In this document: in pieces, positions 1 to 64,000 of the stretch
Position numbering within the stretch: position 1 is the first letter of the stretch
How the letters are laid out: each line of letters opens with the position of its first letter
Source of the DNA: Spirochaetia bacterium
Lineage (GTDB): Bacteria; Spirochaetota; Spirochaetia; SZUA-6; Bin103
NCBI GenBank assembly: GCA_965203055.1
Contig: OZ241863.1
Location: forward strand, 3,200,001-3,264,000
Length of the DNA stretch: 64,000 nt
Direction: 5' to 3'
Translations under genes and position numbers: made by a program
The notes under the pieces: generated by a model
The model's database searches: none
What the model saw: the letters and a program-made list of their open reading frames with translations, nothing else
What the model was told of the DNA's origin: nothing

Positions 1-1
1 G

Positions 2-256
2 GAAGTGGGTCTCAGTCATCTCCTCAAGAGTAACGTGATCGTCATGGTTTCGACCGGAGAGATTGGCAATGAGGCGCGGCGGTACGGCAACAAGATCATG
101 ACCGAATCCAACCTTTGTATCGCAATGGTGGACGGAGCCGACCTCGATCTCATCGAGGCGCGGCCGGCGGCGATCGTCGATGTACTGTCGCGTGAGGCTC
201 GTCATGCCATGGACCTCAAGAAACTCGACCAAGGAGCCGACCATGGCGCAACGTGA
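2..256 (+). CDS. Restriction endonuclease (Mrr_cat-like), C-terminal fragment; 5' end outside window
   Basis: Frame open from the window edge (EVGLSHLLKSNVIVMVSTGEIG..ARRY..IAMVDG.DL) resembles the Mrr-type REase C-terminus; stop overlaps the start of a DNA methyltransferase. Confidence 0.6.
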   Translation, partial: EVGLSHLLKSNVIVMVSTGEIGNEARRYGNKIMTESNLCIAMVDGADLDLIEARPAAIVDVLSREARHAMDLKKLDQGADHGAT

Positions 257-1655
257 GCTGCTGGAAGCTGAGACGATACGGCAGACCGGCATGGGAGAGA
301 TCGTTCATGGCGACAGTGTCAACGTACTTGCTGCCTACTCGGATGACTCGGTCGACTTGATCATGACCAGCCCGCCGTTCGGGCTGGTGCGTAAGAAGGA
401 CTATGGCAACGTCGATGCGGACGAATACGTGGACTGGTTCAAGCCGTTCGCCAAGGCGTTCCATCGAGTTCTGAAGAACAGCGGCAGCCTGGTAATCGAC
501 ATCGGCGGAGCCTGGAACAAGGGCTACCCCACTCGCAGCCTCTATCACTTCAAGCTCCTCATCATGTTGTGCGAGGAGTTCGGGTTTCACTTGGCACAGG
601 AGTTCTATTGGTGGAACCCATCCCGGCTGCCGACCCCCGCGGAGTGGGTAACCGTGCGCCGGGTGCGCGTGAAGGATGCCGTCAATACCGTGTGGTGGCT
701 GTCGAAGACGCCGTGGCCGAAAGCCGGCAACCGGCGTGTGCTGCAACCATACAGCGCCAGTATGCAGGAGCTGTTGGCCAAGGGCTATCGCGCCAAGAGG
801 CGGCCTTCGGGGCACGAAATAAGCGCAAAATTCAACGTGAACAACGGCGCGGCTATTCCACCCAACCTCATCGCGATACCCAACACCGAGAGTAACAGCT
901 TCTATCTGCGCTACTGTGAGGAGAACGGCTTCAAGCCGCATCCGGCGCGGTACCCGGCCGAGCTGCCGGAGTATTTCATCCGCATGCTGACCGAGCCCGG
1001 CGACTTGGTGGTGGATCCGTTCGCCGGGAGTTGCGTCACGGGAGAGGTCTGCGAACGTACCGAGCGGCGCTGGGTCTGCATCGAGCTGGTGCGGGACTAC
1101 TGCGAGGCGGCGCTTGGCCGTTTCGTCCGCGATCCGCGCGCGTCCGCCAAGGCAGTCGCGGATCCCGACAATCCGTCCAACTACTACCGGCTCGCGCGTC
1201 CGGGTATCTTGTGGCAGGCGCGTGACGGCGCGCCGCTCGCGGCGGACGGCGGCCGGAAGCGCGACCCTGCGCCGCAGAACGCGCCGCCGTCAGTGCCTCC
1301 TGCGAGCGAACGCCAACTCATGCTCCGCGCCGAATCGGGTGAGATGCTGGAACGGGGCCCGGCGCTGGTCCCCGGCTGGTTGGTGGGTCGTTGGCGCAGC
1401 GAGGATGGCCCTAGCTTGTGTGCTGAACAACACCGTATCACGATGCATGCCGCCGAGCCGGTGGCAAGTCAGGCCATCTTCGACTGCCGCCTGGATTATC
1501 GGTCGCCAAGCGTACGTGAGCAGCGCTGGGATTCCAGTTACCGCATCGACAACGGTCGATCCTTGCATGCGACGGTGCTGTCATCAGACCGTATCAGAGT
1601 GATTCTTGACGACCACGAATGGGAGTTGACCCGCCAGCTCTCATTGCCAATGTAG
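243..1655 (+). CDS. Site-specific DNA methyltransferase, beta class (N4-cytosine/N6-adenine, PvuII-like), with C-terminal extension
   Basis: TSPPF (motif IV) precedes HPARYP and VVDPFAGS (motif I); AAGGAG upstream of ATG 243. Confidence 0.9.
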   Translation: MAQRELLEAETIRQTGMGEIVHGDSVNVLAAYSDDSVDLIMTSPPFGLVRKKDYGNVDADEYVDWFKPFAKAFHRVLKNSGSLVIDIGGAWNKGYPTRSLYHFKLLIMLCEEFGFHLAQEFYWWNPSRLPTPAEWVTVRRVRVKDAVNTVWWLSKTPWPKAGNRRVLQPYSASMQELLAKGYRAKRRPSGHEISAKFNVNNGAAIPPNLIAIPNTESNSFYLRYCEENGFKPHPARYPAELPEYFIRMLTEPGDLVVDPFAGSCVTGEVCERTERRWVCIELVRDYCEAALGRFVRDPRASAKAVADPDNPSNYYRLARPGILWQARDGAPLAADGGRKRDPAPQNAPPSVPPASERQLMLRAESGEMLERGPALVPGWLVGRWRSEDGPSLCAEQHRITMHAAEPVASQAIFDCRLDYRSPSVREQRWDSSYRIDNGRSLHATVLSSDRIRVILDDHEWELTRQLSLPM

Positions 1656-2258
1656 GAAGGCGAAGACGACGACGCCGGTGACGGATACGTAGAGCCAGAT
1701 CGGGAGCGTTACGCGGGCGATCCGCCGGTGGCTGGGATGGCGCGTCCAGCCGCGGCGCAGCGTGACCAACGCCAGCGGCACCATCGGCACCGCCAGGACG
1801 ACGTGGCTGATCAGAATGGCGTAGTAGAGCGCCGGCGCCGGTCCCGCGTAGGTCTGCGGTCCCGTGCCGTAGGCGTGATAGATGAGATACCCGGCGAGAA
1901 ACAGCGTGGAGGCGGCGAACGCGCACAGCACCAGGGCGCGATGAACGGTCACCGCCCGCCGGCGAATGGCGAGGAAGGCGCTCACCAGGAGCACCGCCGC
2001 GGCGCCGTTCCACGCCGTGTTCACCGCCGGCAACCCCGACACGTCGAGGTCGGACTCTTGCCGGGGACCGAGCACCACGAACGCAATCGCGGCAACCGCA
2101 ACGACGCTGAAGATCCCGATCACGGTGAACCAGAACCGATCGCGCGCGCCCGGCGCCGTCACCGGTACCTGGTCCGAGCGCGGTTGGGCGATGGTCTCCG
2201 GGAGATCTTCCTGCGCGGCCATGGTCAACGGCGGCGGTATGGCAGGGCGGCGGGTCAC
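1641..2258 (-). CDS. DUF420 family membrane protein
   Basis: LPAVN, FL.GYL.YH, ILISHVVLA, H.RIARVTLPIWLYVSVTGVVV signatures; GTG overlaps aspS stop (start could be 2222). Confidence 0.85.
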   Translation of the reverse strand: MTRRPAIPPPLTMAAQEDLPETIAQPRSDQVPVTAPGARDRFWFTVIGIFSVVAVAAIAFVVLGPRQESDLDVSGLPAVNTAWNGAAAVLLVSAFLAIRRRAVTVHRALVLCAFAASTLFLAGYLIYHAYGTGPQTYAGPAPALYYAILISHVVLAVPMVPLALVTLRRGWTRHPSHRRIARVTLPIWLYVSVTGVVVFAFLHWQ

Positions 2259-4048
2259 GGTTCGGCGGGGGCGCTGACTTGCAGGCGCAGCTCGCGGAGC
2301 TGTTGCTCGTCCAGCGGGGCGGGGGAGGCGTCCATCGGTGACGCGGCCCAGGTGTTCTTGGGGAAGGCCAGCACGTCGCGGATGGTGGACTCGCCGGCCA
2401 TCAGCATCACCGTGCGGTCGAAGCCGATGGCGGCGCCGCCGTGCGGAGGCGCGCCGTAGCGGAACGCGTCCAACATGAATCCGAAGCGCTGCTCGGCCTC
2501 CGCTTCGGAAACTCCCAGAATCGCGAATACCCGCCGCTGCAGCGCCGGGTCGTGGATGCGGATGGAGCCGCTGGCCAGCTCGACGCCGTTGATCACCGCG
2601 TCGTACAGCTCGCCGCGCACCGCCCCCGGATCCGCTTCGAGGCCGTCGCGGAACCGGGCCTGGGGCATGGAGAACATGTGGTGCTCGGCGTCCCAGCGCC
2701 GCTCCTCCTCGTTCCAGGCGAACAGCGGGAAGTCGGTCACGAAACAGGGACGGAAGTCATCCTCCGCGGCCAGTCCTTCGCGCCGCGCCAGTTCGGCGCG
2801 CACCGCCCCCAGCGCCGTGCAGGCGGTGCGCCAGGGGGCGGCCACCAGCAGCAGCAGGTCGCCCGCGGCCGCGCCCAGGCGGCGGCAAATCTCCTCTTGC
2901 TGCGCTTGGTAGAAGCGCGCCACGCCGCCCTCCAAACCGCCGGCCGCGCACTTCATCCACGCCAGCCCGGCGGCGCCGTGGGTCTTGGCATGGCCCTCCA
3001 GCTCCTCGATCCGGCGCCGCGAGTAACCGGCCAGCCCCGGCGCGCGCAACGCCTTGACCGCGGCGCCGCGCTCGACCGCCTGCCGGAACACCCCGAATTG
3101 GCCGCCGCGCGCAAGCTCCGTGAAGTCCTGCAGCTCCAGCGTGTAACGCAGGTCGGGCCGGTCCGACCCGTAGCGGTTCAGCGCGTCATGGAAGGCGATG
3201 CGGGGGAACGGCAGCGGCAGTTGGTAGCCGATCCCCTCCCGGAAGGCCGCGGCGAACGCCGCCTCCAGTACCGCCAGCACCTCCTCCTGGTCCACGAAGC
3301 TCATCTCGAAGTCGAGCTGGGTGAACTCCGGCTGGCGGTCGCCGCGCGCGTCCTCGTCGCGGTAGCAGCGCGCCAACTGGTAGTAGCGGTCGCATCCCGA
3401 CAACATCAGGAGCTGCTTGAGGATCTGGGGCGATTGCGGCAAGGCGTAGAAGCTGCCCGGCTTGAGGCGCGACGGCACCACGAAGTCGCGCGCCCCTTCG
3501 GGCGTGGAGCGCATCAGGGTAGGGGTCTCGATCTCCAGGAAGTCACGCTCGTTGAGAGCCGCGCGCAGCGCCTGGGCGGCGCGGTGGCGCAGCGCCAGGT
3601 TGCGCTGCATGGCGGCGGAGCGCAGGTCGAGGTAACGGTGCTTGAGGCGCAGCTCCTCACGCGCGTCGCTGTGCGCGCCGGGCTGGTCGGCGATCATGAA
3701 CGGCAGGGTGGCGCAGCGGCTCAACACCTGCAGCCGCTCGCCGCTGACCTCGACTTCCCCCGTGGCCAGGTCGCGGTTCACCATCGCCGGCGGCCGGCGG
3801 CGCACGGTGCCGCGTACGGCGATGCAGTATTCCAGCTTCAGGCCGCGCACCGCGGCGGCGAGCGGCGCGGCGGCGGGCGCGCTGACGTCGAACACCACCT
3901 GGGTCACGCCGTAGCGGTCGCGCAGGTCGACGAAGGTAATGCCGCCGTGGTCGCGGAGCCGCGCCACCCAGCCGTTGAGCGTCACCTGTTCTCCCGCCGC
4001 GGCCGCGCCGAGTTGGCCGCAGGTCGCGGTACGCTTCAGCTCGTGCAT
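2255..4048 (-). CDS. aspS: Aspartate--tRNA ligase
   Basis: RDHGG..F.DLRD, TPEGARDF, LPQSPQ, RDED.R.DRQPEFTQLD.E, GSIRIH, YGAPPHGG, FPK motifs; start set at MHELKRT. Confidence 0.97.
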   Translation of the reverse strand: MHELKRTATCGQLGAAAAGEQVTLNGWVARLRDHGGITFVDLRDRYGVTQVVFDVSAPAAAPLAAAVRGLKLEYCIAVRGTVRRRPPAMVNRDLATGEVEVSGERLQVLSRCATLPFMIADQPGAHSDAREELRLKHRYLDLRSAAMQRNLALRHRAAQALRAALNERDFLEIETPTLMRSTPEGARDFVVPSRLKPGSFYALPQSPQILKQLLMLSGCDRYYQLARCYRDEDARGDRQPEFTQLDFEMSFVDQEEVLAVLEAAFAAAFREGIGYQLPLPFPRIAFHDALNRYGSDRPDLRYTLELQDFTELARGGQFGVFRQAVERGAAVKALRAPGLAGYSRRRIEELEGHAKTHGAAGLAWMKCAAGGLEGGVARFYQAQQEEICRRLGAAAGDLLLLVAAPWRTACTALGAVRAELARREGLAAEDDFRPCFVTDFPLFAWNEEERRWDAEHHMFSMPQARFRDGLEADPGAVRGELYDAVINGVELASGSIRIHDPALQRRVFAILGVSEAEAEQRFGFMLDAFRYGAPPHGGAAIGFDRTVMLMAGESTIRDVLAFPKNTWAASPMDASPAPLDEQQLRELRLQVSAPAEP

Positions 4049-4145
4049 GCGCAAACTATAGCCCGGCCCGGAGCGGGTGTCAGGAGCCCGGCGCGGCGCG
4101 GCGCGGCGTTGGGCACCGGCCGGTGATCCTGGTATGGTGCGCGGC

Positions 4146-6302
4146 ATGGCCGACCCCGCCCCCGCCCCGGCCGCCAACCGCGCCGAGGCGTTCATCGCCC
4201 GCCGGCGCGCCGCCGGCCAGCGCCCGAACCGCCTGCTCCGCGAAGGCAGTCCCTACCTGCTGCAGCACGCCTTCAACCCCGTCGACTGGTATCCGTGGGG
4301 CGACGAGGCGTTCGCCGCCGCGGCCGCCGCGGACAAGCCGCTGTTCGTCTCCATCGGCTACTCCACCTGCCACTGGTGCCACGTCATGGAGCACCAGTCG
4401 TTCGAGGACGCGGCCATCGCCGCGGTCATGAACGAGCATTTCGTGAACGTCAAGATCGACCGCGAGGAACGGCCCGACGTGGACCGCATCTACATGAGCG
4501 TCGTGCAGGCGGTGACCGGCTCGGGCGGCTGGCCGATGTCGGTGTTCCTCACGCCGCAGCGGCGTCCGTTCTACGCCGGCACCTACTTTCCGCCGCGCTC
4601 GGCCTACGGGCGGCCTGGATTTCAGGAGTTGCTGTTGTTCCTGGCCCGCCACTGGCGGGAGCGGCGCGCCGAGGTGGAAGCGACCGCCGCCCGCATCACC
4701 GGCGCGGTGCGGCAGGCGGCGGGAGCCGCGGTCGGCGCGCCGGCCGGTCCGCCGGCGGCGCCGGACGGCCCCGATCTCCTGGCCGCGGTGACCGCCGGGC
4801 TGGCGTCCTCCTTCGATGCCGAGTACGGCGGCTTCGGCGCCGCGCCGAAGTTTCCGCGCCCGGCGGCGTTCACCGCGCTGTTCCAACACTACCGGCGCAC
4901 CGGGAGCGAACAGCCGTTGGAGATGGCGCTGGCAACGCTCCGGCAGATGGCGCGCGGCGGCCTGTACGATCATCTGGGCGGCGGGTTCCATCGCTACAGC
5001 GTGGACCGCTACTGGCGCGTCCCCCACTTCGAGAAGATGCTCTACGATCAGGCGCAGCTCGCCGGCGCCTACACCGCCGCCTGCCAGCTCACCGGCGACC
5101 ACCGCCACGGGGAGGTCGCGGCCGCCACCCTCGACTACCTGCTGCGCGATCTGCAGGCGCCGGAGGGCGGTTTCTATTCCGCCGAGGACGCCGATTCGGC
5201 CCGCGACCCGCAGCGCCCGGAGGAGAAGGTCGAGGGGGCGTTCTACCTGTGGACCATCGACCAGGCGCGCGCCGCGTTCCGGGCGGCGGGCGCCGCCGGA
5301 GCGGACGAGTTGATCGCCGCCTATGGTCTGACTGCCGCGGGCAATACCATCTCCGACCCGCACGGCGAGTTCGGCCGCGGCAACGTGTTGTACCGCGCGC
5401 GCGGCGACGGACCGCTGCCGCAGCCCTGGCGGGAGGCCCTGGCCGCGGCCCGCGCCCGGCGCGCGCGGCCGCTGCTGGACGACAAGGTCATCACCGCCTG
5501 GAACGGTCTGGCGATTGCGGCGCTGGCCGCCGCCGGGCGGGTCCTGCAACGGGACGACTTCGTTGCCGCGGCGGCGCGCGCCGCCTCCTTCGCGCGCCGG
5601 GAGCTGCTGCGGGACGGGCGGCTGCTGCGCCGGTACCGCGCCGGGGAGGCGCGCCACGCCGCCGGGCTGGCCGACTACGCCTACCTGATCGACGGTCTGC
5701 AGGAGCTGTACCAGAGCACCGGCCAGGTGTGGCCGCTGGAGCTGGCCGGCCAGCTCGCCGATACCATCCCGGAGCTGTTCACTGCCCCGGACGGGGCGCT
5801 CTACGACACCCCCGGCGGCCAGCCTGACCTGATCGTCCGCACCCGCGAGTTGTACGACTCCGCCGAACCGTCGGGGACCGCGGCCGCGGTGCTCGGCCTG
5901 TTGCGCCTCGGCCGCCTGACGGGGCGCAGCGATTGGGAGACTGCGGCGCGGCGCGCGCTGGCCGCGGTCGCCGGAGCGGCGGCCGCTCAGCCGGCGGCGA
6001 TGCCGCTGCTGGCGGTGGCCGCGGACTTGGCGGCCCGCCCGCCGGTCGAGGTGGTGCTGGCCGGCGACTGGGAGCAGACCGCGCCGCTGCGCCGCGAGCT
6101 GGCCCGCCACTACCTGCCGGAGGCGGTGGTGGTGCATCTGCACCCCGCCGCCGCCCGCTGGTGGCAGCAGCGCCACCCGGCGGTGGCCGCGATGGTGGGG
6201 GACGGTCCCGGCGCGCGCGCCTACGTGTGCCGCAACTTCACCTGCGATCTGCCGGTGAGCACCCCGGCGGCGCTCGCCCGCCAACTCCTGCAGGCCGCGT
6301 AG
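4146..6302 (+). CDS. Thioredoxin-domain (DUF255) YyaL/SSP411-like protein
   Basis: [55 protein letters not shown]. Confidence 0.93.
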
Positions 6303-6399
6303 GCCGCCTCATCCGGCGCGCCCGTTGCGCCGGCGCCGGCGGCGGGGCGCGCGGGCGGCTGCGCGGCGCGCCACGCAGGCCGGCGGGCGGAGCCGCGGT

Positions 6400-7110
6400 T
6401 TACAGCAGGTGTCCCAGGCGGGTGCGCTTGGTGGCCAAGTAGCGGCCGTTGACGCGGTTGGCGGGAACCACGACCGGGATGCGGCCGCTGACGACAATGC
6501 CCTCCTGCCGCAGCCCGGCGATCTTGGCCGGGTTGTTGGTCAGCAGGCGCACCGAGGTGATGCCGAGCAATTCGATGATGCGCGCCGCCACCCGGTAGTC
6601 GCGGGCGTCCGCCGGAAAGCCGAGCTGCTCGTTGGCGGCCACGGTGTCCAGCCCCTGATCCTGTAGCTGATAGGCGCGAATCTTGTTCAGCAGGCCGATG
6701 CCGCGGCCTTCCTGCCGCAGGTAGACCACCGCGCCGCGGTCCCGGGCGCCGATGAAGCGCAGCGATTCCTCCAGTTGCTCGCGGCAATCGCAGCGCAGCG
6801 AGCCGAGGATGTCGCCGGTGTGGCACTCGGAGTGCACCCGCACCGGACAGTCGGCGGCGCCGCGCACCTCGCCGCGCACCACCGCGGTAAGCTCGCTGCC
6901 GGTTGCCCGGTCTTCGAAGCCGAGCAAGGTGAACTCCCCGAACAGGGTTGGGAACGCCGCCTGCGCCACTTGCCGCACGCCGCCTCCCGAGGCGGCGGCG
7001 CGGCCCACTTCGCCGTCGCCAGCGCCCGGCCGCGGCACTCCGGCGGCCGCCGGCGCCGCCTGTCCGGCCCCGCCGGCGGAACCGTCTGCCCTGTCGCGCC
7101 TCGCTGTCAT
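6400..7110 (-). CDS. ribA: GTP cyclohydrolase II
   Basis: VRVHSECHTGDILGSLRCDC, YLRQEGRGIGL, LLTNNP.K, YL.TK...LGH. Confidence 0.95.
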   Translation of the reverse strand: MTARRDRADGSAGGAGQAAPAAAGVPRPGAGDGEVGRAAASGGGVRQVAQAAFPTLFGEFTLLGFEDRATGSELTAVVRGEVRGAADCPVRVHSECHTGDILGSLRCDCREQLEESLRFIGARDRGAVVYLRQEGRGIGLLNKIRAYQLQDQGLDTVAANEQLGFPADARDYRVAARIIELLGITSVRLLTNNPAKIAGLRQEGIVVSGRIPVVVPANRVNGRYLATKRTRLGHLL

Positions 7111-7129
7111 GCGTCGGGTTGGCGCGGAG

Positions 7130-9319
7130 CTACACCGTGCCGGAATCGGCCGCCGCCGCGGCCGGCGGGGGCGTCGGCCGGCGGGCGCCGAACAGGCGGT
7201 AGCGCAGCAGGCGCCAGTACGCCGCGCGGATGAAGCGCAGGTCGCGCGCGCTGGCCCGGCGCCCGCCGTACACGGCCTGCGCCACCAGGGTGGTGAACCG
7301 CTCCACCAGGCGGCGCGCGCCGGGCGCGCGCCGCGCGCTGCGCGCGCGGTACGCCTCCCGCCAGGCCACCCAGCCGGTACGGCGCGGATCGGGCACCCCC
7401 AGCGTACGCCCCAGCAGCACGTAGCGTTGCGACAGGCGGATCAGCGGGCGCAGTTCACGGGCCACGGCCGGCGCCCGCAGGCGGCGGATCAGCCGCCACC
7501 CGAGCAGCGCCAGTACCAGCGCGCCGGCAACAGCGCCGCCGATCTGCCACGGTGACCAGGCCTGCGCGCCGGCCAGCGCGCCTGCTTCCTCCGGGAGCGG
7601 CAGGTCCAGTTCGCGGTCGCCGAGGATCGACTGCACCTGGCGCAGGGTCTGGTAGTCCATCTCCATGTCGAACCCGTACATCGCCAGCAGCTCCTCCTCG
7701 TCGAAGAAGTTGCTGTAGGCGCTCGGACTCACTGCCGGAGTCGCCTCCCAGCGGGTCCAGCCGGCCTCCTCCAGCCACACTTCCGGCCAGCTATGGGCGG
7801 CGAGTCCGGTGACGTCGGTCTCGTTCTTGCCGGCCGGAAAGTTTACCAGGAAGCCGGTGTTGTAACGCGCCGGATAGCCGTTCAGCCGCGCCATGGTGGT
7901 GAACGCGGTCGCGAAGTGCACGCAGTAACCCTTCTTCTCCTCGAACAGGAACTTGTCCAGAAAGTTTTCCGAGCGGCGCAGGTTGTCCACGTTGAGGGAG
8001 TAGGTGCAGGTGTCGGCCAGATAGTTGGCGATGCCGTCCAGGTGTTCGCGCGGCGCCCCCGCCGGCTGCTCGAAGCTGGCCGCGATCTCCCGCACCTCGC
8101 GGCTGATGAAGCGGGACGGCGGCAACTGCAGGTAGCGCCGCCGCTCATCCTCGGTCAATGCGGTAGCCGCTTCGCCGCCCCGCTCGATGAACAACACGTC
8201 CCCTGCCACCAGCGGCTCGACGAGTTGGAAGCCGCGGTGGAAGTGGCCGTTGTCCAGCGCCGGCACGTTGCGCCCGAAGCGGAACACGCTGGCGTCCAGG
8301 GTGTAGGGCAGCTTGTTGTAGAAGTCGATCAGCAATTCCACACGGACCGCCGGCGTGCGCCGCCGCGGGCGCCCGCGCAGCAGGATCGATTCCGGTTCGG
8401 CGATGCTGTGCTCCGGTTTGAAGGTGGTCTTCCAGTTCCTGCCGTCGTAGTGGTCGAACACGTCGGTCTTCAGGTAGAGGGGGCCGTCCACGTCGGCCGT
8501 GATGCGGAAGATCGGCAGCGGCGAAAGCACCGGCGAGCCGCCGAGGGAGCGTTCCTGGAACGAGTAGCCGTAGCCGGGAATGCCGTACAGCAGCGGGAAC
8601 TGGGGCAGCGTGTTGGATACGTATTGGCGCAGTTGCGGGTGCAGGGTGACGTCGATGAACCGGCTGCCGGTAGCGGCGCGGCTGCCCGACAGCACCGCGG
8701 CGCACAGCAGCACCGCGGCGAACAGCCCGCCCGCGTACAGCGCGCGCCGCAGCCGGTAGGTGCCCTCGCGGCCGCGGAACAGCAGATAGCAGACGCACGC
8801 GAAGCCGGTCGCCAGCGTGAGCAGGTAGAGGGGCGTGACTTGCAGGATCACCGCGGCCAGCGCGGACACGAACGCGGCCGACAGCAGCAGCGGCCAGACG
8901 TGGCCCATGCTGATGAAGGTGGCCCCCAGGGTAGTGGAGAAGAACGCCGCCAGCAGGGTGAACAGATTGGACACCGTGCCGGTGCCGGTGCCCTCGGCCA
9001 TCGCTTCGAACCACAGCTTGTAGGCGGAGAAGGGGGTGATGATGATGCCGATCAACACCGACGTGCCGAACGCCGCGGTCGCCAGCAGGGAAAGCGTGCT
9101 CAGCACCACCCGGGCCGGGCCCCGCGCCAGCGCGCGGCTGACGTGCAGCAGCGTCATCGGGAGCACTACCGCCAGCAGCAGATACTGCGCCAGCGATGAC
9201 CGCGTGTAGGTCCAGAACAGCAGCGGGATTCCCACCCCGTAGACCAGTGCCAGCAGCGCCTTGATCCGCACCGCGGCGGGCAGCCGCGTCGCCTTCGTCC
9301 TCCACTCAACCTTCTTCAT
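7130..9319 (-). CDS. Membrane-anchored transglutaminase-like protein
   Basis: Multiple N-terminal TM segments; GYCVHFA, AHSWPEV, W..WEATP catalytic motifs; downstream of DUF58 and MoxR. Confidence 0.88.
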   Translation of the reverse strand: MKKVEWRTKATRLPAAVRIKALLALVYGVGIPLLFWTYTRSSLAQYLLLAVVLPMTLLHVSRALARGPARVVLSTLSLLATAAFGTSVLIGIIITPFSAYKLWFEAMAEGTGTGTVSNLFTLLAAFFSTTLGATFISMGHVWPLLLSAAFVSALAAVILQVTPLYLLTLATGFACVCYLLFRGREGTYRLRRALYAGGLFAAVLLCAAVLSGSRAATGSRFIDVTLHPQLRQYVSNTLPQFPLLYGIPGYGYSFQERSLGGSPVLSPLPIFRITADVDGPLYLKTDVFDHYDGRNWKTTFKPEHSIAEPESILLRGRPRRRTPAVRVELLIDFYNKLPYTLDASVFRFGRNVPALDNGHFHRGFQLVEPLVAGDVLFIERGGEAATALTEDERRRYLQLPPSRFISREVREIAASFEQPAGAPREHLDGIANYLADTCTYSLNVDNLRRSENFLDKFLFEEKKGYCVHFATAFTTMARLNGYPARYNTGFLVNFPAGKNETDVTGLAAHSWPEVWLEEAGWTRWEATPAVSPSAYSNFFDEEELLAMYGFDMEMDYQTLRQVQSILGDRELDLPLPEEAGALAGAQAWSPWQIGGAVAGALVLALLGWRLIRRLRAPAVARELRPLIRLSQRYVLLGRTLGVPDPRRTGWVAWREAYRARSARRAPGARRLVERFTTLVAQAVYGGRRASARDLRFIRAAYWRLLRYRLFGARRPTPPPAAAAADSGTV

Positions 9320-10610
9320 GGTGCGCCTCCAGATCGGCGACGATCGAGCCTGCGCTGCGCAGCGTGACCACGCGCGTGCCCTGTTCGCGCAGGCGGCTGA
9401 AGTAGGCGGCATGAGCATCGCCGGCCCCGGCAGTCTGGTTGTAGATCAAGGTCACCTGAAAGTTGCTGGCGCGCTGCTCTTCGAGCAGCAGCAGGATCTC
9501 GGGATCGAGCAGGTGAGTGATGAAGAACATCGAGTTCACCTCGGTGTTCATGCCGGTCTCGAGATGGGTCTCGTAGAGGCGCGCGGCCGAGATGTCGCTC
9601 ACGAACAACAGCTCGAAGGTGGACTCGTAGAAGCGGGCGAAGTCGGAGCTGTGATCGCCGATGAACTCGTACGGCGCGCGGCTCGCGGCGCGTACCGTGA
9701 CCGGCAGGTTGCGCTGCAGGAAGTGGTTGACCAGCGCCACCAGGGCTTCCACCGTCACGTCTTCGGTCAGCAGCACGTCAGGGGCGGCGCGCGGCACCGG
9801 GCGCAGATCGACGTAGATGCTCACCGCCGGCTCGCTGGTCGAGTCGTAATCCTTGACCACCGGCACCCCGGTGCTGGCGAACTTCTTCCACGCCAGGTGG
9901 CGCACCGACTCGCCGGGGCGGTACTCGCGCAGCTGGTTGAACAGCGAGTAGTCGGGCAGGGTGCCGAGCGAGCCCACCTCGGAGGTGCCCAGGCGGCGTT
10001 CCGAGCCGGGTTGGAAGCTGCCGATGGGGAGGATGCGCGGGTAGACCCGGAACTCCCGCACCTTGACGCGCGGGCGCACCGTGAAGAGCTGCAAGGTGTC
10101 GCTCAGCTCGATGCGGTCCAGGCCCACGGTGTAGATGCCGCGGTAGGGGAGCTGCACGGTCTGTTCCCGTTCCACGTACTGATGGCCGGGCAGGTAGGTG
10201 AGCAGGCCCTGCGCGGCCCCGGCGCCGGTCCGGCCGCCGGCCCCGTCATCCGCGGTCGGACGAATGGCGCGGAACAGCGCCCGCACCCGCGGCAGCGGCA
10301 GGGCGGAGCCGTTTTCGATGATGCAGCGGTACAGCAGCTCCTGCCCCTTGACCGGCTGCTCGTTGCTGAAGTGCTGGCTGTAGCGCAGCCCGGCGGCGGC
10401 GATCACCAGGAGCAGCAGGGAGACGATGGGCAGCAGAATGAATACGGTGGCGAACACCGCAAAGAAGGTTCCCAGATAGGCCGCCGCCAGATAGGCGACG
10501 ACGATGGCGAACAGGTACACCCCGCAGGCGCGCAGCCGCAACGTGAAGGGAAACTGCGCTGCGAGGCGCGCCCCCCACTGAACCGGCGCCGCGGCCAGGC
10601 GGTTGCTCAC
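9306..10610 (-). CDS. DUF58 domain protein
   Basis: RGIY, VYPR, LREYRPGESVRHLAWKKFA motif; GTG overlaps MoxR stop. Confidence 0.88.
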   Translation of the reverse strand: MSNRLAAAPVQWGARLAAQFPFTLRLRACGVYLFAIVVAYLAAAYLGTFFAVFATVFILLPIVSLLLLVIAAAGLRYSQHFSNEQPVKGQELLYRCIIENGSALPLPRVRALFRAIRPTADDGAGGRTGAGAAQGLLTYLPGHQYVEREQTVQLPYRGIYTVGLDRIELSDTLQLFTVRPRVKVREFRVYPRILPIGSFQPGSERRLGTSEVGSLGTLPDYSLFNQLREYRPGESVRHLAWKKFASTGVPVVKDYDSTSEPAVSIYVDLRPVPRAAPDVLLTEDVTVEALVALVNHFLQRNLPVTVRAASRAPYEFIGDHSSDFARFYESTFELLFVSDISAARLYETHLETGMNTEVNSMFFITHLLDPEILLLLEEQRASNFQVTLIYNQTAGAGDAHAAYFSRLREQGTRVVTLRSAGSIVADLEAHHEEG

Positions 10611-11563
10611 GACAGACCGGTCGGTATCGGTACCTGCTGCAGGATCCGCTCCACTACCTGCGCCGGGGTCAGGTTCTCCATGCGCGCTTCGGCCGACAGC
10701 ACCACCCGATGCGTCAGCACGATGCCGGCCACTGCCATCACGTCTTCCGGCATCACGTAGTCGCGCCCGATGAGCAACGCCTCCGCCTGCGCCGCCAGCA
10801 TGATGTGCTGGGAGGCGCGCGGGCTGATGCCCAGCCGCAGCAGCGGGCTGCTGCGCGTCTGGTTGGCCAACCCGATGATGAAGCGGCGGACGTCGCGCGA
10901 CACCGTGACCGCGCGCACCACGCCGCGCAGCTCGGTCACGTCCTCCGGCTGCACCACCGGCTGCAGCTCCTGCAGCGGGTCCCAGGCATACTGATCGAGG
11001 ATGCGCACCTCGTCGTCGCTGTGCGGATAGCCGATGGAAAGCGAGATGCCGAAGCGGTCGAGCTCCCCCTCCGGGAGGTGGAACACGCCGATGAAGGTAA
11101 CCGGGTTCTGGGTGGCGATGACGAAGAACGGCTCCGGCAGGCGGTAGGTGGTGCCGTCGACGGTGACCGAGCCCTCCTGCATCGCCTCCAGCAGGCTCGA
11201 CTGGGTGCGCGGCGAGGCGCGGTTGATCTCGTCCGCCAGGATGAACTGGTGCATGATGGCGCCCTGCTTGAACTCGAACCGGCGGCTCTCGTTGTTCCAC
11301 ACCGTCATGCCCACGATGTCGCCGGGCAGCAGATCGGGAGTAAACTGGATGCGCCCGTAGTCGATCCCGGTACTGGCTGCCAGACACCGCGCCAGGGTGG
11401 TCTTGCCGACCCCCGGCACGTCCTCGATCAGCACGTGCAGGCCGGCGATGAACCCGATCAGCATGTGCCTCACCTGGCGCTGCTTGCCGACGAACACCTC
11501 GCAGACGTTGCGTTCGATGGTGCGGACCTGCTCACAGTACGGCGTGATGTCCCGTTGTGCCAT
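10607..11563 (-). CDS. MoxR family AAA+ ATPase
   Basis: HVLIEDVPGVGKT, RIQFTPDLLPGD, LADEINRA, ATQNP, LPE..LDRF, SPRA. Confidence 0.95.
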   Translation of the reverse strand: MAQRDITPYCEQVRTIERNVCEVFVGKQRQVRHMLIGFIAGLHVLIEDVPGVGKTTLARCLAASTGIDYGRIQFTPDLLPGDIVGMTVWNNESRRFEFKQGAIMHQFILADEINRASPRTQSSLLEAMQEGSVTVDGTTYRLPEPFFVIATQNPVTFIGVFHLPEGELDRFGISLSIGYPHSDDEVRILDQYAWDPLQELQPVVQPEDVTELRGVVRAVTVSRDVRRFIIGLANQTRSSPLLRLGISPRASQHIMLAAQAEALLIGRDYVMPEDVMAVAGIVLTHRVVLSAEARMENLTPAQVVERILQQVPIPTGLS

Positions 11564-11710
11564 GCGTCTACCTAACATGGCGCATCGGCGCCCGTTCGGC
11601 AAGACGCGCCCGGCGCCGGCAAGCGCCGGCAGCGGACCGGCGCGACCGCGCGCGATCAACTTCGTTGACCCGCGCCGGAGCGCGGCAGTAGGCTACGACA
11701 GAGCGCCGCC

Positions 11711-12961
11711 ATGCATTCCGTCGCCCAAGTCGACCAGCTCCTGACCGCCCGCGCCGTGACGCTGCCGGCCGAGCAGTGCGCCCTGCCGGCCGCGGTCGGG
11801 CGGGTGCTGCGCGAGCCGGTGGCGGCGGACCGCGACTTGCCGCCCCACGACCGCGTGACCATGGATGGCATAGCCGTCGCCGCGGCTGCTCTGGAGCGGG
11901 GCGGTCAGGCGCTGCAGGTGGAGGGCGAGGCGCGCGCCGGCGAGCCGCGCAAGCGGTTGCGCGATCCTGCCCGCGGCGCCGTGCGGGTGATGACCGGCGC
12001 CGTGCTCCCGGCCGGCTGCGACACGGTGGTCCGCAGCGAGGACCTGCGGCTGGACGGCTCCCGCGCCTGGCTGCAGCCGCAAGCGCCGATCGTTCCGGGC
12101 CAGAACGTGCACCGCCGGGGCTCCGATACCCGGGCCGGCGCCGCGGTGTTGGCCCCCGGGCGCCGCATCTCCGCCGCCGACGTTGCGGTCCTGGCTTCGG
12201 TGGGCCGCGGCCAGGTGGCGGTGGGCGCGCGCCCGCGGGTGGCGGTCATCTCCACCGGCGACGAACTGGTCGACGTGGGTCAGCCGATCGCCGCCCACCA
12301 GGTGCGCCGCTCCAACGGCTACACCGTGGCCGCGGCGCTGGCCGAGCTCGGCTACGCGGCGGCGCCGCGCCATCTGCCGGATGATCCCGACCGCCTCACC
12401 GCCGGGGTGGGTGACGCCCTGCGCGGCCACGACGTGGTGATTACCACCGGCGCGGTGTCGCAGGGCAGCGCCGACTTTCTGCCGGGAGTGTTCGCGCGCC
12501 TGGGCGTGGAGCGCTACCTGCACGGCGTGCGCCAGCGCCCCGGCAAGCCGCTGTGGATCGGCGGCACGGCGAGCGGCAAGCGGGTGTTCGCGCTGCCCGG
12601 CAATCCGGTATCGGTGATGGCCTGCCTGCGCCGCTACGTCGTGCCCTTCCTGGCGGCCGCCGAAGGGGGGGCAGCGCCGCCGGCGCAGCAGGCGGCGCTG
12701 GCCGAGGCGGTGCGGTTCGCGCCGCCGCTGACGCTGTTTCTGCCCGTGCTCCTGCAGGCGGCCGGCGGCGCGTTGCGGGCGCGCCCGGCGCCGGCGCAGA
12801 ACTCGGGCGACTTCCTGGCCCTGGTCGGCACCGACGGGTTCGTGGAACTGGCCGCCGCGCAGGCGGAGTTCCCAGCCGGCAGCGTGGTGCCGCTGCATCC
12901 CTGGCGGCCGCTGGGGTGGGGAGCGGGCCCTGCGGAGACCGCTGCGGGGACCCCCGCGTGA
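11711..12961 (+). CDS. moeA: Molybdopterin molybdotransferase
   Basis: P.DR.TMDG, MTGAVLP.G.D, STGDEL, TTG.VS.G..D, QRPGKP, ALPGNPVS. Confidence 0.93.
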   Translation: MHSVAQVDQLLTARAVTLPAEQCALPAAVGRVLREPVAADRDLPPHDRVTMDGIAVAAAALERGGQALQVEGEARAGEPRKRLRDPARGAVRVMTGAVLPAGCDTVVRSEDLRLDGSRAWLQPQAPIVPGQNVHRRGSDTRAGAAVLAPGRRISAADVAVLASVGRGQVAVGARPRVAVISTGDELVDVGQPIAAHQVRRSNGYTVAAALAELGYAAAPRHLPDDPDRLTAGVGDALRGHDVVITTGAVSQGSADFLPGVFARLGVERYLHGVRQRPGKPLWIGGTASGKRVFALPGNPVSVMACLRRYVVPFLAAAEGGAAPPAQQAALAEAVRFAPPLTLFLPVLLQAAGGALRARPAPAQNSGDFLALVGTDGFVELAAAQAEFPAGSVVPLHPWRPLGWGAGPAETAAGTPA

Positions 12962-13980
12962 GCCCGGTGCGTGACCGCTTCGCGCGCCCGTTGCGCGACC
13001 TGCGCATCTCGGTAATCGATCGCTGCAACTTCCGGTGTCCCTACTGCATGCCCAAGGACACCTACGGCGATGACTACCAGTTCCTGCCGCCGGCGGACTA
13101 TCTGAGCTTTGCCGAGGTGGCGCGGCTGGTGCGCGTGTTCGTGGCCCTCGGGGTGACCAAGGTGCGCCTGACCGGCGGCGAGCCGCTGCTGCGGCCCCGG
13201 CTGCCGGACCTGATCGAGGCCCTCGCCGCGATCCCGGGGATCGAAGATCTGGCGCTCACTACCAACGGCTACCTGCTGGCGGAGCAGGCTGCGGCGCTGC
13301 GCGCCGCCGGTTTGCGGCGCGTCACCGTGAGCCTCGACTCCACCGACCCGGAGACCTTCGCGCGGATGAACGGGCTCGGCATTCCCATCGACCGCGTCCT
13401 GGCCGGAATCGCGCGCGCGCAGGAGGCGGGCCTAGCCCCCATCAAGCTCAACGCGGTGGTGCAGCGCGGCGTCAACGACCACACGGTGCTCGACCTGGTC
13501 CGCGCCTTCGCCGGCCAGGAGGTCGCCATCCGCTTCATCGAGTACATGGACGTGGGCAACCGCAACGGCTGGGACGCAGCCGCGGTGGTGCCCAGCGCCA
13601 CGCTCAAGGCCGCCATCGAGGAGGAGTTCCCGCTCGAAGCGGTGGCGGCCGCCTACCGCGGCGAGGTGGCGCGGCGCTACCGGGTGCTCGGTACCAGCAC
13701 CGAGATCGGCTTCGTGTCATCCATCTCGGCGCCGTTCTGTCACGACTGCAGCCGCGCCCGCCTGGCGACCGACGGACGGCTCTATACCTGTCTGTTTGCC
13801 TGGCAGGGTACCGATCTGCGCACCGCGCTGCGCCGCGGCGCCGGCGACGAGGAGCTGGCGGAGCTGATCGGCAACGTATGGCGCCGCCGCACCGACCGCT
13901 ACTCGGAGGAGCGCGCGCAGGTCGCCCGCTTCCGGCGCCGCCGCGCGCGCAAGGTCGAGATGTACCAGATCGGAGGCTAG
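12958..13980 (+). CDS. moaA: GTP 3',8-cyclase (radical SAM)
   Basis: LRISVIDRCNFRCPYCMP, RLTGGEPL, FCHDCSRARL..DG..YTCLF, C-terminal MYQIGG; GTG overlaps moeA stop. Confidence 0.96.
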   Translation: MSPVRDRFARPLRDLRISVIDRCNFRCPYCMPKDTYGDDYQFLPPADYLSFAEVARLVRVFVALGVTKVRLTGGEPLLRPRLPDLIEALAAIPGIEDLALTTNGYLLAEQAAALRAAGLRRVTVSLDSTDPETFARMNGLGIPIDRVLAGIARAQEAGLAPIKLNAVVQRGVNDHTVLDLVRAFAGQEVAIRFIEYMDVGNRNGWDAAAVVPSATLKAAIEEEFPLEAVAAAYRGEVARRYRVLGTSTEIGFVSSISAPFCHDCSRARLATDGRLYTCLFAWQGTDLRTALRRGAGDEELAELIGNVWRRRTDRYSEERAQVARFRRRRARKVEMYQIGG

Positions 13981-13984
13981 GCGG

Positions 13985-14506
13985 ATGCCCGAAGCAGCCC
14001 CCGAGTCTGACCGCGCGCTGTCCCACGTCTCCGCGGCCGGGCAGCCGGTGATGGTGGACGTCGGGGCGAAGCCGCGCACCGCGCGCCGCGCCCGCGCCCG
14101 CGCGGAAGTGGTGCTGCCGGGCGCGGTGCGGGCGCTGCTGCGCGACGGCGAACTGCACGCTGCCAAGGGGCCGGTGTTCCGCACCGCGGTGACCGCCGGC
14201 ATCATGGCCGCCAAGCGCACCGCGGAGCTGATTCCGCTGTGTCATCCCATCGGCCTCGATAGCTGCGACGTGACGGTACGGCTCAACGCCGCCGGCAACG
14301 CCGAGATCACCTGCGCGGCGGCCGTGGAGCACAAGACCGGCGTCGAGATGGAGGCGCTCACCGGCGCCGCGGTGGCCGCGCTCACCATCTACGACATGTG
14401 CAAGGCGCTGTCCCACGACATCGCCATTCGCGACCTGCGTCTGTTGGAGAAGAGCGGCGGCAAGAGCGATTACCGCGCCGCCGCGGCCGATGCTGCCGAT
14501 GGCTGA
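13985..14506 (+). CDS. moaC: Cyclic pyranopterin monophosphate synthase
   Basis: MVDV..K, AAKRT.ELIPLCH, TGVEMEALT, IYDMCKA, KSGGKS. Confidence 0.96.
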   Translation: MPEAAPESDRALSHVSAAGQPVMVDVGAKPRTARRARARAEVVLPGAVRALLRDGELHAAKGPVFRTAVTAGIMAAKRTAELIPLCHPIGLDSCDVTVRLNAAGNAEITCAAAVEHKTGVEMEALTGAAVAALTIYDMCKALSHDIAIRDLRLLEKSGGKSDYRAAAADAADG

Positions 14507-14783
14507 GCAAGCGCCGGGGGGCACGCCCCGGCGCCCGTCCCGGCGCGCGCTGCGGGTGCACTACTACGCGCTGCTGCGCGACGAAGCCGGCTGCGCCGAG
14601 GAGCAGGTGGCCACCGCCGCGGCGACCGCCGCGGAACTGTACGCGGAGCTGCGGCAGCGGCACCGGTTCTCGTTGCCGCAGGAGCGGCTCCGGGTGGCGG
14701 TCAACGCCGGCTTTGCCGCCTGGGACACGCGCCTCGCGGCCGGCGATCTGGTAGTCTTCATTCCCCCGGTGGCCGGCGGTTGA
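14499..14783 (+). CDS. moaD: Molybdopterin synthase sulfur carrier subunit
   Basis: YYA.LR, RVAVN, C-terminal FIPPVAGG; position in moa operon. Confidence 0.92.
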   Translation: MAEQAPGGTPRRPSRRALRVHYYALLRDEAGCAEEQVATAAATAAELYAELRQRHRFSLPQERLRVAVNAGFAAWDTRLAAGDLVVFIPPVAGG

Positions 14784-14805
14784 CGCTTTGTCGAAGGAGC
14801 AGCCC

Positions 14806-15279
14806 ATGAACGACCCACCGCGCGCGGACTTTGCGCTGGCCGCGGCCGCGATTGATCCCGAGGCGTTGCGGGCACGGTTGCAGCACCCCGCGGCCGGCGC
14901 CCTGGCCGCCTTCGAAGGGTGGGTGCGCAACCACGCCGGCGGCCGCGCCGTGCAGCTCCTGGAGTATCAGGCCTACCCCGAGCTGGCGCAGGCCGAGGGT
15001 GAGCGGGTGGTAGCGGAAGCGCTGCGCGCGTTCGACGTGATCGCGGTGCATTGCACGCATCGTTCCGGTATACTGCGGACAGGAGACTTGGCGGTGTGGG
15101 TCGGCGCAGCCGCGGCGCATCGAGCTGCGGCGTTCGACGCCTGCCGCTACGTCATCGACGAAATCAAGCAGCGGCTGCCGATCTGGAAGCGCGAGACCTA
15201 CGCCGGGGGTGACTCCGGCTGGGTCAACTGCCAAGTGATCGCACCGGCGGCAAACGAGGTGACTCATGGCAGCGAGTAA
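14806..15279 (+). CDS. moaE: Molybdopterin synthase catalytic subunit
   Basis: GA...FEGWVRN, LEYQAY, HR.G.L, AHR.AAF.AC...IDEIK..LPIWK.E; AAGGAG RBS. Confidence 0.95.
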   Translation: MNDPPRADFALAAAAIDPEALRARLQHPAAGALAAFEGWVRNHAGGRAVQLLEYQAYPELAQAEGERVVAEALRAFDVIAVHCTHRSGILRTGDLAVWVGAAAAHRAAAFDACRYVIDEIKQRLPIWKRETYAGGDSGWVNCQVIAPAANEVTHGSE

Positions 15280-16240
15280 GCGCAGGGACTACGAAGCGGG
15301 CATCAAGTGGTGGGATATCACTGACCGCGAACACTTCATCAATCGCCGCGAGTTCATGCGCCGGGCGGGCACGGTGGCCGCCGGCGTCGGGCTCGCTTCC
15401 GCGGCGCCGGGCTTCGTGCAGCGCGCATTTGCCCAGAACGGCGCCTTCGCCGGGGTTCCCGGCAGCCGGTACGACACCGACGAGGCGCAGAACACGCTCA
15501 AGCAGGCCACCACCTACAACAACTTCTGGGAGTTCGGCGCCGGCAAGGGGGATCCGGCGCGGCATGCCCGGAAGTTCGTCACCAGTCCGTGGCAGATTTC
15601 CATTGGCGGTCTGACTCCCAATCCCGCGGTGATCGACGTGGACGACGTAATCAGCCGCTACCGGGACAAGCTGGAGCAGCGCATCTATCGCCTGCGCTGC
15701 GTGGAGGCGTGGTCGATGGTGATCCCCTGGGTGGGGTTCCCGCTGCACGAGTTGATCAAGGACTACCAGCCCGCCTCCGCCGCCCGGTACGTGCGCTTCG
15801 AGACCTTGTGGGACCCCGACCAGATGCGGCGCGCGGCGCGCTCCATCGACTATCCCTACGTCGAGGGACTGCGCATGGACGAAGCGATGAACGACCTCAC
15901 GCTGGTTACGGTCGGCATGTACGGCGATGTCCTGCAGAACCCCAACGGCCCGCCGATTCGTCTCATCATCCCGTGGAAGTACGGCTTCAAGAGCATCAAG
16001 TCGGTGAACAAGATCGAATTCGTCGCCGACGAGCCGCTGAACACCTGGAACAAGGCGCAGCCGCACGAGTACGGGTTCTATTCCAACGTGAATCCGCAGC
16101 GCGCCCATCCGCGCTGGAGCCAGCGCACCGAGCGCCGCATCGGCGAGCGCGGCCGCCGCGAGACTCTGATGTTCAACGGCTACGGGGAGTGGGTCGCCTC
16201 GCTGTACGAGGGCATGGATCTGATCAACACCTACTACTGA
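15266..16240 (+). CDS. msrP: Protein-methionine-sulfoxide reductase catalytic subunit
   Basis: Tat motif NRREF; YNNFWEFG, RLRCVEAWSMVIPW.G, PYVEGLR.DEA, PWKYGFKSIKS, HPRWSQ, FNGY. Confidence 0.95.
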   Translation: MAASKRRDYEAGIKWWDITDREHFINRREFMRRAGTVAAGVGLASAAPGFVQRAFAQNGAFAGVPGSRYDTDEAQNTLKQATTYNNFWEFGAGKGDPARHARKFVTSPWQISIGGLTPNPAVIDVDDVISRYRDKLEQRIYRLRCVEAWSMVIPWVGFPLHELIKDYQPASAARYVRFETLWDPDQMRRAARSIDYPYVEGLRMDEAMNDLTLVTVGMYGDVLQNPNGPPIRLIIPWKYGFKSIKSVNKIEFVADEPLNTWNKAQPHEYGFYSNVNPQRAHPRWSQRTERRIGERGRRETLMFNGYGEWVASLYEGMDLINTYY

Positions 16241-16247
16241 GGCAGCC

Positions 16248-16892
16248 ATGGCCGCCGCCCAAGCCAAGCGCCGTACTCCCATCCAGGTGGCCAAGCGGGC
16301 CAAGCTGATCGTCCTGCCGCTGTCCATGGTGCCGCTGGTCATTGCCCTGCTGCGCTACCTGGGCGATCAGTGGGGCGGCAACGCCATCGAGGCGTTCACC
16401 CTGGACACCGGCAACTGGGGCATCCGGCTGCTGCTGATCACCCTCGCCATCACGCCGGTGCGGGAGCTCACCGGCTGGAACTGGCTCATCACCTATCGCC
16501 GGCCCATGGGCCTCGCCGCGTTCTACTATCTGTGCGTGCACTTCCTGGTGTACCTGTACCTGGACTTCGCCTTCGACCTGCCGTTCATCGTGAGCGACCT
16601 GTCCACCTCGCTCTACGTGGTGGTCGGATTCGTGGGGTTTCTGCTGCTGGTGCCGTTGGCGATCACCTCGACCAACGGCTGGATCCGGGCGCTGGGCAAA
16701 CGCTGGCGGTTTCTGCACCGGCTGGTATACGCGGCCGTGATCCTGGGCGTGGTGCATTACCTGCTGCAGGTCAAGGAGATCGGCTTTCAGCTCTGGTTCT
16801 ACATCATCGCCGGCGGGCTGTTGCTGGCCTACCGCGTCGCGGCCCCGGCGCTGGCCGCCAAGGCCAAGTCCAACCGCAGCTCCCGGAGGTAG
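16248..16892 (+). CDS. msrQ: Protein-methionine-sulfoxide reductase heme-binding subunit
   Basis: TG.W, LAITP, RR.MGL..F.Y...H, PLAITS, LG..W..LHRLVY, VVHY; follows msrP. Confidence 0.92.
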   Translation: MAAAQAKRRTPIQVAKRAKLIVLPLSMVPLVIALLRYLGDQWGGNAIEAFTLDTGNWGIRLLLITLAITPVRELTGWNWLITYRRPMGLAAFYYLCVHFLVYLYLDFAFDLPFIVSDLSTSLYVVVGFVGFLLLVPLAITSTNGWIRALGKRWRFLHRLVYAAVILGVVHYLLQVKEIGFQLWFYIIAGGLLLAYRVAAPALAAKAKSNRSSRR

Positions 16893-16936
16893 CGCCGCCT
16901 CTGCCTGCCGGCGTCACCGGCGGCCGGCGACTCAAC

Positions 16937-18133
16937 TTACCCTGGCGGCCGCGGGCGGCGCAGGGTTTCTTCGACGGCGAAGATGAACAAGGCGGCGCCC
17001 GCGCCGCCCAACAGCGCTACGGCGGGTCCGGCGAGGCCCAGCGAAAGGAGGGCGGCCACCGCGCCGATTACGGCTGGACCGGCGGTGGTGCCCAGGTCCC
17101 CGATCAGCCGCCACAGGCCGATGAATTCGCCGGCGCCGCGCCGGGGGGCGAGGTCGGTTCCCATGGTCATCAGGAAGCCGCTCCCCAGGCCGTTGCCGGC
17201 ACCGGCCAGCAGCCCTACCAGCAGCAGACTCAGGAAACTGCCGGTCAGCGGCATCAGCGCCAGGCTGGCGGACATCACCAGGATCGAGGCCGCCGCCGCC
17301 CAGCGCCGGCCGAGGCGGTCCATGATCAGCCCGGTGGGGTAGAACAGCAGCATGTCGGCGATGCCCGAGGCGCTCATGGCCAGACCCACTTGCGCTACCG
17401 ACAGGCCGATCGACTCGCCCCACAGCGGGATGAACAGCGAGCGCGCGGCGCGGACCAGGTTGAGCGCGATGATCGCCGGACCGGCGCGCAGCAGCACCCG
17501 CCAGTGGTCGCGCAGGATGGCCAGCGGATGATACCAGCCGGCGCCCCCGGGCTGGTGCCGCGGCGGAACCGGGCGCGCGGGCGTCCAGCGCAGCGCCGCC
17601 AGCGCGGCCAGGACCATCAGGCAGGCGAGGGCCACGAACGGGGCGCGCAGCCCCAGCACGCCGGCCAAGGCGCCGCCCAGCGCCGGCCCGAGGGCAAAGG
17701 TGCCGATGCGATTCACTCCGCCGAGGGTGGCCAGTGCCCGCCCCCGTTGCGCCGGCGCCACCGCGGCGCGGGCGAAGGCCATGCGCTCCACCATCCACGC
17801 CCCGCGGCAGGCGCCCATCAGCAGGGCGGCGAGGCCGAGCAGCAGCACGCCGCCGGCCGCGGCGGCCGCCAGACCCGCAACGGTGAGGGTGCCGAGCACG
17901 GCGATGACTATGGTGCGCGGCGGCCAGCGCGCGGCGAACACCCCGGCGGGGATGTCGATCACCAGGGTACCGACCGCGATCAGCGCCACCACCCCGGCCG
18001 CGGCGGCCACGCTGCCGCTCAGACTGTTCGCCAGCCGCGGCAGCACCGGCAGGATCAGCCCCCAGCCGATCGTGTAGAACAGTTCCGGGACGTAGAAGGC
18101 AAGAATCAGAGTGCGGATACGGGACGCCGGCAC
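16937..18133 (-). CDS. MFS transporter
   Basis: About 12 hydrophobic segments, G.IMDRLGRR MFS motif, RGRA..T.GG; GTG start 6 nt after a GATAAT -10. Confidence 0.88.
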   Translation of the reverse strand: MPASRIRTLILAFYVPELFYTIGWGLILPVLPRLANSLSGSVAAAAGVVALIAVGTLVIDIPAGVFAARWPPRTIVIAVLGTLTVAGLAAAAAGGVLLLGLAALLMGACRGAWMVERMAFARAAVAPAQRGRALATLGGVNRIGTFALGPALGGALAGVLGLRAPFVALACLMVLAALAALRWTPARPVPPRHQPGGAGWYHPLAILRDHWRVLLRAGPAIIALNLVRAARSLFIPLWGESIGLSVAQVGLAMSASGIADMLLFYPTGLIMDRLGRRWAAAASILVMSASLALMPLTGSFLSLLLVGLLAGAGNGLGSGFLMTMGTDLAPRRGAGEFIGLWRLIGDLGTTAGPAVIGAVAALLSLGLAGPAVALLGGAGAALFIFAVEETLRRPRPPG

Positions 18134-18186
18134 CCGTCCATTATCGCATACCGGCCAAGACGGGGAAGCCTGCGTGGTAGCGACCG

Positions 18187-18205
18187 TGCTATAATTGAAG
18201 GAGTT
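18187..18205 (+). promoter_or_regulatory. Extended -10 promoter (TGcTATAAT) plus GAAGGAG RBS preceding the decayed gene
   Basis: TGCTATAAT at 18187-18195, GAAGGAG, ATG at 18206. Confidence 0.55.
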
Positions 18206-18735
18206 ATGGGGTAACTCGGAAATTATACTGGACCGCGCTCCAGGTATCGCCCGCGCGTATCGCGGCTCTGGACCCGACCGACTTGAACAAGTTGATGAGC
18301 CGGTTGTTGCGCGCGCAAGCCTATCGTTGTGGTTCTCCAGCGTTCTGGTCAACACGGAGACCAGTGCGCTGGACGAAGGTTGCGACGGATGGTCCGATCG
18401 GCCGGCAACGCCAGATCCGTGGCTCGGCTCCACTGATACGGGCTGGCAGTTCAAAGCATAGGGTGTCGAGCAGCCGCACCGGTTGAGTGCCGAGGTCGAA
18501 AAGCCGCTTCCCCTGAAACCCCTGCGCGACGGGGTCGGTCCGTGGTGGTCGCCAGTGGTTCGACGAATGGGCAGGCGGGCACCGACCGCCGGCGGGAGCG
18601 ACTGACTACCGTCGCCAGACAGGTTGGACTATCCGCGAAAGTTGAAGAGAGAATAAGAGGTCTATGACAGCGAAGAATATCGCCAAGTGGTGGCAATCAG
18701 CATCCCGTCGTTGCAGACCATTGGCCCGGTCATAT
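18206..18735 (+). pseudogene. Frameshifted remnant of a restriction-endonuclease-like (PD-(D/E)xK) N-terminal domain
   Basis: Stitching frames gives LQVSPARIAALDPTDLNKLMSRLLRAQAYRCG / SVLVNTETSALDEGCDGW...TGWQFKA* ... EVYDSE / IAKW / NQHPVVADHW; several frameshifts and a TAG. Confidence 0.5.
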
Positions 18736-19179
18736 GCATTGGCCCGGGTGAAGAAATCTGCACGGTTAGGAGAGTCTATGAGATTCGTAAAGGTTACCCC
18801 AGAGAGCATAGAGACGCTTGATCTAAGGGTCAATTTTCAGAAGGGTTCGGACAAGGAAGCCAAGAAGTATAGAGCAGGCAGTCAAGAATGACAGTGGTAC
18901 TATCAATCCCTGCTGAACCTTGAACAGCTTGAGCAGGAGTATACAGATCACTCTAAAGTGGTTCATACTCTCTTGCGGTGGATGGGCTGAAAGATGGAGA
19001 GAGAACCTCAATGTATCAGACATTATGAATGTGCTGATGCTCCGATCGGAAGCGTGCCAGAAAATCGGAGGGGATATACTATTCTCAACAGGTTAGGGTC
19101 AGGCGTAATTGAATCGTGACCCGGATGCAGGGAATTGGAATCAATAGCGGTCCAAAGGGTACTGGAAGGAGAGTAAGAG

Positions 19180-19512
19180 GTGAAGAAGATCATTGTGGGA
19201 GCCGCGCTGTTGATGGTTGCGGCGTTCGTTGCGTGGGCGCAGGTGTCGGGAGCACTGGCACAACTGAGCGGAGAGTATAGCTCTGGTAGCGGTACAGGGG
19301 TTGAGGCACATGAGAGTAATATCGTGGTCAACATCTATACTGACCGTTACTACTTCAAGCGGGACGGGATCGAGGTCGTCGATGGTTTGTTCTTGATCCC
19401 GGAGTTGAACGACAACGGAAAGCAATTCTTGGTTCTCAGAGTCCTCGATGATGGGGAAATAGAGTATGGTTTTACCAAGATGTTTCCCGCAACGAAGGTT
19501 TCCGATGAGTGA
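19180..19512 (+). CDS. Hypothetical secreted protein
   Basis: Signal-peptide-like MKKIIVGAALLMVAAFVAWA; purine-rich RBS region upstream. Confidence 0.6.
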   Translation: MKKIIVGAALLMVAAFVAWAQVSGALAQLSGEYSSGSGTGVEAHESNIVVNIYTDRYYFKRDGIEVVDGLFLIPELNDNGKQFLVLRVLDDGEIEYGFTKMFPATKVSDE

Positions 19513-19756
19513 CCAGACCGACCCCAAGCCGAGGGCGGACGTTGAAGATCGAAGAAGGATCAGGGACGCAGCAAGAAAGGGAGATCGTCTGGACGCTGGT
19601 ACGTATCGCTTGGCGATCATTGGATTCCATGACGCGGTTTTACGCTTGCGCTGCTGGCCGATGCCGAGAACGAGCCCTGGGGAAATAGTATTCGTCGATG
19701 ATACGCGCCGCAAGAGCATCATCCGTCAACCTACTCATGCTGGTCAGATGCGCTAG
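19505..19756 (+). CDS. Hypothetical protein
   Basis: ATG overlaps preceding stop (ATGAGTGA); 83 aa, no recognised motif. Confidence 0.3.
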   Translation: MSDQTDPKPRADVEDRRRIRDAARKGDRLDAGTYRLAIIGFHDAVLRLRCWPMPRTSPGEIVFVDDTRRKSIIRQPTHAGQMR

Positions 19757-19949
19757 ACGTTGAAGGACTTGGCAGTCGTACCGAAGCTGTCAGGGCTGTG
19801 TGTCTGGGCTTCAGCCGCGGCGCGTACTGTGAGCAGGATGGCAGAACAAGAACAACAACGAGAGGAGGAGCGAGAGCTTCTGATGCGTTGAGCCGTCGGA
19901 GGCGAACCGGGCGGGCTCGGCGGTCCGTCGTTTCGTGGCATAATGGGCT

Positions 19950-21113
19950 ATGGTGTCATCTGTTGGACCTTCCGCCCCGGCGCCGCCGGCGCCCGGTGGG
20001 GGACCTGACCCGGCTGCCCGGTTGGCGGCCGTGCGCGCGTGGCTGGATGCGCAAGACGAGGTGGACGGTCTGCTGCTGGTGCGCCAGGAGTCGCTGGAAG
20101 ACTACGACCTGCGCTACCTGACCGGGTTCGCCGGGACCTCCGCCTTTGCCATCGTGACCGCGCGGCAGGCGCTGCTGCTGACCGACGTGCGCTACCTGGA
20201 GCGGGCGGCGCAGGAGTGCCGCGGCTGGCGCATCCGGCGTCATGGCCGGCCCGCCGCCCCGGCGCTGGCGAAGGCGCTGCGGAGCGCGGGGGTGCGGCGG
20301 CTGGGGTTCGAGCCGGCGGGGCTCAGCGTCGCGCTGTGGAACGAGTTGCGTGGCGGGCTGCCGGACACCGCCCTGGAGCCGGCCGCCGGCGCGGTTACGG
20401 GGCTGCGGGCGCGCAAGGAGGCGGCCGAGGTGGCCGCCATCGCCCGCGCCTGCGCCATCAGCGACGCCGCCTTCGCGCAACTGCTGCCGGGGCTGCGCCC
20501 CGGCGTCAGCGAGCGCGACGTGGTGCGGCAGTTGGAGGAGCTGCTGTACCGCAACGGAGCCGATGCCGTCGCCTTCGAGACGATCGTCGCCTCCGGCCCC
20601 AACTCGGCGCTGCCGCACGCGCTGCCCGGGTTGCGCGCCGTCGCCGAGGGTGACCTGATCGTCTTCGATCTCGGCGCCCGAGTGGACGGCTACTGCGCGG
20701 ACCTTACCCGCACCGTGGTAATGGGGCCGGCGTCGGCCGCGCAGCGGCGCCTGTACGGCGCGGTGCGCGAAGTACAGGCCGCGGCGGTGGCCGGGGTGCG
20801 GGCGGGGGCAAGCTGCGCGGAACTGGATGCCGCGGCCAAGCAGGCCATGAAGGCCGCGGGCTACGGAAAGTATCCTACCCATAGTCTCGGCCACGGCCTC
20901 GGCTTGGCGATCCACGAGGGGCCGTTCCTGCGCCCGCGCAACGAGGAGGTGCTCATCGCCGGCCACGTGGTGACGGTGGAGCCGGGCATCTACGTGCCCG
21001 GCTTTGGCGGGGTACGGATCGAGGATACCGTGGTGGTCGAGGAGCAAGGCTGCCGGGTGCTGACTTCCAGCCCCAGAGAACTGATCGAGCTGGACGCCGC
21101 GGAGGGCGCATGA
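19950..21113 (+). CDS. Xaa-Pro aminopeptidase (M24 family)
   Basis: [50 protein letters not shown]. Confidence 0.94.
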
Positions 21114-21496
21114 GTCGAGAAGAAAGGATGCGGATCCTCTCCCTGTTGGAGGAGGGGAAGATCTCCGCCGCGGAGGCGGCGCGGCTGCTGGAGGCAATGG
21201 CGCCGGCGCCGGGAACTCCGGTCGCTCCGGCAGCCGGCGGCGGTAAGGTGCACGTGCGGGTGACCGACACGGCTACCGGCGCCACGCGCCTCCGCCTCAC
21301 CCTGCCGGCCGCGTTGGCGCGGATCGGAGCCCGCTTGGCAACGGCGGTGGAGGTGTCCGATGAGTTGACCGCCGCCGGCATCTCGGCCGCGGACCTGAAA
21401 CGGGTGCGGGAGGCGATCGATTCCGGTACCGCCGGCACGATCCTGGAGCTCGACGACGGCAGCGCCGGCTACCGCGTCGAGGTCTGGATCGAGTAG
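21110..21496 (+). CDS. SHOCT-like (YvlB/DUF2089-related) domain protein
   Basis: EER.RIL.LLEEGKISA.EA.RLLEA N-terminus; V.V.VTD and VEVWIE. Confidence 0.75.
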   Translation: MSREERMRILSLLEEGKISAAEAARLLEAMAPAPGTPVAPAAGGGKVHVRVTDTATGATRLRLTLPAALARIGARLATAVEVSDELTAAGISAADLKRVREAIDSGTAGTILELDDGSAGYRVEVWIE

Positions 21497-21528
21497 CAGG
21501 TCGGCGTTCGCACGCCGTACCGACGCCG

Positions 21529-22587
21529 TCAGGTAACCGCGCCCGCCGGGTGGTTCAGGCAGTGCGCGGGCGCCTTGCCGCGCAGGTAGGCGCCGATGCA
21601 GGCTGCGGCCATGCGGATGCCGGTGCGGGCGCTGCCGCGGGATGCTCCGGCGAGGTGCGGGGTGAGGATGACGTTGGGCAGCTCCAACAGCGGATGGCCG
21701 GCGGGCAACGGCTCCTCCGGGAACACGTCGATGGCCGCGCCGGCCAAGTGGCCGTTGGCCAGCGCCTTGGCCAGGGCAGCGTAGTCCAGCAGCGGACCGC
21801 GCGCGGTCTGAATCAGGTAGCAGCCGGGGCGCATCTGCCTCAGCTCCGCGGCGCCGATCAGCGGCGGCGCGCCGGCGCGGTGACGGGCGTGCAGACTGAC
21901 CACGTCGGCCTGCGCCAGCAGGCTCCGCAGATCGCAACGTTCGGCCCCCGCGGCGGCGAACGCCTCCGCTGGGAGATACGGGTCGCAGGCCCGCACCCGG
22001 GCTCCGAAGGCGCCCAGCAACGGCGCCAGCAGGCGGCCGACGTGGCCCAGACCGAGGAGCCCGACCGTGAGGGTCGCCAAGTCGTCGCCCACGGCGTCGT
22101 ACCGGTACAGATCTGCGCGCCAGCGGGCGGCGCCGGCCAAGTCGTGGTGGCCTCGGGAGATGCCCTTGGTAACGTCGATGATCAGCGCCGCGGTGAACTC
22201 CGCGACCGCGCGCGCGTTGCGTCCGGGGGCGTTGCACACCAGGACGCCGCGCCGGCTGGCGGCGTTCAGGTTTACGTTGACCGCGCCGCTGCGGGCGCAG
22301 GCCACCAGCCGCAGCCGCGGGGCCGCCGCCAGCACCTCCGCGCTGAGCGCGGCCATGTGCACCGCGGCCACCTCCGCCTGCCGCAGGACGCGGCTCACGC
22401 GCCGGTAGTCGCCGGTGTACTCGCGGATCTCCGCGTCGTGGCGCATCGGAGCGTCGGGCCACTCGTGCTCGTCGGTGACGAAGCGCAACTCCACGCCGGA
22501 GCCGCGCGCGGCCCGTTCGATGGCGGCGTGGAACTGAGCGGTGCGCACGAAACGGTCGCCGATCACGGCGATGGTGCTGCTTGCCAC
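21529..22587 (-). CDS. D-isomer-specific 2-hydroxyacid dehydrogenase
   Basis: NAPGRNA.AVAE, GLLGLGHVG, DPY, TARG, AIDVFPEEP, TPHLAG. Confidence 0.93.
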   Translation of the reverse strand: MASSTIAVIGDRFVRTAQFHAAIERAARGSGVELRFVTDEHEWPDAPMRHDAEIREYTGDYRRVSRVLRQAEVAAVHMAALSAEVLAAAPRLRLVACARSGAVNVNLNAASRRGVLVCNAPGRNARAVAEFTAALIIDVTKGISRGHHDLAGAARWRADLYRYDAVGDDLATLTVGLLGLGHVGRLLAPLLGAFGARVRACDPYLPAEAFAAAGAERCDLRSLLAQADVVSLHARHRAGAPPLIGAAELRQMRPGCYLIQTARGPLLDYAALAKALANGHLAGAAIDVFPEEPLPAGHPLLELPNVILTPHLAGASRGSARTGIRMAAACIGAYLRGKAPAHCLNHPAGAVT

Positions 22588-22628
22588 CGGTATTCCGTTA
22601 CCTCAGATCATGCCAAGCCGTATCGCGA

Positions 22629-22880
22629 TCAAGCAACAGTCAAACAAATAATTATTTACCATATAATACGTTAGTGAATAAATGGGCGTGTCGCAAGTGA
22701 ATCAGTCAAGCAACCGTGAAGCAAATCAGCAACCCGGGCCCCAACCGGAGATCAGCACTCCAGTCAAGCAACAGTCAAACAAATAATTATTTACCATACA
22801 ATGCTTTAGCGAATAAAGTGACGTGTCGCAAGTGAATCAGTCAAGCAACCGTGAAGCAAATCAGCAACCCGGCCCAAACC
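22629..22880. repeat. AT-rich tandem direct repeat, two ~110-115 bp copies with 135 bp period
   Basis: TCAAGCAACAGTCAAACAAATAATTATTTACCATA...GTGTCGCAAGTGAATCAGTCAAGCAACCGTGAAGCAAATCAGCAACCCGG starts at 22629 and at 22764. Confidence 0.95.
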
Positions 22881-22887
22881 AATCAGG

Positions 22888-24390
22888 TCAGTTCCCGTCA
22901 AACATATCGTCATCCAGTTCAGGATTCGCCCAGAAGGGGGCGTAACTGCGGTTTCGCGTCCCTACGGCGGGGTCTGCGATCACGATGAGGCCCGCCGTGA
23001 CCGCCTCATTGAGGAACCGTGACGCCATGGACGCATTGTTCCCGGAAATCCCGAATCGTTCGCGTAGCGAGGCGTTGGTCATACGCTGGCGATTCACGTA
23101 TTGCAGGCAGGCGTGCAGATAGCAGGCCCGCACCCGCTCGGCTCTATCCACGTCGGCCATCGGCTTGCGGGCGAAGAGCACGACGCGGGTAAAGTTCGGC
23201 GGCGACTCGAAGAGCGGAGCCGGCAGTTGGTGACGCTCGATCTCGGCCACGACCTTGTCGATTCCGCTGCCCCGTTCCTCGCAGATCCGAAAGCGGCGCA
23301 TAAGCGAAGCGAGCGCTTCGTTGCGGGAATCGGGCGGACTGTCCAGGAAGCGCTGCGTTTCTACCAGCGGCTCGCCGGGATTCGTGATCTCGATGCGCCC
23401 GTCGAAGATTTCGACCATCGGCCCGGCCCCGGCCACGGAGAAGTCCTGATGGATGAGGGCGTTTCCGACCAACTCGCGCACCGCCGGTGCCGGGAACTCC
23501 GGCACCGCCGCGCGCAACGCCTGGCCCAGTTCCTCTTTCGCCGGCAGTCTGGCGTCAATGTAGTCTACCAGCTCCTCGAAACCGGATGCATAGCCCTTGG
23601 TTCCTTCGTGTTCCTTCAACGTCTCGGTGCGGCCTGCGCCGCGGTATTCGATCACACGCAGGCTCTTACGTTTCAATCGGGAGAAGTCGCCGAGATTCCT
23701 GGCGAGCAGGATGGCGCCCAAATTGGTAATGTCGAAGCCGCCTGCCTTACCAGGCGCGATTATCCGGTCCCTCCGCAGCGCGTCGAGGATGGCGGTACGG
23801 CCATCCGGCAGCGGCGCGGCAAGGAGGTCGAAATAGGCCGGATAGTCGAGCCTGAGCAGAACGTCTTCACCACTTACCCGTTCCGCGGCAACGCCGTCCT
23901 CGAAGGGCACACGGTCGAACATTCGCCAGAGTTCCCGTTCTTTCTCGGGAAATTCCTTGAGCTTTCTGGTGGTACCGCCAACTCGAATGAACTCCACGCC
24001 GCTGAACGCGACCGGTTGCCGAGATGCACGGTCGATCTCCAGGAGCACGACGCGTCCTCCATCATCCACGACTTCGTGAAAGCGGAAGTCGATGCGAGGA
24101 CTCAGGAGCCGCAGCAACCACGTCTCCAGCGGCTCGTTGCCCTTCTTCGCAGTGCCCGGCGAGAAGCCCGTACCCGTGACCGTATGCGTATGGTTCTGGA
24201 TCCCCCAGAGCACGTACGCGTTCACCTTGCCGTGGAGCGCCGCCCCGTTGGCCAGCGCGGAGATGTATCGACCGATACGATCCGGCTGGTCCTGATCGAC
24301 CTTGAACTCGACCCATTCGGTCTCGTGCGGCAGCTTGCACAGCTCACGAACGAGACCGAGAAGGTAGCTATTGTCGCGGCTGGTGATCAT
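22888..24390 (-). CDS. Schlafen/AlbA_2 + HATPase_c_4 (RecG-C-like) + winged-HTH protein
   Basis: ETEWVEFK, ISALAN, WGI; REL..NALIHQD, RIEITNPG, RN..LA, CEERGSGI; MTNASLRERFG...Y.PFWA. Confidence 0.88.
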   Translation of the reverse strand: MITSRDNSYLLGLVRELCKLPHETEWVEFKVDQDQPDRIGRYISALANGAALHGKVNAYVLWGIQNHTHTVTGTGFSPGTAKKGNEPLETWLLRLLSPRIDFRFHEVVDDGGRVVLLEIDRASRQPVAFSGVEFIRVGGTTRKLKEFPEKERELWRMFDRVPFEDGVAAERVSGEDVLLRLDYPAYFDLLAAPLPDGRTAILDALRRDRIIAPGKAGGFDITNLGAILLARNLGDFSRLKRKSLRVIEYRGAGRTETLKEHEGTKGYASGFEELVDYIDARLPAKEELGQALRAAVPEFPAPAVRELVGNALIHQDFSVAGAGPMVEIFDGRIEITNPGEPLVETQRFLDSPPDSRNEALASLMRRFRICEERGSGIDKVVAEIERHQLPAPLFESPPNFTRVVLFARKPMADVDRAERVRACYLHACLQYVNRQRMTNASLRERFGISGNNASMASRFLNEAVTAGLIVIADPAVGTRNRSYAPFWANPELDDDMFDGN

Positions 24391-24393
24391 GGC

Positions 24394-24771
24394 TCAGCGT
24401 GGGGGCTGGTGGGCGCCGGCGTCGGTGACGTCGCGTATCCAAGCCAGGGCGGCCATTGCCGCCGACCAGCCGATTGAGGAGATGGCGAGCAACGGCACCT
24501 GCAGCAGCTCCTCTGCCGGGATGCCCTCGCGCAATCCGCGGCGGGCGTGGGAGTGCACCGCGCCCTGGGAGCGGGCGCCGACGGCCAGCGCCAGCTTCAC
24601 CAGGCGCTGAGCGCGCTCGTCCAGCGGCCCGGCTGCCGCGGCCGCCGCCCCGAGCTCCTGGTAGGCGCGCCACACCTCGGGATACTCGGCGATGACGCCG
24701 TCCAGGAATCCCGGCAGCCGCTCCCGGCGCTCCTCTTCGCTGCCGGCCGATTCTGACTTGTCCTGCTTCAC
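24394..24771 (-). CDS. Carboxymuconolactone decarboxylase (AhpD-like) family protein
   Basis: YPEVW.AY, GPLD.R..RLVKLALAVGA..GAVHSH.RR, EEL; no CxxC. Confidence 0.85.
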   Translation of the reverse strand: MKQDKSESAGSEEERRERLPGFLDGVIAEYPEVWRAYQELGAAAAAAGPLDERAQRLVKLALAVGARSQGAVHSHARRGLREGIPAEELLQVPLLAISSIGWSAAMAALAWIRDVTDAGAHQPPR

Positions 24772-24960
24772 CAAGGTCCTGCGACTATGCGGGCGGGCCG
24801 GTCCCCGGTCAAGCAGCGCCGGCGGCGGGCAAGCGGCCCCGGACCACCGTCGGCGCGCGTAACCGCAGCCGCCGGGAGCGGCAGGTGCGGCGAGCCTGCC
24901 CGGCCCGGTCAGCGCCGGCGCGGAGGGTACTCGCCCATGGGTGCGCGCGGCCGGCCGGTC

Positions 24961-24989
24961 TTGACATCCCAATGGCGGCGCTCTAGCTT
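24961..24989 (+). promoter_or_regulatory. Sigma70-type promoter of ku operon
   Basis: TTGACA-17 bp-TAGCTT upstream of ku. Confidence 0.65.
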
Positions 24990-25025
24990 TGTCAGTGCAG
25001 CGCCGCCGGGGCGCGAGGGGGAGTG

Positions 25026-25907
25026 ATGCCGCTACGTACAAGCTGGAAGGGATTCGTCAAGCTCAGTCTGGTTTCGGTCCCGGTAAAGGCCTACACGGCC
25101 AATGACCCCAGCTCCCAGATTCGCCTCAACCAACTCCACTGCGACTGCAACACGCGCATCGCCTACAAGAAGGTGTGTCCGGTGCACGGCGAGGTGGGCA
25201 GCGATCAGATCACCCGCGGCTACGAGCATGCCAAGGGCCAGTACGTGGTGATCGAAGATGAGGAGCTGGAAAAGCTGCGCACCAAGACCGATCACTCCGT
25301 CAACATCGAAGGATTCGTAGCCCCGGACGATCTGGACCCGGTGTACCACGCCGGCCGTACCTATTACCTGTTGCCCGACGGTCCGGTGGGTCAGAAGCCC
25401 TACCGCCTGCTGTTGCGCGGCATGCAGGAGAACCAGGTGCATGCCCTGGCGCAGGTAGTGATCTCGCAGCGCGAGCAGCTCGTGCTGCTGCGTCCGGTGG
25501 ACGGCATCCTGGCCATGTCCGTACTCAGTCACAAGGCAAAGGTGAAGTCGATCGATCTGTTCCGGGACGAGATCGAGGAGGCGGAGTGCAGCCCCGAGGA
25601 GCTGCAGCTCGCCAGCATGCTGATCGACGCCTCGCGGCTGCAGGACTTCGACTTTGGCAGCTATACCGACCGCTACGTCGAGAAGCTTACCGAGCTGATC
25701 CAACTCAAGGTGCAGGGACAGGACGTGGTGCAGGCGGAGGATGTCGAGGAACCCAAGATCATCAACCTCATGGAGGCGTTGAAGCAGAGCGTTGCCGAGG
25801 CGCAGGGCGCCGCCGAGGCGGCGGGCAAGAAGCAGGCGCCGAGCGCCAAGAGCAAGCGCAGCACTGCGCCGCGCGGCAGCCGGGCGCGCAAGCGGCAGGC
25901 CGGCTAG
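25026..25907 (+). CDS. ku: Ku protein (NHEJ)
   Basis: W.G.V.LSLVSVPVK.Y, RI.Y..VC, RGYE, YYL.PD, D.Y, NLMEALK.S, basic C-terminal tail. Confidence 0.96.
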   Translation: MPLRTSWKGFVKLSLVSVPVKAYTANDPSSQIRLNQLHCDCNTRIAYKKVCPVHGEVGSDQITRGYEHAKGQYVVIEDEELEKLRTKTDHSVNIEGFVAPDDLDPVYHAGRTYYLLPDGPVGQKPYRLLLRGMQENQVHALAQVVISQREQLVLLRPVDGILAMSVLSHKAKVKSIDLFRDEIEEAECSPEELQLASMLIDASRLQDFDFGSYTDRYVEKLTELIQLKVQGQDVVQAEDVEEPKIINLMEALKQSVAEAQGAAEAAGKKQAPSAKSKRSTAPRGSRARKRQAG

Positions 25908-25980
25908 CGGCGCGGCGTCGCCGCCCGCAAGACCTGAGGGCGCCGCGCGTTGCGGACCTGTTGGGCGACCGTCCCCCGGC

Positions 25981-26985
25981 ATGCGGACCGTTCCCCTGCC
26001 GGGGCGCGCCGCTGACGCGGCGCAGGGCGAAGTCGTGGCCGTTGCCGGCGCCCGCCTGCCGCGCAGGTTCGCGCCCATGCTCGCCAAGCCGGGTGAGCCG
26101 TTCGACTCCGAGCGCCACCTGTACGAGGTGAAGTGGGACGGCATTCGCGCGGTGACCCTGGTGGAGGGCGGCGGCTACCGCCTGCTGAGCCGGCGCGGCA
26201 CCGACCTTACCGGCAACTACCCGGAGCTGGCTGTCCTGGCGCGGCTGCCCGCCGGCACGGTGGTGGACGGCGAGATCGTGGCGCTCAACGAGGGCCGCCC
26301 CGACTTCGAGTACATCCTGCGCCGCGACCGGCGCGGCCCCCGCGCCCCGGAGACCGGCAGGATGCCGGCGATCTACCTGGTATTCGACCTGATGTACCGT
26401 GACTTCACCTCGGTCATGGAGCTGCCGTTGCTGGACCGGCGGCGCCCGCTGGCCGACCTGGTAAGCGGCTGCGGATCGCCGCACGTCGCCCTCTCCGACG
26501 GCGTGGTCGGCGCCGGCGTGCAGTTCTATCGCGAGGTCTGCCGGCGCGACCTGGAAGGGGTGGTCGCCAAGCGGGTGGACAGCCGCTACCTGGCGGGGCG
26601 GCGCTCGGACGCGTGGCTCAAGATCAAGCGCCGCAGCCGCTACCACTGCGTCGTGCTGGGCTTTCTCGACAAGGAAGGTTCCGACTTTCAGAGTCTGCTG
26701 GTGGCCACCGAGCGGGAGGCGGGGGCGGGGCTGCGCTACGCCGGCCGGGTCGGCACCGGCTTCGACGAGGAGCAGCGGCGGGAGATCAACGCGTTGTTGC
26801 GCCGCCATCCCCGGGCGGCGCCGCTGCTGCCGCGCCCGGCCGAGCTGTCGGCGCGCCATCAGTGGGATCAGGTGCGCTGGGTCGAGCCGGTCCTGTTCTG
26901 CGTCGTCTCCTGTCTGGAGCTGACCAGCGCCGGGATCATGCGGGCGCCGGTGTTCGAGGGGCTGATCGAGGAGTCCGCGCCGTGA
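25981..26985 (+). CDS. ATP-dependent DNA ligase (stand-alone LigD-ligase/LigC-like, NTase + OB domains)
   Basis: PMLA, YEVKWDGIRA (motif I), VDGEIV, VFDLM, LEGVVAKR..S.Y, WLKIK, GRVGTGF, W.EP, MRAPVF. Confidence 0.92.
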   Translation: MRTVPLPGRAADAAQGEVVAVAGARLPRRFAPMLAKPGEPFDSERHLYEVKWDGIRAVTLVEGGGYRLLSRRGTDLTGNYPELAVLARLPAGTVVDGEIVALNEGRPDFEYILRRDRRGPRAPETGRMPAIYLVFDLMYRDFTSVMELPLLDRRRPLADLVSGCGSPHVALSDGVVGAGVQFYREVCRRDLEGVVAKRVDSRYLAGRRSDAWLKIKRRSRYHCVVLGFLDKEGSDFQSLLVATEREAGAGLRYAGRVGTGFDEEQRREINALLRRHPRAAPLLPRPAELSARHQWDQVRWVEPVLFCVVSCLELTSAGIMRAPVFEGLIEESAP

Positions 26986-28376
26986 CCGCGGCGTCCGCCG
27001 GCGGGGACCGGCTGCGCGACCGGGAGGTGGCGTTCGCCGGCCGGCTGGCGTCCATGACCCGGCGCGAGGCCGGCGCGCGGGTAGCCGCGGCCGGAGGCCG
27101 GGTGGTGCGCGAACCAAGCGCCGACACCGCCTACCTGGTGGTAGGGCAGGGCGGCTGGCCGTTGGGCGCGGATGGCCGGCCGGGCAGCGGCATGGCGCGG
27201 GCGCGCCGGCTCAAGGAGCAGCGCGCGCCGTTGAGCATCGTTTCCGAGACTACCTTCCTGCAGATTCTCGGGCTCACGGAGAAGGTGGAAGATCTGCAGC
27301 GCCTGTTTACCACGGCGCAGCTCAGCCGCATCCTCGAGGTGCCGGCGCGGGAGCTGCGCGCCTGGATGCGGCGCAAGCTGATCCGTCCGGTAAAGGTGGC
27401 GCGGCGCCTGGCCTGGTTCGACTTCCGCGAGGTGGCGATGGCGCGGGCGCTGCACGGCCTGATCAGCGCCGGGGTCAGCCCGGCGCGCATCGGGCGCAGC
27501 ATCCGCGAGCTGGCGCAGTGGCTGCCGGAGACCCAGGGCGTCGACACCCAGGCCATGCTCACCCAATTGGAGACTTCCGCCCACGGCCCGGCGCTGAGCA
27601 TCCGGTTGCAGGATGGACGCCTGGCCGACCCGGGCGGCCAGTTGCTGCTCGACTTCCACCGCGGCGCGGCGCCCGGATCGCACCGTGCCGCGATCCGCGC
27701 CTTCACTCCGCCGCACGCGGCGGACCCGCAGCCGGCGCCCGGCGGCCGCCGGCCCGCGGCGCCGGAACTGGTGCGCGACCTGGCCGCGGTGCTGGGCATG
27801 GCGCCTGACGGTATGCCCGCCTCGGAGGAGCCGCCGGGCGTCGCCGAACCGGACACGCCCGGCGGGGTACTCGACTTCGGGACCGCGGCCGGGGCGTGGC
27901 CCGGCGCCGGCCCCGACCAATTGTTCCGGCACGGCGTGCTGGCCGAGGACGCCGGCCAGTGGCACCTCGCCCGCCACCTCTACGAGCGCGCCCTGGCCGC
28001 CGGCGGCGTCGATCCGGAGACCTGCTTCAACCTCGGCAACGTGCTGTACGAGTTGGATCGCAAGCATGCCGCGGCGCGCCGTTACCTGCAGGCGGTGGCG
28101 CTGGACGCCGAGTACGTGGAGTCGCTCAACAACCTGGGCAACGCCCTGGCCGAGAGCGGCTGGCTGAACGAAGCGGTGCGCGCCTACCGCCGCGCGCTAC
28201 TCCTGGAGCCCGCCTACGCCGATGCCCACAGCAACCTGGCGGAGGCCCTGGTGTACCTCGGCCGCTATGGGGAGGCGCGCTTCCACTGGACCGCCTATCT
28301 CGCCATCGACCCGCGCAGTTCCTGGGCCAACGCCATCCGCGAATTGCTGCGCAATCTCCCCGCCGACCGTAACTGA
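26982..28376 (+). CDS. BRCT - MerR-type HTH - TPR protein
   Basis: LigA-like BRCT (V.FAGRL.SMTR.EA...V...GG...T.YLVVG...IVSE..F); HTH (QLSRILEV....LRAW.R..LI.P...FDF.EV); TPRs (FNLGNVLY, NNLGNALA, HSNLAEAL); GTG overlaps ligase stop. Confidence 0.82.
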   Translation: MTAASAGGDRLRDREVAFAGRLASMTRREAGARVAAAGGRVVREPSADTAYLVVGQGGWPLGADGRPGSGMARARRLKEQRAPLSIVSETTFLQILGLTEKVEDLQRLFTTAQLSRILEVPARELRAWMRRKLIRPVKVARRLAWFDFREVAMARALHGLISAGVSPARIGRSIRELAQWLPETQGVDTQAMLTQLETSAHGPALSIRLQDGRLADPGGQLLLDFHRGAAPGSHRAAIRAFTPPHAADPQPAPGGRRPAAPELVRDLAAVLGMAPDGMPASEEPPGVAEPDTPGGVLDFGTAAGAWPGAGPDQLFRHGVLAEDAGQWHLARHLYERALAAGGVDPETCFNLGNVLYELDRKHAAARRYLQAVALDAEYVESLNNLGNALAESGWLNEAVRAYRRALLLEPAYADAHSNLAEALVYLGRYGEARFHWTAYLAIDPRSSWANAIRELLRNLPADRN

Positions 28377-28390
28377 AGGCGCGCGGCGGT

Positions 28391-29167
28391 TCACACCCGC
28401 ATCCGCAGCAGCGGGCGCGCGAACGAGATTGGCAGGCAGCCGTCGCCGACGCGGGACCTGGTGCCGGGAGTCATGAAGTGAATGGCGAAGGCGCGCCGCT
28501 CATGCGCGGTCTGGTTGGGGCCGGTGTAGTGGAAGGTCTGGCAATGGTGCAGCATGGCGCCGCCCGCCGGCAGTTCGATTGCCACCGCCTGCGCGCTGTC
28601 CACGCGCCCGGCGTTGTCGAGCAGCGCGTCGGTAGAGGCCGCGCGGTCATGTTCCAGCGCCCGCAGGTGGGAGCCGGGAAGCACCTGCATCGCCCCGTTG
28701 GCAACGGTGACGGCGTCCAGCGTCAGCCAGCAGCTCACCAGGTTGGCCGGCACGCATTGCCAGTAGGCGTTGTCCTGATGCCAGAACACCGGGCCGCCGT
28801 GGTGCGCCGGCTTGTACAGCGCCTGATCGTGGAACAACTGGATGTTGGGACCGATCAGATCCTCGATGCAGTCCAGGATCGGCTCGTGGTACAGCAACCG
28901 GCGGAAGCGCAGGTTGCGCTCGCACATCTGCATGATCTGCAGCATCTGCTCGCCGGCCTCGTTCTTGGCCGCCAGGTCGTCGGTGTCGTCGATGGCGAGG
29001 TTGCGGAATGAGCTGCCACCGGCGCGGGCGCGCGCGAACTCGCGGTCGTACTCGCGGCGCAACTGCTCGACCTCGGCGCCGTCGAGCAGCGCGCCCAACT
29101 TCAGGTAGCCGTGGGTGTGGAATGCGTCCACCTGCGCGGCGGTGAGTCTGCGGTAGCCGTCGGTCAT
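28391..29167 (-). CDS. Phytanoyl-CoA dioxygenase (PhyH) family Fe(II)/2OG oxygenase
   Basis: F...GY, KP...GG..WHQD, W..LD....NG.M..LPGSH, H.T..N....RRA. Confidence 0.92.
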   Translation of the reverse strand: MTDGYRRLTAAQVDAFHTHGYLKLGALLDGAEVEQLRREYDREFARARAGGSSFRNLAIDDTDDLAAKNEAGEQMLQIMQMCERNLRFRRLLYHEPILDCIEDLIGPNIQLFHDQALYKPAHHGGPVFWHQDNAYWQCVPANLVSCWLTLDAVTVANGAMQVLPGSHLRALEHDRAASTDALLDNAGRVDSAQAVAIELPAGGAMLHHCQTFHYTGPNQTAHERRAFAIHFMTPGTRSRVGDGCLPISFARPLLRMRV

Positions 29168-29210
29168 CCTCTGAGAACCCTATACCGAGATGCGCGGCAG
29201 TGTCAGCCGG

Positions 29211-29236
29211 GCGTTACCGCGGCGCCGCGGTAACGC
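29211..29236. terminator. Perfect 26-bp palindrome just 3' of ligD (possible terminator hairpin)
   Basis: GCGTTACCGCGGCGCCGCGGTAACGC is its own reverse complement; no U-tract. Confidence 0.5.
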
Positions 29237-29240
29237 GCCG

Positions 29241-31337
29241 TCAGGAGGCTGCAAGATACTCCTGCAGGCGCTCGATTGCGGGGGCGAAGTCCTGGGGATC
29301 GGTCAGCGTGGAGCGAAACCGATCGCCGCGCCGCGCCAGGAGCGCCGGGGTGTTCGCAATGGTGAACATGCCGGGGTGCAGGTCGCCGTCCAGCTCGTCC
29401 CACTCCAGCGGCATCGACACGCGCGCGCCCGGGACCGGGCGCGCCACGTAGGGTGGCACCATGGTGGCGCTCTTGCGATTTTGCAGGAAGTCCACGTACA
29501 CCTTGCCGCCGCGCCCGCGCGGGTGCCGTTCCACGCTGGCGATGTCGGGATGCTCGCGCGCCACCATGCGCCCGACCGCCTCCATGAACAGGCGTACCTG
29601 GTGGTAGCCGTAACCGGGCACCAGCGGCAGATAGACGTGCAGCCCGGAGGCGCCGGAGGTCTTGACGGAGGGGTGCAGGCCGATGCCGCGCAACACCTTG
29701 CCGGCGGTGCGCGCCACCCGCTTGGCGTTGGCGAAGGAAGATTCCTTGGCGTCCAGGTCCAGTACCGCGAAGTCGGGGTGCTCCAGGCTGGCGCGGCGCG
29801 ACAGCCAGGGGTGCAGCTCGATGCTGCCCAGATTGATCAGGTAGAGCAGGGTCCGCACGTCGTTGCAGACGAGTTGGCGGTCGTGCCGCGCGTCGACCTC
29901 CACCAGTTCCACCCAGTCCGGCACCCCGGCCGGAGCCTGGCGCTGGAAGAACGACTTGCCCTCGATGCCGTTGGGGTAGCGGTGCAGGTGCACCGGCCGT
30001 TCGCGCAGGTAGGGGAGGAGAAACTCGGCCACCTGCTCGTAGAACTGCAGCAGGTCGCCCTTGGTGTAACCCTCGCGCGGCCAGAACACCTTGTCCAGGT
30101 TGCTGAACGCGACCGCGGCGTCGCGCGGCCGGCGCTGCCGGGCCTGCGCCAGGGCGGTGCTGACGTCGACCCGGCGCGCCGCCGCGGCCGCCTGCAGCGC
30201 CACCCTGCGCCACGCCGGCCGGGCGCCCGACCGATAGCGGCTGTCGGCCCGCTTGGCGACCAGCGCGTGGAAGCCGGCGGCCTCGGCGACCGCGGCCAGA
30301 CGCTCGCCGCTCGCCGCGACGTGATCGGCGTACAGCAGGCCGGGCGACGGCGGCAGCAGCGAGCGCAGCAGGTGCTTGCGTTCCAGCAGCGGCAGGCCGC
30401 GCAGGTCCCATTCATCGTAGTGCAGCAGGTCGAATGCGTAGTAGACGACGGCTCCCTGGGTCTCCCCGCTGCCGGCCCAGGCGTCGATGGCGCCCCGCGC
30501 AGGGCGGCCGCTCCGGTCCAGCGCCACCCACACCCCGTCCAGCAGCGCCTGTTCGGCGCGGACGCCGGCGAAGCGCGCCTGCGCCGCCGCCGCGGCGCGC
30601 GGATGCAGGGGCAGCCGCCCCCCGCCCGGCGCCGCGAACGCCGCCGCGCCGCCGTTGATCATGGCCAGGGCGCGGAGCCCCTCGAACTCCAGCTCGAAGA
30701 TCCAGTCGGCGCCGGAGAACTGCTCATGGTCGGCGCCCGCGGCCATGGCTCGCGGGCGCTTGGGAAGGGGCGCCGTGCGTACCCGCGCCGGGTCCACCGC
30801 CGGTACCGGGTCGCCGGCGCCGCGGGCGTAGCGGTCGCGCGCCTTGAACAGCAGCCAATCATCCTTGTCGGGGTTGGTCCGCACCAGGTGCCACTCGCCG
30901 CGCAGCCGGCGGCCGCGCAGCATCACCTTCACTTCGCCGGCGGCGAGCGCCTCCGCCAGGCCGGCGGCCTTCACGATCTCGTAGGAACCGGAGTCCCAGA
31001 TCAGCATGGTGCCGGCGCCGTATTCACCCTTCGGAATCACGCCTTCGAAGGTGCGGTAGCGCAGCGGATGATCCTCGGTGCGCACCGCCAGATGCTTCTC
31101 CGCCGGGTCATAGGAGAAACCGCGCGGGACGGCCCAGGATACCAGTACCCCGCCGGCCGCGAGGCGCAGATCGTAGTGCACGCGGCGCGCCTCGTGGCGA
31201 TGGATCACGAAGCTGCCCTCAGCGGCCGGCGGAGCTTCCCCGGATGCCCCCGCCGGGTCGTCGAACGCGGGTTCCGGAGTGCGGTGAAAGTTGCGCTTGG
31301 CCTGATATTCCGCGGCGGACTTCGAGCTGCGCGCCAT
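29241..31337 (-). CDS. ligD: LigD-type protein: 3'-phosphoesterase - degenerate ligase - primase/polymerase
   Basis: PE: Y..KR.F..TPEP, H.ARR.HYDLRL, TEDHP; POL: YTK.DL..Y, RYPNG, DLD, KTSG..GLH, VDFLQN; ligase motif I reads ELEFEG. Confidence 0.9.
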   Translation of the reverse strand: MARSSKSAAEYQAKRNFHRTPEPAFDDPAGASGEAPPAAEGSFVIHRHEARRVHYDLRLAAGGVLVSWAVPRGFSYDPAEKHLAVRTEDHPLRYRTFEGVIPKGEYGAGTMLIWDSGSYEIVKAAGLAEALAAGEVKVMLRGRRLRGEWHLVRTNPDKDDWLLFKARDRYARGAGDPVPAVDPARVRTAPLPKRPRAMAAGADHEQFSGADWIFELEFEGLRALAMINGGAAAFAAPGGGRLPLHPRAAAAAQARFAGVRAEQALLDGVWVALDRSGRPARGAIDAWAGSGETQGAVVYYAFDLLHYDEWDLRGLPLLERKHLLRSLLPPSPGLLYADHVAASGERLAAVAEAAGFHALVAKRADSRYRSGARPAWRRVALQAAAAARRVDVSTALAQARQRRPRDAAVAFSNLDKVFWPREGYTKGDLLQFYEQVAEFLLPYLRERPVHLHRYPNGIEGKSFFQRQAPAGVPDWVELVEVDARHDRQLVCNDVRTLLYLINLGSIELHPWLSRRASLEHPDFAVLDLDAKESSFANAKRVARTAGKVLRGIGLHPSVKTSGASGLHVYLPLVPGYGYHQVRLFMEAVGRMVAREHPDIASVERHPRGRGGKVYVDFLQNRKSATMVPPYVARPVPGARVSMPLEWDELDGDLHPGMFTIANTPALLARRGDRFRSTLTDPQDFAPAIERLQEYLAAS

Positions 31338-31374
31338 GGCTGGGTACGCGACTAGCGCCGGGCGGGCGCGGCCA

Positions 31375-32661
31375 TCAGGAGGGCAGCGCTCCAGGCGGCC
31401 GGCGCGCCGGCTGACCGGCCGCGCCCAGCGCCGCTCCGGCGCCCGCGGCAGCGAGGCCGAGCCGGTTGCTGATGAATGCCAGCAGCATCCGGTAGTACTG
31501 CAGCATGGAGGCGATGTCGATCCACTCGTCCGGGCGGTGGACGTTGCCCACCAGCGGCCGGCTGATGATGACCGGGATGCCGCGTTGCGACAGGAACCGC
31601 GCGTCGCTGGTGCCGGCGGTGCGCACTACCCACATGGGCCGTCCCAGCACCCGTTCGCCGATCGCCATGAACTCCGGGTTGGGAGTCATCTCGGTAGGTT
31701 CGTCGCCGACGCGCGGGGTGACCCGGGTACTCCCGCTCAGGCAGGCGCGTACTTCCGCCAGCATGCCGGCCACCGTCCAGGGGGGAGTGAAGCGCACGTC
31801 AATGCCGGCGCGCGCATAGGCGGGAATGCGGTTCAGGGTGTGGCTCTCCGACTCCAGAGTGGTGACGGTGGCGGTAGGATGCCAGTGTTCGCCGGCCGCC
31901 GCCGCGGCCGGCGCCTCGGAATCGCCGCCGGCACGGCCGCTCCCGGCCTGCGCCTCTGCGGCCAGCGCTGCGAACCGCTCCTGCAGGCGCGTCAGATCGC
32001 CGAGCATCGCGGTCACCGGGTTGCGCCCCTCCCAGGGATAGGCGGCGTGGGTGGAGACGCCGCGCCATTCCGCGTCGAGATGCAGGATGCCCTTCTCCGC
32101 CACCACTACCGCGTCGATCGAGCCCCCGTCCGGCAGCAGCGCCACCCCGCACGTCAAGCCCTGCTCGGCGAGATGGCCGGCGCCGTTGCGCCCGCCGTGC
32201 TCTTCGTCGCCGGTGACCGCCAAGCCGAGCGAAATGCCGGGGTGGCGGTGATGCAGCTCGGTGAACAGGGTCACGAGAACGGCCAGCGCGCCCTTCATGT
32301 CGCCGGCGCCCGGCCCGTAGATGCGGCCGTCGCGCACCTGCGAGCGATAGAGCCCGGAGGGACCGTGGTCGACCACGTCGACGTGCGCCAGCAGCAGCAC
32401 CTCCGGCCGCACTACCGCGGCGGGCCGCACCACCAGGGAGGGGACGCCGGCGCAGCGGTGCTCCTCCAGGCGCAGGCCGGCGACGGTGTCGAGCTGGATG
32501 CGCAGCAGGTCGAGGCCGCGTTCGATCTCGGCGGGATGGGCCGCTGCGCTGGGGATCAGGATCAGGTCGCGGGTGAGCGATACCAGGCGGTCGCGCAGCG
32601 CGGCGTCAGCGTACCCGGCGCCCGTATACCCGGCGTCCGGGTACTCCTCAGTCCCGGTCAT
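31375..32661 (-). CDS. M20 family metallopeptidase/amidohydrolase (ArgE/DapE-like)
   Basis: AHVDVV, GPGAGDMKG, DEEHGG, EKG, H.AYPW.G.N, GTSDARF, H..DEWI. Confidence 0.9.
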   Translation of the reverse strand: MTGTEEYPDAGYTGAGYADAALRDRLVSLTRDLILIPSAAAHPAEIERGLDLLRIQLDTVAGLRLEEHRCAGVPSLVVRPAAVVRPEVLLLAHVDVVDHGPSGLYRSQVRDGRIYGPGAGDMKGALAVLVTLFTELHHRHPGISLGLAVTGDEEHGGRNGAGHLAEQGLTCGVALLPDGGSIDAVVVAEKGILHLDAEWRGVSTHAAYPWEGRNPVTAMLGDLTRLQERFAALAAEAQAGSGRAGGDSEAPAAAAAGEHWHPTATVTTLESESHTLNRIPAYARAGIDVRFTPPWTVAGMLAEVRACLSGSTRVTPRVGDEPTEMTPNPEFMAIGERVLGRPMWVVRTAGTSDARFLSQRGIPVIISRPLVGNVHRPDEWIDIASMLQYYRMLLAFISNRLGLAAAGAGAALGAAGQPARRPPGALPS

Positions 32662-34009
32662 AGCGCCACTTCAGGTGAAAGGCCCGCTCCACCAGAGCGC
32701 ACGTGCGCTGCACGGCGGCGGCGTCCCGAGCCAGACACAGCAACTGACTCTTGGCGACCTGGCGGTTGCCGTCGAGGTTGAAGTTGATCGGCAACACCCC
32801 GGCGTCGGCGCCGGGGTGGAACAGACACCGCTCCCGTTCCAGGGCGGCGAGCACCGCCGGCGCCGGCAGCGGCGGATGGAAGCGCAGATTGCGCATCAGC
32901 CACGCCCCGCCGGGAATGAAGTGGCGCGCCAGAATCGAGGGGTAGGAAGCGCCGGTCACGCGCGCGTTGATCTCGGCGGCGATGGCCTGCAGTTGGCCGT
33001 CGCGGCGCGCCAGCACGAAGTCTACCGACGCGGTGCCGCGGTAGCCTTGGGAATGCAGCCAGAGCGCGGCCCGGGAGGCCACGGCCAGAAGCTGGTCGAC
33101 GGCGCCCGGTTGCGCGGCGGCGTACGGGGGCGGCGCGACGTTGCCTTCGTGCACGCTGTGAGCGCCGAGGATCTGTTCGGTCACGTCATACAGGCTCACC
33201 TCGTGATCGGCCAGGAAGAGCTGCACGCTCGGCGACCCGATCAGCTCGACGCCGCCGGCGCCGTCTTCGAGCCAGCCCTGCACCAGGCAGGGGCCTTCGT
33301 GAAACAGGTATGTCGGGATGCGCGCGGCATCGATGCCGGCTGCCGGCAGACACAGCATGCCGATCCCGGAGCCTCCGATCTGCGCCTTGAGGGCGACCTT
33401 GGCGTAGCCCATCGCCTGCAGTTGCCGGCAGCAGGCCGCGGCATGCCGGGCCGACTCGGCGGTCACGGTATCGAAGGTGGGCAGACCTTCCTGGGCCAGG
33501 AACTGGTGCAGCAGCAGCTTGTTGTTGCCGTTGTGGCTGCCGGCGTGGCTGCTCAGGGTCCGCTTGCCGGCGCGCTGCGCCAGCTCCGCGAGCGGATGAT
33601 CGGTCACGAAGCCGTCGATCCACGGCGCCGGATGGGCGCGCAGCCGCTCGACCAGGGCGGCGCGGCCGCCGGCGGGGGCGCGCCCCTGGTAGGTGGCCGG
33701 CGTGGTCAGGAGCACCTCCGGCAGACTGAGGCCGAGCCCCTCATGGTAGCCGCGCAGCTCGCCGGCCGGCTCCGATTCCAGTACCAGCAGGTTCCCGCCG
33801 CCGGTGAACAGCAGGTCGATCAACGGCAGCAGCCGCCCGCCGTAGGAGTCGATCCCCTTGATCTGCTCGGTGAGAATCTCGGTCTGCCGCCGGTTGCCGT
33901 AGAACAGCGACAGCACGTTGGCCACGAAGACCGCGCTGCGGTCCCAGAAGCGCGGCAGATGAGCAGGGCGCGCCCGCACCGCCGGCGGGCGCTCGGTGAC
34001 GTTCGTCAT
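32648..34009 (-). CDS. ATP-grasp-like (pre-ATP-grasp) putative peptide ligase
   Basis: NNKL.LH, K...GGSG.G, LVQ.W, SPSVQ, H.GN, GY.G..SVDF, EINARVTG; overlaps M20 gene. Confidence 0.7.
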   Translation of the reverse strand: MTNVTERPPAVRARPAHLPRFWDRSAVFVANVLSLFYGNRRQTEILTEQIKGIDSYGGRLLPLIDLLFTGGGNLLVLESEPAGELRGYHEGLGLSLPEVLLTTPATYQGRAPAGGRAALVERLRAHPAPWIDGFVTDHPLAELAQRAGKRTLSSHAGSHNGNNKLLLHQFLAQEGLPTFDTVTAESARHAAACCRQLQAMGYAKVALKAQIGGSGIGMLCLPAAGIDAARIPTYLFHEGPCLVQGWLEDGAGGVELIGSPSVQLFLADHEVSLYDVTEQILGAHSVHEGNVAPPPYAAAQPGAVDQLLAVASRAALWLHSQGYRGTASVDFVLARRDGQLQAIAAEINARVTGASYPSILARHFIPGGAWLMRNLRFHPPLPAPAVLAALERERCLFHPGADAGVLPINFNLDGNRQVAKSQLLCLARDAAAVQRTCALVERAFHLKWRYDRD

Positions 34010-34026
34010 ATGATCCAGCGTCCGGT

Positions 34027-34055
34027 ATGGTAGATGGCGCGCCGCCGGTTGGCAA
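34027..34055 (-). promoter_or_regulatory. Sigma70-type promoter of ATP-grasp/M20 operon
   Basis: Minus strand TTGCCA-17 bp-TACCAT, 17 nt before ATG. Confidence 0.55.
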
Positions 34056-34073
34056 CGGCAGCCGGCGTGCCAT

Positions 34074-36203
34074 CAGGAAAATCCCATGCTACAGAGGCTG
34101 GTGGGAGCCGCGCCGACGCGGAGGCCGGAGTGGCCAGCGACAATCAAGATGAGAACCGAGCGGCTGCCTCCGGCGGAGGGGAATGGGACAGCGGGTGGCG
34201 CACCTGAGGGCTTGGTCCCGACCGTAGTCGCGCAGTTGGCCCCGGACGGCGACCGGATGGGAGCGCGGGGCGGGCCGGGAGTGGTTCGAGGAGTGGGGGC
34301 GGAGCGCTTGAAGCGGGGCTGCGCCAGCCTCAGCCGGGCGCCATGAGGGCCTTGATGGCTACCTTCGGGCGCCCGGTAAAGTAGCGTAGTGCCGACGCCA
34401 CGTTGGTCCACCGGCGGTAGCGCAGGATCAGTGCCAGCACCAGGTTGTTGCACACCGCGCGGTTGGCAGGCGCCGCGTGGCGCCGCGCCAGGCAGGCGTC
34501 CTCAGCCAAGGTGCGGTCGCGGCGATGGTGGTTCTTCGACTCGATCGCCCAGTGGCCGCGGTTCCAGGCCAGCAGTTGCTCCGCAGAGGCTTCGGAGGCC
34601 GGCACCGAAGTGATGCCGTAGGCGTAGGTAACGGTCTTCTCGCCGCTCTTGAGCACGTGGCGGTCGCGGCGCACCCGGAACACCTGCGCGACGTGCGGGT
34701 AGTTGAGGGTGTTGGGCGGCAAGGTCATAACTTCGATGTGGCGCCGTTCGATGCGGCCATGGGCCTTCTCGGACGCTGTGGAGAAGCGCGCGGTAGCGTG
34801 TTCCCAGGGGATGCTGACGAGTGCCTCGTAGGTCTCGGAGGAGTTCTGCTTGACGGTCATCTGATAGTGGGCCTGGTGCTGTTCGACGATCTTGGTGGCG
34901 GTGTCGCGGGTGGTGTGGAGGGCATCGAGGGTGATCACCGCGCCGCCGATCGAGACGGTCTCCAGCAGGGCGCCGACGGCGGCCAACTCGCCATTCTCGT
35001 CGTGGAAGTTGAGACTGGCGAGCGGCACGCCGGTGCCGTGCTCGACCAGGGTGGCGGTCTCGTAGCGTAGCGAGCCGTGGCGATTGGCGCCGCGAATGCG
35101 CTTGCCGTCGGCCGCGATGGCGCGGCGTTGGCGCGGAGCTGGCGGTGGCAGGCGGGACTCGGAATAGCGCTGCAGGATGGCTTCGAGGTGCTCGGTATCG
35201 GCGTGCATGAGCACCCGGTGGATGGTGGACTTGGGGGGCGGATGGTAGCGCCCGGTGCGCCGATTGCGCCACGCGCCAATATCTTTGAGGTCCTTCTGCG
35301 TGAGCCTCTGAGCATACTCCGCCGCCGCGACCGGGCCGCGAAAGTTGCCCAGCGCAGCCAGCAGGTAGACTGTCAGCACGGTCGCAATGGAGTGCTTGCG
35401 CCCCTGGCCGCGGCGGTAGTCGGGGAGGTCTTCGAGTTCGGCGTACAGACTGCGCTTATCGACTGCGGCGTTATCGTCTGGGTGTTCGGGCCGTGCCCGC
35501 CAGCAGTCTGGCAGCTTGCCGGGCTGGCTGAGGATACGCCGGGCATCGCGCCGCAAGGGGCGCACGAAGAGACGCTTCGGGTGGCCGTGAGGGTCGGTGT
35601 AGTGGCCGTTGCTGCGCGCGTAGCCCTTGCTGTCGCCGACGTAGGTCCAGTTGCCGGCCTGATACAGGGTGCCGGAGAAGCGCTGCGGATCGACGAAGCT
35701 CTCCGCAACCAGCAGCGGATGGCCGTAGTGGTGCTGCCAATCGGAACTGAGTTGGCGCAGCATCGCGGCCATCATCCTGGAGGCGAGATTGGGAAACACG
35801 CCGCGCTGGCCCAGGACGACGAAGCGGGTGTTGTTGGCCACCAGATGGAGGCGGCGGAACATTTCGGGGCGGCGCCAGCCGATCCAGCGATCGCGGGGTG
35901 CGCACTTGAGGGCGGCGCCCTGCCAGCCGGCGAGCGCGAGCCAGCGACCGCGCCAGACGGCGAGATAGCGCAGGCCGCGGCCGGCGAAGCGGGTGAAGCC
36001 GAGATAGTGATGGTGGTTCATCAGCGCGTCCCACTGGACGCGTTCGTGGGGGTGTGCGAGGCGCACCTCCACTTCGTCGAGCGCAAACCCTGGGGGCGTG
36101 GCCTGGGGCAGGGGTTCGTCGAGCACCTTCCGAGAGTCCATGGCCTAAGCCTATCAACTCAGTTCTCGGCAGTCCAGTCCCTCCTTAGCATGGGATCGCC
36201 TTG
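34074..36203 (-). mobile_element. ISAs1-family insertion sequence, about 2130 bp, with imperfect terminal IRs and target duplication
   Basis: IRs CAGGAAAATCCCATGCTACAGAGG / CAAGGCGATCCCATGCTAAGGAGG (18/24); GCGTGCCAT duplicated at 34065-34073 and 36204-36212. Confidence 0.88.
34330..36141 (-). CDS. ISAs1 transposase with N-terminal DUF4338 domain
   Basis: N: HHYLG, RD.WIGW, NNTRF, NLAS, ESFVD, GT.Y.A.NW; C: D.R...G..H, IA.DGK, ITLDALH, VK.N, HGRIE.R, R.HW.IE..H..RD..L.ED. Confidence 0.92.
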   Translation of the reverse strand: MDSRKVLDEPLPQATPPGFALDEVEVRLAHPHERVQWDALMNHHHYLGFTRFAGRGLRYLAVWRGRWLALAGWQGAALKCAPRDRWIGWRRPEMFRRLHLVANNTRFVVLGQRGVFPNLASRMMAAMLRQLSSDWQHHYGHPLLVAESFVDPQRFSGTLYQAGNWTYVGDSKGYARSNGHYTDPHGHPKRLFVRPLRRDARRILSQPGKLPDCWRARPEHPDDNAAVDKRSLYAELEDLPDYRRGQGRKHSIATVLTVYLLAALGNFRGPVAAAEYAQRLTQKDLKDIGAWRNRRTGRYHPPPKSTIHRVLMHADTEHLEAILQRYSESRLPPPAPRQRRAIAADGKRIRGANRHGSLRYETATLVEHGTGVPLASLNFHDENGELAAVGALLETVSIGGAVITLDALHTTRDTATKIVEQHQAHYQMTVKQNSSETYEALVSIPWEHATARFSTASEKAHGRIERRHIEVMTLPPNTLNYPHVAQVFRVRRDRHVLKSGEKTVTYAYGITSVPASEASAEQLLAWNRGHWAIESKNHHRRDRTLAEDACLARRHAAPANRAVCNNLVLALILRYRRWTNVASALRYFTGRPKVAIKALMAPG

Positions 36204-36240
36204 GCGTGCCATCCGAAGCCGGCGTCAACCGCCGAGGGGC

Positions 36241-36283
36241 TTGACATCCCACCAGGCAACAGTTACCCTTTCAGAGAAAGGGT
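36241..36283 (+). promoter_or_regulatory. higBA promoter with overlapping operator palindrome
   Basis: TTGACA-17 bp-TACCCT; ACCCTTTC-aga-GAAAGGGT inverted repeat at 36265-36283. Confidence 0.7.
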
Positions 36284-36288
36284 GATGG

Positions 36289-36585
36289 GTGGAAGTCTTC
36301 TTCCAGTCGAACAGGCTCTTAGGATGCTACCAGGACTCGTCGAGAGCGTATCGTGAGTGGGGCGCCATCGTTGGTCGGCGGTACATTCGCATGGTGAATG
36401 AATTGATTGCTCTGCCTGCGTTTCACGACCTGTTCGCAGTCGTGCGGATACGTGCGCACCAGTACAAGAGTCGTCCCGGCTCGTACGCGTTGAACATGAC
36501 AGGACGTTGGCGAATGATAGTTCGGCAAGGGGTTAGCCCTGACGAGGTGCTCGTGGAGGAGGTGAGCAACCACTATGATGACTAA
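36289..36585 (+). CDS. higB: HigB-like (RelE/ParE superfamily) toxin
   Basis: MEV.F...L, H......G.YA..M.G.WR.I, VEEV..YDD; upstream of HTH antitoxin. Confidence 0.75.
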   Translation: MEVFFQSNRLLGCYQDSSRAYREWGAIVGRRYIRMVNELIALPAFHDLFAVVRIRAHQYKSRPGSYALNMTGRWRMIVRQGVSPDEVLVEEVSNHYDD

Positions 36586-37672
36586 GGGCAAGGCCCGCGG
36601 CGACGTGTATTCGGACTTGGCCATCCCCCCAGGTGAGACGCTGTCCGACGAGATCGCCTCGCGCGGCATGAGCCAGACGGAGCTGGCGGCGCGTCTGGGA
36701 CGCCCGGTTCAGGTGGTAAACGAGATCGTGCATGGGAAGAAGGCGATCACCGACCACACTGCGATCGGCCTGGAGAAGGTTCTCGGCATACCGGCGGCGT
36801 TCTGGGTGAACTTGGAGCAGAACTACCGGATGACCAAAGCCAGGCTTCGCGAACGAGCCCACCTGCAGGCCGAGGAGGAGTGGCTCCAGGAACTGCCCGT
36901 CGGCGAAATGCAGAAGCGCGGCTGGATAGCCGTCCGACGGGATGTGCAGGGTAAGGTACGTGAATTGCTTCAGTTCTTCGGAGTGGCGAATGTCTCTGCC
37001 TATCGAAAGACGACCGAGGTGCTCGGGTTTCGTATCTCCGACAAGGCCAGGGTCTCGCCCGGCGCCTTGGCTGCTTGGCTGCGCAAGGGAGAGCTGGAGG
37101 CACAGACGATAGAGACCCGTGCATTCGACCAGAACCTGCTACTGGCAGCGGCTCGTCAGGCGCGCACGATGACCGAATGTCAGCCACAGGAGTTCGCCCC
37201 GCAGTTGAAACAACTATTTGCCAACGCCGGGGTCGCGTTTGTCGTGATTCCTGAACTGCCCAAAACCGGCGCTAACGGTGTTGCTCGTTGGCTCACGGAT
37301 CGAAAGGCGCTGATACAGTTGAATCTACGCTACAAATGGCAGGATATTTTTTGGTTCACGTTGTTCCATGAAATCTGCCATGTCCTCAAACACCGCGATC
37401 AGAAGATCATCATTGATGAGACCAATGAGAACGATAAGAATGGGCCGCTTGAAGACGAGGCGAATCAATGGGCCGCCGACTTCCTGGTACCGCCAAGTGA
37501 TTGGTTGGAGTTTCGAAGTGGGCGTCGGTTCGAGAAAAGTGGTATTATTGCATTTGCTCAGCGGATGGGAATATCGCCCGGCATCGTCGTGGGACGTATG
37601 CAGCGCGAGCATCTCTTGAAGTATTCTGAAATGACAGAACTAAAAGGCCGCTTTGGATGGACAAATGACTAG
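36575..37672 (+). CDS. higA: HigA antitoxin (XRE HTH) fused to ImmA/IrrE metallopeptidase
   Basis: PPGE.L, MSQ.ELA.RLG, I..GK..IT, FW.NL..NY; FWFTLFHEICH (HExxH), E.EAN..A..L. Confidence 0.88.
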   Translation: MMTKGKARGDVYSDLAIPPGETLSDEIASRGMSQTELAARLGRPVQVVNEIVHGKKAITDHTAIGLEKVLGIPAAFWVNLEQNYRMTKARLRERAHLQAEEEWLQELPVGEMQKRGWIAVRRDVQGKVRELLQFFGVANVSAYRKTTEVLGFRISDKARVSPGALAAWLRKGELEAQTIETRAFDQNLLLAAARQARTMTECQPQEFAPQLKQLFANAGVAFVVIPELPKTGANGVARWLTDRKALIQLNLRYKWQDIFWFTLFHEICHVLKHRDQKIIIDETNENDKNGPLEDEANQWAADFLVPPSDWLEFRSGRRFEKSGIIAFAQRMGISPGIVVGRMQREHLLKYSEMTELKGRFGWTND

Positions 37673-37728
37673 TTCGTTTCCAGAATTGGCAAGGAATACC
37701 TATTGGCAGACCGAAAGGAGTTGGACGA

Positions 37729-38115
37729 ATGAAGACGAGGATCGGAGCGGGCTTGATGGTCATTGCCTCCTATTTGGCGACGTTGGGCTGCGCCACGATA
37801 CTGAACGACAAGAACCCGCCACTTACTGTGACATCGAACCCCGATGGCGCTGAGGTACACGTTGATGGCTACTATGCAGGGAGAACCCCGCTGACAACCA
37901 ATGTGTCCATCAGACAGGAACATACCGTCACGGTAAGGAAAGAGGGATACCGGGATAACACGAAGATAGTCGGTTACTATACTGGTGCACTCTGGATAGT
38001 CCTGGATATTTTAACAGGACTAATTCCCCTCATAGTAGACGCCGTAACCGGAGACTGGCAGGAGCTTGACCACGAATCTGTCCACTTAGAGCTTGCGCCG
38101 GAGCCGTCCGAATGA
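37729..38115 (+). CDS. PEGA-domain lipoprotein
   Basis: Lipobox LGC-ATI; V.SNP.GA.V.VDG...G.TP...H.V...KEGY; IVDAVTG.W. Confidence 0.8.
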   Translation: MKTRIGAGLMVIASYLATLGCATILNDKNPPLTVTSNPDGAEVHVDGYYAGRTPLTTNVSIRQEHTVTVRKEGYRDNTKIVGYYTGALWIVLDILTGLIPLIVDAVTGDWQELDHESVHLELAPEPSE

Positions 38116-38224
38116 GACACCGCGAACGTTCCCGCTTGCAGGCCGAGGAGCGACCGCTCGACGTGCTGTCCGCCAGCAACGACATCAACCGCTCCGTGCG
38201 ATTGCGGTCAGGCCCGCCGGAAGA

Positions 38225-41002
38225 ATGACTCGCGACTTTGTTGGCGCCCGCTGGTGGCGGTTCGACTTCCACACCCACACCCCGGCCTCTCAAGACTACG
38301 GGAAGGGGGCGGATCAAGAGGAACTTCGCCGCCGCAGCCCGCGCGAGTGGTTGTTCGACTTCATGCGTGCGGAAGTAGACTGCGTTGCCGTTACCGATCA
38401 CAACACCGGCGCTTGGATCGATCCGCTCAAGGAAGCATACCGGGAGATCGAGCAGAGTGGGCCGGATGACTTCCGTCCGCTCGTACTGTTTCCAGGCGTC
38501 GAGATTACCGTACACGGCGGCGTGCACCTGCTGGCGATCTTCGATCCGACCGCTAACGGGGCGCAGGTCGAGGCTCTTCTCGGCGCGGCCGGTCTTCCGG
38601 CCGATGCGGCGGGGGCATTGGACGTTCTGACCGACAAGACCTTCGTGGAGGTTGCCCGGGCCGTCCACGACGCCGGGGCGCTCGCTATTCCTGCTCATGT
38701 CGATGCCGAACGGGGCATCTTCATGAACTTCCGCGGAACTACGCTCAACCAGGTGCTCGCCTGCAGCCATATCATCGCTGCTGAGGCTCTCAAAGATGGC
38801 ATCGTCGAACGTCGCCAGCCTGCATGGAGCGCCGTTATCGGCTCGGATAGCCACCACCCCGGAGGAGCAGCAGGGCAGCGATATCCGGGAAGCAACTCTA
38901 CCTGGGTAAAGATGGAGCGACCGACCCTCGAAGGTCTGCGCTTGGCCCTGATCGACGGGGCGCCGCTTTCCCTGCTGCGCAGCGACCGTTGCACTGAGAA
39001 CCCAAACGGGCACACCCACTTAGTGGTCGAGAGCATCACGGTGCAGGAAGCGAAGTACGCGGGGAGAGGCGGGGGACCGCTTGAAGCTCACTTCAGTCCG
39101 TGGATGTCAGCCCTGATAGGAGGACGGGGAACCGGCAAGTCAACGGTCATTGAGATGCTGCGCCTCGTGCTCGACCGTGCCGCAGAGCTTCCGGAGGATA
39201 TGCGCCGCGAGTTCGAGTCGTTCGCGAGCATCCCGGTGTCGCGGACCGACCGCGGCGCGCTGACCGAACAGACCGAGTTGACGGTAGTAGTACGTAAGGA
39301 TCGGAGACGCTTACGGTTGATATGGACGGGAGGGAACGGGCGGATCGAGGAACAGGATCAAGAAGGCCGTTGGTTGTCCAGTTTCGGCGACGTTAAAGAC
39401 CGCTTTCCGGTCTGGCTATACAGCCAGAAACAGCTCTTCACACTTGCCAGCGACCAGAGCGCGTTGCTTCACGTAGTGGACAGGGTGCCTGAAATGAGAC
39501 GCTTGGAATGGAGCACGTCCCGGGACCAACTCGAAGCTCGATTTCTCAGTTACCACACTCAAATCCGTGAGCTGGCTGCCCAATTGCGGGAGCGGTCCCG
39601 TGTCGAGGGACAACTTGCCGACGTGAAGCAGAAGTTGACGATCTTCGAACAGGGAAGTCATCGGCAGCGTCTGCTCGACTACCAGAGATTCAGACGTCAG
39701 CGCCGAGCGATGGATGATCGTCTCGCGGATTTGCAGCAGGCGGTAGAGCGGTCTCGATCATTTGCCGAGGAAATTGAGCCGGTTGACGTCCGGGAGGATG
39801 AGTTCGACTGCCGGGATACAGCGTCGGCTCAGGCGCTGGAACTTCTCCAGGAAGCAGCCGAATACCAACGCTCTATCGCGGCCAGTATTGTCAAATTGGC
39901 GGAAAATTTAGAGAAGTTTTGCAACGGCTGGAAGGAGCGGGCAGACCGTTCGGAGTGGACGCAACGAGAAGAAGATGTCCGCAGAGATTATCAGGATCTC
40001 GTGGCGCGTCTGGAACAGGCGGGGGTCGATGATCCATCGGAGTACGGCGCGCTGGTGCAACGGCGACAAACCCTGGAGAGCAGGTTGTCTGCGCTGGAGA
40101 CGGTCGCTGACCGGATTCGGCAGCTTCAGGAGCAGGCTAGAGCGGCTCTCACAGAGATAGAGGCTACGCGCGCAGAGCTGACTCGCACGCGCATCAAGTT
40201 CCTCAGTAGAGTACTCCAGGGAAACGAATTCGTGTCGATTTCCGTGGTGCCGTTCGGCGAGACCGCGGCGCAATCAGAATCGGCGTTTCGCTGGCATTTG
40301 AGCCGTAACGACCAACATCTGCGAAGCGATATTTTGGCAGTGGATGGTCAGCGCGGCATTCTCGCCAGGCTGTACCGCGGTCTTCCGGTCGATGGTGAGG
40401 ACCGTATCCGAGAATCGTGCGCGCGCATCGCTCGCATCAAGCGTCAGATCGCCACGATTGCTCAGGGAGAATCTGATTCAAGATTCACCAAGTGGTTCCA
40501 CAACCACGTTCGGGGGCTTCCTCCCGAACAGATTGACCGCTTCCTGCTGTGGTGGCCCGAGGATGGCCTGCGTGTGTCGTATCGGCGAGGAAGTTCCGGA
40601 GGGTCGTTGGTTCCGATTGAGCAAGGGTCTCCGGGACAGAAATCGGCCGCCATGCTTGCGTTCCTTCTCTCTCACGGAGATGAGCCGATCGTGCTCGATC
40701 AACCGGAAGACGATCTCGACAACCACTTGATCTACGATCTGATCGTGCAGCAGCTCAGGGCAAGCAAGCGCCGCCGGCAGATAATCGTCGCCACCCACAA
40801 TCCCAACGTAGTCGTAAACGGCGACGCCGAGATGGTTATCTCGATGGATCACCGTTGCGGTCAGTGTGTGGTGGTCCGAGAGGGGACCGGCAGCCTCCAG
40901 GACCAGGGCGTGCGCGACGAAGTGTGCCGAGTGATGGAGGGCGGCCGCACTGCGTTCGAGCGAAGGTATCGGCGTCTGTTGCAGGAGAGCGGCGATGCTT
41001 GA
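38225..41002 (+). CDS. PHP-domain + SMC/ABC-type ATPase (TrlF/Ppl-like anti-phage protein)
   Basis: DFHTHTPAS, VTDHN, PGVE, H.L, PAH, GSDSH; Walker A GGRGTGKST, coiled coil, GSPGQK, LDQPEDDLDN, ATHN. Confidence 0.88.
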   Translation: MTRDFVGARWWRFDFHTHTPASQDYGKGADQEELRRRSPREWLFDFMRAEVDCVAVTDHNTGAWIDPLKEAYREIEQSGPDDFRPLVLFPGVEITVHGGVHLLAIFDPTANGAQVEALLGAAGLPADAAGALDVLTDKTFVEVARAVHDAGALAIPAHVDAERGIFMNFRGTTLNQVLACSHIIAAEALKDGIVERRQPAWSAVIGSDSHHPGGAAGQRYPGSNSTWVKMERPTLEGLRLALIDGAPLSLLRSDRCTENPNGHTHLVVESITVQEAKYAGRGGGPLEAHFSPWMSALIGGRGTGKSTVIEMLRLVLDRAAELPEDMRREFESFASIPVSRTDRGALTEQTELTVVVRKDRRRLRLIWTGGNGRIEEQDQEGRWLSSFGDVKDRFPVWLYSQKQLFTLASDQSALLHVVDRVPEMRRLEWSTSRDQLEARFLSYHTQIRELAAQLRERSRVEGQLADVKQKLTIFEQGSHRQRLLDYQRFRRQRRAMDDRLADLQQAVERSRSFAEEIEPVDVREDEFDCRDTASAQALELLQEAAEYQRSIAASIVKLAENLEKFCNGWKERADRSEWTQREEDVRRDYQDLVARLEQAGVDDPSEYGALVQRRQTLESRLSALETVADRIRQLQEQARAALTEIEATRAELTRTRIKFLSRVLQGNEFVSISVVPFGETAAQSESAFRWHLSRNDQHLRSDILAVDGQRGILARLYRGLPVDGEDRIRESCARIARIKRQIATIAQGESDSRFTKWFHNHVRGLPPEQIDRFLLWWPEDGLRVSYRRGSSGGSLVPIEQGSPGQKSAAMLAFLLSHGDEPIVLDQPEDDLDNHLIYDLIVQQLRASKRRRQIIVATHNPNVVVNGDAEMVISMDHRCGQCVVVREGTGSLQDQGVRDEVCRVMEGGRTAFERRYRRLLQESGDA

Positions 41003-42269
41003 TGCGCCGGACCAGCTTCTGCGGAAGCTCCGGCTCGGAGAGGACAGCTTCCTGGAGTGCAAGGAGATAGTCTTTGCGGGAAGCAAGGTCAAGGGACCGG
41101 CGCGCAACGACCTCGCGGACGAATTGGCGGCGTTTGCCAACGCGCACGGCGGAATCCTGGTGTTGGGCGTTGAGGACAAGAGCCGCGAGATTGTTGGGAT
41201 ACCCGTAGATCGGCTGGACGCTGCGGTGCGCTACGTCTCGGAGGTCGCTCAGGATTCGATTCGGCCGCCACTCGATCCCGTCATCGAACGGCTGGAGCTG
41301 CCGGACACTAGCGGGCGAACGCAGGCCATCGTCCGCGTCGAGGTCATCCGCAGCCTGTTCGTGCATGAGAGCCCTTCCGGCTACCTGCATCGCGTGGGTG
41401 ACGCGAAGCGCCGAATGGACCCGCAGTATCTCGCGCGGCTGTTCCAGCAGCGCAGCCAGGCGCGCCTCGTGCGGTTCGACGAGCAGAGGCTGGAGGATGC
41501 TTCGTTCTCCCATCTGGACGCAAATCTTATCGAGCGCTTCGCCCTCCCGGAGGTCGCGGATGAGCTTGCGGTTCTCGCCCGCAAGCTGGGCATGGCCGCG
41601 GCCCCGGACGGCGATGATCTCCGCCCGACTGTGGCCGGCGTTCTACTCGGCGCTCGGCAGCCGGAGCGTTGGCTGTCCCACGCCTACATCCAGGCAGTGG
41701 CCTATCGCGGCCGGACGGTGCCGGACGCCCTGGAGTCTGCCTGGTATCAACTCGACGCCGCCGACATCGGGGGACCGCTCGACGCGCAGGTTACGGACGC
41801 ATGCCGGTTCGTCGTCCGCAACCAGCAGGTGCGCGCCAGAAAGACGCTCGGCCGCGTGGACCAGCCGCAGTACGACATGACCGCGGTGTTCGAAGCGGTG
41901 GTCAACGCCGTAGCTCACCGCGACTACGCGATGCACGGAAGCCGCATACGGCTGCACATGTTCGCCGACCGCATCGAGCTGTACTCGCCGGGTGCGCTGG
42001 CGAACACGCTCACGGTCGAGGACTTGGCGTACCGTCAGGCAAGCCGCAACGAAACGCTGGCGAGCCTGCTTGCCAGCTGCCCGGTTCCCTCCGGGATCGC
42101 TGGGCTTGAGACTAACCGAACGACCCTGATGGACCGCCGCGGACAGGGTGTGCCGATCATTCTGGTACGCAGCACGCAGCTTTCCGGGAAGCGGCCGGAG
42201 TATCGCTTGTTCGGCGACGAATTGCGTTTGACCATCTACGCGGCGCACGGCGATGCCGAAGGAGGATAG
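40995..42269 (+). CDS. Schlafen/AlbA_2 + HATPase_c_4 protein (no C-terminal HTH)
   Basis: GEDS.LE.K, AAFAN..GG.LVLGVED; EAVVNAVAHRDY, DRIELYSPG, RN..L, MDRRG.GV; overlaps PHP-ATPase stop. Confidence 0.88.
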   Translation: MLDAPDQLLRKLRLGEDSFLECKEIVFAGSKVKGPARNDLADELAAFANAHGGILVLGVEDKSREIVGIPVDRLDAAVRYVSEVAQDSIRPPLDPVIERLELPDTSGRTQAIVRVEVIRSLFVHESPSGYLHRVGDAKRRMDPQYLARLFQQRSQARLVRFDEQRLEDASFSHLDANLIERFALPEVADELAVLARKLGMAAAPDGDDLRPTVAGVLLGARQPERWLSHAYIQAVAYRGRTVPDALESAWYQLDAADIGGPLDAQVTDACRFVVRNQQVRARKTLGRVDQPQYDMTAVFEAVVNAVAHRDYAMHGSRIRLHMFADRIELYSPGALANTLTVEDLAYRQASRNETLASLLASCPVPSGIAGLETNRTTLMDRRGQGVPIILVRSTQLSGKRPEYRLFGDELRLTIYAAHGDAEGG

Positions 42270-42270
42270 G

Positions 42271-43659
42271 ATGTTCGAAGCTGCAGGATGGGACGCTTAC
42301 TTCGCACTCGTACGGACCCGCACATGGGACGAGGTCGAGTCGGAACTGAGGTATAAGCGTGCCACTGAACGGTTCTTGCGATCAGTGACCAACGAGGTGC
42401 TGTCCAGCAGCAACCGAAATTGGATCTACAACGCAGCTAAAGCCGACCGGAAGAACTTGGAGTTTTGCGGCGGTTGGAGAAAGACGGCGGCTCTGGCCAA
42501 ATGGTATGGCGAAGAGCCGAGACGAGTGGCGGAGGCGCTGAGGGGGCTTTGGGTCCCGTACGATGGATCGCCTGACGGATTGCCGCCGAGGGATGAGGTA
42601 TTCGCACGGATTCGTACATTCGCCAAGCAATTGCCGTTCGTAAAGAACCTCCGCGGAGCAGGCGGGCGCATGGCACTGACCTCCGCCCTGCTTATGAGGA
42701 TTTCGGCCGAACATTACCCGCCGTTCAAGGTGACAATGTTCACCAAGGTATACGAGCTTACGGGCCACCCGCAGCCACCCCAGGATGCGGACGAAGCAAC
42801 TCTGTATGAGCACGCGTTGGAGTTTCTCGACAAGTTCGTCGAGGAAGCTCAGGCGCGTAGACTCGAATGGCCGAGCAACCTCCTCGAAGCGCAGTCGGTA
42901 GTTCACATGCTCCGTTATTCCGATCCTAATGCCGGTGGCCGTCCGCGAGCGGCGGAGTCTCCCCGACGAGTTGATCATCAGCCGGACAGTGTGTCAGCGT
43001 CTGCAGGATGGGACGCTTACTTCGCACTCGTACGGAACCTCGAATGGGCCGCGGTCGAGTCGGACGAGCTTCAGTATAAGCGCGCCGCTGAAAGGTATTT
43101 GCGATCAGTGACCAACGAGGTGCTGTCGAGCAAGGATAACTGGATCGACGCCGCTAGAGATAGAGGTAACTTCCGGCGATACTTGAATAAACTTGGCGGC
43201 GGTTGGAGGAGAATGACGTATCTGGCCAAATGGTGGGACGAGGAGCCGGAACGGGTGGCGGCGGCGCTGAGGGATCTTTGGGCCTTGTACGATGGATCGT
43301 CTGACGGGTTGCCGTCGAGGGATGAGGTATTCACACGGATTCGCAGATTCGCCAAGGAATTGCCGTTCGTCGACAAGAATCTCCGCCGACCAGGAGGGCG
43401 CTTGGGACTGATTTCCGCCCTGCTCATAAGGATTTCGGTCGAACATTACCCTCCGTTCAAGGTGAGAATGTTCACCACGGCATACGAGCTTACCAACCAC
43501 CCCAAGCCGCCCGATGATGCGGACGAGGCGACGCTGTATAGGCACGCGTTGGAGTTTCTCGACAAGTTCGTCGAGGAATCTCTGGCTCGTAGACGAGAAT
43601 GGCCGCGCAACCTCCTCGAAGCCGAGTCGGTAGTCCATATGCTCCGTTATGCCACGTGA
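42271..43659 (+). CDS. Hypothetical protein made of two tandem copies of a ~215-aa domain
   Basis: AGWDAYFALVR...EHYPPFKV.MFT..YELT.HP.PP.DADEATLY.HALEFLDKFVEE...NLLEA.SVVHMLRY occurs twice; GGAGG RBS (alternative ATG 42253). Confidence 0.8.
   Translation: MFEAAGWDAYFALVRTRTWDEVESELRYKRATERFLRSVTNEVLSSSNRNWIYNAAKADRKNLEFCGGWRKTAALAKWYGEEPRRVAEALRGLWVPYDGSPDGLPPRDEVFARIRTFAKQLPFVKNLRGAGGRMALTSALLMRISAEHYPPFKVTMFTKVYELTGHPQPPQDADEATLYEHALEFLDKFVEEAQARRLEWPSNLLEAQSVVHMLRYSDPNAGGRPRAAESPRRVDHQPDSVSASAGWDAYFALVRNLEWAAVESDELQYKRAAERYLRSVTNEVLSSKDNWIDAARDRGNFRRYLNKLGGGWRRMTYLAKWWDEEPERVAAALRDLWALYDGSSDGLPSRDEVFTRIRRFAKELPFVDKNLRRPGGRLGLISALLIRISVEHYPPFKVRMFTTAYELTNHPKPPDDADEATLYRHALEFLDKFVEESLARRREWPRNLLEAESVVHMLRYAT
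42281..43649 (+). repeat. Intragenic direct repeat (~650 bp x2, 720 bp period)
   Basis: CTGCAGGATGGGACGCTTACTTCGCACTCGTACGGA at 42281 and 43001; both copies end ATGCTCCGTTAT. Confidence 0.92.
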
Positions 43660-43720
43660 GAGAGTCGGCGTTGGTCCAATGATCGGATTCGCCGGCGGCG
43701 GCAACGCGGCGGACTTTCGT

Positions 43721-44131
43721 TCAGGTAGCTGGCTCTCTGGTGGCGGCAGATGCTGTGGGGTGGTGCCATTCCGGGCCTTCTTCGCCCGGTTCGGGCAGGA
43801 CCCGTCCGGCCTCCATCGTCCAGGACGCCGGGCCTTCGGTGATGCGGCCTCCCAACTGGTTGGCCGGGACGCCGGTGATGTCGCGGAACGCGCGCATGAG
43901 CTGCGCCAGCAGTTGCTCCCTGAGCGCCGCCGGCCGCCCCGCCCGGTTGCCGCCGTCGATATAGTACGGCTCGGCGAACTCCGGGTCTTCGTTGGCGAAG
44001 AACGCGACGTGCACGAAGTTGCGCGGCGCTCCGGTCAATCCACAATGAATATCGGTGAACGCCCGCGCCACTTGTTGGCGCTGCTCGAACGGGATCGAGT
44101 CTTGCGGAACCAGGCAGCGGTAGAACGGCAT
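43721..44131 (-). CDS. Tautomerase family protein (cis-CaaD-like)
   Basis: Met-Pro start, TD.H..LTGAP..FV.V.F, RAGR; AGGAGG RBS. Confidence 0.82.
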   Translation of the reverse strand: MPFYRCLVPQDSIPFEQRQQVARAFTDIHCGLTGAPRNFVHVAFFANEDPEFAEPYYIDGGNRAGRPAALREQLLAQLMRAFRDITGVPANQLGGRITEGPASWTMEAGRVLPEPGEEGPEWHHPTASAATREPAT

Positions 44132-44152
44132 AATCTTCCTCCTTGGGATAGG

Positions 44153-44512
44153 CTATGGCGGCGGCTGACTCCGGTCGCGCACGGATACGACCAGTTCGTC
44201 GGCAGCGCAGCCGGTGAGATCGCGCCACACGTCGCAGATGCGCTGCATGATGTCGACCCGCACCATCTGCTTGCAGCCCGGCGGGATCGATCCTCGGACC
44301 ATCGAGGTGGTGGAGATCTCGCCGCCTCTGAAGCAGAAACCATGGGGTATCACGGTGAACTCGACCTCCACCAACTCCGGCGATCCGCCCAGAAGCGAGG
44401 AGCTGATCCGGGCCAGCGCGGCCTTCAGTTGGGGCCGCAGCCAATCGGGCACCACGCCCTCTTGAATGATGCAATTGAAGCTGATCCTGGGTAACCGCCC
44501 TGCCCTGCGCAC
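44153..44512 (-). CDS. Tautomerase-like protein (start uncertain)
   Basis: Beta-alpha-beta pattern (FNC.IQEG, V.F..IP.G..F.GGE.ST.S.V, IC..W...TGC..DE.VV); adjacent to tautomerase. Confidence 0.55.
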   Translation of the reverse strand: MRRAGRLPRISFNCIIQEGVVPDWLRPQLKAALARISSSLLGGSPELVEVEFTVIPHGFCFRGGEISTTSMVRGSIPPGCKQMVRVDIMQRICDVWRDLTGCAADELVVSVRDRSQPPP

Positions 44513-44608
44513 GCGCCCAGCTTACTACGCCGCGGCGCTTTGTGCACGGCCCGCGCCGCCAGCCAGCCAGCAGCCCGGCCGCCGGTGCCGCCGGCGCCCC
44601 TTGCGTGC

Positions 44609-47600
44609 TCAGAACAGCGGGAGCTGCAGGTCGGCGGCCGGGTCGCGGCGCCGGCGGCGCGGCTTCTGCTGCTGCTGTTCGCGGAGCGCGGTCTCGATGT
44701 CGGTGACGAAGCGCGACAGGCGATTCTCTACGGTCCGGCCGAACAACGGGCGGTGGGCGGCGTGGGTCAGGATCAGCCGGCTGCGGGCGCGGGTCATGCC
44801 GACGTAGAACAGCCGGCGTTCCTCGGCCGGGTCGGCGCGGCGGTTGGGCGGCGTGTAGGGCAGCAGACCCTCCTCGCAGCCGACGATGAACACCACCGGG
44901 AACTCCAGCCCCTTGGCGGCGTGCAGGCTCATCAGCGCCACCCGGTCCGCGCGTTCGTCGTACCGGTCGGTCTCACTCTGCAGCGCCTGCGCGGTCAGGA
45001 ACTCGCGCAGGCCGGCGGACCCGGCGGCGGCGCGGCGCTGCAGGCGGTCCACCCGCTCGCGTTCACCGGCGTCGTACGCGCGCCCGCGCAGCCCGGCCCA
45101 GCCCGCCGCCGCGGCCGCTACCCGCTCCGCGACCGGCGCCGAACCGGGGTTGGCCAGCTCCCGCACCAGCGCCAGCGTCCGCCCCCACCGGCCGCTGGCC
45201 GGCACCCCGTCTCCGGCGGCGTCGAGCGCCGCCGCCGGGGGCAGCCCGGCGGCTTCCGCGGCCGCGGCCCGCGCCACCAACTGCTCCAGCGCGGTCGCCC
45301 GCGCGGCGCCGCCTCCATCCGCCAGCACGCGCCACCAGTGGAGGCGGCTGGCCGGCGCCTGCGCCAGCCACAGCAGCGCCAGAATCTCACGCACCGGCGG
45401 CTGCTCCGCCGGCGCGCTGCCGGCGGCGGCTTGGCAGGGGATGCCGGAGCGGTCGAACGCCTCCTGCAGCAGCTTGGCCTGGGCGTTGAGGCGGTACAGA
45501 ACCGCGAATTCGCCAAAGCTGTGGCCCTCGGTTTCGCCGTCGTCCTCCACGCGTCCCGAGTCCAGCGAAAAGTAGCTGGTCCCGCCGACCAGCCGTTCCA
45601 CCTGATGCACGACGTATTCCGCCTCGGCGGCGGCGGTGGGCGCGCGGTACACCTCCAGCTTCACCTGCTCGGCGAAGTCGGCGGTCAGCGCCGCCGCCTG
45701 GTGGTCCGGGTTGCGCGCGATCACCTGTCTGGCGGCGTCCAGAATCGCCGGCGCCGACCGGTAGTTGCGATCCAGATGGAGCCGCTGCGCGCCGGGGAAG
45801 TCGTCGCCGAAGGCGAGGAAGTAGCGGTGGTCCGCGCCCCGAAAGCCGTAGATCGCCTGGTCCGGGTCGCCGATCACGCACACGTTGGCGCCGCCGCCGG
45901 CGAGCAGCCGCAGCAGGCGGTACTGGGCCGCGTTCACGTCCTGGTACTCGTCCACCGAGATCCAGCGAAAGCGCGCCTGCAGCGTCTTGCGCACCCCCGG
46001 GTCGCTCTCCAGCAGTGCTACGGTACGCACCACGAGGTCGTCCAGGTCCAGGGCGCCGGCCTCGGCAAGGGCCGCGTCGTAGCGTTCCCGGAGCGCTGCC
46101 GGCTCCGGCCCGCCCGCGGCGGCGGCCGCGAGTTGGTTCTTGTGCGCCGAGATCGCCGCCAGCGCCGCGCGCAGCTTGCCGGCGGCCAGTTCGGGGCAAC
46201 TCCGCTGCAGCAGCAGGCGGCGGTCGGCCTCGTCGAACACCGCGAACGACCGTGGGATGCCGGCCGCAGCGGCGAACTCCCGCAGCAGCCGCGCGCCCAG
46301 TTGATGGAAGGTGCCGGCCGTGATTGGCGCTATCTGCTCCGCCGCCAGCAGCCCCTGCAGGCGCTCGCGCAGCTCGTCCGCGGCCTTGTTGGTGAACGTG
46401 AGCGCCAGAATCGACGCCGGCGCGGCGCCGAGTCCCTGGACCAGGTGGGCGATGCGGACGGTGAGCGTGCTGGTCTTGCCGGTGCCCGGCCCGGCGACGA
46501 TTGCCAGCGGGCCTCCGGTATGGGTGGCCGCTTCCCGTTGCGCCGGGTTGAGCTCGGCGAGCCACTCCGTCAGGCCGGCGGGTGGCGCCATCGCTGCCGC
46601 AGGCGGTTGCGCTGGCGGCGGTGACGCAGTTCCCGCCGCTGCCATCACCGGTTGCGCTTCCGCTTCGACCACCGCCGCCGGCTGCTCCGGCGCTGACCCG
46701 GCGTCCCCGCGCCCGGCGCCCGGCAACGGCGCGCCGCCGCCGGAATCCACGCCCGGCGCGGGGGCGGGTTCCTCCTCCGCGAGTTCGGCGAACATGCCGA
46801 GCTGCACCACCGACGACCGGTCGGCCGCGCCGTCGAACAGGCGGATCACGCCATATTCGCCGTCGTAGCCGCTCTGGGCGCGCACCTCGCCGGCGCGCAT
46901 GCGGCGCACGCCTTCCGCCAGCACCGCGTCCGCCGCGGCCGCGATCTCCTCCAGGGGCAGGTCCTGCAGGATGGTCAGCTCCGGCCCCAGCCGCTCCGTC
47001 AGGCGCAGGTACTCGCGCTGCACCCGCTTCGAGTTGGGACCGGCGCCGAGCAGCTCGGCCAGCGCTTCCGGCAGCGGAATGAGGCTGGCGAACGGACCGG
47101 CGCAGGCCGGGCGCGCGCCGCGCGGGCGGTCGGCCAACTCCTCCATCCGGTGGTATACGCCGACGGTCACCGGCTTGCCGCACGCGGAGCAGCGCCCGCC
47201 GCGGGCGCGCGTCGTGGCCGGCTCCCAGCAGACGCCGCACTTGCGGTGGCCGTCCAGGTGGTACTTGCCCTCCTCCGGGAAGAACTCGATGGTGCCGCGG
47301 TAGCCGGCCGGCTCACCGTTGCGCAGCGCGGCGAACAACGCGTCGTAGCTCAGCTCGGTGTCGAATCGGGTCGCTTCCCGCGCCAGCTTCGGCGGCGAAT
47401 GGGCGTCCGAGCTGGAGATCAGCGTGTAGGCGTCCAGCCCGGAGACGCGCCAGTTCATCGGCGGATCGGACGACAGACCGGTCTCCACGGCGAAGATGTG
47501 CGGCGTCAGATCGGCGAAGCACTCCCGCACCGAGTCGAAACCCGACTTCGAGCCCAGAATCGAAAACCATGGGGTCCAGATGTGGGCCGGAATCAGGTGG

Positions 47601-48073
47601 CAGCGGGCGTCCGTCTGCAGCACGATCTCGAGCAGGTCGCGGCTGTCGAGGCCCAGGATCGGGCGCCCGTCGGAGCGGATGTTGCCGATCTTCTCCAACT
47701 CCTGCTGCAGCCGCGCGACAGCTTCGAACGACGGAGCGAAGACGACGTTGTGCACCTTGCGGGTGCGGTCGTACTTCTTGTAGATGTTGCTGATCTCGCC
47801 GCCGATCAGAAAGCGCACGCTGCCGCGGCACGCCGCCGGCACCTGGTCGGCGACCGCCGCGGTGTGTTCCGGCTTGAGCCGAAACAGCCCCTCCTCCGCC
47901 GGTTCCAGCTTGTCGCGCAGCTCCGCCAGCCAGCCGGGGTGGGCGATGTCGCCGGTGGCCACCACCTGCACGCCCTTGATCTGCGCCCACTTCCACAGGT
48001 GTTCCAGCGTCAGGTCGCGGCTGGTCGCGCGCGAGTAATGAGAGTGCAGATGAATGTCGGCAACCAGCTTCAT
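44609..48073 (-). CDS. Endonuclease Q-like PHP domain fused to UvrD/PcrA helicase
   Basis: AD.H.HSHYSRATS, PAH.WTPWF, ETGLSSD, SDAHS, GKYH.DGHRKC...C..C; AGPGTGKT, TFTNKAA, VDEYQD, GDPDQAIY.FRG, NYRS, HAAKGLEF, EERRLFYVGMTRA. Confidence 0.93.
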   Translation of the reverse strand: MKLVADIHLHSHYSRATSRDLTLEHLWKWAQIKGVQVVATGDIAHPGWLAELRDKLEPAEEGLFRLKPEHTAAVADQVPAACRGSVRFLIGGEISNIYKKYDRTRKVHNVVFAPSFEAVARLQQELEKIGNIRSDGRPILGLDSRDLLEIVLQTDARCHLIPAHIWTPWFSILGSKSGFDSVRECFADLTPHIFAVETGLSSDPPMNWRVSGLDAYTLISSSDAHSPPKLAREATRFDTELSYDALFAALRNGEPAGYRGTIEFFPEEGKYHLDGHRKCGVCWEPATTRARGGRCSACGKPVTVGVYHRMEELADRPRGARPACAGPFASLIPLPEALAELLGAGPNSKRVQREYLRLTERLGPELTILQDLPLEEIAAAADAVLAEGVRRMRAGEVRAQSGYDGEYGVIRLFDGAADRSSVVQLGMFAELAEEEPAPAPGVDSGGGAPLPGAGRGDAGSAPEQPAAVVEAEAQPVMAAAGTASPPPAQPPAAAMAPPAGLTEWLAELNPAQREAATHTGGPLAIVAGPGTGKTSTLTVRIAHLVQGLGAAPASILALTFTNKAADELRERLQGLLAAEQIAPITAGTFHQLGARLLREFAAAAGIPRSFAVFDEADRRLLLQRSCPELAAGKLRAALAAISAHKNQLAAAAAGGPEPAALRERYDAALAEAGALDLDDLVVRTVALLESDPGVRKTLQARFRWISVDEYQDVNAAQYRLLRLLAGGGANVCVIGDPDQAIYGFRGADHRYFLAFGDDFPGAQRLHLDRNYRSAPAILDAARQVIARNPDHQAAALTADFAEQVKLEVYRAPTAAAEAEYVVHQVERLVGGTSYFSLDSGRVEDDGETEGHSFGEFAVLYRLNAQAKLLQEAFDRSGIPCQAAAGSAPAEQPPVREILALLWLAQAPASRLHWWRVLADGGGAARATALEQLVARAAAAEAAGLPPAAALDAAGDGVPASGRWGRTLALVRELANPGSAPVAERVAAAAAGWAGLRGRAYDAGERERVDRLQRRAAAGSAGLREFLTAQALQSETDRYDERADRVALMSLHAAKGLEFPVVFIVGCEEGLLPYTPPNRRADPAEERRLFYVGMTRARSRLILTHAAHRPLFGRTVENRLSRFVTDIETALREQQQQKPRRRRRDPAADLQLPLF

Positions 48074-48110
48074 CCGCTGCCGCGAGCCCCGACATACTCG
48101 CTACCCGGCG

Positions 48111-48569
48111 TTAGCGGCATACGTTCCTCCTCAGCAACTGTTGGTGTGGACGCTGTAGTTCCCCGCCAGTACGCGTGGAGTAGACCTTTCCTCTCGGTTG
48201 GTTGATCAGCGTGGGGTCCGTGAAGTCCCGATGCAAGGGACGATCGTTCGAATACAAGAGGCGGGCTTTGCTCAGCTGCGCTAACGCAATGACGTGCAGA
48301 TCATTGGATCTGCATGAGCCGGATCTTCGCAGCACATTGCACTGTGCTGCAATTGCCTGATCATTGACGGTTCGGACGATGCCCGCCAGTGCCGCTTGCT
48401 GTAGCCACGCCTGGAAATTTCTATTTTGCCCCAGCTCATCAAGCAGCTTTCCACCGACGACGAGACGCAGGTTACCGGAACTTATTCGGTCGAAAAACGC
48501 CGTTCCGGCCGCAGGACGATTGTCACTGAACACTTCATGCACGACGTTAGCATCGAGAATTGCACACAT
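48111..48569 (-). CDS. PIN-domain-like protein
   Basis: ILDANV, L.DEL, ND.HVIALA, LYSND acidic PIN pattern; 5 nt downstream of ATPase. Confidence 0.7.
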   Translation of the reverse strand: MCAILDANVVHEVFSDNRPAAGTAFFDRISSGNLRLVVGGKLLDELGQNRNFQAWLQQAALAGIVRTVNDQAIAAQCNVLRRSGSCRSNDLHVIALAQLSKARLLYSNDRPLHRDFTDPTLINQPRGKVYSTRTGGELQRPHQQLLRRNVCR

Positions 48570-48574
48570 TTGAT

Positions 48575-49882
48575 CTACAGCCTCAGCGACCTTCGCGTTT
48601 CTTCCATGAAGAACTGACGATATCCGTTCGGCGTGTCCAGGATGTTGCCTTCGTCATCGATCCTTAGCGAGTGAATGCGCACGTCCAGCGTACCACGCTC
48701 GAAGAATAGCACTGAAACGTGCTCCGGCAGCAGCGCGGTTCTGCGGTCTCGCACCTCCATTCGCACACGGTCGATCAGATGATCGCTGTGGGTCTCCACG
48801 ACCAATTGGCGGTGGGGTCCGGCGACGTTACAGAACAGGCTGCCCAGGGCAGCCTGGGCGCTGGGATGGAGATGTACTTCCGGCTGCTGCAACAACAGCG
48901 GCCGCAAGTTATCGTTGTCCTGGTGATCCACCCGGAGCAGTTCAACCAGCACCGGCAACACCTGACTGACACCGTAGCCGACGTCGATCAGGTTGCGCTG
49001 CGGCCCCTTCAGCGCGCCGTCATACCGCCTGACCTGCATCTGAAACGGCTCACTGTCCTTTCGTCCGAGCTGTCTTATGGAGATCTCGTCGAACAGCCCC
49101 GCCGATCGTCCGAAACGCTCCAGTTGGACCTTGAGACGCTCCCATTGCCGTCGGTCGCGGAAATGGAGATCGGCAAGATACATCGGGATGTAATCTCCTT
49201 CGGTGTCCATGGCAACCCGCGCGGGATCGTAGGTTCGGTGCGGCCTGGACCGGACCGGAGCGCTGGCAAACGGCCGCGATTCGGAATTGCGGGTCAGAGC
49301 CATGCTCCAGGACTCGGCGAATTCGCTGAGCTCCGCCTTGTCCTTGTCGGAGAATGACGGGACGCCGTCCGACGCCGGAAACGCCAAAAGCGAACTCAGT
49401 GGGGCCGTTACGCTGCCACCTGGCGAGAATTTGCGATCCGGCGGTACTTCAATATCCCAGGTACTGCTCGCGGTACCTGCTCGTAGTGAAGACAACGTAT
49501 CTTGTGCCCAATGCTGTTCGATCCACTGATCTCGGCGCTTGAGAAGCTTGCGTATTGGTACCGGAGCAGTGCCTTGTTTGCCGAAGGTGACCGCGAAGTG
49601 ATATTCGCCAACGTCGATCTCCGCGGCGAAGGTTTCGGCGCGGCCACTCCGCCCACCGCGGTGGTGCGCAATTTCCTCGAAGCTGCCCAAGTCGTAGGGG
49701 GGTTCCTTGAAGTCAGGTACGCGATTCCCGGCGGCGGCGTCCCACAGCGCCCGGAGCAGCGCCAGGAAGGAAGTCTTCCCAGTGCTGTTGTCGCCCACGA
49801 GCAACGTCAACGGCGCAAGACAAGCGGTCTGCCGCTCGCGGAAGCAACGATAGCTCTGCAGCGCGACTCGCTCCCAGGTCAT
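48575..49882 (-). CDS. AAA_21/DUF3696-type ABC ATPase
   Basis: YRCF, PLTLLVGDNSTGKT, DVGYGVSQVLP, LLLQQPEVHLHP, VETHSDH, G.....P.GY..FF. Confidence 0.88.
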   Translation of the reverse strand: MTWERVALQSYRCFRERQTACLAPLTLLVGDNSTGKTSFLALLRALWDAAAGNRVPDFKEPPYDLGSFEEIAHHRGGRSGRAETFAAEIDVGEYHFAVTFGKQGTAPVPIRKLLKRRDQWIEQHWAQDTLSSLRAGTASSTWDIEVPPDRKFSPGGSVTAPLSSLLAFPASDGVPSFSDKDKAELSEFAESWSMALTRNSESRPFASAPVRSRPHRTYDPARVAMDTEGDYIPMYLADLHFRDRRQWERLKVQLERFGRSAGLFDEISIRQLGRKDSEPFQMQVRRYDGALKGPQRNLIDVGYGVSQVLPVLVELLRVDHQDNDNLRPLLLQQPEVHLHPSAQAALGSLFCNVAGPHRQLVVETHSDHLIDRVRMEVRDRRTALLPEHVSVLFFERGTLDVRIHSLRIDDEGNILDTPNGYRQFFMEETRRSLRL

Positions 49883-50013
49883 TGGTAGACGGCTGGCGCG
49901 GCGGAGGTGCCTGAGTTGGTCATGCGTCGTATTATAGCGGGAGCCGGCAGGAGAGGCGATGAAGCACCATCCCAGCGACCACACCTTTGACAGTGCGCCC
50001 AATCCGGACCGCC

Positions 50014-50790
50014 ATGCGGGTTGACTTGGCCGGGCAGGCGGCCCTCGTGACCGGCGGTGCGCACGGGATCGGGCGCGCCATCGCCGCCGCGCTGGCCGCC
50101 AACGGCGCCCAGGTCGCCATCGTCGATCTGGACGGCGCCGCCGGCGAGCAGGCGGCGCGGGAGGTGGGCGGGCGCTGCTGGCAGGCGGACGTGGCCGACC
50201 ACCAGGCGATGCGGGCGGTGATCGATGAGGTCGGCGCTCACTTCGGGGGACTGCAGATCCTGGTCAACAACGCCGGCATCAACAGCGGCGGGGAACGGGC
50301 GCCGATCGACCGCTTCTCGCTGGCCGACTGGCAGCGCATCCTGCAGGTCGACCTGACCGGCGTGTTCGTGGTCAGCCGCGCCGCGGTGCCGCTGCTGGAG
50401 GTTGGCGGCGGGCGGGTGGTGAACATCAGCTCCGTCGCCGGACTGGTGCCGCTGCGCTTGCAGTCGCCGTTCGTGGCCGCCAAGGCCGGGGTGATCAACC
50501 TGACCCGCTCCATGGCGTTGGAACTGGGCCCGCGCGGAATCCTGGTGAACGCGGTGGCCCCCGGGTCCACTCTGACGCGCGGTACCGAGCGCCTGTTCTA
50601 CGGCACTGACGGGGCCTTCACGGAGCAGGCGGCCAACCTGCTCTCCCACATTCCGCTGGGGCGCCCGGCCCGGGTCGAAGAGATCGCCGCCGCGGTGCTG
50701 TTCCTGGTGGCGCCCGAAGCGAGCTACGTGAACGGCGCCATCCTCACCGTGGACGGCGGCTGGACCGCCGGCTATACCCGCGATTTCTAA
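50014..50790 (+). CDS. Short-chain dehydrogenase/reductase
   Basis: TGGAHGIG, NNAG, NISS, VNAVAPG, VDGG; catalytic YxxxK appears as FVAAK. Confidence 0.93.
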   Translation: MRVDLAGQAALVTGGAHGIGRAIAAALAANGAQVAIVDLDGAAGEQAAREVGGRCWQADVADHQAMRAVIDEVGAHFGGLQILVNNAGINSGGERAPIDRFSLADWQRILQVDLTGVFVVSRAAVPLLEVGGGRVVNISSVAGLVPLRLQSPFVAAKAGVINLTRSMALELGPRGILVNAVAPGSTLTRGTERLFYGTDGAFTEQAANLLSHIPLGRPARVEEIAAAVLFLVAPEASYVNGAILTVDGGWTAGYTRDF

Positions 50791-50812
50791 ACCTCGAGGA
50801 GGAGGCAGGAGA

Positions 50813-51229
50813 ATGGCGCAGATCACCATGTTCAAGGGCTACCAGGGCGACCCGCCGGTCGCCAAGCCGGCGGCGCCGCCGGCCGCCAACGTCGTGACCG
50901 CGGCGGACGGGCTGCCGGTGAAGTATCCGGGCTGCGACGGAATCGGCGTGCGCGTGGTGCACCCCTCCAATCCCCGCGCTCCGGCGCGGAATCTGGGGCT
51001 GGTGATGTTCTACGTACCGCCGCACGTGGTACTGGAGCCGGGCAGCCACCATACCGAGGAGTGTTACGTGATCGTGCGCGGGCGCGGCACCATGACCCTC
51101 AACGGCGCGCGGCGCGAGGTGTCAGCCGGCACCTTCATCCACCTGCCTCCATGGTGCGAGCACGGCGTCGAGAACACCGGCGACGAGACCCTCGAAATCC
51201 TGATCTGCACGTCGCCGCCCAACCCGTAA
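50813..51229 (+). CDS. Cupin domain protein
   Basis: GSH.TEE.Y...G.G...P.W.EHG.EN. Confidence 0.85.
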   Translation: MAQITMFKGYQGDPPVAKPAAPPAANVVTAADGLPVKYPGCDGIGVRVVHPSNPRAPARNLGLVMFYVPPHVVLEPGSHHTEECYVIVRGRGTMTLNGARREVSAGTFIHLPPWCEHGVENTGDETLEILICTSPPNP

Positions 51230-51304
51230 CCGAACAGGTACCGCCGTCGAACACCATCCGGGCTTGATATTTGCGCCCATGGCGGCGCCGGGTATCATCG
51301 GCCC

Positions 51305-53230
51305 ATGACGGCAACGACGAAGCGGCAGGTCAGCGTTGATCTGTGCGTCTACTCCGGCGCCCCGGCCGGTCTCGCCTGCGCGGTGCGCGCGGCGCGCGAA
51401 GGGCTGACCGCGGCGGTGGTCACCCACACCCCGCATCTGGGCGGCATGCTCACGTCCGGGCTGAGCGTGTGGGACACGCAGTGGGAGGGCAGCCGCGCCC
51501 CCATCTACGACGAATTGCGGCAGGCGCTGTTCGACTATTACCGCGATCGGTACGGCCACCATTCGGCGCAGTATTACGCCGCGCTGCCGGGGCCGAGCGG
51601 CCACTCCAATGGCAACTTCGAAGCCCGCGCGGCGCGCGAGGTGATCGAGCGGCTGGTGGCGCGGGAAGCGCGCGTGCAGGTGCTGCGGGGGCTGGTGCCG
51701 GCCGCGGTGCGGCGCGACGGGCGGCGGCTGGCGAGCGTGACCTTCCAGCCGCTGGCGGCCGCGGTGGCCGGGAGCCGCGACCCCGGCGGTGAGGTGACGG
51801 TGCATGCCGCGGCCTTCGCCGACGCCAGCTACGAGGGCGATCTGATGGCCCTGGCCGGCTGCGCCTACCGCACCGGGCGGGAAGCGCAGGCCGAGCACGG
51901 CGAACCGTACGCCGGCCGCATCTTCGTACGCACCGTCCCCGAGCCGCCGAATGCGGCGGCCAAGCGCGCCGGCGAGCTGCATGACCGCCTGCGGCTGCGC
52001 CGCTTCCCCGGCTACTGCGAGGTGCAGCCGGCGCCGGACACCGGCGCCGGCGACGGCCGGGTGCAGGGCTACAACCTGCGCCTGACGATCACCGACGACC
52101 CGGCCAACCAGCTCCCGGTCAAGCGCCCGGCGGACTACGACCGCGACCGCATCGCCGCCCTGGAGCACCCCACGCTCATGGACACGGGGATGCCGAACCG
52201 CAAGATGCGCGTCAACCGGCCGCAGCTCGTGGGCGAGCACACCGCCTACCCGGAGGCGGACTGGGCCGAGCGCGGGCGCATCATCGACGCCCACTGGCAG
52301 GCGCTGCAGGGCTGCCTCTACTTCCTGCGCACAGACCCCTCGGTAGCGGAGGAAACGCGCCGCCGCTGGCAGGGGTGGGGCCTGGCGGCGGACGAGTTCA
52401 CCGACAACGGCCACCGGCCCTACGAGATCTACGCGCGCGAGACCCGGCGGCTGCACGGCCGCTACCTGTTCACCGGCCACGACGCAACCCTGGCGCCGGG
52501 CCTGGACCGCGCCCCGGTGCATGGCACCGCGATCGCCGCCACCGAGTGGTACATCGACTCCCACGCCTGCTCCTTCGAGCGGGTCGGCGCCAGCCGCCAC
52601 GAAGGCAAGGTGGTCCTGCATATGGAGACCTTTCCCGGCATGGTGCCCTACGAGGCGCTGCTGCCGCGCGAGCTGGACAACCTGCTGGTGGTGAACTGCG
52701 TCTCCTCGACGCACCTCGGCTGGAACACCATCCGCCTGGAGCCGACCTGGATGAACATCGGCGAGGCGGCCGGCTGGGCGCTGGCGCTGGCGCGGCGCGC
52801 CGGCGTGGAACCGGCGGCGGTGGACCGGCGCCTGCTGGTGCGCCGGTTGGCGGAATCGGGGGTGATGGTGAGCTTCTGCAACGACGTGGAGGTCGCCGGG
52901 CGCGAGGCGTGGGTGCCGGCGGTGCAGTACTTCGGTACCCAGGGGTTCTTCCCCGGCTACGACGCGCGCCCGCGGGCGCCGCTCGGGCGCGCCACCGCGG
53001 CGCTGTGGGTCCGCGCCGCGGCGCGCATCGCCGCCGGCGACCACGATCCGATGCGGTGCGTGCGCGAGCTGCACGCCCTGACCGCCGCCGCGGACGAGCC
53101 GATCACCGCCGGCGAACTGCGCCTGCTGATCGAGCGCCCGCGCCCCGACGGGCTCGCCGCGGCCGGCCTGGAAGTACCGGAACAGGTGACCCGCGGGGAC
53201 TGCTGCCGGCTGCTGTACGACCTCACCTGA
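51305..53230 (+). CDS. FAD-dependent oxidoreductase (FAD_oxidored family)
   Basis: D..VY.G.PAG, HLGG, DASYEGDLMA, GRE, Y.RE.RR, VPY.ALLP, SSTH, RLEP..M..G.AAG. Confidence 0.88.
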   Translation: MTATTKRQVSVDLCVYSGAPAGLACAVRAAREGLTAAVVTHTPHLGGMLTSGLSVWDTQWEGSRAPIYDELRQALFDYYRDRYGHHSAQYYAALPGPSGHSNGNFEARAAREVIERLVAREARVQVLRGLVPAAVRRDGRRLASVTFQPLAAAVAGSRDPGGEVTVHAAAFADASYEGDLMALAGCAYRTGREAQAEHGEPYAGRIFVRTVPEPPNAAAKRAGELHDRLRLRRFPGYCEVQPAPDTGAGDGRVQGYNLRLTITDDPANQLPVKRPADYDRDRIAALEHPTLMDTGMPNRKMRVNRPQLVGEHTAYPEADWAERGRIIDAHWQALQGCLYFLRTDPSVAEETRRRWQGWGLAADEFTDNGHRPYEIYARETRRLHGRYLFTGHDATLAPGLDRAPVHGTAIAATEWYIDSHACSFERVGASRHEGKVVLHMETFPGMVPYEALLPRELDNLLVVNCVSSTHLGWNTIRLEPTWMNIGEAAGWALALARRAGVEPAAVDRRLLVRRLAESGVMVSFCNDVEVAGREAWVPAVQYFGTQGFFPGYDARPRAPLGRATAALWVRAAARIAAGDHDPMRCVRELHALTAAADEPITAGELRLLIERPRPDGLAAAGLEVPEQVTRGDCCRLLYDLT

Positions 53231-53279
53231 AGCCGCGCCGAAGCGCGCACCGAGGCGCGCGGCAGCGCGCTCTCCCGCG

Positions 53280-53320
53280 GCCTGCGGCCGGCGCCGGCGA
53301 CCGGCCGCAGGCTTCTTTTC
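53280..53320 (+). terminator. Rho-independent terminator
   Basis: 12-bp stem GCCTGCGGCCGG/CCGGCCGCAGGC followed by TTCTTTTC, between convergent genes. Confidence 0.75.
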
Positions 53321-53337
53321 TCAGGCGGGCGCGCCCG

Positions 53338-54918
53338 CTACCGGGCCGCCTGCCACTGGCGGTTGGCTTCGGCAGTCAGTTCGTCGCCGCCGGTCCTCCG
53401 CCACTGGCTCACGTAGGCGTCCCATTCGGCGTCGACGTCGGCCTCGCCGATGATCGCCTTCCAGAAGAACTCGTTCTCCATCGAGCGCAGCTCGTTCTCC
53501 ATGGTGCGGTGTTCCTCGCTCCACTGCGGGCGAAATCCGGCGTCCAGGGCGTAGCCGGTTTCGACGCCGATGCGGTGCGGGATGGTGCGCCAGCGCGGCA
53601 GCCGCGACAGCGTGATGTCCGGGGTGATCACGTTCCACATGGTGAAGTACATCCACCCCATCTCGGTGACCCCCTGCGCGGTCTGATACTCGGGATTCGG
53701 CACCATCAGCCCGTCGGCGTCGAACCGGTAGTGAACGCCCTCGTCCCCCTTGGTGACCTTGTGGTAGACCTCCATGTCGGTCTGGATCTCGTCCAGGATC
53801 TGCATGATGCGGATCGCCTTCTCGTCCGAGGCATGCACGCCGATGGAACAGGAACCGAAGCCGCCGGCGGGCCGGTTCACGGTGCCGCGCCCGCCCGGCC
53901 CCTCGGGGCCGATGACGTACACCGGCTCCGCTTCCGGGTTGGCCTTGAGCAGCAGCCCCACCGGTCCTTCGGTGCGCGGCCCGGTCCACGCCGGAGTCTG
54001 CTCGAACGCGCCTACCAGACCGTTGGTGTACTTCTGGTTGAACTCCTTGCGCCCGTCGGAAATCATCTCCGGGTCGATGATCTCCTTCTGATACCAGGTG
54101 TTGAGATACTTCAGGGCGTCCCGGTACTCGGGCGTGACGTTGGCGTATCCCAGCTCGCCGCCCTGCTCCTGCCAGGAGTGGATGCGCACCCCGAAGGCGC
54201 CGAACTCGTTGGGAAAGAAATCCCACGCTCCGCCCCAGGAGGGCGTGCCGCCGGAGTAGTTGTTGACCGCGTAGGTATCTTTCTTGCCGTTGCCGTCGGG
54301 GTCGGCGTGGCGGTAGCGGTACAGCAGGTCCTCCAGTTGTTCCAGGCTCCAATCGTCGGCGTAGTGGTAGTCGAGCATCTTCTTGGCGGGAACATCCACG
54401 CCCACCGCTTCCATCCAGTCGCGCCGCGTCACCAGCGCTGCCCCGGAGGTAACCGCCACGTTGACGCCCGGCAGCCCCATGATGCGCCCGTCGATGGTGA
54501 CGTCGTTCCAGGCTCCGGCCGGGTCGATCCGATCGACGATCTTGACGTAGTTCGGCATGTGTTCGTAGAACCAGTCGCGCGGCAGTTCGCGCACCACGCC
54601 CAGGTCATAGAGCGCGCCGCGCGGCCCGATCTTCATGAAGTCGGGCACTTCGCCGCTGGCCATCTTCAGCCGCCACTGCTCGCCCTGGTAGATGTCGACG
54701 TCGGTCCACGGCACCAGCTCCACGTTGTAGCGCTCTTCGACGTACTGCTCGGTAATGGTGCTCTCCGGCAGCAGCACGCCGCGGCTGTTGATGCCGAACC
54801 AGTTGATCACCATGCGTTCTTCGGCCGCCGCCTCCTGCCCGTCCTGCCCCGCCGCCCACAGCGCGCCGCCGGCGGCCAGCAGCGCGATGGTCAGCAGGGA
54901 ACTGATGCTTGCTCTCAT
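53338..54918 (-). CDS. Carbohydrate ABC transporter solute-binding protein (LplA-like)
   Basis: Signal peptide ..LWAAGQ, SGE.PD, R.DW, DPDGNGKKDT, G.EG.HY, WDAYV..W...GG. Confidence 0.9.
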   Translation of the reverse strand: MRASISSLLTIALLAAGGALWAAGQDGQEAAAEERMVINWFGINSRGVLLPESTITEQYVEERYNVELVPWTDVDIYQGEQWRLKMASGEVPDFMKIGPRGALYDLGVVRELPRDWFYEHMPNYVKIVDRIDPAGAWNDVTIDGRIMGLPGVNVAVTSGAALVTRRDWMEAVGVDVPAKKMLDYHYADDWSLEQLEDLLYRYRHADPDGNGKKDTYAVNNYSGGTPSWGGAWDFFPNEFGAFGVRIHSWQEQGGELGYANVTPEYRDALKYLNTWYQKEIIDPEMISDGRKEFNQKYTNGLVGAFEQTPAWTGPRTEGPVGLLLKANPEAEPVYVIGPEGPGGRGTVNRPAGGFGSCSIGVHASDEKAIRIMQILDEIQTDMEVYHKVTKGDEGVHYRFDADGLMVPNPEYQTAQGVTEMGWMYFTMWNVITPDITLSRLPRWRTIPHRIGVETGYALDAGFRPQWSEEHRTMENELRSMENEFFWKAIIGEADVDAEWDAYVSQWRRTGGDELTAEANRQWQAAR

Positions 54919-54990
54919 TGCAACCTCCTCAAGGTTCTCGAAGCAATCTCCGCCAGTGGCGGATCCATTTTCGGTTGCCGGCCGCCGCGG

Positions 54991-55905
54991 TCAGCCCTTC
55001 AGCGAGCCGGTCATGATTCCTTTCACGAAGTAGCGCTGAATGAACGGATACACCAGAATCACCGGGCCGATCGATACGAACAGCGTGGCCGCAATGATCG
55101 TCTCCTCCACGAAGGTGGCCTCCGATTCCAGTTCCATCTCGAACAGGGTAGTGGCCTGGTTCTCGATCAGGATCCGGCGCAGCATGAGTTGCAGCACCAG
55201 CAGGCGCGGCTGCGAGTTGTAGATCAGCGCGTCGAACCAGGAGTTCCAGTGGAACACGATGCTCCACAGGCCGATGGTGGCGACCACCGGCAGCGACACC
55301 GGAACCACGATCGCGAACAGGATGCGGTACACGCTGGCCCCGTCCATCACCGCGGACTCTTCCAGGTCGGGCGGAATGGCGCGGAAGAAGTTGCGCATGA
55401 TGATGATGTAATAGGCTGACGCCGCCGGCGGCAGAATCAGCGCCAGGCGGTTGTTGTGCAGCCCCAGCTCCTTCATCCACAGGTAGGTGGCGATCAGCCC
55501 GCCGGAGAAGAACATGGTAAAGATCATCAGCAGGGTAATGATCCGGTTACCCGGCAGGAAGCGCTTGGAAAGGGCGTAGGCCGCGCAGAACGAAACCAGC
55601 AGGGTCAGGCTGGTGCCGGCCACGGTGCGCAGCACCGTGTTCAGGTAGGCGATGCCGATGGTGTTGCGGCTGAACACGCTGCCGTAGGCGTCGAGCGTGG
55701 TCGCGCGCGGCCACAGCTTGAGGCCGATGCGGTACACCTCCAAGGGCGTGCTGATCGAATCGAGGAGGATCTTCCAGAACGGGTAGATCACGGACACGGA
55801 GAACGCGATCATCACCAGCCAGGTGGCGCCGTCGATCAGATAATCCTCGGCGCCGCGCGGGCTGAGAGCGCGCCGTTGCCGGCGCCGGCGGAGCGTGATG
55901 CTCAT
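54991..55905 (-). CDS. Carbohydrate ABC transporter permease
   Basis: MFFSGGLI, RNFF..IP..LEESA..DGA, HWNSWFD, YPFIQRYFVKGI..GS.KG. Confidence 0.93.
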   Translation of the reverse strand: MSITLRRRRQRRALSPRGAEDYLIDGATWLVMIAFSVSVIYPFWKILLDSISTPLEVYRIGLKLWPRATTLDAYGSVFSRNTIGIAYLNTVLRTVAGTSLTLLVSFCAAYALSKRFLPGNRIITLLMIFTMFFSGGLIATYLWMKELGLHNNRLALILPPAASAYYIIIMRNFFRAIPPDLEESAVMDGASVYRILFAIVVPVSLPVVATIGLWSIVFHWNSWFDALIYNSQPRLLVLQLMLRRILIENQATTLFEMELESEATFVEETIIAATLFVSIGPVILVYPFIQRYFVKGIMTGSLKG

Positions 55906-56849
55906 ACCACCGTGGCCTCGCTGCCGAGCCGCTTGGTGACGTAGTTGACGATGAGCAGCAGGATGAGACCGGTCAGGTTCTTGAACAGGTCTACCGCGGC
56001 CGCGTAGCTGTACTGGAAATCGGTGATCCCGGTGCGGAACACGTAGGTGTCGATGATGTCGGCGACGCTGTACACCAGCGGGTTGTAGAGGTTGAAGATC
56101 TGATCGAACCCGGCTTCCATGATGTCGCCGATGCGCAGCAGGAACAGGATCACGATCACGTGCACGATCGAGGGCAGGGTGACGTGGCGGATGCGCTGGA
56201 TGCGGCCGGCGCCGTCCAGCGCCGCGGCCTCGTAGAGCTGGGGATCGATGCTCGATATTGCCGCCAGGTAGATGATCGAGCCCCAGCCCACGTTCTTCCA
56301 GATCATGGACAGGATCAGGATCGGCACGAACATCTCTTCCTGCTGCAGGAAGATCACCGGATCGGCTCCGAACAGGCCGGTGACGTAATTGACGATGCCG
56401 CGCTGCGAGAGCAGATCGCGAATCAATCCGCCCACCACTACCCAGGAGACGAAGTGCGGCAGATAGCTGATCGTCTGGAAGATCTTCTTGCCGCGCAGGC
56501 TGGCGATTTCGTTCAGCATCAGGGCGAAGATGATCGGACCGGGAAACCCGATCAGCACCTTCAGCAGGCTGATCACCACCGTGTTCTTCAGCACCCGGTA
56601 GAATTGCGGGCTGTTGAACAGGCGCTCGAAGTAGGTGAACCCTACCCACGGGCTGCCGAACAGACCATCCACCAGGTTGTACTTCTTGAACGCGATCACG
56701 ATGCCGGCCATGGGGACGTAGCGGAACAGCAGGAAGATGGCCAGCGCCGGCAGCAGCAGGGCGTAATAGTGGCGGTACTTGACGATCCTGCCGATGAGGG
56801 AGGCGGAACGCCGGCGCGCCGGTGAAACGGGAATCGACAGTTCGCTCAC
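55902..56849 (-). CDS. Carbohydrate ABC transporter permease (LplB-like)
   Basis: SPWVG, ALMLNE, QTISYLPHFVSWV, GW.SIIYLAA, LYEAA..DGA, IIDTYV. Confidence 0.93.
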   Translation of the reverse strand: MSELSIPVSPARRRSASLIGRIVKYRHYYALLLPALAIFLLFRYVPMAGIVIAFKKYNLVDGLFGSPWVGFTYFERLFNSPQFYRVLKNTVVISLLKVLIGFPGPIIFALMLNEIASLRGKKIFQTISYLPHFVSWVVVGGLIRDLLSQRGIVNYVTGLFGADPVIFLQQEEMFVPILILSMIWKNVGWGSIIYLAAISSIDPQLYEAAALDGAGRIQRIRHVTLPSIVHVIVILFLLRIGDIMEAGFDQIFNLYNPLVYSVADIIDTYVFRTGITDFQYSYAAAVDLFKNLTGLILLLIVNYVTKRLGSEATVV

Positions 56850-56982
56850 GACGAAAGAGCACCTCGTCAGGTGGTGGCGGCAGGGTAGACGGGCGCGGGC
56901 GTTCTGTCAAAACCGCGCCGGGCGCGCCGGGCGCCGCCGGGCGACTGGCGCGCGGCGGCCGGACCGGGTATCATGCGCGGCC

Positions 56983-58425
56983 GTGGCACGACGGCCCAAC
57001 GTTCTCTGGATCTGCACCGACCAGCAGCGCTACGACACCATCGGCTGCCTCGGCAATCCCCACGTAGACACGCCGGTGCTCGACCGGTTGTGCGCCGACG
57101 GCGTGGCCTTCAGCCGCACCTACTGCCAGAGCCCGGTGTGCCAGCCGAGCCGCGCCAGCTTCCTGACCGGCCTCTACCCCAACACCGTGCACGTGAACCG
57201 CAACGGCAACGCCTATTTCCCCGCCAGCGAACGGGTGCGGCTGATCACCCGCCGGCTGGCCGACGCCGGCTACGACTGCGGTCTGGCCGGCAAGCTGCAC
57301 CTCGCCTCGGCCTGGCCCGGTGCCGAAGCGCGCACCGACGACGGCTACCGGGTGTTCCATTACAGCGTGTCGGCCACCCAGTTCACCGGCCGCGGCAACG
57401 CCTACAGCGACTGGCTGCGGCGGATCGGCCGGCTGGACGAAGCGCTGGACACCAGCGGCGTGGACGAGGCGCGCAACCGCGGCGCCCGCTACCGCCCGGA
57501 CGTGCCCGCGGAGCTGCATCAGACCAGTTGGTGCGCCGACCGCGCCATCGACTTCATGCGCGAGGAGCGCGACGGCCCCTGGCTGATGAGCGTGAACATC
57601 TTCGATCCGCACGGCCCGTTCGACGCGCCGCTCTCCTACCGCCGCCGCTACGAGGAGCGGGCGCTGCCGCCGGCGATCTACGGCGCGCGCGACGCGGCGA
57701 CCTGCGAACGGCTGGCGGGCGCGTTCTTCCAGGGCAGGCCGCAGCCGCCGGGCGCCCGGCAACGCCTGCAGAAGGCCAGCTACTACGCCATGATCACGCT
57801 GATCGACGAGCAGGTGGGACGCATGCTGGACGCGCTGGAGGCGACCGGCCAGCGCGGCGACACGGTGGTGATCTTCACTTCCGATCACGGGGAGATGCTG
57901 GGCGACCACGGCTTGACCGGGAAGGGATGCCGCTTCTACGAGGGCGCGGTGCGGGTACCGCTGATCGTCTCATGGCCCGGCGTGTTCGAGCGCGGGCTGG
58001 TGGCGGACGGCCTGGTGGAACTGACCGATCTGGCGCCGACCCTGGCCGAGCTGGCGGGTCTGGAGCCGGGGTGGACCCACGGGCGCTCACTGGCGCCGGT
58101 GCTCACCGGCGCCGCGGATCCTGCCCATCATCGGCCCTTCGTGCGCTGCGAGTACTACGACGCCCTCGACATGTACCTGCCGCAGGAGCCGGGGCGCCAC
58201 ACCCCGTGCTGGGCCACCATGTACCGCGACGAGCGCCACAAGCTGGTCAACTACCACGGCCTGGAGTACGGCGAACTGTACGACCTGGAGCGCGACCCGC
58301 ACGAGGCCGACAACCGGTGGGAGGAGCCGGCGGCGGCGGCGCTCCGCGCGGCGCTGACGCAGCGCAGCTTCGACGCCACCGTGGCCGCCTGCGACCCCGG
58401 CCCCGCGCAGCTCGGCCGCTTCTGA
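56983..58425 (+). CDS. Sulfatase
   Basis: PNVLWI.TDQ, CQPSRAS (CxPxR), GKLH, PH.P, SDHGEMLGDHG, ELYDL..DP.E. Confidence 0.94.
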   Translation: MARRPNVLWICTDQQRYDTIGCLGNPHVDTPVLDRLCADGVAFSRTYCQSPVCQPSRASFLTGLYPNTVHVNRNGNAYFPASERVRLITRRLADAGYDCGLAGKLHLASAWPGAEARTDDGYRVFHYSVSATQFTGRGNAYSDWLRRIGRLDEALDTSGVDEARNRGARYRPDVPAELHQTSWCADRAIDFMREERDGPWLMSVNIFDPHGPFDAPLSYRRRYEERALPPAIYGARDAATCERLAGAFFQGRPQPPGARQRLQKASYYAMITLIDEQVGRMLDALEATGQRGDTVVIFTSDHGEMLGDHGLTGKGCRFYEGAVRVPLIVSWPGVFERGLVADGLVELTDLAPTLAELAGLEPGWTHGRSLAPVLTGAADPAHHRPFVRCEYYDALDMYLPQEPGRHTPCWATMYRDERHKLVNYHGLEYGELYDLERDPHEADNRWEEPAAAALRAALTQRSFDATVAACDPGPAQLGRF

Positions 58426-58485
58426 CGGCGCCCGGCCCCTGGCGCGCGGACCGGAGCGCCGCCGAATGTCAGAGGCGGCCGGGGG

Positions 58486-58998
58486 TCAGAAGTTGGGGCG
58501 TTCGTCGGCCGAGGGGCCGTAAAGCGGCGGGAGCGGGATGTCGTTGAGGCGCAGGTAGACGCCGAGCTGCGCCCGGTGGTGGATCAGGTGGTTGAACACC
58601 ATGTTGCGCAGCACCGCTATCTTCGGCAGCGTCATGATGGTCGCGCCGTTCTGGCGCAGCGACCAGGGCCGCATCAAGTCGGCGTTGGCGGCCGCGGCCA
58701 GGGCGGCCCGCGCCGCGGCGGCGTTCTTGTCGAGCGCCGCCACCAGGTCGGCGGCGCCGGCCGGGCGCGGCGGCGGAGGCAGCGGCTTGCCGCCGGGCAT
58801 CAGGTCCAGCTCGTCCTGCTCGATGGTCAGCACGCCCCACGACGGAATGTTGGCGAGGTGGGTAGCCAGCCACACCATGGTCCCCGACTTCGGATGCGGG
58901 CGCCAGTCGAACCGATTCTCCGGCACCCGTTCCAGCGTCTTCCGCGCCCCCGCCACCTCGTGGTCGAACTCCGGCAGCATGCTTTCACCGATCGTCAT
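58486..58998 (-). CDS. DinB family protein
   Basis: E....RK.LE..P, W.PH.KS, LA.H, NH.IHHRAQL.VYLR.....P..YGPSAD. Confidence 0.9.
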   Translation of the reverse strand: MTIGESMLPEFDHEVAGARKTLERVPENRFDWRPHPKSGTMVWLATHLANIPSWGVLTIEQDELDLMPGGKPLPPPPRPAGAADLVAALDKNAAAARAALAAAANADLMRPWSLRQNGATIMTLPKIAVLRNMVFNHLIHHRAQLGVYLRLNDIPLPPLYGPSADERPNF

Positions 58999-59066
58999 GT
59001 GAGCTCCTCCTGCGGAAAGTGTACCGCGCAGCGCCCGGTCCGGGCCATTGGCCCAAGTGAGTGAGC

Positions 59067-59096
59067 GGGCGGAGGCCGCCGGGCCGGCCTCCGCCC
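59067..59096 (-). terminator. GC-rich hairpin downstream of solute-binding gene
   Basis: 12-bp stem GGGCGGAGGCCG/CGGCCTCCGCCC with 6-nt loop; no clear U-tract. Confidence 0.55.
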
Positions 59097-59119
59097 CTGC
59101 GCCGTCGTCCGGGCGCGGC

Positions 59120-60682
59120 TTACCGGGCCGCGTACTGCGCCCGCGCCTCCTCCAATACGGCCTCGCCGCCGGCGCGCATCCACTGCGCGACGTAGGTGTC
59201 CCAGTCGTCCCCGGTGTCGGCCGCGCCGGTGACCGCCTTCCACAGATACTCTTCGCGGATGCGCGCCATGTCGGCGCGGTACTGATTCTGCGTTTCCAGC
59301 ACCCAGCCGTGGCCGAGCGCCGGGGTGATGATGTCGTAGCTCTCCTGGCGCGCCGCCATCTCCTCGGCGTCGCTGCCGAACGAGGCGGTGAACATCCAGC
59401 CGTAGCGGATGTTGGTGAGGAAGAACTTCACCCCCAGATCGCCCTGCGCCTCCATGCCCTGCGCCGCCGGCAGGAACTGGCGCATGCCGTCCTCGTCGAA
59501 CTCGAAGTGCTCGCCCTCCAGGCCGGACCAGATCAGGTTGTGGTAGAACGGATCGGCCAGTTGCAGGTCGATCAGCCCGAGGATCTTCTCCAGTTGCCGG
59601 TCAGTGGTGTCCTTGCCGATGGTGTGGTAGGTCCACAGCGCGGGGCGCAGTTCCCAGGTCGGCGCGTAACCGGCGGCGGTCAACTGACCGAGGTACTCCA
59701 CCGCGGCGTTGGCGTCCTTCTCGAACAGGTTCGGGAACCAGGTGCCGGGCCGGTACTTGGGCAACACCCAGGTCCAGGAGTCGCCGGCGAAACCGACGTG
59801 GCCATCCTGGAACAGCGATCCGACCGCGAGCTTGTCGGGCAGCGTGATGTCGGGATGGATCACGCCCGCCTCCCACATGCCGTTCATCCACGCCAGGAAG
59901 TCGCGGAAGCCGTCGGTGACCTCGAAGAACTTGATGTCGCCGGTCGCCGGATCGAGATAGGGGCGCTCGATGTGCTCGTAGCCGAACGCCGCCAGGAAGG
60001 TGCGCAGGTTGTTGGTCCAGTTGCCGGCCGAAGTCGCCGAGGTGGCGAACCCCCAGGTGTCCTTCTGGCCGTTGCCGTCGGGATCGTCGAAGGTGAAGCG
60101 GCGCGCCGCCTCGGCGAACTCCTCCACCGTGGTCGGCGCCGCGGCGCCCACCGCCTCCAGCCAGTCGCTGCGCACCACCACCTGGTGCTTGATCTCGACG
60201 CCGCCGTTGGGCAGCGCCCACAGCGTTTCGCCCTCCGCGTCCCACGACGGGAAGTCGAACCAGATTCCGGCCACCGTCCCTTCGGCGTAGTCGCGCCAGT
60301 AGGTGGGGGCGTGCCGCTTGACCATGTCCAGTGGAATCGGGCGCAGCAGCCCCTCATCCTGGTAGCGCAGGAAGTTGTTCTGGCTGGCCAGGATGTGGTG
60401 CGGAATTTCGCCCGCGGCGAACAGCAGGTTCATCTCCTCGGGGCTGGCGAAGTCGGCCTTGACCGGGCGCAGGTCGATGTTCAACGCCTGGTTGAACTCG
60501 CGGATGATCGGACTGTCGGGCTGCGGGTAGAGCGCGCCGCCCGGCGTCTTCAGGCGCAGGCCCACCCAGTCGATCGCGACCGGCCCTTCGTCCGCGGCTG
60601 CGGTGTCTTCCGTGCCGGCGGCGAACCCGGCCGGCGCCGCCGCAATGAGGACGATGAATGCAAGTACGGTGAATCTCGTCAC
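59120..60682 (-). CDS. Carbohydrate ABC transporter solute-binding protein (LplA-like)
   Basis: Signal peptide ..FAAGTE, R.DWL, P.T.EEF, DPDGNGQKDTWG, G.EG.HF; AAGGAG RBS before GTG. Confidence 0.9.
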   Translation of the reverse strand: MTRFTVLAFIVLIAAAPAGFAAGTEDTAAADEGPVAIDWVGLRLKTPGGALYPQPDSPIIREFNQALNIDLRPVKADFASPEEMNLLFAAGEIPHHILASQNNFLRYQDEGLLRPIPLDMVKRHAPTYWRDYAEGTVAGIWFDFPSWDAEGETLWALPNGGVEIKHQVVVRSDWLEAVGAAAPTTVEEFAEAARRFTFDDPDGNGQKDTWGFATSATSAGNWTNNLRTFLAAFGYEHIERPYLDPATGDIKFFEVTDGFRDFLAWMNGMWEAGVIHPDITLPDKLAVGSLFQDGHVGFAGDSWTWVLPKYRPGTWFPNLFEKDANAAVEYLGQLTAAGYAPTWELRPALWTYHTIGKDTTDRQLEKILGLIDLQLADPFYHNLIWSGLEGEHFEFDEDGMRQFLPAAQGMEAQGDLGVKFFLTNIRYGWMFTASFGSDAEEMAARQESYDIITPALGHGWVLETQNQYRADMARIREEYLWKAVTGAADTGDDWDTYVAQWMRAGGEAVLEEARAQYAAR

Positions 60683-60752
60683 GTCGTATCTCCTTGTGGA
60701 TCGGTGTCGTGTGCGGGCGGCCGCGCCGCCCTGTCCCCGTAACACGGGGGCG

Positions 60753-61673
60753 TCATCCCTTCAGTGAGCCTATCATGATGCCGCGCACGAAATAACGTTG
60801 CACGAACGGGTACGCGAGCAGAATCGGGCCGATGGAGATCAACACCGTGGCGGCCTTGATCGACTCCGGCACCACCGACTCGGCGCCGGCCACGGAATCG
60901 TTGCTCTCCCCCAGAAACGCCGAGTCATCCTGGTCGATGATCACCCGGCGCAGTACCAGTTGCAACACCGTCTTGGTCTCGTCGCGAATGTAGATCAGCG
61001 CGTCGAACCAGGAGTTCCAGTGCTGCACCGCCACCCACAGCGCAATGGTGGCCATGATCGGCACCGACAGCGGAATGATGATCTGCAGCAGAATGCGGAA
61101 GAACGAGGCGCCGTCGATCATGGCCGACTCCTCCAGCGAGTCGGGAATGGTCATGATGAAGTTGCGCATGATCAACAGGTTGTAGGTGCCGAGCAGGATC
61201 GGGAAGATCAGCGCCGCTCGGGTGTCCAGCATGCCGAGGCTGCGCACCAGCAGGTAGCGCGGAATGAGGCCGCCGGAAAAGAACATCGGAATCAGGAAGA
61301 AGATGGTCAGGTAGTTGCGCAACGGCAGTTTCTTCTTGGCCAGCGGGTAGGCGGTGCAGAACGAGAAGAACACCGCCAGCGCCGTCCCGATTACGGTGCG
61401 GAACACGGTGTTGAGGTAGCCGTAGTAGATGAGGCGCGACGAGAAGGCCACCCGGTACGCCTCCAGGGTCACTTCCTCGGGCCACAGCTTGAGGCCCCAG
61501 CTCGACGCCAGCAGCCCCGGCAGCAGCGACACTACCGCGGTCTCCCAGAACGGGTAGATCATCAGCACCGAGAAGCCGAGCAGGAACAGGTAGTTGCCAA
61601 AGTCGAACAGCCGGTCGGGGGTCAGGCGCCGGCGCCCGGCGGCTACCAATGCCGCGCTCCTACCAGATGCCAT
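60753..61673 (-). CDS. Carbohydrate ABC transporter permease
   Basis: MFFSGGLIP.YL, IP.SLEESA.IDGA, HWNSWFD, YPFVQRYFV.GIMIGSLKG. Confidence 0.93.
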   Translation of the reverse strand: MASGRSAALVAAGRRRLTPDRLFDFGNYLFLLGFSVLMIYPFWETAVVSLLPGLLASSWGLKLWPEEVTLEAYRVAFSSRLIYYGYLNTVFRTVIGTALAVFFSFCTAYPLAKKKLPLRNYLTIFFLIPMFFSGGLIPRYLLVRSLGMLDTRAALIFPILLGTYNLLIMRNFIMTIPDSLEESAMIDGASFFRILLQIIIPLSVPIMATIALWVAVQHWNSWFDALIYIRDETKTVLQLVLRRVIIDQDDSAFLGESNDSVAGAESVVPESIKAATVLISIGPILLAYPFVQRYFVRGIMIGSLKG

Positions 61674-62604
61674 AGTCGGAGAATCGGTTCACGATGACGT
61701 TGGTGAACAGCAGCATCAGCAGGCCGAGCACGTTCTTGAACAGGCCGATGGCGGTGGAGTAGCTGTAGTCGAACTCCACCAGACCGATGCGGTAGACGTA
61801 GGTGTCGATGATGTCGCCCACCTCGTAGGTGATCGGGTTGTAGAGGTTGAATATCTCCTCGAAGCCGGCGTTCATCAGGAACCCGACCCGCAGGATGAAC
61901 AGGATCACGATTACCGGTGCCAGCGACGGGAGGGTGATCGACACGGCCTGGCGAAAGCGCCCGGCGCCGTCCACCGTGGCCGCCTCGTAGAGCTGCGGGT
62001 CGATGGACGAAATGGCGGCCAGGTAGATGATCGAGCCCCAGCCGACGTCCTTCCAGATGTTGGCCGCCACCACCATGGGGCGGAAGAAGCCCGGTTCGAT
62101 CATGAAGTTGACCGGCTCCAGCCCGAGCAGCGCCAACAGGTAGTTGACCACCCCGCTGGTGGGGGAGAGGAGCTGCCGGATCAGGGCGGCGATCACCACC
62201 CAACTGATGAAGTGGGGCAGGTAGGAGATGGTCTGCACCACCTTCTTGAACCGTTGCGCGCGCACCTCGTTGAGCAGCAGCGCGAGCAGGATCGGGGCCG
62301 GAAACCCGAAGATGATCTTGTAGAAGGAGATCAGCAGCGTGTTGCGGAACACGTTGAGGAACTGCGGGCTGCGAAACAGCCGCTCGAAGTTGTCCAGACC
62401 CACCCACGGGCTGCCCAGGATGCCCTCCAGGATGCGGTACTTCTTGAAGGCGATGATCACCCCGTACATCGGGTAGTACTCGAAGATCAGGAACCAGGCG
62501 ATGGCCGGCAGCAGCATGATGAACAGGCCGCGGTAGAGGAGCACCGAACGCCACAGCCCGCGCCTGCCGGAATCGAGCGCGTCGTTCACCACCGGTTCAG
62601 CCAT
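61660..62604 (-). CDS. Carbohydrate ABC transporter permease (LplB-like)
   Basis: SPWVGL.NF, LLLNE, QTISYLPHFISWV, LYEAA.VDGA, IIDTYVY. Confidence 0.93.
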   Translation of the reverse strand: MAEPVVNDALDSGRRGLWRSVLLYRGLFIMLLPAIAWFLIFEYYPMYGVIIAFKKYRILEGILGSPWVGLDNFERLFRSPQFLNVFRNTLLISFYKIIFGFPAPILLALLLNEVRAQRFKKVVQTISYLPHFISWVVIAALIRQLLSPTSGVVNYLLALLGLEPVNFMIEPGFFRPMVVAANIWKDVGWGSIIYLAAISSIDPQLYEAATVDGAGRFRQAVSITLPSLAPVIVILFILRVGFLMNAGFEEIFNLYNPITYEVGDIIDTYVYRIGLVEFDYSYSTAIGLFKNVLGLLMLLFTNVIVNRFSDYGIW

Positions 62605-62729
62605 AGCCCGCCTATCCTGCCACACGCGGCCCACGCGAACAACCCGACGGGCGGCAGCCAACCACCGACCTGAACTCGGCGGCTATGGTAGCGGAGGCAG
62701 GGCCGCCGGCGGCCGCTGCCTGATCGCCG

Positions 62730-63998
62730 CTATCGATCGCGAAACGACAGGAGTCCGGGGCGCGCGCCATGGCTGTGGACGTGGTATATCAGGTCGTTGA
62801 GAATCTGCTCTCTCAGCCGGTAGATCGGCTTTCCCCGGTTGAACTCCGCCGGTTCCATCGAGACGGGAAACGCGGCGCTGACGCGCAACTGACGAACGTC
62901 GCCGTCCAACTCCAAAGCCGGGCTGATCCATAGGGCCAACGGTAACGAGCTACGCACTCTCGCCGGGTAGAGCATTTCGAGACCGAGATAGCACGGCACC
63001 GGTCCCCGGCGCGATTGGGCATAGTCGCAGGCCGCCTGCGCCTGCACCAATACCCAACGGAACCGATTATCGTCCGCTGTGAAGTCGCGACAGTGGAACT
63101 GCTTGTCGGCAGCGGTCATCTCATCAAGGCTGAAGCTGGCCTGAAATCTCTCCTGCAGTCTTGACGGCAGCGGAATGACAGCCCCGCGGGCGGAAGCTCG
63201 GGCGTCCAGGTCGAGATGAACCATGCGGTTGAGGCTACCCGCCTGCTTCCGTGAGAGTGGTTGCCCATCGGTCGCAGCGAGAGCGTTCTTCCATACATCA
63301 TCGTTGGAGCGCAGGTTGGCGATCCGGTCGGCCAGAATCGGCAGCAGGGCTTCATTCACGGCCCGAAACCGATCGTTCTCTACGTGTTCGCGGCCGACCG
63401 CCTCAATTCCGAGCCAGGCGAGAACCTTACCGGCGTCCGCAGCTCGATGAGCCGGAGCAAGCGTCGACGCCAGTGACAACACCGAAGATACCGTGGCCCC
63501 GGCAGCATGAAGCACGTTTCTCTCCCAGTCGAACAGAGCGCCCACCTGCGGCAATTTCCTGGTCAGGGCAACGATCTCCGCCATCAGATCTTCTTCGTCC
63601 TTCACGTTGCCCCGGCTATCGAGATGAACGCCCTTGTCAATAGCGATGACGGCGAACGGCTTCGTCACACTTTGGAGATTTTGATCGAGAAACGTCTCCA
63701 GACCGGTCGCCTGCTCCGGATATCCCGTCCACAGAAAGATGAAATATGGACCGCGGGGGACGATCGTTGCTTCTATCAGTCCGCCAAGTGCGGTAAACTG
63801 CCGAGTGTAGTCGGATGCCTGTCCGACCAAGTGCAGATCAGCAAAGATGATGCGCACGTCCGGGCACGGCTTGAGCGGCAGATCGCTCGGAAAGTGGATG
63901 GGGAGGCATGCGACGCCGTTACGTTGAAGGCCGTTCACTAAGCCGTCAAGATGTGTCTTGTTGTCATCGACGGCAAGGACCCGAGGTGATCCGAACAT
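62730..63998 (-). CDS. Hypothetical protein with N-terminal response-regulator receiver-like domain
   Basis: VLAVDD, IIFADLHL, LWT, IDK receiver pattern; C-terminal QAACDYAQ and YRLRE; lower GC. Confidence 0.7.
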   Translation of the reverse strand: MFGSPRVLAVDDNKTHLDGLVNGLQRNGVACLPIHFPSDLPLKPCPDVRIIFADLHLVGQASDYTRQFTALGGLIEATIVPRGPYFIFLWTGYPEQATGLETFLDQNLQSVTKPFAVIAIDKGVHLDSRGNVKDEEDLMAEIVALTRKLPQVGALFDWERNVLHAAGATVSSVLSLASTLAPAHRAADAGKVLAWLGIEAVGREHVENDRFRAVNEALLPILADRIANLRSNDDVWKNALAATDGQPLSRKQAGSLNRMVHLDLDARASARGAVIPLPSRLQERFQASFSLDEMTAADKQFHCRDFTADDNRFRWVLVQAQAACDYAQSRRGPVPCYLGLEMLYPARVRSSLPLALWISPALELDGDVRQLRVSAAFPVSMEPAEFNRGKPIYRLREQILNDLIYHVHSHGARPGLLSFRDR

Positions 63999-64000
63999 CG

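Follow-up and report, generated by a model that had tools for sequence, protein, structure and literature searches.

A ku-linked ATP-dependent ligase and a BRCT/HTH/TPR gene facing a ligase-dead LigD in a Spirochaetia bacterium

The window, the whole 64,000-nucleotide stretch of Spirochaetia DNA that was analysed, contains a cluster of genes for non-homologous end joining (NHEJ). Four genes, namely ku, a stand-alone ligase, BHT (BRCT/MerR-like HTH/TPR) and ligD, were found where a preliminary description had placed them (Table 1). The BHT gene overlaps the ligase gene, as also described; the overlap with the stop measures 4 nt. The distance of about 0.9 kb given between BHT and ligD is right (864 bp), but the gap is not empty, as a phyH-family gene fills it. 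This gene is missing between BHT and ligD in four other genomes (G029, G022, G026 and G019); it sits between the two halves and is not part of the conserved cluster. One public contig is identical across the whole stretch, possibly representing the same source DNA, and a second study covers the stretch in near-identical pieces.

Table 1 Features of the locus, with positions in the window
Feature	Position	Strand	Basis
Promoter candidate, sigma-70-type, TTGACA-17 bp-TAGCTT	24961..24989	+	hexamers seen in sequence
ku, 293 aa (alternative GTG start 25023)	25026..25907	+	TIGR02772
Stand-alone ATP-dependent ligase, NTase + OB, ~316 aa	~26035..26985	+	TIGR02779
BHT, 464 aa	26982..28376	+	Pfam MerR_1 + TPR; BRCT by weaker evidence
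BHT domains: BRCT aa ~10-99; MerR-like HTH + Rv2018-like beta extension aa 105-228; low-confidence linker; about four TPRs aa ~311-458			
phyH-family 2-oxoglutarate dioxygenase gene	28391..29167	-	PF05721, 122.5 bits
ligD, PE / pseudo-ligase NTase / POL, 698-aa ORF, no OB	29241..31337	-	PE + POL above cut-offs
LigD domains: PE aa ~10-168; POL aa ~409-690		-	
LigD pseudo-ligase NTase, aa 196-381	30195-30752	-	

The promoter proposed upstream of ku stands in part. Both hexamers are present, but the -10 element matches the consensus at only three of six positions and falls under the promoter-scan threshold. The candidate is supported by conservation, because both hexamers are kept with 17-18 bp spacing in six of the seven same-genus loci examined and in one locus of another family (L163). 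The ku product scores 247.6 bits with the NCBIfam profile TIGR02772 (cut-off 150), providing the Ku core of bacterial NHEJ, and is encoded by a single gene in the genome (G000; one tblastn match). Its tail is basic and carries a short conserved K-x-A-P-S-like motif, found in 28 of 38 aligned Ku proteins. Within 6.3 kb, TIGR02779, TIGR02778 and TIGR02777 all score above their cut-offs, so that ligase, POL and PE are encoded near ku.

The stand-alone ligase exceeds the TIGR02779 cut-off (234.2 versus 227.75 bits) and matches the Pfam families ligase_A_M and ligase_A_C. Earlier called compact and intact in its motifs, the enzyme indeed keeps motifs I, III, IIIa, IV, V and VI. Its start is uncertain (25981, 26035 or 26077), and the motif-I Lys codon lies at 26131. 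The motifs are likewise intact in all 26 stand-alone ligases aligned. These ligases form one clade in a quick version of the ligase-domain tree (SH-aLRT 94), and the clade follows ku in 11/11 Planctomycetota genomes carrying it. Judged by its motifs, an active-type ligase on its own polypeptide is thus encoded with ku, the arrangement expected of split NHEJ. The genome holds other ATP-dependent ligases, a LigC-like one, which lies 4.5 kb from a Prim-PolC-like gene, and a LigB-like one; these could also seal ends, a point against the reading favoured below. Elsewhere, stand-alone ligases adjoin ku without BHT or a dead LigD (for example L225, L229, L244, L263 and L278). In a metagenome scan with the ligase alignment, most of the matches listed were different LigD-type ligases from short contigs; an HTH gene lay behind the ligase only in L222 and L223 among these matches, and a dead LigD was found in none of them. 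A 620-aa ligase-HTH "fusion" (P0063) was interpreted as a frameshift artefact.

In LigD, the catalytic motifs of PE and POL are present, and the two domains are fused in one ORF rather than forming separate proteins of the Methanocella type. The ligase part between them reaches only 89 bits against the TIGR02779 cut-off of 227.75. Its catalytic residues are replaced, with E217 in place of the motif-I Lys, E219 in place of Asp, and V269 and H357 in place of the motif III/IV Glu. No PF04679 match corresponding to the OB domain was obtained, and PE and POL are 246 aa apart, versus 382-408 aa in three intact LigDs. The LigD facing ku-ligase-BHT therefore lacks both the motif-I Lys and the OB fold, and its description as ligase-dead is borne out. 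Adenylylation requires the catalytic Lys and the OB domain (PMC8656161); as judged from its sequence, the ligase domain of this LigD cannot be adenylylated. Domain-presence surveys would probably score such a LigD as conventional and complete.

The pseudo-ligase domain is conserved in relatives. Its length is kept, the stretch that separates PE from POL being 228-252 aa long in 16 of 18 cases measured, and 17 columns are invariant across 19 rows from two phyla. Among 74 rows without the Lys, the fold residues are retained (motif III Asp-Gly in 73, IIIa Phe-Asp in 73, motif IV Lys in 72 and motif V Trp in 72), and in the same rows the catalytic residues are replaced. Because it is conserved, the dead NTase domain is better regarded as a structural module than as debris, and it may have been retained as a spacer or as a DNA- or partner-binding surface.

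The ligase-dead LigD and the stand-alone ligase are closely paired. LigD is dead in all 23 cases (22 loci and the window) with a stand-alone ligase after ku, and intact in all six cases without one; both counts exclude two frameshifted LigDs (L161 and L162). The dead domains form one clade (SH-aLRT 99 in the quick tree), so the pairing reflects one origin rather than independent events and carries the statistical weight of a single event. In a set of 251 genomes from Planctomycetota, high scores for the dead-type domain and for the stand-alone clade fell in the same 11, a result that is circular since these genomes were inside the profiles. Motif I is intact in 19/19 of the other ligase domains checked in Planctomycetota (G229 left out). 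In the sister genus, ligD is located far from ku. A neighbourhood survey of homologues found the four genes co-occurring, and the lack of co-occurrence that had been named as contrary evidence was not observed. Of the earlier claim that ligation, end-processing and a scaffold or regulator sit on separate polypeptides, the separation of ligation from end-processing holds, whereas a fixed set of four components does not.

These observations very probably reflect a division of labour, in which the stand-alone ligase performs ligation in trans and LigD processes the ends. On the basis of established NHEJ chemistry, Ku would bind and bridge the ends, the PE and POL domains of LigD would heal and fill them, and the stand-alone ligase would seal them in trans. 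Canonical bacterial NHEJ has two components, Ku and a three-domain LigD, with the order PE-LIG-POL in Agrobacterium LigD1/2 and Pseudomonas LigD. The present locus shares with it the Ku core, the PE-LIG-POL order, the intact PE and POL motifs and the clustering of ku with ligD, whereas its LigD lacks the catalytic Lys and the OB fold, and ku is accompanied by genes for a separate ligase and for BHT. Separate Lig, Pol and PE proteins have already been described for the split archaeo-prokaryotic NHEJ of Methanocella paludicola and as the "nonconventional NHEJ" of Sharda et al. (PMC4797286, PMC7719229). The ligase on its own polypeptide, co-encoded with Ku, is common to these systems and ours; here, however, PE and POL stay fused via the pseudo-ligase domain, and an extra non-enzymatic gene is present.

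That extra gene, BHT, has the BRCT-HTH-TPR architecture proposed for it, with weak but concordant evidence for the BRCT. The structure model has a pLDDT of 82.6 and a pTM of 0.68, and MerR_1 (37.7 bits) and TPR families score above Pfam cut-offs. The BRCT of the window's BHT has no Pfam match. The NCBIfam profiles of LigA and PRK06195 match it weakly with their BRCT ends, it aligns with a LigA BRCT at 28% identity over 74 aa (BLAST E 1e-4), and it is further backed by the modelled secondary structure, by PF00533 on homologues and by Atlas clusters. Like the C-terminal BRCT of LigA, the family consensus keeps the N-terminal-loop Thr-Gly and Arg. At the positions of the phosphate-binding pocket of LigA-type BRCTs, compared with a LigA from L122, the family has Thr in 54 of 68 rows, Gly in 66, Arg in 51 and the second-helix Lys of LigA in only 11; the window's BHT differs at two of them, A19 (Thr) and G70 (Lys). 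The BHT domain also differs from that of LigA in being N-terminal, fused to HTH and TPR, and in a family-specific insertion (P60-G65). The BRCT is an optional part of the family: none of the 20 Acidobacteriota loci retrieved has it, nor does the sister genus. Anti-phage profiles (PADLOC 2.0) run on the four proteins gave only a weak match of the HTH to mad1 (E 2.7e-4), with no passing stretch.

The HTH-TPR family is linked to ku. Of the genomes with both genes, 20 of 22 in Planctomycetota, 27 of 40 in Acidobacteriota and 21 of 23 in the own order have ku on the same strand within 4 kb upstream, and the 27 Acidobacteriota pairs are separated by 88-294 bp between profile matches. A plasmid search with BHT aa 1-228 added five matches, all from Burkholderiales, with the HTH-TPR gene directly after Ku in both of those opened, so that the linkage recurs in four phyla. 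The family also follows ku beside an intact LigD without a stand-alone ligase, namely at 13/13 Acidobacteriota LigDs near ku and at six Planctomycetota loci, and its distribution is thus wider than the split ligase/LigD arrangement. Fisher tests of the association gave p values of about 1e-11 to 1e-13, which are overstated as kin are not independent; the correlation between Ku and HTH-TPR pairwise identities (rho 0.76) is sufficiently explained by shared ancestry. Conversely, no HTH-TPR gene was detected in 14 of 36 Planctomycetota and 16 of 56 Acidobacteriota Ku genomes; one 95%-complete relative keeps ku, ligase and a dead-type LigD but lacks BHT; ku and ligase without BHT are seen in G014 and the metagenome contig L224. 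The idea of a fixed four-component machine is not upheld, as BHT relatives occur with intact LigD, without Ku and often without BRCT, and BHT is missing from one relative.

Beyond these groups, viral contigs yielded no BHT relative and 150 other genomes sampled from the same phylum no HTH-TPR match. Seven weak matches in 251 random Pseudomonadota genomes had no TPR or Ku in their 3-kb loci and were read as generic MerR proteins. The GTDB pattern scan included TPR motifs, and 72 of its 80 loci had the HTH domain, the other eight being unrelated TPR proteins; a full-length BHT profile run against 1.84 billion representatives was swamped by long TPR proteins.

Two readings of BHT compete with a role at the ends. 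In the first, catalysis is split as proposed, and BHT is a transcription regulator whose BRCT or TPR senses damage and whose MerR-like HTH controls repair genes. PF13411 matches all 31 BHT-family rows at E <= 0.1, sequence comparison with solved structures gives the DNA-binding domains of GlnR, Alr3614/CvkR and TnrA as the top matches (E 2e-7 to 2e-5), and 65-68 of 68 rows retain R116, R126, W128 and R130. The persistence of the family in genomes without detectable Ku also fits this reading. However, of the features of classical MerR proteins, the N-terminal winged HTH is found, whereas the long dimerisation helix and the effector domain are not. The modelled HTH region has helices of 14 and 7 residues followed by beta strands, 16-19 of 31 diverse rows lack the wing, and TPRs follow in place of a coiled coil or effector domain. 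The top fold match of the HTH with its beta extension is Rv2018 (5AF3; E 4.5e-3, TMq 0.50; sequence-profile E 0.0028), and the likeness to this protein and to the MerR-type domains of GlnR, TnrA and RacA is one of HTH fold, with weak matches. MerR-activated promoters carry a dyad operator in a 19-20 bp spacer, against the 17-18 bp of the ku promoter candidate. Among 44 ku upstream regions, no palindrome or direct repeat is shared beyond shuffles (best 6/44; shuffled maxima 4-7), and 17 contain a housekeeping-type extended -10, versus 1.6 in shuffles. Moreover, BHT is the last gene of its operon, tight behind ku or ligase. We consider a regulator unlikely.

In the second, BHT would serve Ku-independent DNA maintenance, through LigA, base-excision repair or the sliding clamp, and merely be co-expressed with ku. 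In 18 of the 40 Planctomycetota genomes and 12 of the 52 Acidobacteriota genomes that have the family, Ku was not detected; several of these cases lie on multi-megabase contigs, with unrelated neighbours (for example glyA in seven loci), and they count against the Ku-pathway reading of BHT. One family gene is 3.4 kb from ligA (L122, no Ku shown), and an invariant G-Q-x-x-x-D-F stretch at the end of the HTH domain resembles clamp-binding peptides. In the model, however, these residues form a beta strand of the domain, which together with the whole-domain match to Rv2018 suggests a structural motif. No repair gene recurs in the Ku-less neighbourhoods, and the ku linkage in four phyla, with short gaps, also argues against this reading, which appears distinctly improbable.

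We return to BHT as an adaptor of the Ku pathway, a role for which we see an even chance. It would be a non-catalytic DNA-binding protein whose HTH (and BRCT, if present) holds DNA and whose TPRs bind a partner; this is the least certain step of the scheme, and BHT might improve or direct end joining without being strictly required. When Ku (aa 1-275, as a dimer) was predicted in complex with BHT (aa 10-457), the score, read without control complexes, was 0.01 and speaks neither for nor against an interaction. Taken as a whole, the locus seems somewhat better read than not as a conserved NHEJ variant, combining outsourced ligation with an older Ku-linked accessory protein. A bolder proposal is put forward tentatively: the (BRCT)-HTH-TPR family might be a third NHEJ component in Planctomycetota, Acidobacteriota, one order of the same phylum and some Burkholderiales, acting as a Ku-bound scaffold that holds the ends and recruits the enzymes, and in the four-gene subtype the dead NTase might sense the nick or dock the ligase, handing over from processing to sealing between polypeptides.

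A further reading takes the dead domain for a decaying remnant and the stand-alone ligase for a LigC-like excision-repair enzyme beside ku by chance, with any back-up ligase sealing the ends. In its favour, LigC is considered an NHEJ back-up in mycobacteria (PMC8068969), the LigD K484A mutant is reported to retain repair efficiency (PMC12848934), and ku-adjacent ligases are seen in other lineages that have neither BHT nor a dead LigD. Against it, the dead domain keeps its length and invariant columns, the genome carries a distinct LigC-like/Prim-PolC-like pair at another site, and the stand-alone clade lies behind ku in every Planctomycetota genome having it; this reading is highly improbable. 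The mycobacterial case does show that joining can proceed with the LigD ligase inactive; it concerns an engineered point mutant, whereas the loss here is natural, includes the OB domain and is accompanied by a dedicated ku-linked ligase.

The arrangement had also been called more eukaryote-like. A ligase separate from the polymerase, a BRCT and a possible scaffold do recall eukaryotic c-NHEJ (Ku70/80, LigIV-BRCT, XRCC4 and XLF), but the likeness is one of analogy: the BRCT is single, LigA-type and not on the ligase, and XRCC4, XLF and LigIV are absent among the listed BHT fold matches, the whole-model lists being filled by TPR proteins.

The literature search found no paper on a pseudo-ligase LigD or BHT, split NHEJ itself being published. 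PMC6379672 and PMC7969030 present bacterial NHEJ as a pathway of two proteins; with this conserved cluster, the end-joining machinery here probably comprises more proteins than the textbook pair. The non-enzymatic gene conserved directly behind ku in four phyla offers a concrete candidate for an accessory factor that the pathway has lacked. A LigD that is ligase-dead by nature and paired with a dedicated ligase sets the structural role of LIG, so far probed by point mutants, apart from its catalytic one. The four proteins are small and soluble-looking, and the system may bear on heterologous NHEJ-based genome editing.

The cluster in the window is a real, conserved and new variant of bacterial NHEJ, in which ku is followed by a stand-alone ligase gene and by a gene for BRCT, MerR-like HTH and TPR domains (BHT), all facing ligD. 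Its gene content, motifs and co-occurrence, together with a single origin of the dead ligase domain, are established at the sequence level. ORF and profile matches confirm the four genes of the preliminary description, including the compact ligase with intact motifs and the overlapping gene with its three domain types. The convergent ligD indeed lies about 0.9 kb away, but the gap carries a previously unmentioned phyH-family gene. LigD was correctly called ligase-dead: by sequence comparison, E217 occupies the position of the catalytic Lys and Glu also replaces the motif-I Asp, while the glutamates of motifs III and IV are replaced by Val and His. The promoter proposed before ku holds in part, as its -35 is perfect and the candidate is kept in 6/7 same-genus loci and one locus of another family, but its -10 matches at just 3/6 positions and it is not among the sites listed by a promoter scan of the window.

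Features of the cluster, its flanks and related ligase loci (window coordinates, except C1 of the same genome)
Feature	Position	Strand	Remark
Schlafen/AlbA_2 + HATPase_c_4 gene	22888-24390	-	lower-GC stretch directly upstream of cluster
CMD/AhpD-like gene	24394-24810	-	divergent from ku
ku	25026-25907	+	above TIGR02772 cut-off
Ku-tail motif	25826-25847		in low-complexity sequence
stand-alone ligase	about 26035-26985	+	above TIGR02779 cut-off; every ligase motif and OB domain
BHT	26982-28376	+	4-nt overlap with ligase stop
BHT aa 219-225	27636-27656
phyH-family gene			inside 864-bp gap between BHT and ligD
ligD	29241-31337	-	convergent; PE and POL models passed, ligase model not; no OB match
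M20 peptidase and ATP-grasp-like genes	31375-34009	-	37-nt gap to ligD
promoter-like site	34027-34055		ahead of M20 peptidase/ATP-grasp-like genes
transposase gene	34330-36141	-	DruA-like domain fused to DDE_Tnp_1_assoc and DDE domains
98-aa ORF, then HTH_3 + IrrE/M78 peptidase gene	36289-37672	+	98-aa ORF without Pfam match
LigC-like ligase	C1:2141200-2142400		outside window
Prim-PolC-like gene	C1:2146900-2147950		outside window
LigB-like ligase	C1:3941900-3943400		outside window

The genome (a single 4.56-Mb contig, 68.8% GC) has one ku and one BHT gene; its further ligases are LigC-like, with the Prim-PolC-like gene nearby, LigB-like and LigA. The closest named relatives belong to Spirochaetota (records L001 and L002, and P0301 from a Spirochaetaceae bacterium, 73% identical), which points to a spirochaete as the probable host. 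In L001 and L002, ku and the ligase are separated by an ECF sigma factor gene (L001:7499-8671, L002:1331-2143).

In the window and in 22 further loci whose genomes have this stand-alone ligase behind ku, LigD is devoid of both motif-I Lys and OB domain; it is intact in 6/6 loci without this ligase (two frameshifted LigDs excluded). According to PMC8656161, a ligase without these two elements cannot form ligase-AMP, so that sealing must come from another enzyme. The ku-linked ligase would very probably seal in place of LigD; other ligases of the genome could also do so. The dead NTase domain would probably be retained for a structural job. A database search with the dead region gave 111 homologues: 48 lack both Lys and OB motif, 56 have both and seven are mixed. 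The mixed ones are truncations or pattern misses, apart from P0310, a member of the dead clade that has a Lys but no OB. Of 74 Lys-less rows, 72-73 retain the structural residues in motifs III, IIIa, IV and V, whereas 67 have Val in place of the motif III Glu; 17 columns of a 19-row alignment of the dead domain are invariant. The dead-LIG proteins carry PE and POL motifs, with some pattern misses for 2/5 motifs.

A quick maximum-likelihood tree built from 101 ligase domains separates the 37 dead domains from all others by one branch (SH-aLRT 99) and the 26 stand-alone ligases by another (SH-aLRT 94), their subgroups mirroring those of the dead domains. This tree indicates that the split originated once and that both genes have since been passed on jointly. 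Nothing in it, its deep branches being poorly resolved, clearly marks the stand-alone ligase as a duplicate of the dead domain. No additional dead-type domain was found in the Planctomycetota sample, where 19/19 other ligase domains checked are intact (few candidates scored per genome).

The expected co-occurrence of the four genes is borne out; the full set recurs in relatives and in 11 Planctomycetota genomes. Among 61 genomes of the same order, 25 have an HTH-TPR gene (with or without BRCT), 25 Ku (one weak) and 23 both; ku lies at most 4 kb upstream on the same strand in 21/23, at 5.7 kb in one and on another contig in one. The full convergent layout without phyH is found in G029, G022, G026, G019 and G873, and the sister genus has ligD elsewhere on the chromosome. 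No HTH-TPR gene turned up in a further 150 genomes from this phylum; all samples here and below are MAG-rich, so that "not found" does not equal absent, and related genomes are not independent. In 251 Planctomycetota genomes, the HTH domain is matched in 40, Ku in 36 and both in 22. The genes are adjacent in 20 of the 22: 11 show ku-ligase-(B)HT and a dead LigD at the same locus, six show ku-(B)HT and an intact LigD, and for three the fetched DNA contains no LigD. Among 150 Acidobacteriota genomes (50-bit cut; one unpublished genome excluded), the family is present in 52, Ku in 56 and both in 40, adjacent in 27. All 20 fetched loci of these 27 encode HTH-TPR without BRCT and none has a stand-alone ligase; motif I is intact in the 13 LigDs seen. 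Phylum labels follow the named centre locus of each sample (L005, L013, L063). In both Burkholderiales plasmids opened, out of five matching ones, a TPR protein directly follows Ku. On a Paraburkholderia plasmid (L180:3288-5131), a ligase-like sequence beside ku-TPR is split over two frames and is followed by an SOS-response-associated peptidase gene.

The AlphaFold2 model of BHT (68-row alignment; mean pLDDT 82.6, pTM 0.68) comprises an alpha/beta N-terminal domain, an HTH domain, a low-confidence linker and TPR helices. The BRCT resembles that of LigA, with a family-specific insertion and only partly kept pocket residues, and the TPRs match generic peptide-binding TPR domains. The HTH runs on into a small beta sheet (whole-domain best fold match Rv2018, weak). 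Residues 219-225, with invariant Gly-Gln and near-invariant Phe, resemble a sliding-clamp-binding peptide, but in the model they form a strand within the domain. There is about an even chance that BHT would act as a Ku-pathway adaptor. That it is instead a regulator seems unlikely: its HTH is MerR-like in 31/31 rows, with GlnR/TnrA best by sequence, but the long MerR dimerisation helix is not seen in the model, and the upstream regions of 44 ku genes show no conspicuous operator-like repeat. An extended -10 precedes ku in 17/44 versus 1.6 in shuffled sequences. The missing repeat and the common -10 make it more likely, without proving it, that BHT is a structural partner expressed along with ku than that it regulates locally. 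A short K-x-A-P-S-like motif in the Ku tail, present in 28/38 HTH-TPR-linked Ku proteins and missing from Acidobacteriota-type ones, is a candidate docking peptide.

The four genes of the machine proposed in the preliminary description co-occur in the same order and in Planctomycetota, but not as a fixed set. The HTH-TPR family occurs without detected Ku in 18/40 Planctomycetota and 12/52 Acidobacteriota genomes, which would suit a Ku-independent repair factor, a role we consider improbable. Several of these cases are full BHT genes on multi-megabase contigs beside glyA or sulfatase genes. In three of the 18 Planctomycetota, the TPR match of the HTH protein is weak (L123, L126) or none (L132, L137), and a few Ku-less members may be other proteins. 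Conversely, Ku occurs without the family in 14/36 Planctomycetota and 16/56 Acidobacteriota genomes, and BHT is missing beside ku and ligase in the relative G014 (95% complete) and contig L224. Other lineages have ku-adjacent stand-alone ligases with neither BHT nor dead LigD. One genome without detectable Ku carries two tandem BRCT-HTH-TPR paralogues (L125:4176-6929, G106).

The cluster differs from the canonical LigD system and is not a member of it; judged from its genes, it would work like split NHEJ. The claimed eukaryote-like character is an analogy, without homology evidence. An operon encoding Lig, Pol and PE as separate proteins is described in PMC4797286. A survey of 5,973 genomes recognises "nonconventional NHEJ" as a class; its analysis of gene neighbourhoods, in the sections available, covered ku-ligD proximity only (PMC7719229). 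For mycobacteria, back-up by LigC and a point mutant without ligase activity are known (PMC8068969, PMC12848934; see also PMC5663958). A full-text search of the main text of openly available papers found none on a BRCT/HTH/TPR gene linked to ku or on a LigD whose ligase is dead by nature, although an earlier mention elsewhere is possible, and term look-up found neither TPR nor MerR in PMC11936186, PMC4889933, PMC7719229 and bioRxiv 2023.09.30.560322. Within the literature searched, two features are previously undescribed: the pairing of a dedicated ligase with a LigD that retains its pseudo-ligase domain, and a putative accessory family linked to Ku across four phyla.

The M20 peptidase and ATP-grasp-like genes, located elsewhere in most relatives, are followed in the same orientation by ligD and then phyH, and ligD may thus share their transcript in the window. 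The CMD/AhpD-like gene adjoins ku only in G000 (the genome holding the window), G003 and G010 among relatives. Beyond the transposase gene, the 98-aa ORF and the HTH_3 + IrrE/M78 peptidase gene form a pair that we take to be a HigBA-type toxin-antitoxin.

Follow-up and report, generated by a model that had tools for sequence, protein, structure and literature searches.

A ku-linked HTH-TPR protein family as a candidate accessory component of bacterial non-homologous end joining

The protein encoded behind the Ku and ligase genes of a spirochaete non-homologous end joining (NHEJ) locus belongs, judging by its sequence, to a large unnamed family, and the constant partner gene of this family is ku, not the ligase. 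The gene lies in a 64,000-nucleotide stretch of Spirochaetia bacterium DNA (contig OZ241863.1, positions 3,200,001 to 3,264,000 of the forward strand), which we call the window. Family members have a recognizable domain anatomy, are linked to ku across phyla, and their TPR residues co-vary with that linkage. We consider some role of the protein in the ku system highly probable. That it acts more specifically as a non-essential NHEJ accessory factor, binding the basic tail of Ku directly as well as DNA, is suggested by sequence comparison and modelling, and we would give this reading about even chances.

The ku gene of the window (25023..25907, + strand; TIGR02772 above cut-off) is the only copy found in the genome, and its product ends in a basic tail with KKQAPS (25827-25844) and a terminal RKRQAG (25887-25904). 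It is followed by a stand-alone ATP-dependent NHEJ ligase (26035..26985, + strand; TIGR02779 above cut-off; start codon inferred from homologue P0060) with an intact catalytic motif, KWDGIR. The ligase stop overlaps the start of the gene under study (26982..28376, + strand), an ORF of 464 aa and a single copy in a search of the genome. Its GTG start and the ligase stop (26983-26985) overlap in GTGA, with GAGGAG 8 nt upstream of the GTG, an arrangement suggestive of translational coupling to the ligase. A promoter-like TTGACA-17 nt-TAGCTT (24961..24989, + strand; recognized as a sequence pattern) precedes ku; the pattern, set after inspection, recurs in 14 of 18 spirochaete-group loci, the window included (shuffles 0.02), and a consensus promoter scan did not list the site upstream of ku. 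Convergent to the gene lies ligD (29241..31337, - strand; Pfam/NCBIfam), encoding phosphoesterase, degenerate ligase and polymerase domains; its ligase lysine is replaced (ELEFEGLR) and there is no OB domain. Bacterial NHEJ is described with two core components in the available text of three papers (PMC12784961, PMC6379672, PMC7969030). Like such systems of a Ku homodimer and LigD, the window locus has Ku, an NHEJ ligase and the PE and POL domains of LigD, but it adds the coupled gene, and ligation has apparently moved to the stand-alone ligase. An unrelated PhyH gene sits between the gene and ligD; it occurs in 2 of 80 loci, not adjacent there, and is not conserved.

The protein consists of an N-terminal BRCT domain of the LigA/RFC1 type (approximately residues 9-98; 27006..27275; profile and structural matches), a MerR-like winged HTH with short helices after it (residues 107-180; 27300..27521; Pfam, model and structural match), a helix and small beta-meander that ends in GQLLLDF (27546..27656, the motif at 27636-27656; model and family alignment), an Ala/Pro-rich linker (residues 226-305; 27657..27896) and four TPRs with a capping helix (residues 311-458; 27912..28355; Pfam, model and alignment), all on the + strand. 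The flexible linker (80 aa, among them 18 Ala and 14 Pro) is far shorter in most relatives and was lengthened in the lineage of the window. Pfam matches to TPRs reach E 2e-18 in the C-terminal third, where the full-protein model has four helix pairs (311-442) and the capping helix (447-458), that is, 34-residue helix-pair repeats with a conserved Asn; E322, N350, N384, D414 and N418 are the conserved positions. An earlier note, made from the sequence alone, had described the GTGA overlap, a LigA-like BRCT, a MerR-like HTH, QLLLDF, a Pro/Ala linker and about four TPRs, and the ORF, Pfam, profile and model evidence bears out each of them. There are 612 homologues, the nearest full-length one at 97% identity. 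Database names of family members are limited to TPR or MerR proteins. Whole-protein PDB sequence and fold searches returned TPR proteins as the sole matches, and the PADLOC anti-phage defence profiles gave one short HTH match to mad1 (E 3e-4), with no stretch passing.

We compared the surroundings of homologues in 80 genome loci that were chosen by protein similarity alone (the best 80 of 129 confirmed) and whose titles name Planctomycetota and Spirochaetota, with a few unclassified. Directly upstream of the gene stands the ligase in 40 of these best 80 loci and ku in 11; eight more have another NHEJ gene in the locus and 21 have none, while ku lies within the locus in 50. We also sampled 251 Planctomycetota genomes evenly; the core profile matched 49 of them, of which 44 were kept at E<1e-16 (the five dropped being four short regulators, which have no TPR, and a divergent member, G405, with TPRs but no Ku). 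Ku was detected in 40 of the 251 genomes: 25 have both gene and Ku, 19 the gene only, 15 Ku only and 192 neither, an odds ratio of 17 that is overstated by kinship. Of the 25 planctomycetes having both, 22 have the gene within ~4 kb behind ku and in the same orientation.

The BRCT-less form of the protein (1,131 clusters at 90% identity) comes immediately after ku in 52 of the 53 metagenome loci that could be evaluated (those with >=500 nt upstream, of 80) and in all nine inspected plasmid loci (of 43 records); these loci are mutually related and do not count as independent trials. The overlap of ku with this form is 4 nt in 33 of 49 measured metagenome loci. On pSymB of Sinorhizobium meliloti the order is ligD-ku-gene (the gene at about 1490711-1491796), with a TGATG overlap at the ku stop and a product that bears a BRCT; from the accessible part of PMC6379672 we infer that this ku is ku2. 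The tandem ku pair of S. meliloti has no such gene within 1.5-kb flanks. The S. meliloti member was found by profile search and was not reached by tblastn with betaproteobacterial or planctomycete members. The earlier note had framed the ligase as the partner of the gene; with ku as the constant neighbour in metagenomes, plasmids and S. meliloti, this framing does not hold. Its broader proposal, an uncharacterised NHEJ-associated protein, agrees with the data: homologues are linked to ku and ligD, as expected for an NHEJ component, with a minority unlinked. The family tree (midpoint root) has linked members on either side of its deepest split; a single clade with support, comprising 19 rows, is unlinked from ku, three of its genomes having ku elsewhere, and scattered unlinked copies sit among linked ones. 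The window protein groups with Spirochaetota sequences (SH-aLRT 96). The gene is rare in this phylum, since a search of 200 of its genomes gave, besides the window, BRCT-only matches alone.

The TPR domain follows the linkage. In linked members of both deep clades E322, N350, N384 and N418 are conserved, at 98/95/100/100% among 68 proteins of planctomycetes and spirochaetes with linkage to ku or NHEJ genes and at 93/96/100/96% among 33 of proteobacterial type, and all four are kept in the S. meliloti member. In the clade unlinked from ku (17 members after removal of two near-duplicates) E322 is changed to Y/L, N350 to Q/H, N384 to Q and N418 to H. From known TPR geometry, the conserved Glu and Asn residues presumably line the TPR groove; the net charge of the TPR domain averages -8 to -17. 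Because these residues are kept in linked clades and replaced in the unlinked one, the simplest reading would be a TPR ligand that is itself a product of the ku operon.

Ku itself offers a candidate ligand. Linked Ku proteins have long basic tails (median 42 aa), of which 42 of 54 carry [KRQ][MQLA]A[PSG]S (shuffles 0.9) and 38 of 54 a terminal [KR][KR]x(1-2)G (shuffles 0.6), both patterns having been chosen after inspection. For Ku from genomes without the gene, the internal motif was seen in none and the terminal motif in one of the eight tails that could be parsed (of 15), a contrast confounded by Ku phylogeny. The tail motifs differ between clades, and basic tails are common in Ku generally. 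A predicted complex of the full protein with Ku 238-294 reached an ipSAE of 0.41 (runs 0.41/0.64/0.29), against 0.01 for the best of three controls, with contact agreement of at least 54% and partner pLDDT of at least 46; this lends weak support to the pairing. In calibration, 116 of 157 solved pairs and 2 of 215 mismatched ones attained the mark for this score; those attaining it with a score of <=0.60 were only 18 of the 157 and both mismatches. Since the Ku tail had been guessed from conservation data before the prediction was made, the result modestly raises the odds of tail binding. In B. subtilis, the basic extension of Ku controls threading and bridging and the minimal C-terminus binds LigD, according to parts of PMC4889933.

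We favour, as a working model, a third, non-essential factor in Ku-dependent end joining that would be made from the same transcript as Ku. Its acidic, Asn-lined TPR groove may bind the basic C-terminal tail of Ku, while the HTH/beta-meander module, probably as a dimer, and the BRCT where present would hold DNA close to the break in a sequence-independent way. Occupancy of the Ku tail could then tune the amount of Ku at ends, the time for which ends are paired or the handover of Ku to the ligase, and the effect on Ku could be either stimulation or restraint. In S. meliloti, plasmid repair returned to almost the wild-type level with an ectopic ku2 (PMC6379672, in part), so the gene is dispensable in that assay if the ku2 deletion was polar on it. 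A more far-reaching version appears to us possible at best: a widespread dedicated third NHEJ factor, functional counterpart of the eukaryotic Ku partners, that would control Ku threading or release, its TPR groove gripping the basic tail of Ku and its HTH and BRCT domains, as parts of a dimer, holding or bridging ends, and whose QLxLDF may also dock on the sliding clamp, connecting end joining to sites of replication or repair.

The BRCT domain is not common to the whole family. For the window protein alone, the Pfam BRCT match (E 0.04) is below cut-off, and NCBIfam matches over residues 5-96 point to DnaQ-BRCT PRK06195 (E 2e-8) and LigA (E 3e-5); PF00533 is matched by 44 of 75 family members. 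The family BRCT profile finds RFC1 (E 2e-8) and E. coli LigA (E 6e-7), with designed PPR repeats outranking both by repeat summing alone (no single repeat passes). The N-terminal model (pLDDT 89.7, pTM 0.80) has the RFC p140 BRCT as top structural match (Z 9.3, rmsd 2.6, 83 aligned); Foldseek gave no match at E<=0.001 for this model, its top rows being LigA and RFC1 BRCTs. Fold and profile similarity thus agree with the note's call of a BRCT at the N-terminus. Its analogy to the BRCTs of Lig IV and Pol X is loose: the domain is optional and is a single BRCT of LigA/RFC1 type, Lig IV being matched at E 0.33 only. The single BRCTs of LigA, RFC1 (p140) and DnaQ-BRCT are closest in sequence and fold, but in our family the domain is N-terminal and optional, belongs to a non-enzyme and has a second loop ~9 residues longer. 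The phosphate pocket of BRCT domains is formed by Thr-Gly, Arg and Lys. Linked members keep the Thr and Gly at 77 and 100%, Arg27 at 72% and the Lys after the second loop at 23%, and the window copy reads A, G, R and G at these positions. As the usual Thr and Lys are absent, DNA-end binding by the BRCT of the window copy is uncertain. The RFC1 BRCT binds DNA and favours 5'-phosphate ends (sections of PMC9293009), and in most bacteria BRCT proteins are said to be ligase and Pol III only (sections of PMC10386641).

One could also expect the QLLLDF motif (residues 220-225; 27639-27656) to bind DnaN, tethering the protein to clamps left on DNA and linking end joining or break sensing to them. Such a tether, which the earlier note had raised, would be compatible with Ku-tail binding, and we consider it unlikely. 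The known hexameric clamp motif is Q-phi-x-L-x-L, with QVELEF in E. coli DnaE (bioRxiv 10.64898/2026.05.27.728225, in part). The family pattern G-Q-L-x-[LFM]-D-F (289 sequences, <70% identity) satisfies the sequence form Q-phi-x-L-x-L/F; Q220 is conserved at 99-100% and F225 at 81-91%, and both reach 100% in the clade unlinked from ku, as expected of a universal partner. Moreover, the motif borders the flexible linker, and dnaN is present in the genome. Against a clamp tether, the motif is modelled as the last short strand of the beta-meander (pLDDT ~70-86), the preceding G219 is about as conserved (97%) as the Gln, and GQL is likewise aligned in regulators that lack TPR, BRCT and ku and have QLVFSV as their version of the motif. 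The second position is occupied by Arg in 88% of the unlinked clade and in 23% of linked members, and the S. meliloti motif ends in Val. The beta-meander (~190-225) is hardly covered by any structural match. Thus the agreement with the hexameric consensus stands, clamp tethering itself is unproven, and a structural, possibly dimer-forming, role of the motif is more likely.

The MerR-like HTH raises the question of regulation. If it acted as an (auto)regulator of ku operon transcription, the protein would bind an operator through its HTH and sense Ku or another damage signal through its TPRs, like self-regulating HTH antitoxins. MerR_1 (PF13411) is matched at residues 109-175 (E 2e-9) and in 75 of 75 family members; the HTH fits the TipAL DNA-binding domain (2vz4; Z 8.4, rmsd 1.8, 57 aligned) and also those of SoxR and GlnR. 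The whole core aligns with stand-alone 207-residue regulators devoid of TPR, BRCT and ku (probability 97), sharing with them a helical hairpin and beta-meander, and partly with Rv2018 (5af3, E 7e-4), an HTH-DUF433 fusion and predicted antitoxin in the excerpted text of PMC2701414. A HicB-like C-terminus of the stand-alone regulators was seen by eye only and Pfam gave no such match. The winged HTH is thus common to GlnR/TnrA, TipAL, Rv2018 and the window protein, but in the model of the latter the helices after the HTH are short (148-162, 167-178, 189-200) and lead into the beta-meander, linker and TPRs, and the long MerR dimerisation helix and effector domain are absent. No operator was found either: one motif width and a simple sampler gave no palindrome upstream of ku in sets of 54 and 48 loci, the best motifs scoring 8.4 versus 7.5 and 8.8 versus 7.5 bits for shuffles. 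MerR promoters have a longer spacer, whereas 13 of the 14 matches to the promoter-like pattern have one of 17 nt. The recognition-helix and wing residues of the HTH vary between clades, and in the S. meliloti member the HTH is degenerate and escapes the core profiles. The damage-responsive regulator offered by the note, taken as a MerR-type regulator, finds no support here, and we consider (auto)regulation of the ku operon quite improbable. Non-specific DNA binding by the HTH fits better, given the missing dimerisation helix, the lack of a palindrome, the ordinary spacer and the degenerate S. meliloti HTH.

Carriers without Ku count against an accessory role in end joining. Of the 44 planctomycete carriers, 19 had no detected Ku (20 of 45 when G405 is included), and among the 19 the LigD POL domain occurs in none and an ATP-ligase domain in four; hence, the protein can persist without NHEJ. 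Likewise, 29 genomes with a ku-less locus include 20 without detected Ku, 16 of them without LigD POL (genome completeness is not given for this set). Conversely, 15 of 40 Ku-positive planctomycetes do not have the gene. The TPR residues are intact in the 19 scattered unlinked copies, and to explain this one needs recent loss, assemblies with gaps or a TPR ligand that is not Ku. A general sensor of DNA damage, or an adaptor (for a protease, for example), co-expressed with ku yet acting independently of it, would account for an intact gene in many planctomycetes without Ku or LigD, single-contig genomes included, and for nine such unlinked loci in which the gene is divergent from glyA. The gene's place immediately after ku on either side of the deepest split, tighter than that of ligD, and the changed TPR residues of the unlinked clade argue against it, and we hold it to be very unlikely. 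The neighbours of unlinked copies revealed no DNA-repair theme among shared clusters.

An accessory subunit of the stand-alone ligase, providing in trans a BRCT and DNA-binding domains to a minimal ligase that has neither, agrees with the overlap in the window, with the 40 of 80 loci that have the ligase directly upstream and with the LigD proteins of this group (21 of 23 have a short middle without catalytic lysine motif, 18 with a separate ligase in the locus), but is hardly tenable given BRCT forms that follow ku with no ligase in between (11 of 80 loci, and S. meliloti), forms without BRCT that follow a ligase (L020, L028, L041, L078, L144-146) and proteobacterial-type loci with intact LigD and no separate ligase.

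If the protein does bind Ku, its nearest counterparts would be PAXX and XLF, to which it is alike in role only, as a non-catalytic Ku partner. Sequence and fold searches of the window protein gave no homology to either, and the groove would be on the accessory protein and the peptide on Ku. Both are named as eukaryotic NHEJ factors in the available text of PMC12784961. Mechanisms that regulate Ku threading should exist and no prokaryotic DNA-PKcs homologue is known, as stated in a portion of PMC4889933. The ku-coupled family offers a candidate for what limits or unloads Ku in bacteria; the "two-protein" pathway of bacterial break repair may have a third, testable partner. S. meliloti, with existing quantitative NHEJ assays, carries the gene behind its presumed ku2 and is directly amenable to such tests, for which our comparison names residues to mutate on both the protein and Ku. 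We found no description of the family in open-access papers (supplementary S. meliloti gene maps may show the gene); term look-ups gave no mention of TPR, MerR or BRCT in the searchable text of PMC11936186 and none of TPR, clamp or accessory in that of PMC8656161. New here are the TPR residue switch, the Ku tail motifs, a predicted complex with weak support and the case made against a clamp tether. At 50% identity the family comprises ~1,700 clusters (E<=1e-10), some of them stand-alone regulators, and look-alike clusters also list Acidobacteriota and Myxococcota, which we treat as a lead only.

The LigD encoded in the window (29241-31337, minus strand) has a shortened ligase region and formed part of a comparison of 23 LigD proteins from the window and loci L002-L079, L144 and L146. 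The catalytic lysine motif is absent and the ligase region short in 21 of them, and for 18 of these 21 a separate ligase is encoded in the same locus. The two remaining proteins are intact, and neither locus has a separate ligase. Shortened LigD and separate ligase apparently make up an NHEJ arrangement with split labour. Additional ATP-ligase-like and LigD-polymerase-like genes lie outside the window in the same genome (G000:C1, about 2141342-2147906 and 3942520-3943188).

The HTH-TPR gene behind ku and the ligase seems to accompany single-Ku systems. Among 15 planctomycetes having Ku but lacking this gene, five (L239, L242, L243, L246 and L247) carry two adjacent ku genes, resembling the ku3-ku4 pair. 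A AAAGTGGCA-like element recurs at variable distance upstream of ku in proteobacterial-type loci (L081, L086, L088, L158, L159, L164, L222, L225 and L228). Downstream of the homologue on S. meliloti pSymB (L257:2180-3635), an alpha/beta-hydrolase-like ORF and an exonuclease III-like ORF, both named by eye, follow on the same strand.

One family clade is unlinked from ku (L120-L139; for example, L128:3556-4872). Its HTH is strongly conserved and distinct to the clade, the TPR residues (E322, N350, N384 and N418 in the window's protein) are altered, and in nine loci glyA is the divergent neighbour. In this clade the protein has probably been re-purposed and now binds a different ligand. At L124:4476-7232, in a genome without Ku, the gene is present as two long-branched tandem copies. 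The HTH and beta-meander core is also common to stand-alone regulators of about 207 aa (L147-L149, L151 and L152), which bear an additional C-terminal domain after it.

Surroundings of the window's NHEJ locus are mobile- or defence-like, partly as judged by eye. Domain matches identify an AlbA_2/HATPase_c_4 protein (22888-24390, minus strand); a long transposase-like ORF with a fused N-terminal domain (34330-36141, minus strand) and a large PHP/ATPase-like ORF (38093-42269, plus strand) were assigned by eye. A second look-alike of the AlbA_2/HATPase_c_4 protein lies nearby.
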